Part shown: positions 1-64,000 of the stretch, in pieces
Layout of the letters: each line of letters opens with the position of its first letter
Position numbering within the stretch: the first letter of the stretch is position 1
NCBI GenBank assembly: GCA_052327205.1
Contig: CM126215.1
Coordinates: 95,604,001-95,668,000 of the forward strand
Length of the DNA stretch: 64,000 nucleotides
DNA from: Somniosus microcephalus
Taxonomy: Eukaryota
Direction of reading: 5' to 3'
Made by a program: the position numbers and the translations under genes
The notes under the pieces: model-generated
Seen by the model: the letters and a program-made list of their open reading frames with translations, nothing else
Told to the model about the DNA's origin: nothing
Database searches by the model: none

Positions 1-959
1 AAGGGGGAATTCTAACATTCCCCTTCATGTCAGAATCGTAGATTGAAGTGGATATTTGAATTGAAGTGTTTTTCGTAATGGGAGGGTCTGGAGTTCACTC
101 TGTGCCTCCGGCAAGTTGAGATCACTCGGCTGTGGGTAAGGCAGTGGGTATTCACTGCTGGAGATACTGGAATCACATTGGTCTCCAAGATCAGCATGTC
201 CAGAGTTAACCGCAGCAGCCACAGTCCTGTCAGCTGGTGCCGAGCTTGGCAATTAGAACATTTATTTAAGCTATGCAGAAGTATTCACTTGATGATGAGG
301 TTTAACAGGTCTCGCCTCAGAGCTTACACAGAACCAGCTGGGTTCCAGCAATCTGCAGGCATGAGTCAGTGAAGCCGAGGGCATAGAGTGCACCCAGACA
401 CTCGCTCCTTGGCTTTTCAGAGTGCTTACTTCACACATTCCACACAGTGGACACGTCGGGCTGATATCATTGAATACCAAAAGAGCACACAAAGGTTAAT
501 CAAATACCAAACCAGTAGTGTCATTTTAATAAAGTCTTTATTCAGAGGCTCTCTAGAATACCCCCACTGAATTCATTTAGTGGTGCTAATTCTTTAGGAA
601 TGAATCAAACAAAAACTAGCCAGACAGTTCCTTTTGGAAAACCATTAAAAATCCTAAAATCTTCAACAGTGAAATATAGATAGTAAAATCGATTTAAATT
701 TCTGCCCTCCTGCACTGTGCTCATCTATTCCTCTCCTTCACACCCACTCCCACGAGCCCTTTCACCTCCTACAACTTCCTGCAGCTGCTGACTGGGTCAA
801 ATCACTGACTTGCATATAATCGCAGTTCACTCTGCTCCTCAGCCAATGGAGAGTTCACTTCTAGCAAGAATATATTGGACCTCTCCTCAAGTGGGATGCA
901 CTGCACTGCACTGAGAAATTTACTGCAGTTCAGGTGGTGATTCCGAGTATCGAACAGTC

Positions 960-2079
960 CTGCCATTGTTTTCGGTCCCCTCCACAAATTCCGTTCCCTA
1001 GCCACTGACTCCATCCCTCTCCCTAACATCTGTCTGAGGCTGAACCACACTGTTCGCAACCTTGGTGTTGTAGGAGTCTACGTACTCCTAGCAAAAAATA
1101 CTGAACTCTTGAGAGGTTCAACAGAAAAGGTTTAATTGTTGAGGCTGCATGCTGAACACAAAATGGAGTCAGAGACTACACAAAGTACAACTGTCTTTCA
1201 TCAGTGCACAGCTTTGACTGCTCCTCCCCCGCTCTGGGCTTAACTATGTTGCAGATCGAGTTTCTTAAAGGTGTGATCCTTAAAGGCATGACGCCTGATT
1301 TATAGTCTACGGACCGGAAAGCGGATTGTGTCCGTTCTGTGATCGGTACGCCACAGTGTCATATTTGACCCTGAAATGAGCTTCCGACCACATATCCACA
1401 GCATAACAAAGACTGCCTATTTCCACCTCCGTAACATCGCCCGTCTCTGTCCTTGCCTCAGCTCATCCGCTGCTGAAACCCTCATCCATGCCTTTGTTAC
1501 CTCTAGACTTGACTATTCCAACGCACTCCTGGCTGGCCTTCCACATTCTATCCTACATAAACTTGAGGACATCCAAAACTCGGCTGCCCGTGTCCTAACT
1601 TGCACCAAGTCCCGTTCACCCATCACCCCTGTGCTTGCTGATCTACTTTGGTTCCCGGTTAAGCAACGCTTCGATTTCAAAATTCTCATCCTTGTTTTCA
1701 AATCCCTCCATGGCCTCACCCCTCCCTATCTCTGTAATCTCCTCCAGCCCCACAACCCCCCGAGATATCTGCGCTCCTCTAATTCTGCCCTTTTGAGCAT
1801 CCCTGATTATATTCACTCAACCATTGGTGGCCATGCCTTCTGTTGCCTAGGCCCTGAGCTCTGGAATTCCCTGCCTAAACCTCTCCGCCTCACTACCTCT
1901 CTTTCCTCCTTTAAGACGCTCGTTAAAACCCACCTCTTTGACCAAGCTTTTGGTCACCTGCCCTAATTTATCTTTAAGTGGCTCAGTGTTAAATTTTTTG
2001 TCTTCTAATACTCCTACGCAGCGCCTTGGGACGTTTTACTGCGTTAAAGGCGCTATATAAATACAAGTTGTTGTTGTTG
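960..2079 (+). mobile_element. L2-clade LINE 3' fragment (ORF2 C-terminus + 3' UTR), interrupted by a solo LTR
   Basis: ORF 1376-1966 (AYFHLRNIARL...FVTSRLDYSNALL...LWNSLP) is typical L2 ORF2 C-terminus; ends in a (tgt)n tail; near-identical copies at ~20245-21195 and ~58360-59245. Confidence 0.9.
1069..1355 (-). mobile_element. Solo LTR (Gypsy-type), 287 bp
   Basis: TG...CA termini; 4-bp TSD GTGT (1065-1068/1356-1359). Removing it restores 'aaccttggtgtcatatttgacc', as in the uninterrupted L2 copy at ~58526. ATTAAA on the minus strand (~1131) suggests the orientation. Confidence 0.85.
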
Positions 2080-2225
2080 CCTATTTAACTCCTTAAGTAC
2101 TGATCCGCTGAGCTTGGTACTTTCCAAATAAGTTACTTGTATTTATATAACACCTTATCCTATTGAAGTGTTCAAAGTGCTTTTCATACAGTGAATTACT
2201 TTTTGAAATGCAGTGACTTATTATT

Positions 2226-3780
2226 GAATCATAGAATCATACAGCACAGAAGACGGCCATTAGGCCCATTGTGTCTGTTGGCTCTTTGAAAGAGCTATTT
2301 AATTATTCCTACTGTTCTGCCCTTTTCCCATAGCTCTGCAAATTTCATTTTTTCAAGTATATATTGAATTCCTTTTTGAAAGTTACTATTGAAACTGCTT
2401 CCTCCACATCTTCAGGCAATGCATTTCAGGTTGTAACAACTCGCTGCATTAAAAAAAAATCCCCTCTCCCCTAGATTTTTTTGCCAATTATTTTAAATCT
2501 GTGTCCTCTGGTTACCGACCCTCCTGTCAGTGGAAACGGTTTTACCTTATTTACTCTATCAAAACCCCTCATAATTTTGAACAGCACTATTAAATCTCTC
2601 CTTAACCTTCTCTGCGCTAAGGAGAATAATACCAGCTTATCCAGTCTCTCCTGTAACTGAAAACTTTCATCCCTGGCACCATTCTGGTAAATCTCCTCTG
2701 CACCCTCTCCAAGGCCTTGACATCCTTCCTCAAGTTTGGTGCCCAGAATTGGAAACAATACTCTAGCTGAGGCCTAACCAGTGAGGATAACAGTTTACCA
2801 TAACTTCCTTGCTTTTGTACACTTTGGGCTGGATTTTCTGAATGGAGGCGAGTTGGAGGCGGGACTGCTGCTTGCCGTATCAATGTCCCGCCTCCATCCT
2901 CGCCTGACCAACCAGAGGGATTTTCCCCTGATTGACCTTGTTAAGCCCGCCCTGCGGGCTCAGCAGGCCAATTAGGGGGGAAGTCACTGACTGAGCACGT
3001 CAACGTCTGTCAAGACTTCTTGAAAGAAGAAATGTCAGTGTTTGACAGCTCTGTGAAGCTGTCAGACACTGACATTCTCTTTAGTTTGATGAGTCCTTGT
3101 GTTCAGGACTCCTCAAACCTTTCAACTTTGTAAATTTCAGATGGCTGCTGGATCGGAGGATCCAACAGCCAGTCTGTGAAATCGACAACGAGGATGTCGG
3201 GTCCCCTGATCCAGAGAGGATGAAGGCTGTAGGAAGAAAACAAGGTAAGTGAACATTTTTATCACTCACCTTACATACTTACCACTCCACACTTGCACCC
3301 ATCACTCACCTCTACATCTTACTTCCAGGTGCCTCCAACAGCTGCAGACCTCCTTCACGTCTCCTCCAACCCGGCAGGGTTCTCCAAGGTCGGGAGGCCT
3401 TCACCTGTGAAGGTAAAATGGCACTAATCCTTTTTTTTTGCCTGTTAACTACCTGTTAACAGGTAGTTAAAAGTATTTAATGCCTTTCCCGCCTCCAGGA
3501 GACGGGACCCAAAGCAGCACATCTTCCCGCCTTCTGGCAAAAGGGCACGGAGGTGGGATGGGGGCGGGTTTGCCATCCGCCCCCACCTTCTGCTAATTTA
3601 CCGGCAGGCCCGCCTCCATGCCCGCCTCCACAGTGCTTGGAAAATCCAGCCCTTTGACTCTATTTATAAAGCCCAGAATCCCATAAGCTTTTTTAACAGC
3701 CTTATCAACTTGTCCTGCCACCTTCAAAGAACTCCCAAGTATCTCTGCCCCTGCACTGCATTTAAAATTTTACCATTTAA
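2226..3780 (-). mobile_element. CR1-clade LINE 3' fragment, split by a MITE
   Basis: Minus-strand peptides [15 protein letters not shown]...[12 protein letters not shown] and RRLRRDLI...TRGHRFK; (attct)n-type tail at ~2226; resumes at 3656 after the MITE. Confidence 0.85.
2826..3652 (+). mobile_element. Non-autonomous PIF/Harbinger element (MITE family A), copy 1
   Basis: TIR gggctggatttt...aaaatccagccc; 3-bp TSD TTT; colinear with copies at 27268-28064 and 60958-61784. Confidence 0.88.
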
Positions 3781-4576
3781 TTTATTAGGTAGATATATTG
3801 GGTTATGTAGGTAACTATTTGGGGGTTGTGCTCCCTTAGCCAGGGAAAGATATGCCAATGAGAGACAATGGGGGGGATGTAAGAAACAGGGCTGGGGGTG
3901 GAGATAAATTGAAGTGGTGAACTTACATACTTCCTGCCCAATCTAGCCGACTGCAAGGACACCCACCCAAAGCTGGCAGGGTCCTTCCATCCTACCATGC
4001 GGATTGGCCTCCGATGGCATCATCAGAGCCAACTTCAGTATTGACCTGAGTGAGGCAGCAGTCCTCCTGGGAGCTGGATCGAGAGCCAGAAGAGACCCAG
4101 GGAAGTTTAATCTTTCAAAGGTTTGCTTGTGGGCCAAGAGGAGAAGGATTGCTCTTCTGGGCCCCACAAGGAAACCTTGGGCATCCCCTCGACCGCAAAG
4201 CCCCTTTTCCCCCTGCCCCCCATCCACTTGCCTTACTGCTAGGTACCGTTTTGTCAGTACTCTGCGGTGGGCTCCTGCTGTCTGAATTGCCACTCCATCC
4301 CGCCAGTCAGGAGGCGATTCCCATTATGGAAATGTGGCCTCAGGCGATGCAGGAAAAATTGTTGTTGTGTAAGGTTAAAAAATAATCAGAAAGTCACAAT
4401 CAGCAAGCTCAAAGCATTATAACACACAAATCCCAACTATGTGAGTGCCTGCAGTTGAGCGCTCCTTTAAATCCAGTTTCCTGTCAGTCAGGTTGTGAAA
4501 CCTCATCCTGCAAAGTTTTACTTAACGGATTTTCTGCGGGTGGGACTTCGAACTCGCCCGGTTAAAACCATTACAT

Positions 4577-5295
4577 TGTGGCGGTCCCATTGGTTGTCCT
4601 TTACATTGAGATACATAATTCCCTTTAACTTAACTTACTTATGTATGTATAACTTACTTAATTGTATGTACTTAACTTACTTATTTGTATAACTTACCAG
4701 TTGGGGCTGTGCCCCTTTAACTTACCTGTTGGGCCGTTGCCCCTTTAAGAGGCGACCTAACGCGCTGACGTCACGCATCATGTGACGCATGCGCGTCGGC
4801 CGCCGGCCCGACTCGGGTTTCCTAGACGGCCGCGGGCACAGCCCGAGCTACGGCGACTTCGGCCGCATCGGCCAGCAGGCGGGAGCGAAGCGATCCTCCA
4901 CTCCCGCGGCAAGTACCGGCACAGCCCAGCCTCGCAACCTTGGCCTCAAAGGCCAGCCTCCGTACCGGGGAGATGTACCGATGCAACGGCGCAGGTCACG
5001 TGACCGCCTAAGCGCACGCGAATGTGCTGACGTCACGATGCGGTCACGCGACGCCCAAAGCGCGGGAATATAGAGCAGAACGCAATGAGGTCATGACGCT
5101 CCCCACGGGACTGGGAACTCAGTCCTTGTGGAGTCCCCGCTGGGACAAGACCTACAACATGGTGCTCCTGCAGTCAGCCATCTTACCTGCTACCTTACCT
5201 GCTGTAATTATCCTGTTCTGGTAAATAAACAACTTATTTATAGTTCATCGAAGTTAAACTCTTTCATTTAGTGGCGATTTACACGAACCGCTACA
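4577..5295 (+). mobile_element. Solo LTR (Gypsy-type), 719 bp, CpG-rich
   Basis: Inverted termini tgtggcggt...accgctaca; 4-bp TSD ACAT (4573-4576/5296-5299); AATAAA at 5224-5229. Confidence 0.85.
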
Positions 5296-5369
5296 ACATC
5301 ATATTTACATTTGCGATTTCCATCAGAGTCAGCTCCTTTGTTAAAATGCTTTGAGGCGGTAACGATTTT

Positions 5370-5740
5370 TAAAATATTCGTTCACGGGATGTGGGCGTCG
5401 CTGGCTGGGCCAGCATTTATTGCCCATCCCTAATTGTCTTTGAGTGGCTTGCTAGGCCATTTGAGGGGCAGTTAAGAGTCAACCACATTGCTGTGGGTCT
5501 GGAGTCACATATAGGCCAGACCAGGTAAGGACGGCAGATTTCCTTCCCTAAAGGACATTAGTGAACCAGATGGGTTTTTATGACAATCATGTTTCATGGT
5601 CACCATTACTGATACTAGCTTTTTATTCCAGATTTATTTAATTAACTGAATTTAAATTCCCCAGCTGCCGTGGTGAGATTTGAATGCCTGTCTCTGGATC
5701 ATTAGTCCGGGCCTCTGGATTACTAGTCCAGTAACATAGT
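5370..5740 (-). mobile_element. tRNA-derived SINE with LINE-derived 3' tail
   Basis: Minus-strand tRNA-like head (ggactagtaatccagagg...ttcaaatctcacc); tail 'gggatgggcaataaatgctggc...gcgacgcccacatccc' shared with the LINE end at ~9170-9230. Confidence 0.7.
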
Positions 5741-6374
5741 TAGTTTTGCTATTTTAACTGCTCACCTGCCCCTGTCCCACCGAAGCCCATGTTTTTTGTG
5801 TACTGGTTGAACTGTTTCAGAAAAGCTATCTCACTAAATTTGACAATTTGAAATAATATCTATTGGTTATATATAGGATCCATAATATTCTATTGGAGCA
5901 AATTGAGAAATGTGGGATTCTTGCGAATTTTTAAAACATTTTTGTGGGAAGACAAATGAGAAACTTTTTAGACTGGAGCTGACTAACGCAGCAGAATAGT
6001 TACGATGTCAGGCAACAGACACCAAACGCAGCAGAACCAGCTGAAACAAGTGCTTCCACATTGATGGATGGGTCAGTTGATAGTGGGAAATGCAATAGTG
6101 TGCATTCCAAATTCTACCGTTACTCACTCCGACCTGCGGTCTCTTCTATAAAGATAAATGTGATGACACAGTGACTGATACTGTTCAGTTTAGTGATGAG
6201 GTGGTCAGACTTCCTCATATGCAGCATTCCTAGCAGAAACAGCCTGTTTCAAATCCCTGTTTGAATCATTCCCAGTGGTAAGACCCAATGCAGTCATTCA
6301 ACTTACAATTTGATAGTGTTACTGCCGATTGTGGTTTGTGGAAGTTGCACTGCAGCTCACATTTTTCAACAGCG

Positions 6375-8182
6375 CTGTTGGTGTTCTCGCCCGATTTCAG
6401 GTCCTGTTGGTGTTCTCGCCCGATTTCAGGTCCTGTTGGTGTTCTCGCCCGATTTCCGGTCCCATTGGTGTTCTCGCCCGATTTCAGGTCCTGTTGGTGT
6501 TCTCGCCCGATTTCAGGTCCCGTTAGTGTTCTCGCCCGATTTCCGGTCCCATTGGTGTTCTCGCCCGATTTCAGGTCCTGTTGGTGTTCTCGCCCGATTT
6601 CAGGTCCCGTTGGTGTTCTCGCCCGATTTCAGGTCCTGTTGGTGTTCTCGCCCGATTTCCGGTCCCGTTGGTGTTCTCGCCCGATTTCCGGTCCCGTTGG
6701 TGTTCTCGCCCGATTTCAGGTCCCGTTGGTGTTCTCGCCCGATTTCAGGTCCCGTTGGTGTTCTCGCCCGATTTCAGGTCCCGTTGGTGTTCTCGCCCGA
6801 TTTCAGGTCCTGTTGGTGTTCTCGCCCGATTTCAGGTCCCGTTGGTGTTCTCGCCCGATTTCAGGTCCTGTTGGTGTTCTCGCCCGATTTCAGGTCCCGT
6901 TGGTGTTCTCGCCCGATTTCAGGTCCCGTTGGTGTTCTCGCCCGATTTCAGGTCCCGTTGGTGTTCTCGCCCGATTTCAGGTCCCGTTGGTGTTCTCGCC
7001 CGATTTCAGGTCCCGTTGGTGTTCTCGCCCGATTTTCAGGTCCTGTTGGTGTTCTCGCCCGATTTCAGGTCCTGTTGGTGTTCTCGCCCGATTTCAGGTC
7101 CTGTTGGTGTTCTCGCCCGATTTTCAGGTCCTGTTGGTGTTCTCGCCCGATTTCAGGTCCTGTTGGTGTTCTCGCCCGATTTCAGGTCCTGTTGGTGTTC
7201 TCGCCCGATTTCAGGTCCTGTTGGTGTTCTCGCCCGATTTCAGGTCCTGTTGGTGTTCTCGCCCGATTTCAGGTCCTGTTGGTGTTCTCGCCCGATTTCA
7301 GGTCCTGTTGGTGTTCTCGCCCGATTTCAGGTCCCGTTGGTGTTCTCGCCCGATTTCAGGTCCCGTTAGTGTTCTCGCCCGATTTCAGGTCCCGTTGGTG
7401 TTCTCGCCCGATTTCAGGTCCCGTTGGTGTTCTCGCCCGATTTCAGGTTCCGTTGGTGTTCTCGCCCGATTTCAGGTCCCATTAGTGTTCTCGCCCGATT
7501 TCAGGTCCCGTTGGTGTTCTCGCCCGATTTCAGGTCCCGTTGGTGTTCTCGCCCGATTTCAGGTCCTGTTGGTGTTCTCGCCCGATTTCAGGTCCTGTTG
7601 GTGTTCTCGCCCGATTTCAGGTCCCGTTGGTGTTCTCGCCCGATTTCAGGTCCCGTTGGTGTTCTCGCCCGATTTCAGGTCCTGTTGGTGTTCTCGCCCG
7701 ATTTCAGGTCCTGTTGGTGTTCTCGCCCGATTTCAGGTCCTGTTGGTGTTCTCGCCCGATTTCAGGTCCTGTTGGTGTTCTCGCCCGATTTCAGGTCCCG
7801 TTGGTGTTCTCGCCCGATTTCAGGTCCCGTTGGTGTTCTCGCCCGATTTCAGGTCCCGTTGGTGTTCTCGCCCGATTTCAGGTCCTGTTGGTGTTCTCGC
7901 CCGATTTCAGGTCCCGTTGGTGTTCTCGCCCGATTTCAGGTCCCGTTGGTGTTCTCGCCCGATTTCAGGTTCCGTTGGTGTTCTCGCCCGATTTCAGGTC
8001 CCGTTGGTGTTCTCGCCCGATTTCAGGTCCCGTTGGTGTTCTCGCCCGATTTCAGGTCCCGTTGGTGTTCTCGCCCGATTTCAGGTCCCGTTGGTGTTCT
8101 CGCCCGATTTCAGGTCCCGTTGGTGTTCTCGCCCGATTTCAGGTCCTGTTGGTGTTCTCGCCTGATTTCAGGTGCTGTTGGT
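6375..8182. repeat. 29-bp minisatellite, ~62 copies
   Basis: Unit (t/c)gttggtgttctcgcccgatttcaggtcc repeated head-to-tail with no spacers; a few point variants and two 30-bp units. Confidence 0.98.
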
Positions 8183-9039
8183 CACACTATCGCTGCTCTG
8201 GAATAGGCGGACATGAAGGTAGAAGCTCCCCAACGGGTAAATTTCATGTTAGAATGCTTAATGTGCTTGTACTACATTCCTGTGTGGGCTGTTTTTATGC
8301 TGGTGTTAACTTGTTTAAAATAAGCAGGTTAGCATCTTTCCTAAAATAATGCTGGCCAGAATTTGGTGCTGGTACACTGAGCGTTTGTACCAAGCGATTG
8401 TAGATTGGAAAATCTACCCTGTACATCTTTGTCATTTAAGCCTAGAAAATACTGTAATGAACGTTTAATGCACTTGTATCATATTCCCTTTAGCTGCTTG
8501 TTTAATGGAATTTAAAATAATGCCTGCTTTAAAATAGTGGACAGACGAATGTCATCCAAATGCAGAGGTTTTTGTCTGCATCAGCAGTAGGTTCTGGACT
8601 TGAATTAAGAGAATACAAGGAAGTGAAGCCATCTTCTTTCTCATCAGGCTTCTTATAAAAATAATCAGTGAATCCATTGATCCCTGGTTAATGCTCATAG
8701 AAACTGGTCTGTGTAGCTTTGCTGCAAGCCCTTGTTCCAGCCCCAACAGTGAGGTTTCCTGGCTCCTTGCATGTGTTGTACATGGAGAAACACACAGTCA
8801 GCATATTCATATGTAAACAGAGTTGAAGTGATCAAAGTGCAAAGGACAATTAGTTGAGTGTTTTTCTTCCTTTAGCCTCTCATACTAGGGTTAACAGTGA
8901 TCTCTCAGTCCCAGGAGTCCATATGTAAACAGTAGGTTGAAATAGTAATTTCAGCGGTTTCAAGAGCCCGTAATGCATGCGTTCAGGGGTCCAGTCATTT
9001 TGCAGACAGTTTGACCGAGACAATCAAGATTTCACTATA

Positions 9040-9640
9040 AGCAAAAAGCAAAATACTGCAGATGCTAGAAATAGGAAATGGAAAAAAACAGGAAACATCA
9101 GCAGGTTCGGCAGCATCTGTGAAAAGGACAAGAGTTGATTTTTTTTTTTAAATGATCATTTTTTAAAAATTTGTTCCTGGGATGTGGGCGTCGCTGGCAA
9201 GGCCAGCATTTATTGCCCATCCCTAGTGGCTCTTGAGAAGGTGGCGGTGAGCCGCGTTCTTGACCCGTGTGGTGAAGATACTCCCACAGTGCTGTTAGGG
9301 AGGGAGTTCCAGGATTTTGACCCAGCGACAATGAAGAAACAGCGATATATTTCCACCTCGGGATGGTGTGAGACTTGGAGGTGGTGGTGTTGCCATGTGC
9401 CTGCTGCCCTTGTCTTTCTAGAGGTCGCGGGTTTGGGAGATGCTGTCGAAAAAAATGAATTATAAAAATAAGCCATTGAAGATTAAGTGAATCAAACTAA
9501 AATAAACGCAATCTATTCCAATAGGTTGTAATATCTGTAATATCTTCTAGTTCTGAGGAAGGGTTTATACCTGAAATGTTTACTCCGGTTCTCGCCACAG
9601 AATGCTGCTTGACCTGCTGAGTGTTTCCAGCATTTTGTGT
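9040..9640. mobile_element. Inverted pair of degenerate Penelope-type terminal repeats with a LINE fragment between them
   Basis: 9040-9140 resembles 21691-21760; 9545-9640 is the reverse complement of the same terminal sequence. Confidence 0.55.
9165..9448 (-). mobile_element. LINE 3' end fragment (CR1/L2 group)
   Basis: Minus-strand FFIVAGSKSWNSLP ORF2-end motif followed by 3' UTR and A-rich tail. Confidence 0.7.
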
Positions 9641-10611
9641 ATCCAAGTTTCACTGTTGGGTTTGTCTTGAGACACAGTTTCATTGACTGTGTAACCTAAA
9701 TCTGACCAGAAATTAACCGAGTCCTCTGAGAAATTTGTGGTATATAATGCTGAATAGTTTCACTGATACCTTTAAACAAACTTGTGCTTGCCTAAAAACT
9801 GAAAAAATATTACAATCTATTGGAATAGATTGTGTTTATTTTAGTTTGATTTGCTTAATCTTTAATGGCTTATTTTCATAATTCATAATTGACCCATCAC
9901 ATGTATGTGCAATGTGCTACTTTGTTTTATTCCAGTAGTTGCACGTACCCATAAGCCATTCTGAAGTTTTGCATAAATGAGAAGCTCTGCTGCCATCTCC
10001 TTCCATCCAGTGCCAGTGCAGTTGAGGCACTCTATGCAGCTGCTCAGTCAGAAAACAGCTAAAACCTGCCTCAACTGTGGCAGGAAGAATAGTGTGATGC
10101 ACAGCTATGGGCCTAGAAACTCGAGGATTTGGTTGGAGGCAGGCACTTATCTAATCTGCTTATGGGCCACATGCAGTCAGTCAATTATTTATTTATCTCT
10201 TTGTCAGTGGCATCCCATTAAGGTGTGGAAGTTTATTTTCAATGAGTTCCAGTCCTAGGGCGGTTAAAGACAAGGCAGGAGGCAGGAAAGTCTGACTAGC
10301 CCCCAAAAACCCAAGGCCTAAACAAGTTGCTTCAACCCCCTCACCCACCTTGCTTCAGTAAGCACAGTCATGCCAAGAAACCTGGATGTATCCGTGCACT
10401 CCTCCCGCAAGCACTGTGCAATCAAAAGGTACAATGGTTTCATAAAGTATATACCAATGTAAAAAAAAAAGTTGTTTGTAGCTTCAAAAATGATAAACAA
10501 GTTTTTAAAAGCTCTTTGTGGAGGGCTGAACATTAGAGTTATGACATAGCAATATAAGCACACAAGAATTTTTAAGAACAGGAATAGGTCATTAGGCCCA
10601 TCATTCCTGAG

Positions 10612-10780
10612 GGAAGAATTTCCATAGGATTTTCCCAATTTCCTGCTATAACTTCAGCAGAAGATTGGCAGAAACCCTGGAGAAATGTAAGTGGCCTCTT
10701 TTAGCCATTTATGCTAGTTCTTGAAGGTTCCACTAAAGTTACAGCAGGAAATTTGGAGAATCCCTGTGGAAATTCCAGGT
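10612..10780. mobile_element. Short palindromic MITE-like element
   Basis: ~40-bp imperfect inverted arms: aatttccataggattttcccaatttcctgctataactt / aagttacagcaggaaatttggagaatccctgtggaaatt. Confidence 0.55.
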
Positions 10781-11160
10781 GCTAGTCTTTCTGATTGATC
10801 TCTGCTCCACTTCTCTGTCTTCTTAACCTATCCCACAATCACTTTTCTTTCCAGAATTCTATCTAGTTCTCAAAGGTCTTCCCTGATAACATATTCCACA
10901 AATCTGTTACCTTTTGTGTAAAACAACGAGTTTGATTTCCTTTCTTGTTCCTGAATTTCCAATCTTTAACCGATCTCCCTGGTATTTGAACTTTTGGTCT
11001 TCACTATAACGAACAATTTGTCTGGATCAACTTTGTTTAAGTAAAACAAACAATGCTTTTAACAGAAAGTGAAAACAGACATGGTTCAGGTCTAAACTCT
11101 TGTATGAATCTGTAATGAGTTAGTGTTCATGGTGAATGTTGATTGTCATCTCTTTTCCAG

Positions 11161-11294
11161 TCCTCTTTGCTGTGTATGGCTGGTGTTCATGCTGGTGTGG
11201 TGTCAAATTTTCTGGGTGGCCGGATCAATGTTGTCATCAGTAAAGGCATTCCATACTACGAAAGCACTCTTGCAAATAATGTCTCCTCAAAACT
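11161..11294 (+). CDS. DCBLD2: DCBLD2 coding exon (LCCL domain): [44 protein letters not shown]
   Basis: ttccag| acceptor, |gtaagt donor, 134 bp; matches recalled vertebrate DCBLD2 [37 protein letters not shown]. Confidence 0.95.
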
Positions 11295-12341
11295 GTAAGT
11301 ACAATAATTGAGAAAAAACATTTAATGCTACTACCTTTTGCTTATAAAAGTGAAGTGGGGAGAGTCATAATCATGTAATATTTGCAAAATACAAAAAGGG
11401 GATGAAGTAAACTGTATTTGTGAGAGTAAAAGTATCATGTTAGCTTCTTTTTACTCTAGTTTCCTCCTCTTCATCCTTGCTGCCACATGCATTCCTCGCA
11501 GCTGAAAAGGCAGAGCAGGCCCAACTATCAGTGTTGCACCACAACAACTGTTGGCAGTCGTGCCAGGTCAGCTCAGTGAAGGTTCCCCATTGGATTTGCA
11601 CATTCTTTCCAATATCCTTTGTGTGAGTAGGACAGGTCGGGAGGAATGACTCCCCTGCCTGATACCTCACCTACAGCAGCACAGCTGAACCTGGGAGCTG
11701 AGAAAGCCAAGATAACAAGAAGAAAAAATGTGAATGTTGGTCAGCTGAGTGAAAATGGAACATGCTGGAAACGCACAGTTGGCTGATCAGCATCTTAAAG
11801 TTAAGGATTTGGATATGACCCTTCATCAAAACTGAAAGCTCGGTGAAGTGATGGCATTTGTACTCCAGTAAAAGTATTCTTTCCTTCCTGGACCCCATGC
11901 TAGCTGACATTGTAAATCGGTCCATTTCCTTAGGTACTTTCAAAACCGCCATCGTCATCTCCCTCCTCAAAAAAACCTACCTTTAATCCCTCTGTCCTTA
12001 CAATCTACCGCAATGGCCCAGAAATTCGGGTCGGGGACTTCCCGCGGGTGCAAGCCCCCGACCTACACTTACCTAGCGCGCTGGCAGTTGACCTCTTGGC
12101 CTGCATGGAATTCCTCTCCGAGGCCTGTCCCAGAGGCCGGCGCGCTATGCTGGCGTGTCCCAGGGGCGTAGTTAGTGCGAAGCGTCCCCTGGGATCACGT
12201 GAGCAACAGGCAGCCAATCGGAGCAGGGAATGCTCCATTCATAAGTCTTGACAGATAGACCTGTCAAAACGTATAAATGCTGAGGCTGTAAAACTGTACT
12301 TTACCTTCAAATAATTTTTTTTTTAAATCACACTTTGTAAA

Positions 12342-13412
12342 TCTCTATAATATAACAGTATGTCTCTCTGTCTCTCTGTCCAGCTATACAATCAAAAGTT
12401 ATAGAGCATACCTACACATACCCACACAAAGGGCAGCACGGTGGCACAGTGGTTAGCACTGTTGCCTCACAGCGCCAGGGACCCGGGTTCGAATCTGACC
12501 TCGGGTGACTGTCTGTGTGGAGTTTGCACATTCTCCCCGTGTTTGCGTGGGTTTCCTCCGGGTGCTCCGGTTTCCTCCCACAGTCCAAAGATGTGCGGGT
12601 TAGGTTGATTGGCTATGATAAAATTGACCCTTAGTGTTAGGGGGATTAAATACGTGGGGTTACGGGGATAGGGTGGGATATGTGTTGGTGTAGGGGTTAC
12701 GGGGATCGGGTGGGATATGTGTCGGTGCAGGCTCGATGGGCCGAAATGGCCTCTATCTGCACTGTGGGGTTTCTGTGATTTCTGTGATATGTTATATCAA
12801 AAGAAAGCTTATCATTAGGGGACTCTCGTAGGCGTATTTACTTTTTCATCACACAAAAATTGTTAGGACAATATACAAAAAAGGTTCAAAAATCCTACCT
12901 GTCATTAGCGTTGACTGACGTGCTGCTTGACCAATCCTACAGTTCATTCACCTGATGGTTGACCAATCAGTGCGTCACGGGCGGGTCCTAATCCTCCAGT
13001 CTCCCTAAACTTCGCTGCCATTTTTTCCATCCCCACAGGGACAGCAGCACCAAAACAAACCCCCACATTCCGGCTCCCGATCCCGCTCCCGCCCCGCCGG
13101 AGCGGCAGATAAGTTGGGCTCACTCGGGCCGTGCCTCGCAACCGCTCGGCCCGACACACACAGCGGTCGGGGGAGCGGCCGGCCGTCAGCCGCGCGATCC
13201 GCGGGGGAGCTCAGCTCAGGTCTGTCTCGGCCCGACAGCCCGGCCGCGCCTCAACCGCTAGGCCCCGCACGGCCGCTATCACAACGGCCTCGGGCGCTAG
13301 GCAGGGAGAGGGGAGGGAGAGGACAGCACAAGGAGACCAGGAGAGGGACAGACAGGGGCACCGAGACCGCGCGGCCCAAAATTGCCCTGGCAACGCCGGG
13401 CTCCCCTGCTAG
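12342..13412 (+). mobile_element. Non-autonomous Helitron
   Basis: 5' a|TCtctataatataa; 3' GC hairpin gccctggcaacgccgggc (13384-13401) a few nt before CTAG|t; inserted at an AT site with no TSD. Confidence 0.82.
12431..12788 (+). mobile_element. Full-length V-SINE (HE1-like elasmobranch SINE)
   Basis: tRNA head with A box (tggcacagtgg) and B box (ggttcgaat), V-domain (tgtgtggagtttgcacattctccccgtg...ggtgctccggtttcctccca), CR1-derived tail (gatgggccgaaatggcct). Confidence 0.92.
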
Positions 13413-14014
13413 TAAACTATAAATGACATTAAATAACTATTTTAAACAGAAATTTAAATTTTTGAAAAAAATAATTTTCTAAAAAAACGGGGCTAAAAAT
13501 AAACTTACCTTGCTTTAAAGTATTTAAAAGTTAAAAAAAACCTGTGGGAAAAAATGTTTTAATTTTAAATAATTGACCACTTACCTTGAAAATGAAGTCC
13601 TTAGGCTGCTTTTTACATTTCTGAAATGTACAGACTTACCCGCACGTTAAAACCTGAAAAAAAAAGGAAGTTCAACGCACATGCGCAGACTCCCGCGCGC
13701 ACGCGTTCGACCTCTGAACCCCTTGGTTCAGAGGATCGGAAGTGCTGGTTTCCCGCGCATGCGTAGTGCATGCAAGATTCTGGCACTTCCATCGGGTCCA
13801 CGCGTGAGTACTCCGTCCGTACTCACGCGTTGGGACCCGAATTTCTGGGCCATTATCGCCAGTGTCCATTTCCTGAAAAATCCTTGAATGTGTTGTCACC
13901 TCTCAACTCCGTGCCCATATCTCCCACAAGGCCCTATTTGAACCCCTCCAATCAGGGTTCCCACCAAACCAAAATGGTGCTAATCAAAGACTCAAACAAC
14001 ATTCTCGTGACTGT

Positions 14015-14703
14015 GGGGAAATTTTAACTCCCAAAAACAGGTGGGTTTGCATCAGGTGAGATGTGAAAATTAAAAAAAATTCAAACCCAACTCCAACCCA
14101 CCCACTTCCGGTTTTAATGGCAGCGGGGCAGGCAACTAACCCACTCCCAGGAGATGGGTTGATCATTTAAATATTTTAATGAGGCTGCGTGCTTCAGATT
14201 TAACCTATCTTCCAGGTTTAACTCTTGCCAGGCGGGTTTCCCCGGTCTCGGGAAACCTGGCAGCTAAAGGCAGGTGAGACTGCTTTGTGGAGAAGTTAAG
14301 TGCCTTTACAGCACTGCTTGTGGGCCAGAAGGATCAGGAGTCTTCCCGCACCCCCCAGCCCACCAAGATTACCTCCTTTCCTGTCCACAGTCAGAAACCC
14401 CTCCCCCACCCACCCCCAGGATCGGAGATTGGCACCCTCGGGATTGGAGATCACCCTTCCCTCAATGCTACCACTAACCCAGCTGCAGGCTCCCTACTTG
14501 CTCCTGGCCTGCGGCCTCCTCTGGAGTGTTCCTCACCCGGCAGGGAGCCACGCCTGTCAACCAGGCTGGCTTACGGGCAGGAAACCTGCAGGAAAGAAAA
14601 GACACGCGCTGTGACGATAAAACCGCACAGCGTGCGGGGCCTGACCAAAACTCCTCTCTTCTCCCCCCCCCCCCCCCCGCCCGCCCCCATAAATATTGGG
14701 GCC
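14015..14703. mobile_element. Harbinger-type non-autonomous element
   Basis: 3-bp TSD TGT (14012-14014/14704-14706); removal restores the L2 sequence 'gtgactgtgaccgtgg'; imperfect GG-initiated termini. Confidence 0.7.
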
Positions 14704-15596
14704 TGTGACCGTGGTATATTTTCCGTCCTAAACCGCTCTGTCACTTTTCACAAGGTTGACCACATTATCCTCCTCCAACACCTCTCCAGGTTGTCCAGCT
14801 CAGTGGTACTACCTTTGCATGGTTCCACTCTTGCCTATCCAGTCGTAGCCAGAGCATCTCTTACCAGTGACTATTCTTTCCACCTTTGCTAATAACTACT
14901 GTCTGGAAAGAGCTCAATGTAGCTGGTGCTTGTTGATAACACCGTAACCTCTGTGCACCTGCCAGGCCAGCAAGATGCAATTTCCTTTATCTGTATAATA
15001 TCTGAAATGCATACCAGTCTGGAGTCATTAGCACTCATCCCTGTTGGTATCTTCCATGACAATGAGACCAAGGCCCCGATTTTCTGCCAGCCATCGGGCG
15101 GGTTTTCAGGCGGGCGGGGGCTGAAAATCGCCGAAATAGGGGGTCGTGACCCCCGCCCCCGCCTGATTCCCTGCCCCGTCCGACTTTTGGACCGCCGTTT
15201 CTCCGCGACCCGAATCAGTCCCGCCCGCCGCTGGCGGGACTGGCCATCGGAACACTAATCACCAATTATTACCATGTTTAAACCTATTTTCAGGGGCCGT
15301 TGCGATTTTGTGGCTTTCCCCACATAAAACACGCCTTGTGGGAACACCGCTGATGAAACCTGGCGTGAAAAGAGTTGGCTTGCTTGCCTTCAACTGCAGG
15401 TCAATCAGGACTGAATCAACAGGCAGCATTTGCAGGCTGCAGGACCTTGTTGCTGAAGGCTTGGGGGAACTTTTTGAAGGCTTAGGCACAGCTGTGGAAG
15501 GTTGGAGCCTCACACACTTCTCCAGTGTGAGCTCCTGGGAAGCCCCTTTCACCACCCTAACTCAGCGCCTCCTCAACGGAGGCATCTGCCAGAAGC

Positions 15597-16807
15597 ATGG
15601 GAGGCCTTTTGTACCTTCCCTTCCTGGCGTTAGAGGATCTCCAACAGCAGAGGAGGCTGGAGCAACTCCAGCAACAGCAACAGCATCACCAGCAACAACA
15701 GCAGCACCAGCAGGAGCGGCAGGCTGCGGCTCAGCCACCTGGGGCAGCACAGGCCAGAAGGGGCCAGCGCATGGAAGGCCGTCGACGCAGGAGATACCCC
15801 CCAAACAGGGTCTACAGACACAGGGTCAGCTACCTCAACATGACTGAGCAGCAGTGCCAGAGGCGGCTCCAACTTTCGCGAGAGGCTGTGACTGACATCT
15901 GCGCAATGCTGCAGCAAGACCTGGAGCCCAGAGCACCAGGTCCACACTACTTACCAGTGGCCATCAAAGTCACCACCGCACTCAGCTTTTATGCCTCAGG
16001 CTCCTTCCAGGAATCAGCAGCAGACATCAGCGGCATCTCCCAGGCGGCCGCACACACTTGCATCACGCAGGTAACCAATGCACTCTTTGCCCTCGCGCAC
16101 AATCACATCCATTTCACCAGGGATCGCGCAAGTGTGACGGCGCGAGCGCGTGGATTAGCTCAGCTGGCAGACTTTCCAAGGGTGCAATGCGTCATTGACT
16201 GCACACATGTGGCCCTTAGGACACCCCACCGCAATCCAGGAGTTTTTGTCAACCGCAAGGGCTTCCACTCCCTTAACGTTCAGCTGGTGTGTGACCACAA
16301 GAAGGTGATTTTGCATGTTTGTGCCAGGTTCCCTGGCAGCTGCCATGACTCCTTCATACTGCGCCAGTCTACTGTGCCTCCGCTATTCAGTCCGCCAAAC
16401 GAACTTCAAGGATGGCTGCTTGAAGACGAGGGATATCCCCTGAGGAGCGCTACAACTCCAGCCACATTACCACCAGATGCATTATCGAGCAAACCATCGG
16501 ATTGCTGAAGTTGCGCTTCAGATGCCTCGATAGATCAGGTGGAGCCCTACAGTACTCATCAGCCAGGGTCTCCAAAATCGTTGTGGTGTGCTGTGTGCTT
16601 CACAACATGGCACAGCGTCGTGGCTTGCCGATTCCGCAGAACCAAGCGGCTCCTCACAGAGCCGCCTCGGATGAGGATGATGCTGAGGAGGAGGAGGAGG
16701 ACGGAAACGAGCATCCTGCAGAGGCCCGCCAACCAGCGGCACCAGTGCGCGAGAACATTGCTGGGCGGAATGCAAGGAACGCACTCATCCTGGGCAGATT
16801 TGCGTAG
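15597..16807 (+). pseudogene. Harbinger DDE transposase (HARBI1-like nuclease family), frameshifted
   Basis: Motifs [61 protein letters not shown]; a deletion/frameshift near 16443 removes the WLxTP..P segment. Confidence 0.92.
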
Positions 16808-17195
16808 CCTGGTACATCAAACACTGCAGCCTCACTGCTTCTTAACTGACAGTGGCCCATCCCTACACTTTCCAACATCTTTGACCAGCTTGCTGTCATC
16901 TGCAAGTTATCCTAAGGCCTCTATGTGATATCCCCATTTGCCAAATGACAGACGCCATAACTGCAGCAGCTGCCACCAGATTTTTTATGTACAGGAAAAT
17001 GATGGCATTAAAACTATTTACAAGACTGGATGGTGGAATAGTTATGTGAATGTGAGCATAGAGAGCGACGGAATGGGTAAGGGTGCATGGATGTGACTGT
17101 GAAGTGGGATGTGGAGGAAGAGATTGCTGAAGCTGAGTGCTGTTGGGGAAAGGCAATGGGGATGAGGTTGAGGGTGATGGAAACGTCGTACTTGC

Positions 17196-17459
17196 TTTCC
17201 CTGTGCGGTGAAGGTCATGGAAGCGCTTCCTGCACTGCAGCCAGGTGCGATGGGTGACACCCAGAGAGTTTACCTCTGCTGCCACCTCCATCCAGGCAGC
17301 CGTGGACTCTTTGGGGGGCCTCTTCCTCCCTGAGCGAGGGTAGAGGACCTCCCTGTGGGCCCTTACCCCATCCACCAAGGTCTGCAGTGACGTCTCGGTG
17401 AATTTGGCCGCAGCTCGGCCTCTGCCGCTGGCAGCAGCTGGTGCAGGCTCCTCTGCCAT
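17196..17459 (-). pseudogene. Harbinger Myb/SANT-like DNA-binding gene, exon 1 only
   Basis: MAEEPAP...KFTETSLQTLVDGV...AWMEVAAEVNS...RTWLQCRKRFHDL is a trihelix/Myb_DNA-bind_5 pattern; followed by a GCAAGT donor-like site; downstream exons not found. Confidence 0.85.
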
Positions 17460-17883
17460 TGTGCAAGAGTGGTTGAGAAGCCTGCAGAGGTGGAGAAGCT
17501 TGCTGGACACTTTGAAAGCACCACGAATGATGACATCATACTGTGGGGCTTTCTGACTGGAAATGGACAATTAGCAAGGCTGCCCACACGCTGGAAATTA
17601 ATTGGCCACTTGAGGGAAAATTGCGTGCAGCTGGCTGACTTTTTTTTGTGGGTCAGAACCCCAGATTCGGGGAATCCGACCATTTCCCACACAATCCACA
17701 AAATCGGGCCCCAAATCTACAGAAAACGCATTCAAACGGAATGGGATTGTTTTGAACACAGTATGATCAACATTCAGTAGCTCACATCTGAATGTTTAAA
17801 TAGACATGTGTATGGATAATTCTGAGAATTTCTACTTTACAATGCTGTATAATTTAATCTTATTAGTCTCTTTAATTTTACAG

Positions 17884-17924
17884 TGGACCATTATCAGCTA
17901 GTCTGTTTACATTCAAGACCAATG
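17884..17924 (+). CDS. DCBLD2: DCBLD2 41-bp coding exon: GPLSASLFTFKTNG
   Basis: tttacag| ... |gtgagt; matches recalled GHLSTSLFTFKTSG; phase 2 to 1 fits both neighbours. Confidence 0.93.
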
Positions 17925-18159
17925 GTGAGTATCCAATCAAAGAAGCCAACTTTGATTTTATTTTGTTACATGTAGCCTTAAGTATTGAGTTTCTCTCAGT
18001 TTAAACGCTCCAGCCATTTAGAAACTAGTGCTTGTGCCTTTTGTGAAAGACTGATATTTCCTGTTGTCATACTACACCAGCTCCTCCCTCCAACATGTAT
18101 ATATCTATAATAATTGCAGATGTAATTTTCCCATTTATCTTCTGACCACTCCAGAAGCC

Positions 18160-18530
18160 TGTAACTCGTGCTGGGTACAGTTCCAAGGGTTGTGGCAACC
18201 CTCTAAGTACCTCACCTAAATGACCATTATACATGTATAAGCCTCAACAGTGAGCATCAGGAAACAATCTGGCATCTCAGCCCAGTCCAATCCTGCCCTC
18301 AATCATTGTCCACTACATACATGTTCCAACAAAGTATGATTAGTTGGAACCTGACAAACTTTTCTTTCCCACTCTACAGCACTGAAACACAGAGGCCAGT
18401 TACAGTGCTGTGACCGCTCCCTCAGCTGAGATCAGCTGAAACAGAACATTGGTCATACCTGAAAGCTTCCAAGTCTTTATAGGTCAGTACCAGATCAAAT
18501 GGTGCATTTACTCACAGAGCTGACAGGGGA
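18160..18530 (-). mobile_element. Ancient degenerate tRNA-derived SINE (related relics ~36650-36920 and ~45300-45570)
   Basis: Shared motif ctcagctgagatcagct / ctgagttaact and tRNA-like end; heavily diverged. Confidence 0.4.
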
Positions 18531-19170
18531 GCCAATTTTTCCTTTTTTTTTTCTCCTGCCAACTTTTCAACTTCATGTGCCTTTTACCAGGGAGGGGAGG
18601 ACAGCTGCTGGCACTGTATCATCAACTGACTGGATTGAAGTGGAATGTAAATGTATTTAAGAAAACTGGAAGATTGATTCTTGCTTGGGAGTTCTCACCT
18701 CACCTCACCTCAATTCAAATCGTTACCTCTTGCTCCATGTTACAGACAATTTGGAATTAAAGAAGTTCCAGAAAATAAGCATACCTGGAAGACATTTAAC
18801 ACTTCTGAGGTGTCTATGTCCCATGGCCATTTGAAGGATCAGTTTAAATGGGATGACATGGGAGAGGACATTGTGATTTTAACTGGGATGACATGGCAGG
18901 TTTTCTTAGAACTAGGGTATTTGCTTCTCTCTAGCCTCTAACCAGAATGTTGTCTCGGTTAAATGAAATGGTGTCCTATCAGGTAACAGCTTACCTTGTA
19001 ACCCAGCTAAGTAACGGGTATTCCTGGGACTAAGCTGTCATCATCGGATATGAATATAAGCTACTGGTTGGTCCTGCTATTTCTTTTTTAATTGTGTGTG
19101 GCTCTAGTCTTTGTGTGCACATGGCAGCTTACAGTCTGATGATTTCAGGTGTTTGCTGTGTGGTCTGTAG

Positions 19171-19386
19171 GTTGCTATGGGACACTGGGAATGGAGTCTG
19201 GTATCATTGGAGACAGCCAGATCAATGCATCTTCAGTTCTGCAGTGGCACGACCCTTCAGGACAGTTTCACATCTGGGGGCCAGAAAAGGCTCGTCTGAA
19301 AAAACCTGGCTCACCCTGGGCTGCATTTCACACTGATGAACCCCAGTGGCTACAAATAGACTTGAAGAAGGAGAAGAAAATAACAG
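19171..19386 (+). CDS. DCBLD2: DCBLD2 exon, F5/8 type C (discoidin) domain N-half: [10 protein letters not shown]...[14 protein letters not shown]
   Basis: ctgtag| ... |gtaact, 216 bp; visible in ORF 19149-19394. Confidence 0.97.
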
Positions 19387-20244
19387 GTAACTGACAGTAA
19401 TAGTCTTGTTGTTGGCACAGATTGATTTTATTTGCAGATCTATCAGAAGTTTCAGACTTGGCATTCTGGTGATGGAAACCTTGTGGAACATTCTTCAGTT
19501 ATTCCATCTCGTGGCCCTTAACATTCAATCCCAGTATGGAGAGCCTGGCTACAAAATGTGACATCTGGATTCCAGTTCCTTTACATCTTATTGGTGTGAA
19601 AGCTATTTTCTAGAGGAGGAAACATAAGGCTGGATTTTCCAATCGTGTAGAGTTTTGTCATCCCAGATCTCCACCTACTTTGCAGCAGGCACAATTTCCT
19701 ATGAGCGGGGAACGCCAGCAGTGGACGCATCTGTCTCAAATAAGCGAGAGCTTAATTTAAATATTAATATGGGGGCGGGGATATTATGCATCCCATTGTC
19801 CAATATTTTGGGGTGCAGGATGTTGACTTGAAATAGTGCATTTATAAAATGGAGTGCCTTCAGCTGCCTGTCCAAAGCTCTGGAATTCCCTTCCTAAACA
19901 GCTCGCTTTACTACATCAAAGGTGCTATATAAATGCAAGTTGTTAGGTTGCCAGTAAATAAGCTGTTGTAGTTGACTTAAAGGGCAGAGTAATGAAATAG
20001 ATTCTGCAGTTTTAATGCCATTTTTTGTTCCAATTGTTTTATTTCTCCCACCCCACCCCCGCAACACTAATAGAGAGATTTCCATTGGAAAACCCATTTG
20101 AGGTGTTTGAAATAAGAGGAGGACCAACAGGGGAATGCCAGGCAGGTCAGGCTGCATGAGAGATGCTCTATGCCCAACCACCCACCAGTATCCAGATAGA
20201 CCACATCATTGCACAAGCAGATATTAACATAACTTGCTTTGGCA

Positions 20245-21195
20245 AATGATACCCAGCTCTACCTCACCACCACTTCGCTCGACCCCTCTACGGTCTCTAA
20301 ATTGTCAGACTGCTTGTCCGGTATCCAGTACTGGATGAGCAGAAATTTTCTCCAATTACATATTGGGAAGACCGAAGACACCCACCATAAACTCCGTTCT
20401 CTATCCATCAACTCCATCGCTCTCCCTAGTATCCGTCTGCGGCTGAACCAGACTGTTCGCAACCTTGGTGTCATGTTTGACCCTGAAATGAGCTTCCAAC
20501 CACATATCCGTGCAATAACTAAGACCGCCTATTTCCACCTCCGTAACATCGCCCGTCTCTGCCCCTGCCTCAGCTCATCTGCTGCTGAAACCCTCATCCA
20601 TGCCTTTGTTACCTCTTGACTTAACTATTCCAGCGCACTCCTGGCTGGCCTCCCATGTTCTACCCTACGTAAACTTGGTCCTCCAAAGCTCGGCTGCCCG
20701 TGTCCTAACTCGCACCAAGTCCCATTTACCCAACATCCCTGTGCTCGCTGACCTTCATTGGCTCCCGGTTAAGCATCGCCTCGATTTTAAAATTCTCCTC
20801 CTTGTTTTCAAATCCTTCCATGGCCTCGCCCCTCCCTATCTCTGTAATCTCCTCCAGCCCCACAATTCCTCCTCCCCCCCCCCCCCCCCCCCCAAGATAT
20901 CTGCACTCCTCTAATTCTGCCTTCTTGAGCATACCTGATTATAATCGCTCAACCATTCGTGGCCATGCCTTCAACTGCCTAGGCCCTAAGCTCTGGAATT
21001 TCCTCCCTAAACCCCTCTCTCTCTCTCTTTTCTCCTTTAAGATGCTTCTTAACACCTACCTCTTTGACCAAGCTTTTGGTCATCTGCCCTAATTTCTCCT
21101 TATGTGGCTCGGTGTCAAATTTCTTTGTCTTATAACACTCCTGTGAAGCACCATGGGATGTTTTACTATGTTAAAGGTGCTATATAAATACAAAT
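20245..21195 (+). mobile_element. L2-clade LINE 3' fragment
   Basis: DTQLYL...WMSRNFLQL...AYFHLRNIARL; same family as 960-2079; internal poly-C run. Confidence 0.9.
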
Positions 21196-21690
21196 GAATA
21201 GGTATATATGGCTGCCACAAGCAGGTTTATATTTTGCACAAATTGGTGATGCAAGTTGTTCAGTTGATAACTTTATCAACATAGAAAAACATACCATGGC
21301 CGTTCATAGAGGCGTAAGGAAACAAATAGATGCTGGAAGAAGAAGTGATTAGAAAGGGTGACCAAGAGGTGGGTTTTAAGGAGGGTTGTAAAGGAGGTGA
21401 GGGAGATGGAGGGTTGGAGGGGTTTAGGTCTGAATTCCACAGCATAGGCCTAGATGACTGAAGGCATGCAAGAAAAAAAGAAAAAGACAGAAAGACATTC
21501 ATTTATATAGCGCCTTTCACAACCTCGAGACGTCCCAAAGCACTTTACAGCCAATGAGGTACTTTTGAAGTGTTGTAATGACCCCTAATGGTGAGGTGAG
21601 GGGAGGGGTTTGAGTAAACTAGGCATCTCAACCACCTGAAAATACCAGCATATTACCTTGGATATATACTTAATATCAAGCCTTGGTCTA

Positions 21691-22230
21691 AATAAAAGCA
21701 GAAAATGCTGGAAATACTCACCAGGCCAGGCAGCATCTGTGGAGAGAGAAACCGAGTTAACGTTTCAGGTCGATGACCTTTCACCAGAACTGGAAAAAAT
21801 TAGAGCGCTAACAGGTTTTTAAGCAAGTGTAGGGGCAGGGAAAGGGGGGAGGGGAGGAAAGAACAAAAGGGAAGGTCTGTGATCGGGTGGAAGGCAGGAG
21901 AGATTAAAAGACAAAAGGGATGATGGTGCAAGGTAAAAGGAGATAGTAATGAGAGAAATAAAGAAACAAAAGATGTGTCTAGAAGAGGTGTAAATGGGAA
22001 TAGCAAAATCATCAACAGCTGCTGTCTGGAAAAAATGGAGGTAGAGGTTATGATCTGAAATTGTTGAACTCAGTGTTGAGTCCGGAAGGCTGTAAAGTGC
22101 CTAATCGAAAGATGAGGTGCTGTTCCTCGAGCTTACGTTGAGCTTCATTGGAACAATGCAAGAGGCCGAGGACGGAGAGGTCAGCGTGGGAGTGGGGCAG
22201 AGAATTAAAGTGACAGGCGACCGGAAGCTC
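21691..22230 (-). mobile_element. Penelope-like element 3' fragment (GIY-YIG endonuclease C-terminus + terminal repeat)
   Basis: PVACHFNS..H...LSVLGL...RKLEEQHLIFRLGTLQPSGLN is the Penelope GIY-YIG C-terminal pattern. Confidence 0.88.
21754..21792 (-). ncRNA. Minimal type-I hammerhead ribozyme-like motif (core variant, probably inactive)
   Basis: Minus strand reads AGUU-CUGGUGA-A-AGGUC auc GACCU-GAAA-CG-UU-AACU: stem I, core with A6>G, stem II, palindromic helix III. Confidence 0.6.
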
Positions 22231-22487
22231 TCTATTGATCTGAATATTGGTGTTCATAGAATATTGTTGTATAGATGAGGATCAGACTTTACAAACAGCA
22301 TCATTAAAGCAGTCTCAAAGCACCACCACATTGGCTATGACCAAACAGGTAATTTGTTTAACAATAGCCATTTTTGGCATGCAATGCAACTATTAAAGGA
22401 GCTGATGGCTGCCTGAAATTCAAGAATTTAAAATGACATGTAGGTTTTTGTTTTCATTGAATTGTCTTCAAATGCTAGTACCAATGC

Positions 22488-22801
22488 ATCAAATCAAATC
22501 AAATCAACTTTTATTGTCATTGTTAGTGCACAAGTGCAGTAGAACGAAATGTAGGCTTGCGGCTCCCGAGAGTGTACATTTGGATTAAGACATTTAAACA
22601 TTCAACATACATTTGGCTTGTAGTATATTAACATAAATATGACCATAATAAAGTGCATTGGCAGATGTGCAGGCTTTAGAGTTTATTTGTGGAGTTCAGT
22701 AGGATGACAACCCTGGGAAAGAAACTGTTCCTAAATCTGGTCGTACGGGTGCGAAGGCATCTGTAGCGTCTCCCAGATGGTAGGAGGGCAGACTGTGGCT
22801 G
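22488..22801 (-). mobile_element. Rex1/Babar LINE 3' end
   Basis: Minus strand LLPSGRRYRCLRTRTTRFRNSFFPRVVILLN; (tttga)n tail. Confidence 0.8.
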
Positions 22802-23430
22802 TAAAATAAACCACCTCTAAATAATATGCCCTACTATTTTCTTCTGTGCGTTAGTTTTAGCAAATTCCTAAACCTTTTATGGGAGATTTTCCTGGGTCTA
22901 CATCCAAAATGGAAGAAAATTGGGTGGGTTCCTTTACTGACCCCTCTCAATTTCCAATATTTGCTGTTTCCAGGCAGTCCAATGCACCTGGGCACAGATT
23001 CAAGAAAATGTCCTCTTATGAATTTGTTAACACTAACAAAACATAAAACTATTGGCAATGGTTTAATAAAATGGAAACTTTTTAACCATGCAAATATGAG
23101 AGTAAATATTTCATGCTAGTGGGGTTTGGTACAATGAATGAGCAACTTTTGCAGCCCATGACCATTAGAGGTCATTACGGACATATGTTATAGTGGCCCC
23201 CTTGACAAAGTGTAGAAATCGCACAGTTTAGGTTTAAAATCTATACAGAGCATTTTGTCAGCACTGATGTATTTGTATACGCACAAAGGGATGAGTCTAG
23301 TACTAATATCTATCACTTGTTTTCCTTAATTGTTAATATTGTTTAAGATCAAAATGTTCTCCTCCGACTCTCTATTTTAAAGGCCTTTAATGAAATGATT
23401 TTTCAGCCATTCTCCAACAAGTTCCCAGTA

Positions 23431-23766
23431 CAGGAAACTTTGGTTTATCCGGAGGTTGTATGTCCGGAAACCTTGATCTACCGGCAGAAATCGGGAGCCG
23501 TTTTGTTAGTTTTTTTTTCTTCTCGTGGCTTTTTTTTTTCCAACAGTCAGGCTCTGCAAAGTCTCTCTGAAGCTGTTGCTAAGCTACAGAGACGCTTCTA
23601 AGGTACGGCCGACTGTTTAGAAGCTGTTGCTAAGCAACAGTGTTTGTTGCCAGATACGGAGCTGCAAATCTCCGTATGCTTCAACATTAACGCTGGTATG
23701 TCCGGCAGTTTTGATAGATCGGCAACAGCTCGGTCCCGTCGGTGCCGGATATAACAAAGTTTCCTG
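23431..23766. mobile_element. Tc1/mariner-superfamily (pogo/Tigger-like) MITE
   Basis: TA TSD on both sides; TIR caggaaactttg...tatccgg / ccggatataacaaagtttcctg. Confidence 0.85.
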
Positions 23767-23969
23767 TAGTAGGGAATGGCATGAAGGCAATAATATTAAA
23801 TGAATGGCAGTGCTATGAGCTGGCTTTGGTGCAAGCCAGTACATTATTTAAGTTCTTTATATAGACTGATTGAATGATGGTGTAGACCAAGGACTAGTCG
23901 AGTCTCATTAACTTGAGGATCGAACACTTGGAGCCAGTTTATGTCTAAATGTACTGTTTCCATCCTCAG

Positions 23970-24094
23970 GTATAATTACTACAGGTTCCACCCTGGGTGA
24001 ATATTCTTTTTATGTCACTGCTTACCGAATCCTCTCCCGTGATGATGGGAAGGAGTGGAAGGTGTATAAAGAAGCCAACAGTGACCTGGACAAG
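23970..24094 (+). CDS. DCBLD2: DCBLD2 exon, discoidin domain: IITTGSTLGEYSFYVTAYRILSRDDGKEWKVYKEANSDLDK
   Basis: cctcag| ... |gttagt, 125 bp, phase 1 to 0. Confidence 0.96.
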
Positions 24095-24669
24095 GTTAGT
24101 ACACTCAAAATGAGTTGCTGTTTGTAGAGCAAAGTCCTCAATTCTATATAACCGTACAATGCCACTTCACTACACTGAGTTTCAATGATATTTACATCTC
24201 CGCAATAGTTGATTATTCATTTTATTTGCTGGCCAATAGACATTAGGATGCCTCAATAATAAAAGTGCTATCGGAATTTGAAAGCAGTCTTATATATGAC
24301 TTTGTGTAGAATATATTTATAATGTTTTGTAAAATATAACATTTTGCATTTTTAAATCTACATAAGGCATTGTCATTAATGATACATTCATGAGTGTGCA
24401 GGAACAATAAGGATATTTCAAAGTATTGACTCTCAACTACTTTTCACTGATCATTGGTGGGTTAATATGTACCTGTGACTTTGGGTGTGTGAAAACAACG
24501 GGTGGGACTCTCTAAGACCCAGTGCCACTGATGGGGTTTTGCATGTAGCAAGCGACTTACCAGAAAATCAGGGTGCCTTGACTGCAATTTTCCATCCATT
24601 GACATTAATAGGAGGGAAATCGCAGACAATAAACCTGCAATTTTCTGATAAACCAGTGTTGTCCAATAC

Positions 24670-24830
24670 GTCCAAAGATGTGCGGGTTAGGTTGATTGGC
24701 TATGATAAATTGACCCTTAGTGTTAGGGGGATTAAATACGTGGGGTTACGGGGATAGGGTGGGATATGTGTCGGTGCAGGCTCGATGGGCCGAAATGGCC
24801 TCTATCTGCACTGTGGGGTTTCTGTTCTGT
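24670..24830 (+). mobile_element. 5'-truncated V-SINE (HE1-like)
   Basis: Near-identical to the 3' half of 12431-12788. Confidence 0.88.
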
Positions 24831-26565
24831 TCTTAACCACATGTGACTAATTTGGAATCCAGATGTGGCTAGTTGCATTTTTGATTTGTAAATGAAAAAT
24901 GAGTAATAAACACCATCGTTGGGCGTGTGATCTCCATACTCATATTTGCACATCATATGCACATGTACTTTAGCCTTTTTGTGACTTTGTTGGTAAAATA
25001 GTAAGACGGAAAGCAGAGTGCAAGTGTCTTTTTGATAGTGTGTGTATTACTTCCTTGGTTACTGCTTATTGGTTATCTGCTAAAATGCTGTGTAACACGG
25101 GTGAAACAGCACCATGGGGACACCAGCAAGCTGTCAGGGAGGGCGGCTGGACCAATCGGAATAACCGCTCTAGGTAAGCCCAAGCAATAATGAGAAGCTC
25201 CAACAGGGCACATCATGGCAAAGGCCAAGCAGCATCCAACCATGATCTGGATGTAGAGCAGGCGTGGGTCTGGTGCGTCTCGTTATACGAGTCAACATTC
25301 TCAACAATCATTCTGATGAAGTCAAGAAACCGTTCACAACTGCTGGGCAAAAACATAGAAGCTTCACTAAGATGTGATGTGTTTGATACATTTTTGCCAG
25401 AATTCTGAACTTTGGTGAAAGAGAAACACTGCAAAATTTTGTACTGAAAGATGGTAGATGTTTCTTAAGTAAATATGCACGTGAAGTACGTTTGCCTGTA
25501 TTGTATGTAAGGCGTTTTATGCTAAAATGAGTGCATGTGGCTAAAATGGTGCCGCCACAGGTCGGTGATTTCTATCGGACAGCATTAGGATAAATCATCC
25601 AATGTGTGTGAGGCCCCAATGATGGTACAGGGCTTCGGAAAGTTACGCCTGTTTCTCTCTTCCAGCAATGGCCACTGCTTGCCCCCACGCTCTTTCGTTT
25701 TATCTCCCTCTTTGTCATTTACTCTTTCTGTTTCCCTCTTTGTCTCTGTGTGCTTCTCACATACTTGTTCTTGTTTTTCTGTATCTCTCTGTGTCCCTAT
25801 TCATTTTGAGAAAAAGAGGAGATTGTTTTTTAAACCCATACCTTAAATGGGGAGTAGAGCTAACTGGTTTTATTAACTGGCGTAATGTCAAAATACTGAA
25901 TGTGAAAGAAGTCAGATGGACATTCTCAGAGGAAGCCAGGCCCAATGAAGGGACACCCGCTCATCAAGCTCAGAATTAGTTGACCAGGAAAGGTTAAGTG
26001 AGCCTGCTAGTAGGGATAGTGTGTGAGAAAATGTTTTTTATCTTGCTCTCAAGGAGGCTTCTGTATTTAGTTGAATCAAGGTGAAATTTGATAATAATTG
26101 TTAACGCCATCCATTCACTTGCTGTCTATAAAATAAAGTAGCTTAAAGATTCATATTTGGCCTTGTCTCACTAAGTGTTTCAGTCTGCGGAAAGATTGGA
26201 GAAGTGTGCGAAATACATTGGGCTGAAATTTGCGCTCGGAGGCATACCTCCGGAGACGCCTGCGACCTGAAAAATAATCTGAAACTATCTGTTAGCTCCC
26301 GGGCTTCGGCGAGTTCGGGTCCCGGGCCTGCGGGCGTACGCCTGTGGAAAGGCCCAGGGACGCAGGCAGTTCGGAAGCTTCCCTGGAATCACGTGGACCA
26401 GGTCCTCCTATCAGAAAGGAGGATTCCATTGCTGTCATTTCCGAACCAAATCCCCTAATGACAAGAAATGGAATCCCCAAATAATTAAAGAATTTACACA
26501 ATTCTAATAAAAATAAATGTTCCCATTTTCACATTTAATTAAAAGTCTTTTTAATGAAGCATTTA

Positions 26566-27195
26566 CACTAGGGTTTATTTGTAGAGGGAATTCATTGAAA
26601 AGTAGTGACGGTATGCTAAACCTGTATCGAACCTTGGTTAGACCACACTTGGAGTACTGCGTACAATTCTGGTCGCCATATTATAAAAAGGATATAGAGG
26701 CACTGGAGAGGGTGCAGAGAAGATTTACAAGGGTGATACCAGAAATGCGAGGGTATACCAATCAGGAAAGGATGAACAGGCTGGGTCTCTTTTCTCTTGA
26801 AAGGAGAATCCTGAGGGGTGACCTAATAGAGGTCTTTAAAATTATGAAAGGTTTTAATAGAGTGGATACAGAGAGAATGTTTCCACTTGTAGGAAAGAGC
26901 AAAACTAGAGATCATCAATACAGGTATAAGATAGTCACCAAGAAATCCAATAGGCAATTCAGAAGGAACTTCTTTACCCAGAGAGTGGTGAGAATGTGGA
27001 ACTCGCTATCACAGGGAGTGGTTGAAGCGAATAGTATCGATGCATTTAAGGGGAGGCTGGATAAGCATATGAGGGAGAAGGGAATAGAGGGTTATGCTGA
27101 TAGTTAGATGAGGAAAGACAGGAGGAGGCTGGAGTGGAGCATAAACGCCAGCATGGACTGGTTGGGCCAAATGGCCTGTTTCTGTGCCATATAAA
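26566..27195 (+). mobile_element. CR1-clade LINE 3' fragment with open ORF2 C-terminus
   Basis: ORF 26517-27107: LYRTLVRPHLEYCVQFWSP...LRGDLIEVFKIM...FFTQRVVRMWNSL; CR1 3' hairpin gggccaaatggcc. Confidence 0.92.
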
Positions 27196-27267
27196 AATGT
27201 TTAAATTTTTTGAAAAATAATTTTAAATATTTTAATCCGGACCAAAATTTGCATAAACTAATTTGAA

Positions 27268-28064
27268 GGGCTAGATTTTCTGAATGGGGAGCTTTTGGAG
27301 GCGGGACTGCTGCTTGCTGGCTTTCAATCCCACCTCCATCAGCTTCTGGCCAATCAGTGGGATTTTCCCCTGATTGACCCAGCGGGCTCAGCAGGCCAAT
27401 TAGGGGGAAGTCAGTGACAGAGCACGTCAACATCTGACGTGCCATCTGTCAAGATTTTTTGAAAGAAAAAGTCAGCGTTTGACAGCTCTGTGAAGCTGTC
27501 AAACATTGACATTCTGTGTAGTTTGATGAGTCCTTGTGTTCAGGACTCATCAAACCTTTCAACTTTGCAGAAATCACCTGGCTGGATTGGAGGATCCAAC
27601 AGCCAGTCTGTGATATTTACAATGGAGATGTCAGGACTCCGGCTCCACAGCGGCTGTAGGCAGAAACAAAGGTAAGTGAACATTTTCTAACACTTTTCAC
27701 TCGCCTTACCACTCCACACTTGCGCCCATCACTCACCTCTACAATGCACTTTCAGAGCCCTCCGACCCCCGCAGACCTCCTACTCGGCTCCTCCACCCTG
27801 ACAGGGTTCCCTAAGGTCAGGAAGCCTGCACATCGAAACGAAAAATGGGGATAATCCTATTTTCTGCCTGTTAACAGGCAGTTAATGGGCTTTAATCCCT
27901 TTCCCGCCTCGGAGACGGGACCCAGGGCAGGATGGCTACCCGCCTCCTGGCAAGAGGGCACGGAGGCGGGATGGGGGTGGGTTTGCCACCTGCCCCCAAA
28001 TTCTGCAACTTTACCGGCAGTCCCGCTCCATACCCGCCTCCTCGGGGCTGACAAAATCCAGCCC
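27268..28064 (+). mobile_element. Harbinger MITE family A, copy 2
   Basis: TIR gggctagatttt / aaaatccagccc; TSD GAA (27265-27267/28065-28067). Confidence 0.88.
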
Positions 28065-28800
28065 GAAGTGTTTGTGGATGATTTTTTATCTTAATTTTAA
28101 TTTAACATTTATATTAACCCTTGCGCTGGTGAAAGCAAGCCCTATGCCTGCTTTCACCAGGCGTAAGAGTTTCACGCCAGCGAAAGTGATTTTTCTTTCG
28201 GTTCAGAGGATCTGTTCCGACGAACCTTGACAGATCGCAAGTTCCAGGGTTTCGCGTATGCGGGGCCTTTTACCAGGCTTATGACAGCGTATGCCATCAT
28301 TGGCCCTGCAAAATCCAGGCCAACACATCCAGTTTAGATCACAAGGAAGTACTAGTGCTACAGCTTTGTGTTATGCCCTTATTTTATTATATATACTGGC
28401 AGTAGGGGCACACTACTGAACACAAGATGCTCAGACCACTTATGGGAGTGACCAACACTGCTTGCCCAGAGAGGATATGTAAGGTAAGACTGAAACTTGT
28501 ACGTTTCACCTCAACCTGTCTTGTGCTTTAAAGCGACAGTCACATCTCTGGGTAACATTGCAGTTTCATATACAACAAGCTCGCATTTCAGGCATGCTTT
28601 TATTGAGGTGTCAAACGAAAGCCAGATGCTTCCCCGCCGGGAGAAAAGAAAGAAATGTTAACAGGTAAATCATTCTGGCTCACTCTTGCCCAGCCAGCTG
28701 GCTGGGAAGTGCGTTGGTAGAGAATTGACTGTGGGTTCCCCCCACTTCCCTCCGTCCCTCTCAAATTTGTGTGGTATACCTTTTTTTTTAATTTCCTCAG

Positions 28801-28957
28801 ATATTCCAAGGAAATTCTAACAATTACCAGGAAGTTCGGAACAACTTCATCCCACCCATTCTGGCCCGTTACATCCAGATTAATCCAATACAGTGGCACC
28901 AGAAGGCAGCACTGAAAGTAGAGCTGTTGGGCTGTCAGCCGTTCCAACCTTCTTTGG
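28801..28957 (+). CDS. DCBLD2: DCBLD2 exon, discoidin C-half: [52 protein letters not shown]
   Basis: Long pyrimidine tract + cctcag|, |gtaaga; 157 bp, phase 0 to 1. Confidence 0.96.
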
Positions 28958-31144
28958 GTAAGACTCCCTTAAAATACAAGGTGACCTTAAAGTACATGGA
29001 ACTAGCCACTTGTTTAGATCGATGGTAGGATCTTTTCTTGTGATTGAGATTGAGACAATGTCCTTCAGAGTTGAAATGCAATCAACATTTTTGTTAAGAT
29101 ACCTATATTTGTTTAGAAAGAAGCCCAGATACAGCAGCCCATCTTTGAAGAGTTAGGCTCACAGTTTACAAGGTTTGATTAATACCAAGTTACTCATTTG
29201 AATGGATGTGCCTTAGTTGGCTGAGGTTAGCCAGTTCCAACTGAGATGCAGCTCTGGAAAGTAGTGTATTCCTAGGCAGGAGGGGACTGGTTAGACTCGT
29301 TCCCCATTTTGTCAGATTACATCCTGCATTAGCCAAGCATAGGAATTGCTAGTCAACAAAAGACCACGGTCCATCTAGTTCGCCTTCTACCATCATGATA
29401 GTCGCATGATACAGTGATAATAGGGTTGTTGACTAAACATTGCAATCAATATCTACCAATGAGTCTACAACAGACCCAGAAATTACACAAGCAAAACGTC
29501 AGTGCTGGAGAGCTTTGGGACCCATGGGTCCAATATCACCTTTTTCCTCCCAAGCACGCTACACTTACCACGTCATTTCTCAAATCACTCATATACCGTA
29601 TCCCTAAAGGTAATTTTCTGAAAGAAATCTTTCTAATTTGAATTAATCAATACTTGAATCAATCAATACTAGAGTAGCACAAATTGCTTCCTTGACTTCC
29701 CTATCAGGAGGCAGCAGTTGGGATCCAAACTGAGGAAAAGTAGGGAAGATACAAATGTATTATATTAGCTCTACATTCACAAAGTCTTGCTTAACTACTA
29801 AAATGCAACTTTCTGCAAATGCTGAATTTTTACCGGAAAGAGAAAAGGCAATTGTAGAAAACATTGAAATGGTGCTTTGCAATGCAGTTTGGTAATGCCA
29901 TGTGTGACATGGGAACACTGAAAATCAGCTTCCCCAATGTACTCCCACTGTAACTGGCAGGAGTATGCGGAAACTAGGCCAGGACCTGGATACTCCAGGT
30001 CCCAGCCTTGCATTGTGGATTCTGAGATCACCTATTGGGTGCAAAGCCTCCAACCACCCCAAATATAGCAATCAATATAAGAGGATGCAGGGGCGGGAAT
30101 TACCTATGTTGGGACCTGGCATCTGGTTGGTGGACATATTCTTGGCAAGGCGGTCATGGGGACTACTCGAGGGGGTCCAGGCTGGAATTGAGGCCTGGAT
30201 CCCTGAAGAGAACTGGCATTTTAAAAACAATTCAATTAACCCCACACAATGCCAATTGTGCACACCCATCGCACTGGGGCCCCCAGTTGTGCCCCCTGTG
30301 CCACAGGTGCAGACCATTGGCATCAAACTGTGAGAACCTTCCCTTGACCTAACCAGCTTTGGTGGGGTCAGGAGCAGAGGTCCCAGGAAGACACATCCCA
30401 GCACTTGCCCCAGATGTCTTCACAACGCCCCCCCACCCCAAACCCCGCAGATTTTCTAGGCCTCACTGTCAGTGTTCACATCTGAATCAAGTGTTTTATC
30501 GTTTGGTCCCAGATGAATTCTCTATAGAGTAAGACCTAAAATAAGTTTCACACATTTCCAGAGCCCCACTAGTTGTGAGATATATTGATGAGCTCCATAA
30601 AATACAACCAGATTCTCAGTGCTCCTCATTTGCAGATTCCTTCATGAGGCACTTGCTGTTGCATCTAAACTTTGTCAAGTTGCACTTTTTTTTATTAGTT
30701 TAAAAAAAAGATAACCCAGGGATTGGAATTTGATTCTGTTTTTCTCTTAAAATCTCTTTCTATTGCCAATGTTTTGGCCTTGGCAAGCACGGTATAGTTA
30801 CTGTGGGTGCGCTCAGTTCTTCCACACTCGGACTCTTTACTCCAACTGTTTCCAGACAACAGTCACTGTTGCGTCGAGACATTTGCGAGCAGCAGTGCAG
30901 GAAGCGTTCTCACTGTTGCGTGTACGGTTTAGTCTAGGAGTACGCATATTGTCTCCAATCTGCAGGAACTGGTCCTGCGGTTACTTGTTTCTCTAGGGGC
31001 GAAGGTACAAACCTATAGTCTTAGGACTGATTTCCAGTGTACAGGAAAGGAGACTGGTCCTTTAAAGAGAGTTATCACAAGACTTAAAACATTTCTTGGC
31101 TAATTCTCCAAAGTTACATCATATTTCTGATATTTGTTTTGCAG

Positions 31145-31264
31145 CTCGTGCTCCATCTCAGTCTCTGCCTCCTCGGCTCAGCACAGAAATCCCTCCAAAG
31201 TTTGACGAAACTACATTTGCGCCAGACGTCAAGAACAATTCAGTGACTCCTAATGTAACTAAAG
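31145..31264 (+). CDS. DCBLD2: DCBLD2 stalk exon: RAPSQSLPPRLSTEIPPKFDETTFAPDVKNNSVTPNVTK
   Basis: ttgcag| ... |gtaaac, 120 bp; end matches recalled PDIRNTTVTPNVTK. Confidence 0.93.
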
Positions 31265-33155
31265 GTAAACCAAATCCACCTGTGAGGTCCTTTACTAACT
31301 GAAACATTGACTAATATCAATATCTGAGTGGCTACCAGTCACATTACAGGGGTGGGGTCATTTTACACCCAGCTGGAAATATTAATAGAAAAGTAAGAAA
31401 GTTGTTTTTTTTTTAAATGGAAGCCAATTTAACTTGTAAAATGAGATGACTGCAATAATAGCATTATTAGACCCGAGGAAAAAAATGTCACGTCTGTAAC
31501 TGTGTTATGACTCCTTTAACTCCCCTGTCATGAGTTCTGAGTTAATTGATGACTGAATGGTGTGAGAATCGCTAATATGTAAGGTAATGTGCAAAGCTTA
31601 TTCTTAATTAAGGTCAGATGATAGAATTAGACAAAGGGGCTTTGTAAATAGTTGTTATTCTATACTCCGGCAGTGCACAGTGCACTCCATTACATTTGGA
31701 GCAAGGCCACTGGTTTTCAATTTTCACAGAAAAATGGATGAAATTGTGGAATGGTAACTGGTAAAAATCCAGAAATCTCACTCAATTAAAACAACATTTG
31801 ACTCATTTAATCAAATCAGTGGTGCTGATTATAGGAAATATCAGCCCCTTTACATATGATAGGCAAAGCCCCAAGTTTCCGGCACTGACACGATGGGCCG
31901 AACGGCCTGCTTCTGTGCCATAAATTTTTATGATTCTAAGTTTTCTGGTTTCATGGAAAAACAAATAGAATTACATAATTCAGTCCCCAAAAACCAGTGA
32001 AAATCCTGGAAGTACATGCGAGATTTAACTTACTCAGTCATCATAAACCATTGGCCCTGGACATGATTTATTTTAATTTACATTGTTTGCAAGGAAAAAT
32101 ACGTTCTCTGTCTTTCATCCTTTAAACCTCCTCTCTTGAAGGTGGCAGTCTGTAGATGTGTATGATTCCACATGGAATAGCGCTCTAGACCCTCCCAGGT
32201 GGCCATTCTTGAGCCATCGGGGGACTTAATTCAGAAATACTCCCATACCCCATTATTAATCCTTGTGACCTGGTTGCCAGGCAGAGTCCTGAGTGGCATT
32301 CCATTACTTACTGTTAACCCACTACTTTGACAAATTGAGTGTTTAAATGCCTTTATGTACAAAGCTCTACTGATCCTAGGGTTGGCAATACAATGACAGA
32401 AGTTCAGATGTAGAGTTAGCCATTGCTTGTTGGACCGCATTGACTGGAGTTTGCTTCAGCCTGTGACTTGCCCATTGGTACTGCAGGCCAAATTTCACCA
32501 AAGCTTTCGGAGCCCCTAGAAAATACCAGGATAAAGTTTGAGAGACTTAACTCCTTTTTAGAGTCATCTCCCAGCTACATTCTGTCACTGTGCCACCTAA
32601 TCTACAAGACAACATTCTTAAAAAATCGATTCTTCAGTTATTTACATGTGCACCCAGCTCATTTTAAATGATTAATTCACTATCCACTTGAAAGAGAAGT
32701 TAAAGATGATTGAGGTAAACGGGAAGAATTTTCTAAAAGACTTGCACATGTGGAATTAGTATTACCAGTCAGGTTTATAAAAGTTCAAAGATTTTTTGCA
32801 TTGTGCTTCAATGCTCAAGATTACACATGCCTATTCAGCCCAAGAGTATAGATTTGTGTAAAGCTATAGAATATCATCAAATACCTCCTTGAGTGAGTGT
32901 GTATGTATAATACCTGCACAAATACAGCTGATATTATTGAAGGTTCCACTGCAGTGTACAGTGAAAGTTTGTGACTGTAAATGTTACTAGTTTGCCAGAG
33001 ACTTTCAAAGTATTTACAAACACAAACCGTTCAGTTTCGCATTTTAGATTTAAACATAGAAATATGAGATTACTGGCCTAATGGGTCTTTTTTTTTCAAA
33101 AAGCTAGTCAGTGCTTGGCTTTAGCTGAACTGCAGCTGTTTTCAATGGGTTTCAG

Positions 33156-33249
33156 ATGTGGCGTTGGCGGCTGTCCTGGTGCCTGTGTTAGTCATGGTGC
33201 TTACTGCCCTTATACTGGTCCTTGTATGTGGCTGGCATTGGAGAAACAG
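33156..33249 (+). CDS. DCBLD2: DCBLD2 transmembrane exon: [32 protein letters not shown]
   Basis: tttcag| ... |gtgagc, 94 bp. Confidence 0.97.
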
Positions 33250-33710
33250 GTGAGCAAGTGGTCAGCCAAGGAGCAGGGATTACAGAAATAAAGTTTATAT
33301 TCTTTTGAAAAAAGAATGAATAGCCTTGTTTAAACTTTTGAAATATTATTCCCGCTGTCCCAGTAATTCAATGATGAGATGTAATTTTTCTATTAAATTG
33401 GACTTTTGTATATTAAAAAATGTTAAAGCTGACTTGCTGAACTTGAGAAATGCATATAATAAAGCTCTGGATAATGTTTTTTCAGTCATTATAATAATTT
33501 TATTTATTAATTTTTGAGTTATGGTAGTTGGGCAGTCTCCATTCTTTCTGGATATAGACCCTTGTTGCTAAATGCCTTCATGCTAGATATACAAATTGTT
33601 TACTGGGGGTAATGTGCATGTATTTTCCTCTCTGGCGCCGTAAGTGCATTGTCTATTGATGTATTGTGTCCCATCCGTGCAGCTAATAACTGAAGTTATT
33701 TCCATTACAG

Positions 33711-33760
33711 AAAGAAGCCTGTAGCGGGGCCATATAACCTGCCCTATTGGGATCGAGCAG
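33711..33760 (+). CDS. DCBLD2: DCBLD2 50-bp exon: KKPVAGPYNLPYWDRA
   Basis: ttacag| ... |gtaggt; matches recalled YDLPYWDRAG. Confidence 0.95.
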
Positions 33761-34209
33761 GTAGGTGATGCTTGGGACTCTTTGCATCTGATGCCTCCAT
33801 CTGAGCAGGCAGATAGGGAGTCTGCTTTAGCATCTCATCCAAAAGACTGATAATACTGCACTGACCTGTCAACCCAAGATAGGTGCTCAGTTCGGCAGTG
33901 GGGCTTGAACCTGCAATCTTCTGATTGGCAGTGCTACTAACTGAGTCAAGCTGACATGGTACAAAAATGACTGCATTCCTGTGTAACGATACAGTATTTT
34001 CCTTCAGTGAAATCCCATGTCTCCAACCTCTGAAGTTTATCCACATGAGTGCCGGCACCACTGTTTTATTTTTAAATTAAGAAACAAAGGTGCAGGGACA
34101 AGGACCACAATGCAGGCACCAAAAGGATGAGGTATATCGGGAAGTAGTGACCAGGAACTAGATGACACCAAGCTTGTATTTTGAAAGTGTATGCAAGAGG
34201 AGGGAAAGA

Positions 34210-34770
34210 GTCATAGAGTCATAACAGCACAGAAGGAGGCCATTCGGCCCGTTGAGTCCGTGCTGGCTCTCTGTAGAGCAATCCAGTCAATTCCATTCCC
34301 CCGCTCTATCCCCGTAGCCCTGCAAGTTTATTTCCCTCAAGTGCCTATCCCGTTTCCCCTTGAAAACATTGAGTGTGTCCGCTTCCACCACTTCGAGTTC
34401 CAGGTCCTCACCACTCGCTGCGTAAAAAAAGTGTTTCCTCACGTCCCCCCTGTAACTCTTGCCCAAAACCTTAAATCTGTGTCCCCTAGTCCTTGTACCA
34501 TCAACTAGTGGGAACAGCCTTTCCCCGTCTAGCCTATCCAAACCCGTCATAATCTTGTACACCTCTATCAAATCACCCCTCAACCTCCTTTGCTCTAATG
34601 AAAACAAATCCAGCTTCTCCAACCTGTCCTTGTAGCTAAGATCCCCCATCCCCAGAACCATTCTGGTAAATCTCCTCTGCACCCTCTCAAGGGCCTTCAC
34701 ATCCTTCCTAAAGTGTGGTGACCAGAACTGGATGCAATACTCCAGTTATGGCCTAACCAGCACTTTATAA
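34210..34770 (-). mobile_element. CR1-clade LINE 3' fragment
   Basis: ORF 34287-34700 ([12 protein letters not shown]...RRLRGDLIEVYKIM); (actctatg)n tail. Confidence 0.9.
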
Positions 34771-36157
34771 AGAGTGAGGGATGCATGTAATAAAATCCTA
34801 GATAATGTTTTTCATTCATTATAATAATTTCATTTATTAATTTTTGAGTTATGATGGAGGATTGGGCAGCCACAATTCTTTCTGGATATAGACACTCGTT
34901 ACTAAAAGCCTTCATTCTAGAGATACAAATTGTTTACTGGGGGTAATGTGCATGCATTTTCCTCTCTGATGTTGTAGAGTTCCATAGTTATATGGTCCTA
35001 GGAAACAACGAGCTAGAGTAAAAGGCTGCGCAACGAATCTTGATTTCAACGGTGAGGATGTAGGGAGGAGGAAAAGCCTGTAGGATGGCATAGTTGGAGT
35101 TTAGAAGCCACAAGAGAAGACAGTTCAGAGGTACACTGACCATAGTGTAGTGATTTTAAAAAGAAGAAAAATTGTAACGGGGCTACAGATGAGAGAGAGC
35201 TTGCATATCAGGTTTAAAGATTCTGTCTATAGCAAAACATAATTTAAAGTTAGTGTCACACTAATGCAATCCATATTGTAACTTTATAAAGTCAGAAAGT
35301 GTAGTTGTTTAACAAAAATGGCTTTAAGTGTAATGAATGCAGGGAGACGGACATGATTTTATCTTATGAAGCCTGAATTAGGCCTAAATTAAAGAGCACT
35401 GTTGGTTTAAAATGAGAGGCCATATGAATAGGTGATTATTACATAGGCCTATGTTGCTGATTCTGCACACACACAAATGCAGGGCCGTACGGAAGTGTGT
35501 TCGCTGCCAGCAAATGAATCACAAGTGGAAAGTCCCGGGTGATCCAGACCCTTTTACCTTCTGTTAGCTTTTTTCCCTTAGCACTTTTTTTCTCAATTTT
35601 TATGATCTTCCTGAAACCTAATTGGACAAATGAGTACCATGTCACTGCCTGAAAGGGCGGTGTAAGCAGATTCAATAGTAACTTTCAAAAGGGAAATGGA
35701 TAAATACTTGGAGGAAAAAATATACAGGGCTTATAGGGAAAGAGCAGGGGAGTGCAACTAATTGGCTGGCTTTTTCAAAGAGCCAGCTATGGCACGATGG
35801 GCCGAATGGCCTCCTTGTGTGCTGTATCATTCTCTGACTGGAATCGGTAGCTCAGAAAGAGTAATTTAAATAAATGATCTATGCATACAAGAAAATGCTG
35901 GAAAAAATGTAAAATAAGCCAAGTTTCCCACATTTACGGCTTTGGAGAAGGAAATGATCCTTGGATTAGGTGGGATTGACTTGAGAGCTGGTCAATCTGC
36001 ACCAATATGTTTGCTTGCTGCTAAGTGGAACTCTCTTGGATTACTATCTGGCTATCAGTGTTACTGATAATATTCGGAGAGCATAGATAGCCTGTTTAGT
36101 TCTTCTGCCCAACAATACTGTGTGCGACTATGTAACTAACTGGGAATTATGGTGCAG

Positions 36158-36295
36158 GCTGGTGGAAGGGAATGAAGCAGTTTCTACCTGCGAAAAGCGC
36201 TGAACCTGATGACACTTCTGTGCGCTACAGCAGCAGCGAGATGACCCGCCTGAGAGCCCGAAATGCCAGCACAATGATCCAGACAGAACCTGCAG
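36158..36295 (+). CDS. DCBLD2: DCBLD2 cytoplasmic exon: WWKGMKQFLPAKSAEPDDTSVRYSSSEMTRLRARNASTMIQTEPA
   Basis: gtgcag| ... |gtattc, 138 bp; WWKGMKQFLPAK matches recalled DCBLD2. Confidence 0.95.
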
Positions 36296-37942
36296 GTATT
36301 CCACAGAAATAAACGCAGAGCCTGAACACTCACTAAAAGGCACAGTGCCACAAAGACACTCACTATAACACAGGATCAATAGTATCAAAGTTATGGTCAC
36401 AGCTGCAGAATGAATTGTTATGTAGATAAACGGCTGCAAAGTTTTCAAACTGCTTTCTCTTTTCCACCAGAAACTTTACTGTTGTAAAAATCTGGCGCAT
36501 ATTAACTCTTTCTGGGACCTGAATGTGCTGGCCAAACAGGTTGATATTCTGGTTGTTGGAAAGTGAGCCGGACTGGTGCCTTTTGCCTGTACTAATTACT
36601 GATTATGTTTTCATGGGGTTTTTTTTGCTTTGACTTTCCCTTCAATATTTCTCCCTTCTCCAGAAGATGCTGCCTCATGCAGGGGTACAGATCCACAGAT
36701 ACCAGCAGATTAAGTCAACAGTCTGTTCATTTGTGAGGTGAGGTAGTCTCACGGCAAAAGCTGATCCCATCCTCCCCCATCAACTCGCAGTGTAATAATG
36801 GGACACTGAATAGTGATCAGAAGCAGGAGCCCTGGCTGATTTTTTTCCCACTTCCTATCCCAGGGCCATTGGGCCCTCATTACTTCCTGAATTTAGATCA
36901 GCTCACTCTCTACAGAGCCGGGTGTTTCATTTTACTAAACGCTTATTCAACTGCTTCCCTTTCAATCTAAAATGATGTATGCATGTGACATTTTATAGTT
37001 TAAACAAGATTGAAGTTCAAACAAATATGTATTAAATATTGGTGACAGTTTGTTCAAATTTAAACATAGGTTGTGGTAAAACATTCAAATTCTGCCCAAA
37101 ATATTATGTAACATAAACTGGATGTTGCATACTGGCAAATGACTTATGGTATAGGCCAGAGAACAAGATTAGTTCTCACTAAGAGTAAATTTACAAGATA
37201 GAAGTATTTGTTTTAAGCCTGTCCTCCTTCTGAGCCCCAGTAAGTTGATTTAGCTACAAAGTTCATGACTGTGTCCTTGAGCTTTATTTTTCCTCCTGAA
37301 GGCAATTACTCTTGCTTGATACTGTGGCGTGGGCCTTATCCAAGTATCCATTCTTCAAGTATGAGCTCACACAGTTTAAGATCATTTTTTTTCCCTCTGG
37401 TAAATAACTGATTTTCAGAGGACTCTTCTGGGGCCCATTATTTAGATCCATGATTCCTTAGATTATGCGCTCTTCATGACATGAAACTACCGAGTACTTC
37501 ATCTCCAACCCGCACCCTACACGTGGGCATGGAGCTAAAGTCGGAGGTCAGGGCACTACACAGGCATTGTCTCACAGATTCAGCAGCTACTTACAGGGCA
37601 CCAGAGGCTAGAAGCACATTGCTATCCTGCTCCCTCTCAACTTCGAAGTGAGGTATGTAACAGCAATCCAGAGAAGAGTGGGGAGAAAGCATTTTGCTTT
37701 AACTGGAGTGTGAACGGAGGTTTATTTAAAACGACCCTGCATCTTCTTTTACCCTGGAGAGTGGCTGGTCTGCTGTCAATACTTGCTAGTTTGGTAGGCG
37801 TACCACAGGGAGAAAAGGTGTCATGCAGGAAACTGAGAATAATATCCCCTGATCAAAAACTATTATTACTTGGACAAAAGTGAAGAAAGGTAAAATAATG
37901 CCACTACATCATTCAGAGGGATGTTTTTATGTGTGTTTACAG

Positions 37943-38391
37943 AATATGCCCAGCCGCTCGTGGCAGGAGTTGCAGGGACACTGCGACAGACGTCCACTTT
38001 CAAACCAGAGGAAGAATCGGAAGCAGGATACAGTGACCCAGATGGGAATGGTCACTACGATGCTCCTGTATCAGAGATTTACCATGCATATGCAGAACCC
38101 TTGCCAGCCTCAAGCCCTGAATACGCCACTCCAATCATAATGGAAATTTCCGGTCACCCAACAGGAACGTTGGGATCTGCGGCAGCCTCCACCTTTAAAT
38201 CAGTGGGGAGTACAGGGCCTTCAGTGGTGGGTAGTCTAAGCACATCGTTACCCAGGACTGAGGGTGCCTCTTCTGGACAGGCAGAGTATGATACGCCAAA
38301 AGGAACAGTAGTCCCAATGCCTGCAGAGGAACTAGTATACCAGGTACCACATAGTGTACCGCAGCTACCAGCAACATCAGATGCTGAGTGA
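37943..38391 (+). CDS. DCBLD2: DCBLD2 last coding exon (YxxP-rich tail), stop TGA 38389-38391
   Basis: ttacag| EYAQPLV...STFKPEEE...YHAYAEPLP...EYATPII...YDTPK...LVYQVP. Confidence 0.97.
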
Positions 38392-39080
38392 ACTTAAGAA
38401 AGGAGACAACATGCAGAGGGTATTTTGGTGGGGAGAAGAGAATGAGTTCAAAAGACCATTGCTGCAGCGAAAGAAATGATTGTCCAAAGCTAATGGTTAG
38501 GCATGTTACCATGGTAAGTGCTAAGAAACTGTTGCCTGTAATGGATGGAATATGGAGTTTTCTTGAATGTTGCCGTTCAACTGCATGTGCCTGGAATGTA
38601 GAGGTTGATTCATACTGGTGAGGTATTTAATGTCATCTAGTACCAAAGGGTTAGATAGTGCTCCGCACTAAAAGATGGAAAAGATTTTGATTCTGGTCAG
38701 TCCATTCTGGTTCACTTCGGCTCATTTTACGCTGTTGACTACCAAAACATATTGTACTGAAATCTGCATTAGGAAAACAACTCTCAGACTTGGTTACGGC
38801 AAGTGGAGGTTAAATCGGAGAGACACATGCCAACATTTAATGTCCTTAACCAAGTATTGTGACAAACTGAACAAGTGTTAACTGGGAGAGCTCCTGGGTT
38901 TTCAACTAAGGAACTTGAACCGATCACTCAACACTGAGTTGTTTATAAGGCAGGAAGCTTTGCCAGTCTGAGCTTGGAGGAGATACGTGGAATTGGCCTG
39001 GAGAGGTAATCCTCTCCCAAAATACTGCAGCTCATTTTAATAGTGTTGCTGAGAACCAGGTCAAATAGCTTGAGATGTCA

Positions 39081-39244
39081 GCCCTGAAGTTCCTGACACA
39101 TTCTACCAGCCTCCCGCTGTAATTCACAGGGGGAACGCTGCAAACAGCTGACAAAGGCGATCTATGCTGTTTCCCTGGGGCTCTGCCTATCTCCTACTGG
39201 AGTAACGGCAGGAGACCAGTAGCACCCCCGTGGAATTTCAGGGC
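39081..39244. mobile_element. Short palindromic MITE-like element
   Basis: Termini gccctgaagttcc / ggaatttcagggc with further imperfect inner pairing. Confidence 0.5.
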
Positions 39245-41949
39245 ATTTATTTTAATGCTACTGCAAATTGGAATTAGTCTTGACATCACACTTTTGATGG
39301 TGTGATAGTGTTCTATTTATTCTACAAGTTGGTTTTTAACTTTGTTCTGAAACATGGTGCAGTCTATTGACCATAGTTTGTTTGATCAGTATATTTTCAC
39401 TCTCTAACTACTCCCTGGGACGCTTACAGAATTAGTGCCGAACTCGCCTCGGTGATGGTGTTTCCCTCTGCTCAGGTTTTTTTTAATGTAGGCTGAGCTG
39501 TACAGCTGTCTAGACTAATTTCTGATTTGTTTTCCAAACCCCTCACATTCCTGAATGAAATGGGTGCCATAAGGGGGATATTTTATAGTTGGGCTGATGG
39601 AGCTGCAACTGTTGCACATATTATTTTAATGTTTTTATCCACGGTTTTATTGCTGGCATTGGAGACCAGATCTTATTGCAAATTTGACTTTCAGTATTGC
39701 GCCTTGAGAGAGAGAGATGGCACTGTCACTGAGGACAGGTGGTTTCTGTTGTAAGTTTTTTCCTGTAATAAATGGGAACCCTTGTCCAAGTGATCCAGCT
39801 TACATTATTAATAAGTTTTATATAAGATGATAAATAAAGGTTGCAACATCACGGTTTGGGGTGACTGCTAATATAACAAATGCAAAATATATTTACTGTT
39901 ACAAGGAATCTCCCCACCCCACTCCCATATATCACATTCCTGAGAGTCCAGCGTATCCTGGGCAGGCTGAACACCAAGTACTGACCAGAAATATCCATGA
40001 ACTTTAAGCTGAAACATAGTCAGGTGAACATTCCGAGACTCAGTTCCTGGCACGTAGTCTTGCTCAACAGAAGCATAGATTGGAGGCCAGCATGCCCATT
40101 TCCCCAATCTACACTCCCATTGGGTCAGACTCCATCTCGGGAGCAGAGTTGCTAAAAAAAAATTACTCTAGTTTTCCTTTTCAGCATTTTATTTATATTC
40201 TCTCTATCTCATTCCCCCCCCCCTCTCTCATTCTTCCCCCCACCACCCCCAATCAGCCATTAATCTCTCTTCCTCCCCTTGAGGCTGTCCTTTATAATGA
40301 TAATAAATGGCCATTTGAACATATTAGATATATCAATTTCTGATATGTTAGAACTAATGAGAAACACTGTCCGATCCAACTGTATGTTTATTCCTATTGA
40401 ATTTGATATAAAATGTTTCTCTAAGCACAGTGGGAAAGAAATGTGAAAAAAGACAAATTTATCTTGCACTCCTGCCATTTGCAATTCCCATCTTGTTAGA
40501 AAAATGAATGTAATAAATTTCCATTTAGCATTGCTATCCTTATTTGTTCTTCTTTGAGCAACTGCTTTTGTGTCAGATTACACCTTAAATAAGGATGTTT
40601 ATTCTGGCCCAAAATGGCGTTTGCCATTAAAACCCCCTGGTATGAGTCAGATCTCTACAAGAATGTACTTTTTTGTTGTCTTACCTCGGCATGTACTGTA
40701 GTCAGTTTATTATTTGTATATTTTGGTAGAATTTAGAATGTATACATAGAATGGAAGAGATTTTTTGATGATCTGTTGATATGTGATTGAAATATTTGTA
40801 CATAGATTACCAGATGAAAGTAACTGGTTGGTAGAAAATTAATGGAACCCTCAAGTCTCAGTGGTATTGTTTACCTGGCTGAATCTACAATGGTTCTCAG
40901 CTCACTCCTGCTCTGTTCTAACAGCTCGAACTCCAGCAAGCCCTGCACGGTCAATTGATTCCACAAATGGTGTTAGGCTTGACTGTTGCACATTTCATGA
41001 CATAATGGGTTGAGGCCATTTGTTTCAAAACAAAAATCGAGGATTATTGTGAGTGTTCTCAGTATCTGAATTTCATTGACATTTGACCTTTCCTTTTTAA
41101 GATTTCATCAAATTTTATGTATGTTCCCAATGTATGGTTGTTAGCTGTGAGATAAGGTGGACTATAATATTGAGGTTCGTGCCAGCCTAATAAATAGGCT
41201 ATCTACAAAACTGATGCTAAGAAACGTCGGAGACAGCCACTTGCTATCAGTGAGATGAAACATTTGCTCCTCCTTCAGTTCATCTAAAGGTTAACCCTCT
41301 GTCTGCAGCTATGGATGAGCTGGAAGGTTATTTTCTGACCCATGTGACCAAAATGTGAAGCATTACCTCAGATTGCTGAAGGTAAAGTCAGATGATTTTT
41401 AAAAATATTTTCGGTAATGAAAATGTTTTTTCTGCCCAAGATGTTGTCATTACTTCCTGATGAGCAGGAAGTTCCCCTCTAAACAATTATTTTACTTTCT
41501 CTTTTAATTGACTTTTTGCAAGTATAAGCAGTTCTCCCTCTGGTAGCTAGGATGTGAGAATCATCATTGAGAAAGACACGCTAAAGACATCATCCTAGGC
41601 TTCAGAAATGGTGCCTTTCATTTTTGACACCGCCAGCTCTACCCATAAACATAAGGATAAACTCATCATACGGGGGCATACTGTGTATGAGGTAGTAAAT
41701 GAGCCCCTTAACATAGCAAAATAATTTAAATATTACAAGTTGGAAAAACAAAAGCAAATATGTAAGTAACATTTCCATATTTTCCAGAAAATTGTGTATG
41801 CCAATTAATTGGATTGAGAACTCCTTTGGTTCTGTTGCACTAGTGATGCAGTAATGAAACGTGCCCTGCAGGCGGTGCTGTTAAGATTCCTGGCTGAGTT
41901 CTGCACTTTGTTCTATTATATGCATTAACATTCTCCCAACAATGGCTAT

Positions 41950-42520
41950 GGTAAGCCTTTAAAATTCACTGTTTAGACCTCAACTCGAGTATTGTGTCCA
42001 ATTCTGGCCCCCACATTTAGAAAAAGATGTCCAAGGCCTTGGAGAGGGTGCAGAGGAGATTTACCAGAGATGAGGGAATTCAGTTATGTAGAGAGACTAA
42101 GGAAAGTTGGGATTGTTCTCCTTATAGCAGAGTAGGTTATGGGGAGATTTAATAAGATGTTCAAAATTATGAGGGGTTTTGATACGGTACATAGGGAGAA
42201 ACTGTGTCCACTGGCAGCAGGGTCAGTAACCAGAGGACACACATTTAAGATAATTTGCACAAAAAAAAAGCCAGGGGGGAGATGAGAAGAATTTTGTTTT
42301 ACTCAGTTGGTGGTTGTTATCTGGAATGCACTACCTGAAAGGGTGGTGGAAGCAGATTTAATAGTAACTTTCAAAAGGGAATTGGATATATACTTGAAAA
42401 GGAAAAATTTGCAGGACTGTGGGGAAAGAATAGGGGAGTGGGACTAATTGGTAGTTATTTCAGAGAGCTGGCACAGACACGATGGGCTGAATGGCCTCCT
42501 TTTGTGCTGTATGATTCTAT
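41950..42520 (+). mobile_element. CR1-clade LINE 3' fragment
   Basis: Degenerate RPQLEYCVQFWPP...[11 protein letters not shown]; CR1 3' end gatgggctgaatggcctcc...tatgattctat. Confidence 0.88.
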
Positions 42521-43092
42521 CTCTAACTTAGGTTTTCCTAGTCTTGTATGAATCATTTGGGGTCTAGAAACCTCGATGAATAATGACATTATAACTTGTT
42601 ACCCAGCACAAAATATTTTCCAGCTATCCTGTGAGTATTAAAAGTCAAACCCAAAATTTGATTGCAGAGTTTCTAACATGTCCTTGCAGGAAACCCGGCC
42701 TTTAATTTTGACACTGTACTTGCTCAACAAATACAATACAAAATTAGCTAACATTTCCATATTGTGAGAAATATCTGCCTTAAACTAACTTTAATTAGTA
42801 TGTTTAGACCAACCTAGAGGGTGATCAACAACTGCAACAGGTTGCCAAGAACAGTGGTTGAAGACAGGCCACTGGACTCAGTAAGTAACAGCTAGATATT
42901 ATAATACTGTAGGTAGGTTTTATATTCTGAAAATATGCCAAATGGACTGAATGGCCTTTTTAACCCAAGTCTATCTTATGATCATGTCAAATTAAGGAGT
43001 AACCAGGAAATGGTTCCAAGTCTGTATAGAGATATCATTCTCTCTCTATAACCATTTATTTTAGTCACATTCACATGTTCTATACCAACTAC

Positions 43093-43412
43093 TGTCTCTG
43101 GGACGTTAAACCGAGGCCTCGTCTGCTCTCTCAGGTGGACACAAAAGATCCCATGTCACTATTTCGAAGAGGAGTAGGGGAGTTATGCCCGGTATCCTAG
43201 CCAATATTTATCCCTCAAACAACATAACAAAAAAACAGATTATCTGGTCACTATCACATTGTTGTTTGTGGGAGCTTGCTGTGTGCAAATTAGCTGCCGT
43301 GTTTCCTACATTACAACAGTGACTACACTTCAAAAAGTACCTCATTGGCTGTAAAGTGCTTTGGGGCGTCCAGTGGTCATGAAAGGCGCTATAGAAATGC
43401 AAGTCTTTCTTT
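43093..43412 (+). mobile_element. Deu-domain SINE (SacSINE1-like), 5'-truncated
   Basis: Deu-domain gacgttaaaccgaggc..ctctcaggtggac..aaaagatcccatg..ctatttcgaaga; L2-like tail aaaggcgctatagaaatgcaagtctttc. Confidence 0.85.
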
Positions 43413-45151
43413 AACATTTCAAACCCTTGAGGCAGAATGCAGTTTTAACCTTTGCCCATACACGCTCAACACTGCCACCAGCTGGAGCTTGGTGTTTTTC
43501 AGCATTCATAGACTGAGATTTGAAGGATATATACATTTGAGATGCAAAACTTATTTTAATTTAAATTTTCCCTACACGATTATAATAGTGAAAAAGAAAA
43601 TCTGGTTTAAAGTGAGAATCATTTAAGTGAACAGAATGGCCCTGAGATTAGGGTTGACACTATTTGTCAATCCAAAATCAGATTGGGGTGGGATCAAGGC
43701 TTCAATTCAGATAATGATGAAAATTTATTGAAATGTTATAATCTCGATAATGCTTCCAGAGTGAGGCACAGAAGTAAATGGGGAAAATTGAATTTTATTT
43801 AAAGCGTGTCCAGTTTACATTTTTTAAATTTCCAGACAGCCCACTCAAAAAGAAAAAAACCCACTGTCCGATCCAAAACCATGTGTGGCAACCATAACCG
43901 AGACAGCTGTTTTGTCTGGTCTTCAACAGCCCCATTCAAGGACAGAAGTCTAGTTTGGAAACAATGTGAAAATGAGCAAATCTAAAAGAACACTGGTGGC
44001 CCACAGCTTGCTGGGTAAATTCAGCCAATGGGACTGAGGGTATAGTAAATAAGAATTAGAATATATGTGTGCAGCCTATGTTTGTTACAAGGTACGTGTT
44101 TCTGGAGAATTGGAGTTCCTACTGAAATGTCACAGAAAGACAGAACTGCTGTTACCACAAGAGATGCTTCTTTGTTCTGCAGTGTTTTATGAATCTTGCT
44201 GTAAGGAGTGATAGATCTCTCAAAATGATTTATTTCTGTGAAATAATAGTTTGAATTAGTATTTGCTCCACAATATTACACTGCAAAGTGCATTCTTTCA
44301 TTAGGGTGTGATTGCCAGCACAGCAAAATGTTTTCTTAATTAAAAAAAAAAAGACTTTTTGAATCTGTTCATGGGAGAAGGGGTGTTAACTAGCAGTAAT
44401 TTCACGAAAATAACTCTTCCCCGCCCCAGAATTGAATCTGCCTATTTCGAGAAGACAGTAACTCATCCCATCACAATATATCCCGTTACTTAGAGAGTAG
44501 CTTTACAAATTATTAATTTTCCTTACCATTGCCGTTGTTTTTAAGCCAGCTTTGTGTGTATTTTGGTTTTATCTTTTAAAAAGTTGCAACAACTAAAAAA
44601 TGACTGGAGCTGAGCTTATCACAACCGGTCAGTGTATGTCGCACAAAATTTGAACGAAACTTTAGCTCGGAGACGACGTAACTCTAGGTCTGTGCATAAA
44701 AAGAGGTCCAGTACAAGGGATCACTGCTCTCACACCAACACTTAATAATAATGAACATGCAATGCATGTATCCCATGTACAGTGAACTGTCACCCTATGT
44801 AGAGACTATTGTAATATGCACCTTGAGTTATTCTCGTGATAATCACTGTATTTATGCTGAAACTGCGAAAGCTACTTCCTGATAGAAGCTTGTGTGAATT
44901 CTACAGTTGCAGCCCTGTCACCACCTCAATGTGTTTAGTAAAAGAAAACAAAATTTGTATCAAGTTTTCTACATTCATTTTGTATGTGTCAGCAAAACTG
45001 CTTTATTTGAATTTATTGCAGACAGTTCTACACGATGTAGAAGCCACTAAGTTTATTCATTTTTACTTGTAGTACTTTTTTAATAATTTAGTGCGAGTAC
45101 TGTACTGACGCAGTTAAAAAGAACTGTCGATTCAAGTGAAGTTCTATCTAT

Positions 45152-45200
45152 AATAAAATAAAACTGAAACAAGTATTGCTTTGTGGTGATGGTCTTCGTC
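45152..45200 (+). terminator. Candidate distal polyadenylation signal of DCBLD2
   Basis: Overlapping AATAAAATAAA preceded by several TGTA elements and followed by GT-rich ttgctttgtggtgatggtctt. Confidence 0.55.
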
Positions 45201-46319
45201 GCTTCACACCAGTCAGACAGCAAAAGGGCAGTTTGCCTGTTGGTCTTAAATAGGAACTCAAAAAACGCCCCGAGGGCTCAATTGCTAAATACATCATGTG
45301 GTGTAGAACTGAGCCATAAAGAACAGGAAGGTGTTGGGTTCAATCCCAGGTCTGAGCTGAGTTAACTAAGCTCTAATATGGTAGTACTAGAGGTACTACA
45401 GGTGGACTCAGTGCTCCGGGCTAGGGAGGAGAAAAGTCATGCAGACTTCCTGCCTTTGATCAATACTCAGTGGCCCCTGAGGAAAGTGGAGAAGAGGACA
45501 AGATCAGGCTCAGCTTTGATGTCCTCCCACTGTTGAATAGCATTGCCAACACATACAGGGCTCGCACGTTACAACAGCGGCTACACTTCAAAAAGTACTT
45601 AATTGGCTATAAAGCGCTTTGGGGACATCCTGAGGTAATGAAAGGTGCTATATAAATTCAAGTCTTTCTTTCATGTGAAGAATAGCTAATTGTGTGGAGT
45701 AGAGGGCAGCAGGCACTTATCGAGCCATACTCAACAAGTCGACACCCTCAACAAAAGAAAGGAGAAAATTACAGAAATCCTAAAGGGAGGGAGTCAATGC
45801 AGACATCGGGTGCAAGGGGCTGAAAGTATTCTCTCTCCTACCGCTCCTTCAGTGTTAGTTAATTTTCACTAATTAATTAAGCACAGCTTTTGGCCTTGCT
45901 CATTTTGAATCAAATTGGACCAGATTTCTGGGCACAAGGGTGGAATCAAGAAGGGGAGGCCTGGTTCTGCTCAACCCAAAAAGTCTTGGGGCTAGAAATG
46001 GGCAGTATAATTAGAAAAGTTGGAGAATTAGCGCAAGGCGCTATTGCTTTAGACTGCACGCAAAATTCGTGCTCACTGCTCAAAGAAATTATTGGAGTGC
46101 TAATTCAAGTCTTTAAGCCCAAGCTCATTGGCGTTAAGGGTGGAGCAATATCAAGTGCAGTCTAATCGCAAGTCATGATTGCCACAGGCTTTTTTCAGTT
46201 CTTAAAGGGGAGGTTTATTGATGCTGAAGAACCTCATTCTCAGCATTGCTGGCTGTACAGCTGCCTCAGCAAGCAGCAGCAGGTCAAGGAGGAGCCGAAG
46301 AACTGAAGCAGCTGTACTC

Positions 46320-49300
46320 ATGGCAGATCCACGCCCTCATTCTGCGACCAAGCATTGGAGGTGTTGGTGTTTGCTGTGGAGAGACGGAGGGCGGTGCTCT
46401 ACCCGGCAAGTGGCAGGAGGCCCTCGCCACAAGTCTTCCGCACCACGTGGAGAGAGGTAACGTAGCATGTCTCGGGCACTGTGGTCCCCAGGACCCGCAC
46501 ACAGTGCAGGAAGAAATTTAACTACCTCACTTAGGTGGTCAGGGTGAGTGAATGCTTCAACAAATGCTACATACCACTTTCTGAATCACAGTCTTCACTC
46601 ACTGCCCAAAACACCACACCACCAGCACTCGCCCACCAACAATCTCTACCTACCAACACTCACACCCACATTTCACACCTTGCACACAATGACAACTATT
46701 CAACTATGGCCGGCACATCACCCAAATACACAGGGGAATATTCTGGGGGCTCAGCGGACGCAATCGGTGGTGGGTCGGGTGGGAAAATGTTTTTTTTCCC
46801 CCACAGCGGGTCAGGACCCCGCTGCCACATGCCTTTCCCAAATGTCGGGTCTGTCAGCGCTGAGCAGACCCAACACGCAGCAGCGGGGGAGGCAATTAAG
46901 GTCATTATGACCTTGTTAACAGAGCATTAAGAACTATTTTCAGCTCATCTTCAGAGTTTACCAGGTCGCCCACAGGGTCCACGCTGCTCGGGAATCACGT
47001 CGGGTAAGCAGGGCAGGAGTTGAATGGCCATGGAATCATCTCTCTACTTCACAGCTGCAAATGTGCTATAAAAGCTCCCATCTCACAGCTGTTCACTTTC
47101 CAAGCTCAAAAGCTGTTGCTTACTGCATTTGGAAGACAGATTGAGCTTTATGAAGGTGGCAAGTGTTTGGAGCAAGCTCTCTATCCAGTGTCACCTCATT
47201 GGAACAACCTCTCTCACCATTGACAGATTGCTTCTGTCATCTCTTCCATCAGTATCAGTGCCCTTGAAACTAGCTCACCTTGGTCCTCAGAATCCCACCA
47301 CGATCAGCACCAAGCACACCAGAAGCACCAACAACAACACCACCCTTCTCCGCAATCACCTGATGCTGAACAGAGCGCACGGCATCAGCACCCGACCACA
47401 TTGCTGCCCGGGAGGCCAGGGATGGCCTCACCATGGCCAGATTTACTTCACTTGAAGCTATACACCCTGGCTGCCACATGATGCACCAGGTTGGTACCAA
47501 CACCATAAAGCATCCCTACAATGCCCAAGCCATTCCTTTCACACTCATCACCATTGCGTTATGTCTCACCATTCACTACAACTCACTAAGTAACTTCCAA
47601 AGGTGCACACACATCTGTCCAACAATGCAAAGTGTTGAAAATAAAGGTTTCAATGTTTGACAGTACATTAACAAAAACTTTACATGGACATTGCATAAAA
47701 CACCCAAATGGCTACCCTGTGTGTTGTTAGTTGGTATGATTGCACTAGGATGAGGGTGAGTGTGAGGGGTGGCTAGTGAGATGGGGAAGTTATAATGTAG
47801 ATAGCGAGGGATGGGTGGAGGTTTACGGTAAGTTGGTGTAAGACTGTGCAGGAGTAGGGTAGGGAAGGAAGAGTGATGGGGATGTGATGAATGGCATAGC
47901 AGGATGAGGTTGAGTGTGGCTTTGTACCAACATTTTGTGATCATCTGAGATTATTGAAAGGTTTCTGCCACTGCAGTCTGGTCCTCCTGACGACCGCCCT
48001 GCTTGTGTCCTGTGCAATGTGCAACGAGGCTGCGTTGGTCTCCTGGGGAGATCTCTTCCGCCCATTGGAAGAGAAGAGAACCTCCCTGCATGCTGTGACT
48101 CCCTTCATAAGCATATGGAGGGAGTCCTGGGAGAGCCTGGGTGCAGCCGTCCACCTCTGCAGTGCTTGTCAGTGTTTGCAGCACCTCAATGCTGTAGAAC
48201 ACTGACAACACAAATGTCAAAATTAATTTGCGCACGGTCCCTTTAAGGAAACCAGCAGACCCGCTTCCTTCAATTGGCCGGCAAACACGCTAGGCGGGCT
48301 TAGCCAGCCCAATATGGAGGAAATCATTTTGGACTGCGGACTGAAGCTGGCAGCGAGGCTGGGACCCGCCACCGACATGCCGAGGTTGGTAAAATCCAGC
48401 CCATTGCTCCACACTCACACACACTTTCCTTTCTCTTGCAGGCCAAGGTGGCTCTCAACAGGAGGGAGCAGGAGTGCACAGGCGGGGGACAAGCCAAAAT
48501 CCAATCGCCATCTGCGCTGGAGAATAGAGTGCTGCAGATTATTTTGCGCCAGGTGGTGGGCACCATGGCCACCGGTGACGTTGACCCCCTTGAGGACAAC
48601 AACAGCATGTTCATCCCTACTCCTTCTTGCATCCCACTTCCCCCTCACTCCACAAGTGTTTTGCAATTTCCAGCTAATCATGCTGTATGCATGCATTTCT
48701 CCCTTTCTGCCCTGTCCCCTCACCTTAACCCGACTCTTGTGCCTTTATGCTTTCAGATAATGTGCAAGCAGCTGAGCAGCCTGTCCCTGATGGCACCGCA
48801 GAGTGAGGTGGGAGAAGAGGAGGACAAAGAACACACCACGTCACTGCATATCTCACCTGCAGGCACCAGCTCAGATACTGGCACTACGCGTTCTTTAGAG
48901 GCCAGTATAGTAGCGGGAAATGCACAGGGTGAGGCACCGGGGACGAGTGGGCCGCAGCAAGGCCAGGGGGAAAGGGTAGTTCGGGGGCCAGCTCCCCAGA
49001 GGGCAAGTTCGCGCATGAGTTCTGCTGCACAGGACTCAGATGAGGACCTTGATGGGGAGGCATTTAGAAGAAGGGTGATGGACAGGCACATGGAGATGCT
49101 AGGTGCAATGGCAAGGATGAGGAGTGTGGAGGAGTCCACCATCAACATTGCACAGAGCTCTGCGCACACCACAGAGCCCATCATTTCCAGTCTGCAAAGG
49201 ATGGTGGACTCCCAAAGAGACCGTGGCGACCCAGACCTGATGCCGTGTGTGATGGACGATCTGGCAACTTCCATTGCAGCACAGGCGGAAACGACACCAT

Positions 49301-49841
49301 GTCTTAGAGCTGTAATGCAGTCTATGCTTGGTGGCATCCAATCTCAGACTGCTCTCATGCGGTCTCAGCTTGATGCCACGCAAGCTATGACTGCTGCCAT
49401 CGTGGCTGGGTCTACCACTGTCGACCGGGGCTTTCACGGTGTCGCAGCAGGCCAGCAGTCTGTGTTCCAACAGTTTGCTAGGGATGCTGAGGGTGCTGCC
49501 CTGGGGAAGTGGCAGTGGGTCAGTGGAGCAGGAACCTGCTGTCCTCTCTCAGGATAACAGCAGTCCTGCTCCCACCACTGCCACTCCCACTCCCACATTG
49601 CACTTGTCGCTGCCCGTCATCCAGCCAGCCCAGACTGCTGCCGCCCATGCTGCGGTGGTGCAGACTACAGCTGGGCCTTCCAGGCCCAGAGCTGATTGAG
49701 GGCATCTTGCAAGTCCATCTGAAGTCTCCTGCACGGCCACTCCGCAGCCTTCCACAAGCCCTGCTGCAGTCACTGGACCAACACCTCATAGGAGCACTAG
49801 AGTAGGCAAAGGCACAGTAACGAGAGGCACAAAGGTGAATA
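46320..49841 (+). pseudogene. Harbinger Myb/SANT gene relic, 3 exons (~46320-46543, 48442-~48606, 48757-~49841)
   Basis: Exon 1 ..ALEVLVFAVERRRAVLYP...RTRTQCRKKFN..|gtgagt; exon 2 ttgcag|AKVALNRREQECTGGG; stops and frameshifts present. Confidence 0.75.
46733..48402 (-). mobile_element. Non-autonomous Harbinger derivative nested in intron 1 of the Myb gene
   Basis: Right end aaaatccagccc; carries a minus-strand Myb exon-1 relic (~47930-48190); 47185-48260 is colinear with 59846-60073 + 63109-63990. Confidence 0.72.
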
Positions 49842-49984
49842 GTTAATATTTTTGTGCAAATATGTGTTCACTGATTTTTGATAAATGTATTAATTCAGTT
49901 TGGATTCTTTTGTGTGGTCTCTCATTTCAGCTTTGCGCTGTGATATGACTTGCGACAGGGATGGAATGATGGGAATGTGGTGAG

Positions 49985-51140
49985 CAACAGGCATCTGGGG
50001 TTTAATTTATTGGAACTGCAATCTGATGAGGCGGTTACGGACCGCCCATCCGGAAGGCCGATTGAGTGGCTGCCTCCTCCCTCGCTCCTCCTCGTCCTCC
50101 TCTTCCTCTTCCTGAGGTGGACCCACAATCCCTGGGGGCAAGGGCTAGGCCTTCATGATGGCAGTTGTGGAGCATGCAGCAGACCACCACAAAATGGGAC
50201 ACCCGCTCAGCCGAGTATTGGAGGGCTCCTCCCGAGTGGTCATGGCAGCAGAACCGTTGCTTCAGCAGGCCGATGGTCTGCTCAATGATGTTCCTGGTGG
50301 CAGCATGGCTCTCATTATATGAGTGCTGGGCAGGAGTGTTGGGGTTGCGTAGGGGAGTCGTGAGCCAGGTGGAGCGTGGATAACCCTTGTCTCCGAGCAG
50401 CCAGCCGCGAGCTTGACGTGGTGGCTGGAAGAGTGCTGGCACACCGGTCTGGCACAGGATGAAGGCATCGTGGCTGCTGCCAGGATAGCAGACATTCACA
50501 TTGAGGATTCACTGTCTATGATCGCACACCAACTGTACATTAAGTGAATGGGTAGCCTTTGTGGTTATGGAAGATCTCAGGATTGTTATGCGGTGCCCAC
50601 AAAGTCACGTGGGTGCAGTCAATGGCACCCTGCACCATGGGGAATCCCGCTATCTTGGCAAAGCCACATGCACACTCGTCCTGCTTTTCTCTGGTGATGG
50701 GGAAGGAAATGTAGTCCCTTCTCCTACTGTAGAGAGCCTCTGTGACCTCCCCGATGCAGTGATGGACGGCGAACTGCAAGATGTTCGCTATGTCTCCTGT
50801 TGCAGACTGGAAGGATCCACTGGCGAAGAAATTGAGGGCAACGGTGACCTCGACTGCCACTGAGAGCGCTGTGGTCGCCTTGATCTGAGGCTCGAGGTCT
50901 GGTTACAGGAGGTGGCAAAGTTCTGTGACCACCTCCTTGGTGAAGTGGAGACTTTTAATACACTGCTCCTCGTTTAATTGGAGGTAGGAGAAGTGCTCTC
51001 GGAGGGTAAGGCCTCCTGTTGAGAGCCCTGATGGCCCTCCTCCCTCTGGGCACATGTTCTAGTCTTTCTCGCTGCCTCTGCTCCCTCCGTTGTAGAACCT
51101 GGAGGGTGAGGTCAACTGCCAGTAAAGCCCCCATTAATGT
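49985..51140 (-). pseudogene. Harbinger DDE transposase, multiply frameshifted
   Basis: [50 protein letters not shown] motifs spread over ORFs 50540-50860 and 50035-50499. Confidence 0.92.
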
Positions 51141-51749
51141 AACCAAGTGTAGCAGTTTGAATTTTTAAAGAAAAAATGTAGCTACTTTTTAGTTGCCACA
51201 ACATTCCTCGTACAAAGTAACCTTGAAATTACTGAATGAACCTGACAAGAAACCACTGAAACTCCACTAACCTGACAGCTACTAGTCATTACTAATGATG
51301 CCTTTAAATAACATCCCTGGAGCCAGCTTCCTGCTGCTTCACACCAGCTCTCCCTGTCGCTGTTTACTCCAAGTGTGAAGGTAGGTGGCGACAATCAATT
51401 TCACAGATCGGGTGCTCAGTGAGCGTTGCAGATGGTGAGAGATACAAAGTAGTAGTGGTAGATTGCCGAGTCTATGATTGAGAGCATGAGACTAAAAGGT
51501 ACTGCTGTATCCTGGAATATTGGGTATACTGCATATGCTTACACTGCACAACCTGCATTCAGGTCACAGAGTCACAGCTTTAGGAAGTACTGAGGCCTTC
51601 AAGTAAAAACCTTAACAAAGACATTAAAAGACACAAGCATTTTTTCGCTTTTTAAAAAATATTTTGTTCAGAGCTTTATATAGAAATTTCAGTTACGGAG
51701 GGAAAAAGGTCAACAAATTTTTTTCAGAAAACATACTGAGAAAATATAA

Positions 51750-51837
51750 CAGCACCATCTAGCGGTGTGACTGGTAATTGTTAGCGATCAGTGTTGACAT
51801 TTAACATTGGAATTCATATTACAGCACCACCTAGTGG
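51750..51837 (-). promoter_or_regulatory. Two tandem CTCF-like motifs
   Basis: Minus strand CCGCTAGATGGTGCTG (51750-51765) and CCACTAGGTGGTGCTG (51822-51837), both close to the CTCF core consensus. Confidence 0.6.
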
Positions 51838-53559
51838 CTGCACTGGTAATTATTTTAACATTAGAATTAGCATAGGGAATGCTCATATAGCAGGGTTTGT
51901 CCCACTTACCTGCCAAAACCTCAGCAAAAGAGCTGCGGAAACCACAGAACAAGCGCACGCACAGTGTTTACACCATTTTTCCAGAGTTTCCACAGCTCTT
52001 TCTCCGAAGTAACAGTGGATGAATGGGAGAACCCCCATGGAAACTGATCCCCAGGTTACAATGGAGCGTGAGGCTCATGTGAGAATTTGAGTATCTTGTA
52101 GATAATGATTATTCTCATCAACATTGCCAAAGACTCATTAAAGAACCAGCAGGGGAAGGAAATTCTATTGTGAGGCTTTTGAAATGAGTGGGATCCCAAT
52201 TCCTCAAGCTGAAACAGATATGTGTTCTCTGTGAGTTGTTGAAGAAAGAGAGGATAGGTATATAACAGAATATATTATCTAACAGGAACTATCACTCAGT
52301 TTCTAAGCTACGTTTTCAGTGTTAGTTCTTTTCTTTAGGTTATTCAAGTATTTTATATATTTTGATTACTGGCATACCAGAGAAGTGATTCGAGAAACCA
52401 CTGGACTGTACAGCAAATGCTATCTCCACATGAAGCTAAAACGCCCAATAATAGAAAAATTGTAAGGAAAGAATATAGCATTGGTATTGTTGAATGAAGC
52501 TTGTTTCTGTTACATCCAATGTGATAACTATCAGCAGAGATGCATTCCTCTTTGACAGCCTCCATTTGAGTCCCGGCTAGAAAATCTACATTCATTGATT
52601 GTGTGGCTGGATTTCCAATGAAATTATATCATCGGAACAGGCATGAACCAACAGTTACTACTTTACTATTGACTGTGATTAATTGACGATTTCAACACAA
52701 CATTGTGTTGCATTCAACAAGCCCAATTCAATGAAAATGAGGTGTGAATCCTATTTATTCCCATTGATGCAAAGCTGTAAGGATGATCAAAGGTTCCTAT
52801 CTCTGATTAGATTCTGTATGCAGGAATTCTATTCAAGCTCACTCCAGAACTGTAAGAAAGGAGGACTTGCATTTATCAAACATCTTTCATGTCCTCAAGA
52901 CTTCCAAAAGCAGTTAAAAACCAACAAATTACTTTTGAAGTGCGGTCACAGTTGTTTCGTGGACCTTGCTTTAACATGTCATCTGAAGGACAATGCCCCT
53001 GATAATATTACATTACGTCAGCTTAGAGTAATGGCTCAAAATCCTGGTAGGGAGCTCAAATCCACAATCTTCTGTTCCACAGATGAGACTATGGAAAGAA
53101 AGGAAGACTTACATTTATATAGCGCCTTTCACGGCCACCGGACGTCTCAAAGCGCTTTACAGCCAATTGTTGTGTATGTAACCTGTTCCACCTTAAGAGA
53201 GCTTAAGCCTGTTCCACCTTAAGAGATGTACTACTTTCTCAGGCTGCTGTAGACGTAATACCGGGGGTGAACACACCGGTATATAAGCACTGTGCAGTAA
53301 TCTTGTATTCAGTATAGTCCCTACCTCCAACCAGTAAAGACCTGTTTTTATTGTTACTCATTAGTCTGTGTCTTAATTAACTAAATAATTCACAGACTTA
53401 ACACTGGCGACGAGTCAGGTTCTTACCCTGCGGCAGTTATTCCACGGCGGTTGAAGAGAGGTTTCAAACCACACCACCCCACTGGAAGCGACAGGCATTA
53501 GGACCCTGAAGCCTCCATCAGCTTGTGAACCGGAGTAGAAGACAGGGCTGGGGAAGACA

Positions 53560-53905
53560 GAGGTACAGGGCGCTAGCGATCGGCAGATAAGGGCCGGGCC
53601 GCTTTGAAGTGAGGGGCGCAGCCGGGCCATCGATCGCAACCACCGATAAGGGCCGCACTCGGGCTGAAAGGGCAGCGGCTGCAGAAATTGAAGGCGCGAG
53701 AGCCGCGGTGCACAGCGCGGGCCATCGATCGCGATCGGGAGATAAGGGCTTTGGAGTGCGAGGCGCAGCCGGGCCATCGATCGCAAGCACTGATAAGGGC
53801 CGGGCCGCTTTCAAGTGCGAGGCGCAGCCGGGCCATCGATCGCATCCGCTGATAAGGGCCGCACTCGGGCGATCGCGGCGAAGATAAGGGCCGCACTCGG
53901 GGGCT
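53560..53905 (+). repeat. GC-rich modular tandem repeats in the LTR element leader
   Basis: Six 'gataaggg' and four 'ggccatcgatcgc' modules. Confidence 0.85.
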
Positions 53906-54052
53906 GAAGGGAGACGGCGTCGGGGGACGGGTGAAGACCGCCAAGCGTGGGAAAACCGCCATTTTGTGGGCGGAGGACGACGGCAAGAGTGGGAAGCCGC
54001 CATCTTTGATAACAAGTAAAGAAAATAAAATCTGAGAAATTGCAAATCTACA

Positions 54053-56360
54053 ATGCCTAAACACGGGAACATTAGCACCTTTGATAGTGACCTCGAAGAT
54101 TGGGCCATATATGTTGAAAGAGTAAAAAATTATTGTAAGGCCAATAAAATTCGTGACCAAGATAAAGCTCTAACATTATTAAATTTAATGGGTGCGAAGA
54201 CATACGGGCAATTGAAACACCTGTTATCACCAGATGAACCAGCGGATAAGACGTTCGATGAGATTGTTACTGTCCTGAAAGATCATCTAAACCCCACGCC
54301 GCTGATGCTAGCGGAACGATTTAAATTTTACGACAGAAGGCAGCTACAGCATGAAAGCAATGCTGAATATTTGCTGGAATTGCGTAAATTAGCGAAATAT
54401 TGCCAGTTTGGAACGGGACTGACAGATGCACTATGAGACAAATTTGTGTGTGGTTTATTTAAACAGGATACACAAAAGCGACTGCTCGAGGAGAATGAGC
54501 TGACGCTTGAGAAGGCGGTCACTATGGCAGCAGCACACGAAGCCGCAGCGAGAGGCACGGCAGTAATGCAGCTACGGTCACCGGAGCTCAGTGCACACAA
54601 ATTGGGTGTGAGTTCTGTTAAATGTTATCGTTGTGGAAAGACAACGCATGATCAGAACCAGTGTTGGTTTAAAAACCAAGAATGCAGAACATGTGGTAAG
54701 CTTGGACATATAGCTAGAGTATGCAGGTCAGGGAAGAAGACCAGCAACAAGAAGTCACCGCAAGGGAAATACGCAAAGGTACACAAGGTGGCCGAACAGG
54801 AGTCCGATTCAGACGCTAGCAGTAATGAACTGGCTGGCTTAAGCAGTATTGAACTGGCTAGCTTAAGGGTACTCAACGTTGGTAAGGGTGCAGACCTCCA
54901 GACAATTTGGGTTACTCTTCAGATAGAAGGAGTCCAAGTAAAAATGGAATTGGACACTGGATCGGCATTGTCGGTCATGAATAAGAAAGATTACAGAAGG
55001 TTATTCCAACATATTCCCCTACAGGATACGGAGATTATATTGACAACCTACACGGGGCAGAGAGTGTACCCCATCGGGACAATAAAGGTTGCAGTGGCCA
55101 ACAAGGGCGAAGGAAGTCAAATAATGGACTTATATGTGCTACCGGAGGGAGGTCCACCACTACTAGGCCGGGAGTGGTTTAGAAACATAAATATGGACTG
55201 GCATTCGCTAAAAGCCATAAAGAGTGAGAACTCGGTGCAGATAATCAGCCCAGACTCTAGAACTGATGATGATAAGACCAACCCATGTGCAAAAGACAAA
55301 GTTTCAGCACAGAATTCCACTGAGCAACAACAACATAGTTTAACAGAGAATTCTGAGTCTGTCAAGTCTACTGATATGCACATTTTTGAGGGACACTGGG
55401 CTCGAACTCAACTCCATTTCAAACTACAACAGCAATTAGAACAAATGATTCGCCGTTTTGAGCAAGAGATGAATGAAATAAAAAAAGTTCTTTGTTACAG
55501 AGTGGGAGAATCTGGAAAGGCAACAGAAGCAACTGATGGAGAAAATGGAGCAGGAGCACACCAACCATCTGCGCGAGGAGGCCGAACAAATCAAAGCTGA
55601 TTCAGGTTCTGAAGGTGCGTGCCATAATCTGGTGTCAGAAGAGTTAACGGTCAGCCAACTCCTTCATATGCTGAGGGACAAGACTCTGAAATGGGAAAAA
55701 CTTGAACACGAGCTGCGATCTTCAAAGGAAAAGGGTTCGGAGCTCTCAAAAGTCGTTGAGATGGCTGATGTGACGACACAGACTGAAACGACTGCAACAG
55801 AGCAGCCATTGGATGCCAAAAGTACGCTGACTCACGTCAATGTAGAACAACAGACCGCTGAAACAGCTGCTCCGGTAGAGGGATTGCATAGTCCGATCAA
55901 TCAATCTCCAAAGGAAGTTGAAGTATTAAAATCACAAATGAGGTCACTAGTAAACGACTTGCTGAAAGCCCAGAAAAAGCTGGATGCAGAGGTACACATG
56001 AAGAAGTCTCTTCAGGAAAGATGTCTGGATTTGGAACAAGAGCTGGCTAACATCCAGCTGGGTATGGAGGAAATAGACGACCCTCTCACTGGTCTAGCTC
56101 AGGACGACACCGAATATTACCATGACCTGGTGGACGACACCGAATATTACGATGTCCTGTCCTGCCCAGCTTGTAACTTCGACTCCCAAAGTGCAGAAAT
56201 CATGGAGGAGCACCAAAAGTCTACGGAACATCGGGAGAAGCTGGCTCTACGACGGAAACAGGAGGAAGAGAAGGAGGAACTGCGCATGCAGGTGGCAGCT
56301 GACAATGGAGCCCAGAGAGTCTCCAAGAAGCAGAAAAGGAAAAGTAAAAACAGAAGATGA
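54053..56360 (+). pseudogene. Gag-protease-[STK10/SLK]-[optineurin]-[DNAJC21-like ZnF] chimeric ORF, broken by one stop (54434-54436) and one +1 insertion (A7 run 55480-55486)
   Basis: Gag ERFKFYDRRQ / DAL*DKFVCG, two CX2CX4HX4C knuckles, protease LDTGS, then coiled-coil segments resembling host proteins; no RT (YxDD), RNase H or integrase core. Confidence 0.85.
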
Positions 56361-57994
56361 CCCATCTGAACCATTATCACCTCTACCAGATCACACACGT
56401 GGTCCCTCCGAACGGAGCCAAATCAGTTCGGAAGTTCAAGCTGTTAAATCCATGAAAGGACTATTGAATGAGTAACGTGAACCGACTACACCACAGAGAT
56501 TGAATCTGTGAACTGTTTTCCGCAGAGACTGAATCTGTGATATGTTACGTTAAACATGAAGTTATATATGTATATATGTTATTACGTTATGTTAAATGGG
56601 GGGATGACTATAAAGCTAAGAAGGGAGGAGTGTTGTGTATGTAACCTGTTCCACCTTAAGAGAGCTTAAGCCTGTTCCACCTTAAGAGATGTACTACTTT
56701 CTCAGGCTGCTGTAGACGTAATACCGGGGGTGAACACACCGGTATATAAGCACTGTGCAGTAATCTTGTATTCAGTATAGTCCCTACCTCCAACCAGTAA
56801 AGACCTGTTTTTATTGTTACTCATTAGTCTGTGTCTTAATTAACTAAATAATTCACAGACTTAACACCAATGAAGTACTTTTGGAGTTCAGTCACTGTTG
56901 TAATGTGGGAAACGTGGCAGCCAATTTGCGCACAGCAATCTCCCACAAACAGCAATGTGATAATGACCAGATAATCTGTTTTTGTTATGTTGATTGAGGG
57001 ATAAATATTGGCCAGGACACCGGGGATAACTCCCCTGCTCTTCTTCGAAATAGTGCCCTGGGATCTTTTACGTCCACCTGAGAGCGCAGACGTTTAACGC
57101 CTCACCCGAAAGACGGTACCTCCGATAGTGTAGCATTCCCTCAGCACTGCACTGGAGTGTCAGCCTAGATTTATGTGCTCAAGTCCCTGGAGTGGGGGCT
57201 TTCTGACTCAGAGACGAGAGTGCTACCAACTGAGCCACAGCTGACACTAAGCTGTGATTAAGCTGTCGTGAATTTACTTGGAAAGTGTATTAACCACTCT
57301 TTGTGTGATGTGATTAGCTTAAGGTTATTACTGGGAAATAACTCAGTTGTCAATCAAAAAGATCATTAACAATAGCCCAGAAGCAGAACACCCACCCACC
57401 TCTTGGCTGCAGAGTCATGAGGTGTGGAAAGACCAGTGAGGGGATTACAGGAGGAAAGGCTTCACAGGTGTATGTCCTTTATGAAAGGATAAATAACTCT
57501 AGATAAAAATGCTAAATGTCTACCCATGATATATCATGATTTGCCTTTCCTATCATGTCCCTTTTTTTGTGTTGGATTGATTTTTCTACTCCTGGCTCTC
57601 TTAATGCTTGTTTATCCCCTCTTTATTTATCCATCCTCCTACTTGGCTCTTGTTGTGACATTGAGTCGAAATAAAAGTTTAAGTACCAGTGCCGATCTTG
57701 TTAAAATTCTCAGCTGTTCCTGCCATTTTTTTGCAGTCGCTTATGAGCTCAGGGGAGTGGGCTTTGGGCTTGTGTGCTGTCACCCCACGGTAGACAGTGC
57801 TGAAAGTTATTTAAAGGAAGCCCAGCTGTGTGATTCCTCCAGCCGGTGAACTTCAGGGTTTGGCTCATTACATTCCCGACTCTGACACAGGATAGCAGAG
57901 AGTCAGATGGAAACCATGTAAGAGAAAGACGGTCACTGTGCAAAAGCTACCAGAAGAACAAATGGGCCAAAAATAAGAAAAGCATAATTCACTA

Positions 57995-58250
57995 CTCTCC
58001 CCGTGTTTGCGTGGGTTTCCTCCGGGTGCTCCGGTTTACTCCCACAGTCCAAAGATGTGCAGGTTAGGATGATTGGCTATGATAAATTGACCCTTAGTGT
58101 TAGGGGGATTAAATACGTGGGGTTACGGGGATAGGGTGGGATATGTGTTGGTGTAGGGGTTACGGGGATCAGGTGGGATATGTGTCGGTGCAGGCTCGAT
58201 GGGCCAAAACGGCCTCTATCTGCACTGTGGGGTTTCTGTGATTCTGTGAT
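57995..58250 (+). mobile_element. 5'-truncated V-SINE (HE1-like)
   Basis: Near-identical to 12532-12788. Confidence 0.9.
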
Positions 58251-58359
58251 ACTGACGGTTAATGGGAGCTTACATTTTAATTTTTCCTGTTAATAAGCCA
58301 GTTACAATACAAAATTTGTATTGACAATGACGTGGTTTGAGCTTCACATAGAAAAGGAA

Positions 58360-59245
58360 CTATATTGTCAGACTCTAAATTATCAGACTGCTTGTCTGAC
58401 ATCCACTATTGGGTGTGCAGAAATTTCCTCCAATTAAATATTGGGAAGACCAAAGTCTTCGGTCCCTACCACAAACTCCATCCCTCTCCCTAACATCTGT
58501 CTGAGGCTGAACCAGACTGTTCGCAACCTTGGTGTCATATTTGACCCTGAAATGAGCTTCCGACCACATATCCATGCCATAACTATGACCGCCTATTTCC
58601 ACCTCTAACATCACCCGTCTCTGCCCCTGCCTCAGCTCATCTGCTGCTGAAACACTCATCCATGCCTTTGTTACCTCTAGACTTGACTATTCCAACGCAC
58701 TCCTGGCTGGCCTCCCATGTGCTACCCTATGTAAATTTGAGGTCATCCAAATCTCGACTACCGGTTTCCTAACTCGCACCAAGTCCTGTTCACACATCAC
58801 CCCTGTACTCGCTGACCTACATTGGAACCCAGTTAAGCAATGTCTCGATTTAAAAATTCTCATCCTTGTTTTCAAATCCCTCCATGGCATCCTCGCCCCT
58901 CCCTATCTCTCTAATCTCCTCCAGCCACACAACCCCCCGAGATATCTGCGCTCCTCTAATTCTGCCCTCTTGAACAGCCCTGATTTTAATCGCTCAACCA
59001 TTGGTGGCCGTTCTTTCAGCTACCTAGGCCTTAAGCTCTGGAATTCCCTCCCTAAACCTCTCCACCTCTCTTTCCTCCTTTTAAGATGCTCTTTAAAATC
59101 TACCTCTTTGACCAAGCTTTTGGTCATCTGCTCTAATTTCTCCTTATGTGGCTCAGCATCAAATTTTGTTTTATAATGCTCCTGTGAAGCGCCTTGGGAT
59201 GCTTTACTATGTTAAAGGCGCTATATAAATAGAAGTTGTTATATA
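58360..59245 (+). mobile_element. L2-clade LINE 3' fragment
   Basis: Same family as 960-2079 and 20245-21195. Confidence 0.9.
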
Positions 59246-60073
59246 AATGTAACTCTTCCTTTTAAATGTTTAGTAAGAGATGTCTAATTACCTCCAGGAG
59301 GTAGTGTAAGACTGCAGCTGATGTTGAAGACTCCAGGACATCCATTGGAAACATTTAAATTTTACATTGAATATTAGCAAAGCCGATGTGACAGTCAGCT
59401 CTCTGCCATCATCAAAATGTAACCAGTATTTGATTGCCAGTGAGCAGAGTTTTATGCATCTGCAGAGCTTCATTTTCCTTGGCTGGCTTACAATGTAGAG
59501 CCAGAAGAATGTTACTGACTCTATGGCCGGAATTTTCCTTACCTTGGCGGGTCTGGTGCGGCCGGTCTCCATGGTGGGTCCCCATCCCGCTGTACAGAAT
59601 GAACTTACCTTAATGGGGCCTAGTAAGCCCGCCCAGCGCGTTTCCTGGCCCAATTAGATGGAGCGGGTCTGGTGACGTCATTCCTGACGCAGCTTGAGCC
59701 GGTCTACTTAAAAGGACCATGGCCACGTTACTTTTGACGTTTGTGCTGTCAGAGTTCTACAGCATTGAGGTGCAGCAAACACTGATGACTGCACAGAGGT
59801 GCAGGGCTGCCCTCAGGTTCTCCCATGACTCCCTCCATATGCTATCCACTGTCACCTCATTGGAACAACCTCTCTCACCATTCACAGGTTGCTTCTGTCA
59901 TCTCAACTTCACCTGCCATCTATTCCATCAGCACGGGTACCGTTTATACTGTTTCATTTTGGTCCTCGGAGTCTGACCACGATCAGCCCCAACACCAGCA
60001 GCACCAGGCAAACCAGCAACACCAACCTTCTCTGTAATCACCTGATGCTGCACAGGACAGAGGGCATCAGCAC

Positions 60074-63000
60074 ATAAAAACATAAGAAATAGGAGCAGGA
60101 GCAGGCCATTCGGCCCCTCGCGCCTGCTCCGCCATTCAATGAGATCATGGCTGATCCGATTTTGGCCTCAACTCCACTTTCCTGCCCGCTCCCCATAACC
60201 CTTTAGTCCCCTGTTGCTCAAAAATCTGTTTATCTCAGCCTTGAATATATTCAATGACTCAGCTTCCACAGCCCTCTGGGGTAAAGAATTCCAAAGATTC
60301 ACAACCCTCTGAGAGAAGAAATTCTTCCTCATCTCCGTCTTAAATGGGCGACCCCTTATTCTGAGATTATGTCCCCTCGTTCTAGATCCCCCCACGAGGG
60401 GAAACATCCTCTCAGCATCTACCCTGTCCAACCCCCTCGGAATCTTATATGTTTTAATAAGATCACCTCTCATTCTTCTAAACTCCAATGACTATAGCCC
60501 CAACCTGCTCAACCTTTCCTCATAAGACAAGCCTTCCAACCCAGGAATCAACCTAGTGAACCTTCTCTGAACTGCCTCCAATGCAAGTATATCCCTCCTT
60601 AAATAAGGAGACCAAAACTGTACGCCGTACTCTAGGTGTGGTCTCACCAGCGCCCTGTACAGTTGTAACAAGACTTCCCTCCTTTTATACTCTATCCCCC
60701 TTGAAATAAAGGCCAACATTCCATTTGCCTTCCACATTACGTGCTGCACCTGCATGTTAACTTTTTGTGTTTCATGTATGAGGACACCCAAATCCCTCTG
60801 TACCGCCGCATTCTGTAGTCTTTCTCCATTTAAATAATATTTTTCTTTTCTATTCTTCCTACCAAAGTGGATAACTTCACATTTTCCCACATTATACTCC
60901 ATCTGCCAAATTCTTGCCCACTCACTTAACCTGTCGATATCCCTTTGCAGACTCTTTGGGCTGGATTTTCTGAATGGGAGGCGGGACTGCTGCTTGCTGG
61001 GTTTCAGTCCCGCTTCCATCAGCTTCTGGCCAACCAGCGGGAATTTCCCCTGATTGACCTTGGTAAGCCCGCCTGCCGGGCTCAGCAGGCCAATTAGGGG
61101 GAAGTCAGTGACAGAGCACGTCAACGTATGACGTGTCATCTGTCAAGAACTTTTGAAAGAAGAAATGTCATCGTTGTGAAGCTGTCAAACACTGACATTC
61201 TGTGTCGTTTGATGAGTCCTTGTGTTCAGGACTGATCAAACCTTTCTACTCTGCAGAAATCAGCTGGCTGTTGTATCGGAGGATGCAACAGCAAGTCTGT
61301 GATCTCTACAATGGAGATGTTGGGGACTCCGTCTCCACAGCGGCTGAAGGCTGTAGGTAGAAACAAAGGTAAGTTAACATTTTCTAACACTTTACACTCA
61401 CCTCACATACTTACCACTCCACACTTGCACCCATCACTCACCTCTACATCTCACTTTCAGACCCCGCAGACCCCACACAGACCTCTCACTTGCCTCCTAC
61501 AACCCGGTGGGGTTCCCCCAGGTCGGGAAGCCCGCACTTCAGCACAAAAAATGGGGATAATCCTATTTTCTGCCTGTTAACTACCTGTTAACAGACAGTT
61601 AATAGGCTTTAATCCCTTCCCGCCTCCAAGGAGATGGGACCCAGGGCAGGACGGCTTCCTGCCTCCTGGCAAGAGGGCATGGAGGCGGGTTGGGGGCGGG
61701 TTTGCCACCCACCCCCAAATTCTGCAACTTTCCCAGCAGTCCCACCTCCATACCTGCCTCCTCTGGGCTAAGAAAATCCAGCCCTTTATGTCCTCCTCAC
61801 AACTTGCTTTCCCACCTATCTTTGTATCATCAGCAAATTTGGCTACAGTACACTCGATCCCTTCATCCAAGTCATTAATATTGATTGTAAATAGTTGAGG
61901 CCCCAGCACTGATCCCTGTGGTACCCCACTAGTTACAGATTACCATCCTGAAAATGACTCATTTATCCCGACTCTGTTTTCTGTTAGTTAGCCAATCCTC
62001 TATCCAATCTAATATATTACCTCCAACACTATGAGCTCTTATCTTATACAGTAACCTTTTATGTGGCACCTTGTCGAATGCCTTTTGGAAATCCAAATAC
62101 ACTACATCTACTGTTTCCCCTTTATCCACCCTGCTCATTACCTCCTCAAAGAACTCTAGTAAATTTGTCAAACACGATTTCCCTTTCATAAATCCATGTT
62201 GACTCTGCTTGATTGTATTATGATTTTCTAAATGCCCTGCTACTACTTCATTAATAATGGATTCCAGCATTTTGCCAATGACAGATGTTAGGCTAACTGG
62301 TCTATAGTTTCCTGCTTTCTGTCTCCCTCCTTTTTTGAATAAGAGTATTAAATTTAAATAAAAGCAATTACAAAGGTATGAGGAGAGAGTTGGCTAAAGT
62401 GGACTGGGAAAACAGATTAGAAGGTGAGGCGGTAGAAAAGCAGTGGCAGACATTTAAAGAGACATTTCACGACTCTCAACAAAGATATATTTCAGTGAGA
62501 AAGAAAGACTCGAAGAGAAGGATGAACCAACCATGGCTAACCAAGGAAGTTAAGGATGGTATCAAATTGAAAGAAAAGGCAAACAATGTTGCAAAGATTA
62601 GTGGTAGGCCAGAAGATTGGGAAAATGTTAGAAACCAGCAAAGGATGACTAAAAACATAATAAAGAGGGAGAAAATAGCTTATGAGAGTAAACTAGCAAG
62701 AAATATAAAAACTGACAGTAAGAGCTTCTACAAGTATATAAAAAAGAAGAGAGTAGCTAAAGTAAACATTGGTCCCTTAGAGGACAAGCCTGGGGAAATA
62801 ATAATGGATACAAGGAAATGGAAGAAGCATTGAACAAATATTTTGTATCTGTCTTCACAGTAGAGGACACTAAAAACATCCCGGTAGTAGTAGAAAATCA
62901 AGGGGCAAAAGGGAGGGAGGAACTTAAAACAATCACTATCACTAGAGAAAAAGTGCTAGGCAAACTTATGGGTCTAAAGGCTGACTTGATGGCCTGCATC

Positions 63001-63108
63001 CTAGGGTTTTAAAAGAAGTGGCTGCGGAGATAGTGGATGCATTGGTTGTAATCTTCCAAAATTCCCTTGACTCTGGGAAAAGTCCCAGCGGACTGTAAAA
63101 TCGCAAAT
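60074..63108 (-). mobile_element. CR1 LINE ~2.2 kb with inverted 5' segment (62350-63108 on +)
   Basis: Minus part: NYRPVSLT, YLDFQKAFDKVPH, KFADDTK, LVRPHLEY, (ttcttatg)-type tail; plus part is the immediately upstream ORF2 segment; GCAC duplicated at both ends. Confidence 0.9.
60958..61784 (+). mobile_element. Harbinger MITE family A, copy 3
   Basis: TIR gggctggatttt / aaaatccagccc; TSD TTT; removal restores CR1 'CEEDIKSLQRDIDRL'. Confidence 0.9.
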
Positions 63109-64000
63109 GCACCTGACCACATTGCTGCCAGGGATGGCCTCATCATGGCTAGATTTACTTCACTTGATGTTGTACACCCTGGCTGCCACATGATGCACCA
63201 GGTTGGCACCACCCCACATCAACACCATAAAGCATCCCTACAATGTCCAAGCCATTCCTTTCACACTCCTCACCATTGCGGGCAGTACCGTTATTTCTCA
63301 CCATTCACTGCAACTCACTAAGCCACTTCCAAAGGTGCACTCAAATCTGTCTAAGAATGCAAATTGTTGAAAATAAAGGTTTCAATGTTTGACAGCACAT
63401 TAACAGAAACTTTACATGAACATTGCATAAAATACCCAAGTGGCTACCCTTGTGTGTTGTTAGTTGGTATGATTGTACTAGGATGAGGGTGAGTGTGAAG
63501 GGTGGCTAGTGAGATGGGGATGTGATAATATAGATAGAGAGGAATGGGTGGAGGTGCAAGGTAAGTTGGTGTGAATAAGGATGTGAAGGAGTAGGGTAGG
63601 GAAAGCAAAGTGATGAGGATGTGATGAGAGGCACAGCAGGATGAGGTTGAGAGTGGCTTTGTATTCACATTTCCTGATCTAATGAGATCATTGAAAGGTT
63701 TGCAGCACTGCACCCAGGTCCTCCCAACAACATCTCTGCTTGTGACCTCGTCTGCAATTAGGCTGTCTTGGTTTCCTGGGGAGGTCTCTTCCGTCCATGG
63801 GAAGGGACGAGGACCTCCCTGCGTGCTGTGACTCCCTCGATAAGCATATGGAGGGAGTCATGGGAGAGTCTGGGTACAGCTGTGCATCTCTGTGCAGTGA
63901 TTGTTAGTGTTTGCAGCACTTCAATGCTGTAGAACACTGACAGCACAAATGTCAAAAGTAAGGTGGACAAGGTCCCTTTGAGGAAACCAGCTCAAGACGC

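Follow-up and report, generated by a model that had tools for sequence, protein, structure and literature searches.

Architecture of the element

We analysed a window of 64,000 nucleotides from Somniosus microcephalus, in which positions 53168-56866 are occupied by one copy of a non-autonomous Gypsy-type element whose Gag-protease is fused in frame to pieces of the host genes STK10, optineurin (OPTN) and DNAJC21. Its parts, in window positions, are as follows.

53163-53167 and 56867-56871, no strand: left and right copies of a 5-bp target-site duplication
53168-53403, + strand: 5' LTR of 236 bp, starting with TG and ending with CA, 100% match to the 3' LTR
53405-53414, + strand: primer-binding-like site; sister subfamilies carry the identical 10-mer after the LTR
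53586-53870, + strand: imperfect, GC-rich direct repeats in the leader
54053-54910, + strand: gag, with a capsid-like part, two CCHC knuckles (~54620-54727) and an in-frame stop (54434-54436)
54911-55220, + strand: aspartic protease, D-T-G intact
55221-55398 (about), + strand: middle part of STK10 exon 9, with an in-frame deletion inside
55388-55600, + strand: 3' part of STK10 exon 11 spliced to exon 12 (joint ~55475); PKK coiled coil; frameshift in an A-run (55480-55486)
55601-56075, + strand: optineurin; remnant of ~aa 133-144, a 258-nt in-frame deletion, then aa 228-384; host exon start ~56021
56076-56360, + strand: DNAJC21-derived C2H2 finger region and basic tail; finger diverged; 30-nt duplication (56102-56159); stop 56358-56360
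56352-56472, + strand: end of STK10 exon 8 spliced to the start of exon 9 (joint 56379/56380); ends at the putative circle-opening point
56618-56630, + strand: polypurine tract
56631-56866, + strand: 3' LTR, identical to the 5' LTR over 236 bp

The initial annotation had described an LTR-PBS-gag-protease-PPT-LTR structure devoid of reverse transcriptase (RT), RNase H and integrase, and the identical LTRs, the 5-bp duplication and the Pfam results bear this out: in the four window pieces scanned, Pfam recognized a zinc knuckle and the aspartic protease, and no RT, RNase H or integrase. The primer may be a serine tRNA; a tRNA scan returned none. The element is presumably Mag-like. Its gag-protease, placed in a tree of 10 rows, is 52% identical over 419 aligned columns to fish Gypsy polyproteins. 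Like the element, those named 'K02A2.6-like' or 'Gypsy retrotransposon integrase-like' (P0059, P0070, P0162) have a single gag-pol frame with two CCHC knuckles, but they run on into RT, whereas here host cargo follows the protease.

The cargo matched specific shark proteins rather than only generic coiled coils: STK10 with 75% identity over 77 aa, OPTN with 70% over 157 aligned columns (best E 3e-47), and DNAJC21 with 55% over 42 aa, at a database E of 1e-3 the weakest of these matches. Thus, all three donors named initially stand, except that SLK, proposed beside STK10 as the kinase donor, is ruled out by the match of the pieces to this genome's own STK10 exons (86-95% DNA identity). The inventory itself was too short, since STK10 also contributes 55221-55398 and 56352-56472, and sister subfamilies use more donors. 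The latter STK10 piece lies behind the stop and is untranslated in the window copy, but it is translated in subfamilies B and C. The OPTN cargo contains one exon-exon joint. A candidate exon-exon joint for DNAJC21 is one genomic match with an AG directly before codons that are uninterrupted in the elements; a guessed donor site gave 0 matches.

Copy number and integrity

The initial annotation had proposed a genome-wide search for sibling copies, and the window subfamily turned out to have about 1,740 near-identical ones (1,743 genomic matches of a junction motif). Among 33 copies fetched, 32 have their own matching target duplication, 13 have identical LTRs, and 19 keep a single open frame of about 770 residues, the remaining 14 being broken. 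The proposed in-frame polyprotein of ~768 aa is thus found as natural open frames of 768-771 aa, although the window copy is itself broken twice, by the stop in gag, which had not been noted initially, and by the A-run frameshift. These two breaks recur (the stop in 4/32 copies and the frameshifted run in 8/31), so broken copies may also spread. A 215-aa version exists without most of gag, the protease and most of the cargo. Matches ending at query base 2768 had suggested a separate subfamily with another 3' end, but the 13 loci fetched are full-length siblings.

Of the 21 public runs listed, ten (3 organism labels, 4 studies) contain 45-77% of the element's sampled words. The family is transcribed: its RNA was abundant and strand-biased in one of two raw RNA runs, while the second had no steady strand bias for it. 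In the protein collection, no chimeric proteins were found among the 52 and 120 matches listed (lengths 424-1,700 aa).

Circular permutation of the STK10 exons

In the founder, the STK10 exons are ordered 9 (3' part)-10-11-12-8-9 (5' part), a circular permutation that is in frame and one turn long. The exon-12 donor is joined exactly to the exon-8 acceptor, as in a back-splice, at 1,144 places in relatives of the window copy. In the window copy this joint is gone, replaced by OPTN, and only the permuted order remains. Both ends of the joint coincide with host splice sites. An acceptor with a polypyrimidine tract and AG lies directly 5' of the exon-8 codons of host STK10, and the donor that follows the exon-12 codons matches the genome only once, 6.5 kb downstream. 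The intron-flanked ends of exon 8 and exon 12 occur once each in the assembly, and a 31-aa alternative exon marks the exon-12 boundary in all four shark isoform pairs.

The length of the captured STK10 sequence was measured in copies that retain the undeleted exon-9 stretch, which has 84 genomic matches, one being host STK10 and 83 element copies. Exons 8-12 sum to 1,245 nt, which predicts that two markers lie 976 nt apart; their spacing was 976, 976, 976, 970 and 970 nt in the five copies, out of seven, for which both were listed. In length, the measured copies agree with precisely one turn around a circle of exons 8-12 of 1,245 nt. In one undeleted copy, exons 9, 10, 11 and 12 are spliced together with 97.6-100% identity, and across the family there are four forward STK10 exon-exon joints. 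No STK10 sequence from outside exons 8-12 was matched in the element proteins and loci compared. Our literature search found no publication on circSTK10.

Parent family and switch points

A linker of the putative parent family has 12,913 matches in the genome, and the one parent copy fetched carries RT, RNase H and an integrase zinc domain in Gypsy order. At the exit joint, parent and STK10 share a 12-nt word, no longer one being shared between parent pol (2,077 nt) and the exons of the circle, and the parent tail has 7-8 nt in common with the same host STK10 site. In the derived elements, intronless host exons replace the internal ORF between the two LTRs. From these joints, we infer that the STK10 turn replaced the parent RT-RNase H-integrase by microhomology-guided template switches.

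The window type carries the cassette on a different gag-protease-LTR backbone. Its identity to subfamily B rises from ~70-80% to ~90% near 55130-55190, the point of cassette transfer. A search for a pol-bearing partner with the window-type backbone found none: with other sequence behind it, the protease-end motif had two matches, both damaged cargo joints; the backbone's protease motif has 1,848 matches as against 1,743 cargo joints.

Exchange of cargo and selection

Later subfamilies gained pieces of DNAJC21, CGNL1, OPTN, the EVI5 family and the ankycorbin/ANKRD24 family, mostly coiled coils, and descendants shortened the cargo in frame; the order of these gains and deletions can be tentatively reconstructed from joints common to subfamilies. 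Subfamily B has a longer OPTN stretch (aa 133-384), and in subfamily C the OPTN slot is occupied by CGNL1. Around the OPTN, DNAJC21, CGNL1 and EVI5 joints, comparison at the protein level gave only short shared peptide words. By composition, the STK10 exon 9 and DNAJC21 stretches are not coiled coils. The cargo of a natural open copy is predicted to form four long helices; a PDB sequence search with the cargo gave no matches, and the EVI5-like piece matched only generic coiled-coil clusters in the ESM Atlas.

Gag-protease is under strong constraint (dN/dS 0.15-0.18), unlike the cargo, which is weakly constrained. Within the cargo, OPTN gave 0.38-0.44 (p 0.003-0.03 over four non-independent pairs; tree test p 0.017). 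For STK10 alone constraint is not significant (0.48-0.83, p 0.09-0.63, tree p 0.66), nor is it for DNAJC21, whose ratio of 1.4-2.1 is raised by a local compensated frameshift. Pooled STK10 and OPTN changes were 30 nonsynonymous to 22 synonymous when subfamily-wide and 40 to 9 when private (p 0.010), although the subfamily-wide ratio of 1.4 is only modestly below the neutral 1.8-2.8. Host-versus-element dN/dS values (0.39-0.62) were excluded because some alignment rows overran joints.

Origin of the family and role of the cargo

Comparison of these sequences makes it probable that we are dealing with a selfish, helper-dependent Ty3/Gypsy-type family which was founded by an STK10 circular RNA and went on to gain in-frame host pieces. 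Copies would encode their own Gag-protease-cargo polyprotein and package their RNA with it, RT and integrase being supplied by pol-bearing relatives.

What the cargo does is a more tentative matter. The leading candidate, at a little short of an even chance, is a generic in-frame coiled-coil extension rather than a mimic of a single host protein. Such an extension may, for example, take over from RT/integrase the role of oligomerising so that the protease is activated; a leucine zipper adjoining HIV protease has been reported to enhance protease activation (PMC5899837). With the same origin, the cargo could instead be a frame-keeping spacer, selection acting on an open frame that reaches a stop near the 3' end. 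The benefit might be that the RNA avoids the decay to which a long 3' end exposes it, or might lie in RNA length or a basic C-terminal tail, and coiled-coil donors would dominate via purine-rich codons that give in-frame microhomology. We regard this as a real possibility, still below even probability: cargo is swapped and deleted freely, the 215-aa version does without most of it, the STK10 and DNAJC21 parts are not significantly constrained, and the basic tails come from different sources in different subfamilies; against it, OPTN by itself and STK10 pooled with OPTN test below neutrality, and long helical donors recur, from five genes. The fullest version of the extension reading is that one circRNA turn was taken into the polyprotein and radiated into thousands of elements, that coiled coils of at least five unrelated host genes were repeatedly selected as interchangeable oligomerising modules replacing RT/integrase, and that the cassette moves between backbones; this we offer only tentatively, as possible but rather doubtful in its entirety.

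The founding step can be stated with more assurance. Very probably, a back-spliced circular RNA of STK10 was co-packaged into a particle of the parent and reverse-transcribed for one turn. RT would have jumped onto the circle at a short common word, copied it once and switched back to the parent template through the 12-nt word, which lies at the STK10 site of entry. The serial capture of spliced RNA by template switching that was first proposed is thus supported by the exon joints in STK10 and OPTN, while the founding RNA looks circular rather than a linear mRNA. A linear RNA with a non-colinear joint, arising by intragenic trans-splicing or from a since-lost exon duplication, would give the same order, as would extra template jumps involving normal mRNA that hit both splice sites by chance. 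Back-splicing can indeed be mimicked by trans-splicing (PMC10450196), the circle is deduced from sequence, and microhomology alone could have brought RT in and out at a single place. Since the two parent joints are similar to one and the same STK10 site, a length of one turn does not by itself tell a circle apart from a linear RNA made by trans-splicing. However, both ends are exact splice sites whose intron-flanked forms occur once each in the assembly, the elements examined carry no STK10 sequence outside exons 8-12, and the length is one turn, so that we consider a linear origin unlikely.

A further suggestion was that the cargo acts as a decoy directed at autophagy or at interferon signalling in the host. 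Of all cargo pieces, OPTN is under the most constraint, and its aa 133-384 in subfamily B include a motif that we take to be an LC3-interacting region. But the captured aa 228-384 of a shark OPTN leave out the NEMO-type domain (aa 44-111) on one side and the CC2-LZ and zinc-finger domains (aa 449-621) on the other, the STK10 kinase domain is absent from the cargo, the presumed LC3 motif is deleted in the window subfamily, and CGNL1 takes the OPTN slot in subfamily C; the decoy reading is therefore improbable. A domesticated chimeric host gene (open frames and transcripts are present) or an assembly artefact, a chimera having been considered initially, is largely refuted and extremely improbable in view of the 1,743 dispersed copies, the own target duplications in 32/33, the identical LTRs in 13/33 and the presence in independent runs.

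Comparison with known systems

Acutely transforming retroviruses are likewise replication-defective and helper-dependent, and their Gag is fused to coding sequence acquired from the host (gag-onc). In the present family, however, no env or infectious stage was seen, the cargo lacks catalytic domains, and the elements are heritable, multi-gene and present in thousands of copies.

In the initial annotation, no description of such a family was known. LTR gene capture and circRNA pseudogenes are already known, but our literature search found no description of a circRNA captured in frame and then amplified as a modular family. Maize Bs1 is also an LTR element with three host-gene segments in one chimeric frame (PMC13317346, PMC7264820, PMC5131818), and secondary retroposition with common switch points is likewise reported for it. 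Bs1 has 1-5 copies per Zea genome (PMC5131818), as against 1,100-1,900 for single subfamilies here, and the text available on Bs1 mentions neither an origin from circular RNA nor a swap of backbones or an exchange of cargo among subfamilies. In the LTR-mediated retrocopies of animals (Tan et al. 2016, PMC5131818), spliced host RNA similarly replaces the internal ORF via microsimilarity switches, comparable to the shared words of 12 and 7-8 nt where the founding switches are placed here, and several donors and further rounds as non-autonomous elements are also reported. Those retrocopies have few copies each, with no mention of circRNA or in-frame fusion in the text available, whereas here Gag-protease is constrained and cargo-fused across the whole radiation.

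The circRNA-derived pseudogenes of Dong et al. (2016, PMC4897178) share a genomic non-colinear exon joint, circle exons only and no poly(A), and the 33 mouse circRFWD2 copies have LTR-rich flanks. These are described as pseudogenes, their mechanism being left open; here an LTR element carries the putative circle in frame, and the parent and both switch points can be identified. The family may therefore provide a concrete mechanism for writing circRNA back into DNA, with parent, switch points and intermediates in one genome. The proposed capture fits the report that retroviral Gag packages host circRNAs (bioRxiv 10.64898/2026.01.21.700838).

The family also preserves a stepwise record of exon shuffling within a vertebrate retroelement that is active, on a far larger scale than in Bs1, and its thousands of copies make selection on the cargo as a protein directly testable. 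In practical terms, annotation of STK10, OPTN, DNAJC21 and CGNL1 and RNA-seq mapping to them in these fishes would be confounded by the elements.

Window element and its family

The LTR retrotransposon at window 53168-56866 belongs to a young, real family. Its two LTRs of 236 bp are identical, the target duplication measures 5 bp, and both a primer-binding-like site and a purine tract are present; it encodes a Gag with two CCHC knuckles followed by an aspartic protease. No RT, RNase H or integrase was found in the element, and the cargo of host-gene pieces stands in their place, as the initial annotation had observed. The window copy is broken twice:

54434-54436, stop codon
55480-55486, A-run containing a frameshift

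In a DNA search of the genome with the element, the best 40 of 4,722 candidates were scored and 33 were fetched, window copy included, a sample skewed to window-like copies. In this sample, 32 of 33 copies have their own matching target duplication, LTR pairs are identical in 13 and have at most four mismatches in 31, and 19 retain a single uninterrupted frame of about 770 aa. A junction motif of subfamily A, the window type, occurs 1,743 times in the genome, and 45-77% of sampled words of the element are present in 10 of 21 listed public runs (3 organism labels, 4 studies).

Host donors of the cargo

A natural open copy used as protein query matched shark optineurins and STK10s (best 52 of 4,932 candidates) and three DNAJC21s (best 3 of 220 candidates; top E 1e-3).

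Host stretches matched by the cargo
STK10: aa 399-479 and 616-692 (protein comparison)
OPTN: aa 228-384 (70% identity)
DNAJC21: aa 313-360 and 440-455 (protein comparison)

Among relatives that have diverged less, identity of the DNAJC21 finger is 74% over 35 aa. The window STK10 pieces are 86-95% identical to the exons of the same genome's own STK10 and are joined at GT/AG edges, one joint of the OPTN piece coincides with a host acceptor, and a possible DNAJC21 joint is suggested by one genomic match with AG directly before the corresponding codons. The three donors named at the outset are specific matches, with STK10 and not SLK as the kinase. The proposed capture of spliced host RNA is partly supported, by the STK10 exons and the one OPTN joint, and extends to a founding RNA that was most likely circular and to a radiation of subfamilies.

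Probable founding on a circular STK10 RNA

In subfamily C, a sister of the window type, STK10 runs from aa 389 to 704 and then from 291 to 388. The end at aa 704 is an exon end, where a 31-aa alternative exon begins in 4 of 4 isoform pairs, and the exon 12 end with its donor has a single genomic match. The start at aa 291 is an exon start; of its three pattern matches, one is the host acceptor, lying 6.5 kb upstream, and the others are elements that hold the back-splice joint (exon 12 donor to exon 8 acceptor) without other cargo. This joint occurs 1,144 times in the genome. Exons 8-12, whose numbers we take to follow the human gene, total 135+675+131+124+180 = 1,245 nt, which is divisible by three. 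An exon 9 stretch deleted in most subfamilies has 84 matches, one being the host; its predicted distance to the 3' joint for one full turn is 976 nt, and 976, 976, 976, 970 and 970 nt were observed in the five copies with both markers, of seven in the listed range. One fetched copy piece contains STK10 exons 9, 10, 11 and 12 spliced together (97.6-100% identity), and in founder-type copies, the STK10-only stage, cargo start and cargo end lie at the same host site, overlapping by about 11-14 nt. From these joints and spacings, the family was most likely founded on one turn of circular RNA. A trans-spliced linear RNA would give the same appearance.

The linker 3' of the protease runs on into pol in 12,913 places, which mark the parent family. 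The single parent-family copy fetched encodes RT, RNase H and an integrase zinc domain, and several of the copies listed have about 2.66 kb between their linker and pol-tail markers. A 12-nt word is common to the linker and to the host site of exit from the circle, and no longer word is shared between the circle exons and 2,077 nt of pol; such a word somewhere has a chance of about 0.15, which is not rare, and its weight rests on its location at the joint. This host site also matches the pol tail over 7-8 nt. The two words keep the host reading frame, so the fusion would have been open from the outset. RT would have entered STK10 RNA at the pol-tail word and copied backwards across the back-splice joint until it met the template end left by its own earlier degradation; from there it would have switched to the linker word, returning to the parent template.

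Later steps and sister subfamilies

Shared joints suggest the order of the subsequent steps. STK10 would first have lost an in-frame stretch reaching from exon 9 into exon 11. DNAJC21, together with a short duplication, would then have entered exon 8, before CGNL1 was placed in exon 12 (subfamily C) or OPTN across the back-splice (subfamily B). The window type would afterwards have lost 69 nt and 258 nt in frame and gained 30 nt, and its frame end would have moved into the DNAJC21 basic tail, leaving the last STK10 piece untranslated.

Between subfamilies A and B, dS is 0.9-1.5 in gag-protease and only 0.14-0.28 in the cargo, with a step near window 55130-55190, and the LTRs are about 73% alike: the cassette has moved onto another backbone. 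Motif searches of the genome found no pol-bearing family with the window backbone. The two backbones resemble each other in their LTR ends and primer site, so it is plausible that the parent family supplies help. In loci L035 and L036, protease dS against L041 is 0.38 and gag dS 0.04-0.09, which points to an additional recombination with another backbone.

A genome search with DNAJC21 gave at least 81 scored loci, most with long open frames, of which eight were fetched. Six are subfamily B (STK10, OPTN 133-384, DNAJC21, a second STK10 piece, pol-like tail); the frame is open over 960-969 aa in five of them and broken in the sixth. Another is the subfamily C copy (L039 1577-4489), where CGNL1 takes the OPTN slot: its 970-aa open frame has a CGNL1 coiled coil (91% to one shark CGNL1) within STK10 exon 12 and retains the back-splice joint and DNAJC21. 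The eighth, L037, is a short 2.7-kb derivative whose 215-aa frame (3650-4297) fuses the gag N-terminus directly to the OPTN end and DNAJC21. A further subfamily was traced from a loose read end (marker motif, 1,894 matches). Here STK10 and OPTN are separated by coiled coils of the EVI5/EVI5L and ankycorbin/ANKRD24 families (L052, G000:C1:9056480-9057930); in the one copy seen, the frame changes within the EVI5 piece. The three subfamily markers together would represent ~4,800 copies, provided they do not co-occur in one copy. Long open frames matching OPTN past aa 384 (G000:C22:20007973, C9:146663718, C9:83049760 and others) suggest more subfamilies with longer OPTN pieces. The Arg/Lys-rich C-termini of P0001, L034, L037, L040 and L048 have differing origins (modified pol end, DNAJC21, frameshift), in contrast to the native pol end retained by a founder-stage copy. 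RNA reads have consistent loose ends at window 55475, 55997, 56026 and 56473, pointing to additional cargo variants.

Selection and expression

Selection tests took in open-frame copies only. In codon models of A versus B, dN/dS of gag-protease is 0.15-0.18, which argues that Gag-protease is made and matters. The values are 0.38-0.44 for OPTN (p 0.003-0.03, four non-independent pairs), and 0.48-0.83 for STK10 and 1.4-2.1 for DNAJC21, both non-significant; tree tests against neutrality gave p 0.017 for OPTN, 0.66 for STK10 and 0.47 for DNAJC21. STK10 and OPTN changes are 30 N:22 S when subfamily-wide versus 40 N:9 S when private (p 0.010), and the neutral N:S expected for the OPTN piece is 1.8-2.8. 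Cargo constraint appears weak at most.

Two RNA runs, of 16.7 million and 14.4 million records, place 10,864 and 11,331 of them, respectively, on window 52900-57100, flanking repeats included; these reads are not assignable to the window copy, and their organism label (B) need not equal Somniosus microcephalus. First mates on the minus strand correspond to sense RNA in most stranded libraries, and in one run they are several- to over thirty-fold more frequent across the frame; the second has no steady strand bias there. At both window breaks, most reads have the uninterrupted form.

What the cargo may do

A single-sequence model (mean pLDDT 65.5) predicts that the cargo of one natural copy forms four long helices. 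We favour, tentatively and at somewhat under even chances, a generic coiled-coil extension useful to the element, which might bring proteases together in place of RT. In HIV, protease is reported to be triggered by Gag-Pol dimerisation (PMC11998509) and enhanced by an added leucine zipper (PMC5899837). Nearly as likely, the cargo is merely a frame-keeping spacer. The optineurin or host-pathway decoy of the initial annotation is improbable, since the captured OPTN excludes the NEMO-type, CC2-LZ and zinc-finger domains, the STK10 kinase is excluded, and CGNL1 fits the same slot.

Relation to known systems

Earlier work describes LTR-mediated capture through microsimilarity, along with chimeras of several genes and secondary copies (PMC5131818), and maize Bs1, with three donors and 1-5 copies (PMC13317346, PMC7264820, PMC5131818). 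circRNA-derived pseudogenes are reported to have LTR-rich flanks, their mechanism left open (PMC4897178, whose supplements may bear on placement inside LTR elements), and circRNAs to be packaged by retroviral Gag (bioRxiv 10.64898/2026.01.21.700838). Like Bs1, the window family works as LTR transduction; unlike Bs1 as described there, it is modular, multi-thousand-copy and founded most likely on one circular-RNA turn. A search of an open-access library turned up neither this family nor an LTR element that had taken up a circRNA in frame. What is new is a Bs1-type transduction that was most likely founded on circular RNA and has grown into a modular family of several thousand copies.

Other observations

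Further features of the window are listed here; the resemblances are putative.

15561-17570 and 48304-49557, open frames with a putative resemblance to a Harbinger-type transposase and its partner proteins
6265-8349, a short unit repeated in tandem over about 2 kb, with several frames open
1343-1966, 26517-27107, 58589-59176 and 60492-61142, fragments that we take to resemble LINE reverse-transcriptase C-termini
52900-53167 and 56867-57100, surroundings of the element, a very high-copy repeat; reads of the repeat skip the element, which does not demonstrate insertion polymorphism

Outside the window, the integrase of the parent-family copy (L051 2100-3201) is interrupted by an integrase-like fragment on the opposite strand, and in host STK10 (L050) the intron 3' of exon 10 seems to begin with GC, not GT.
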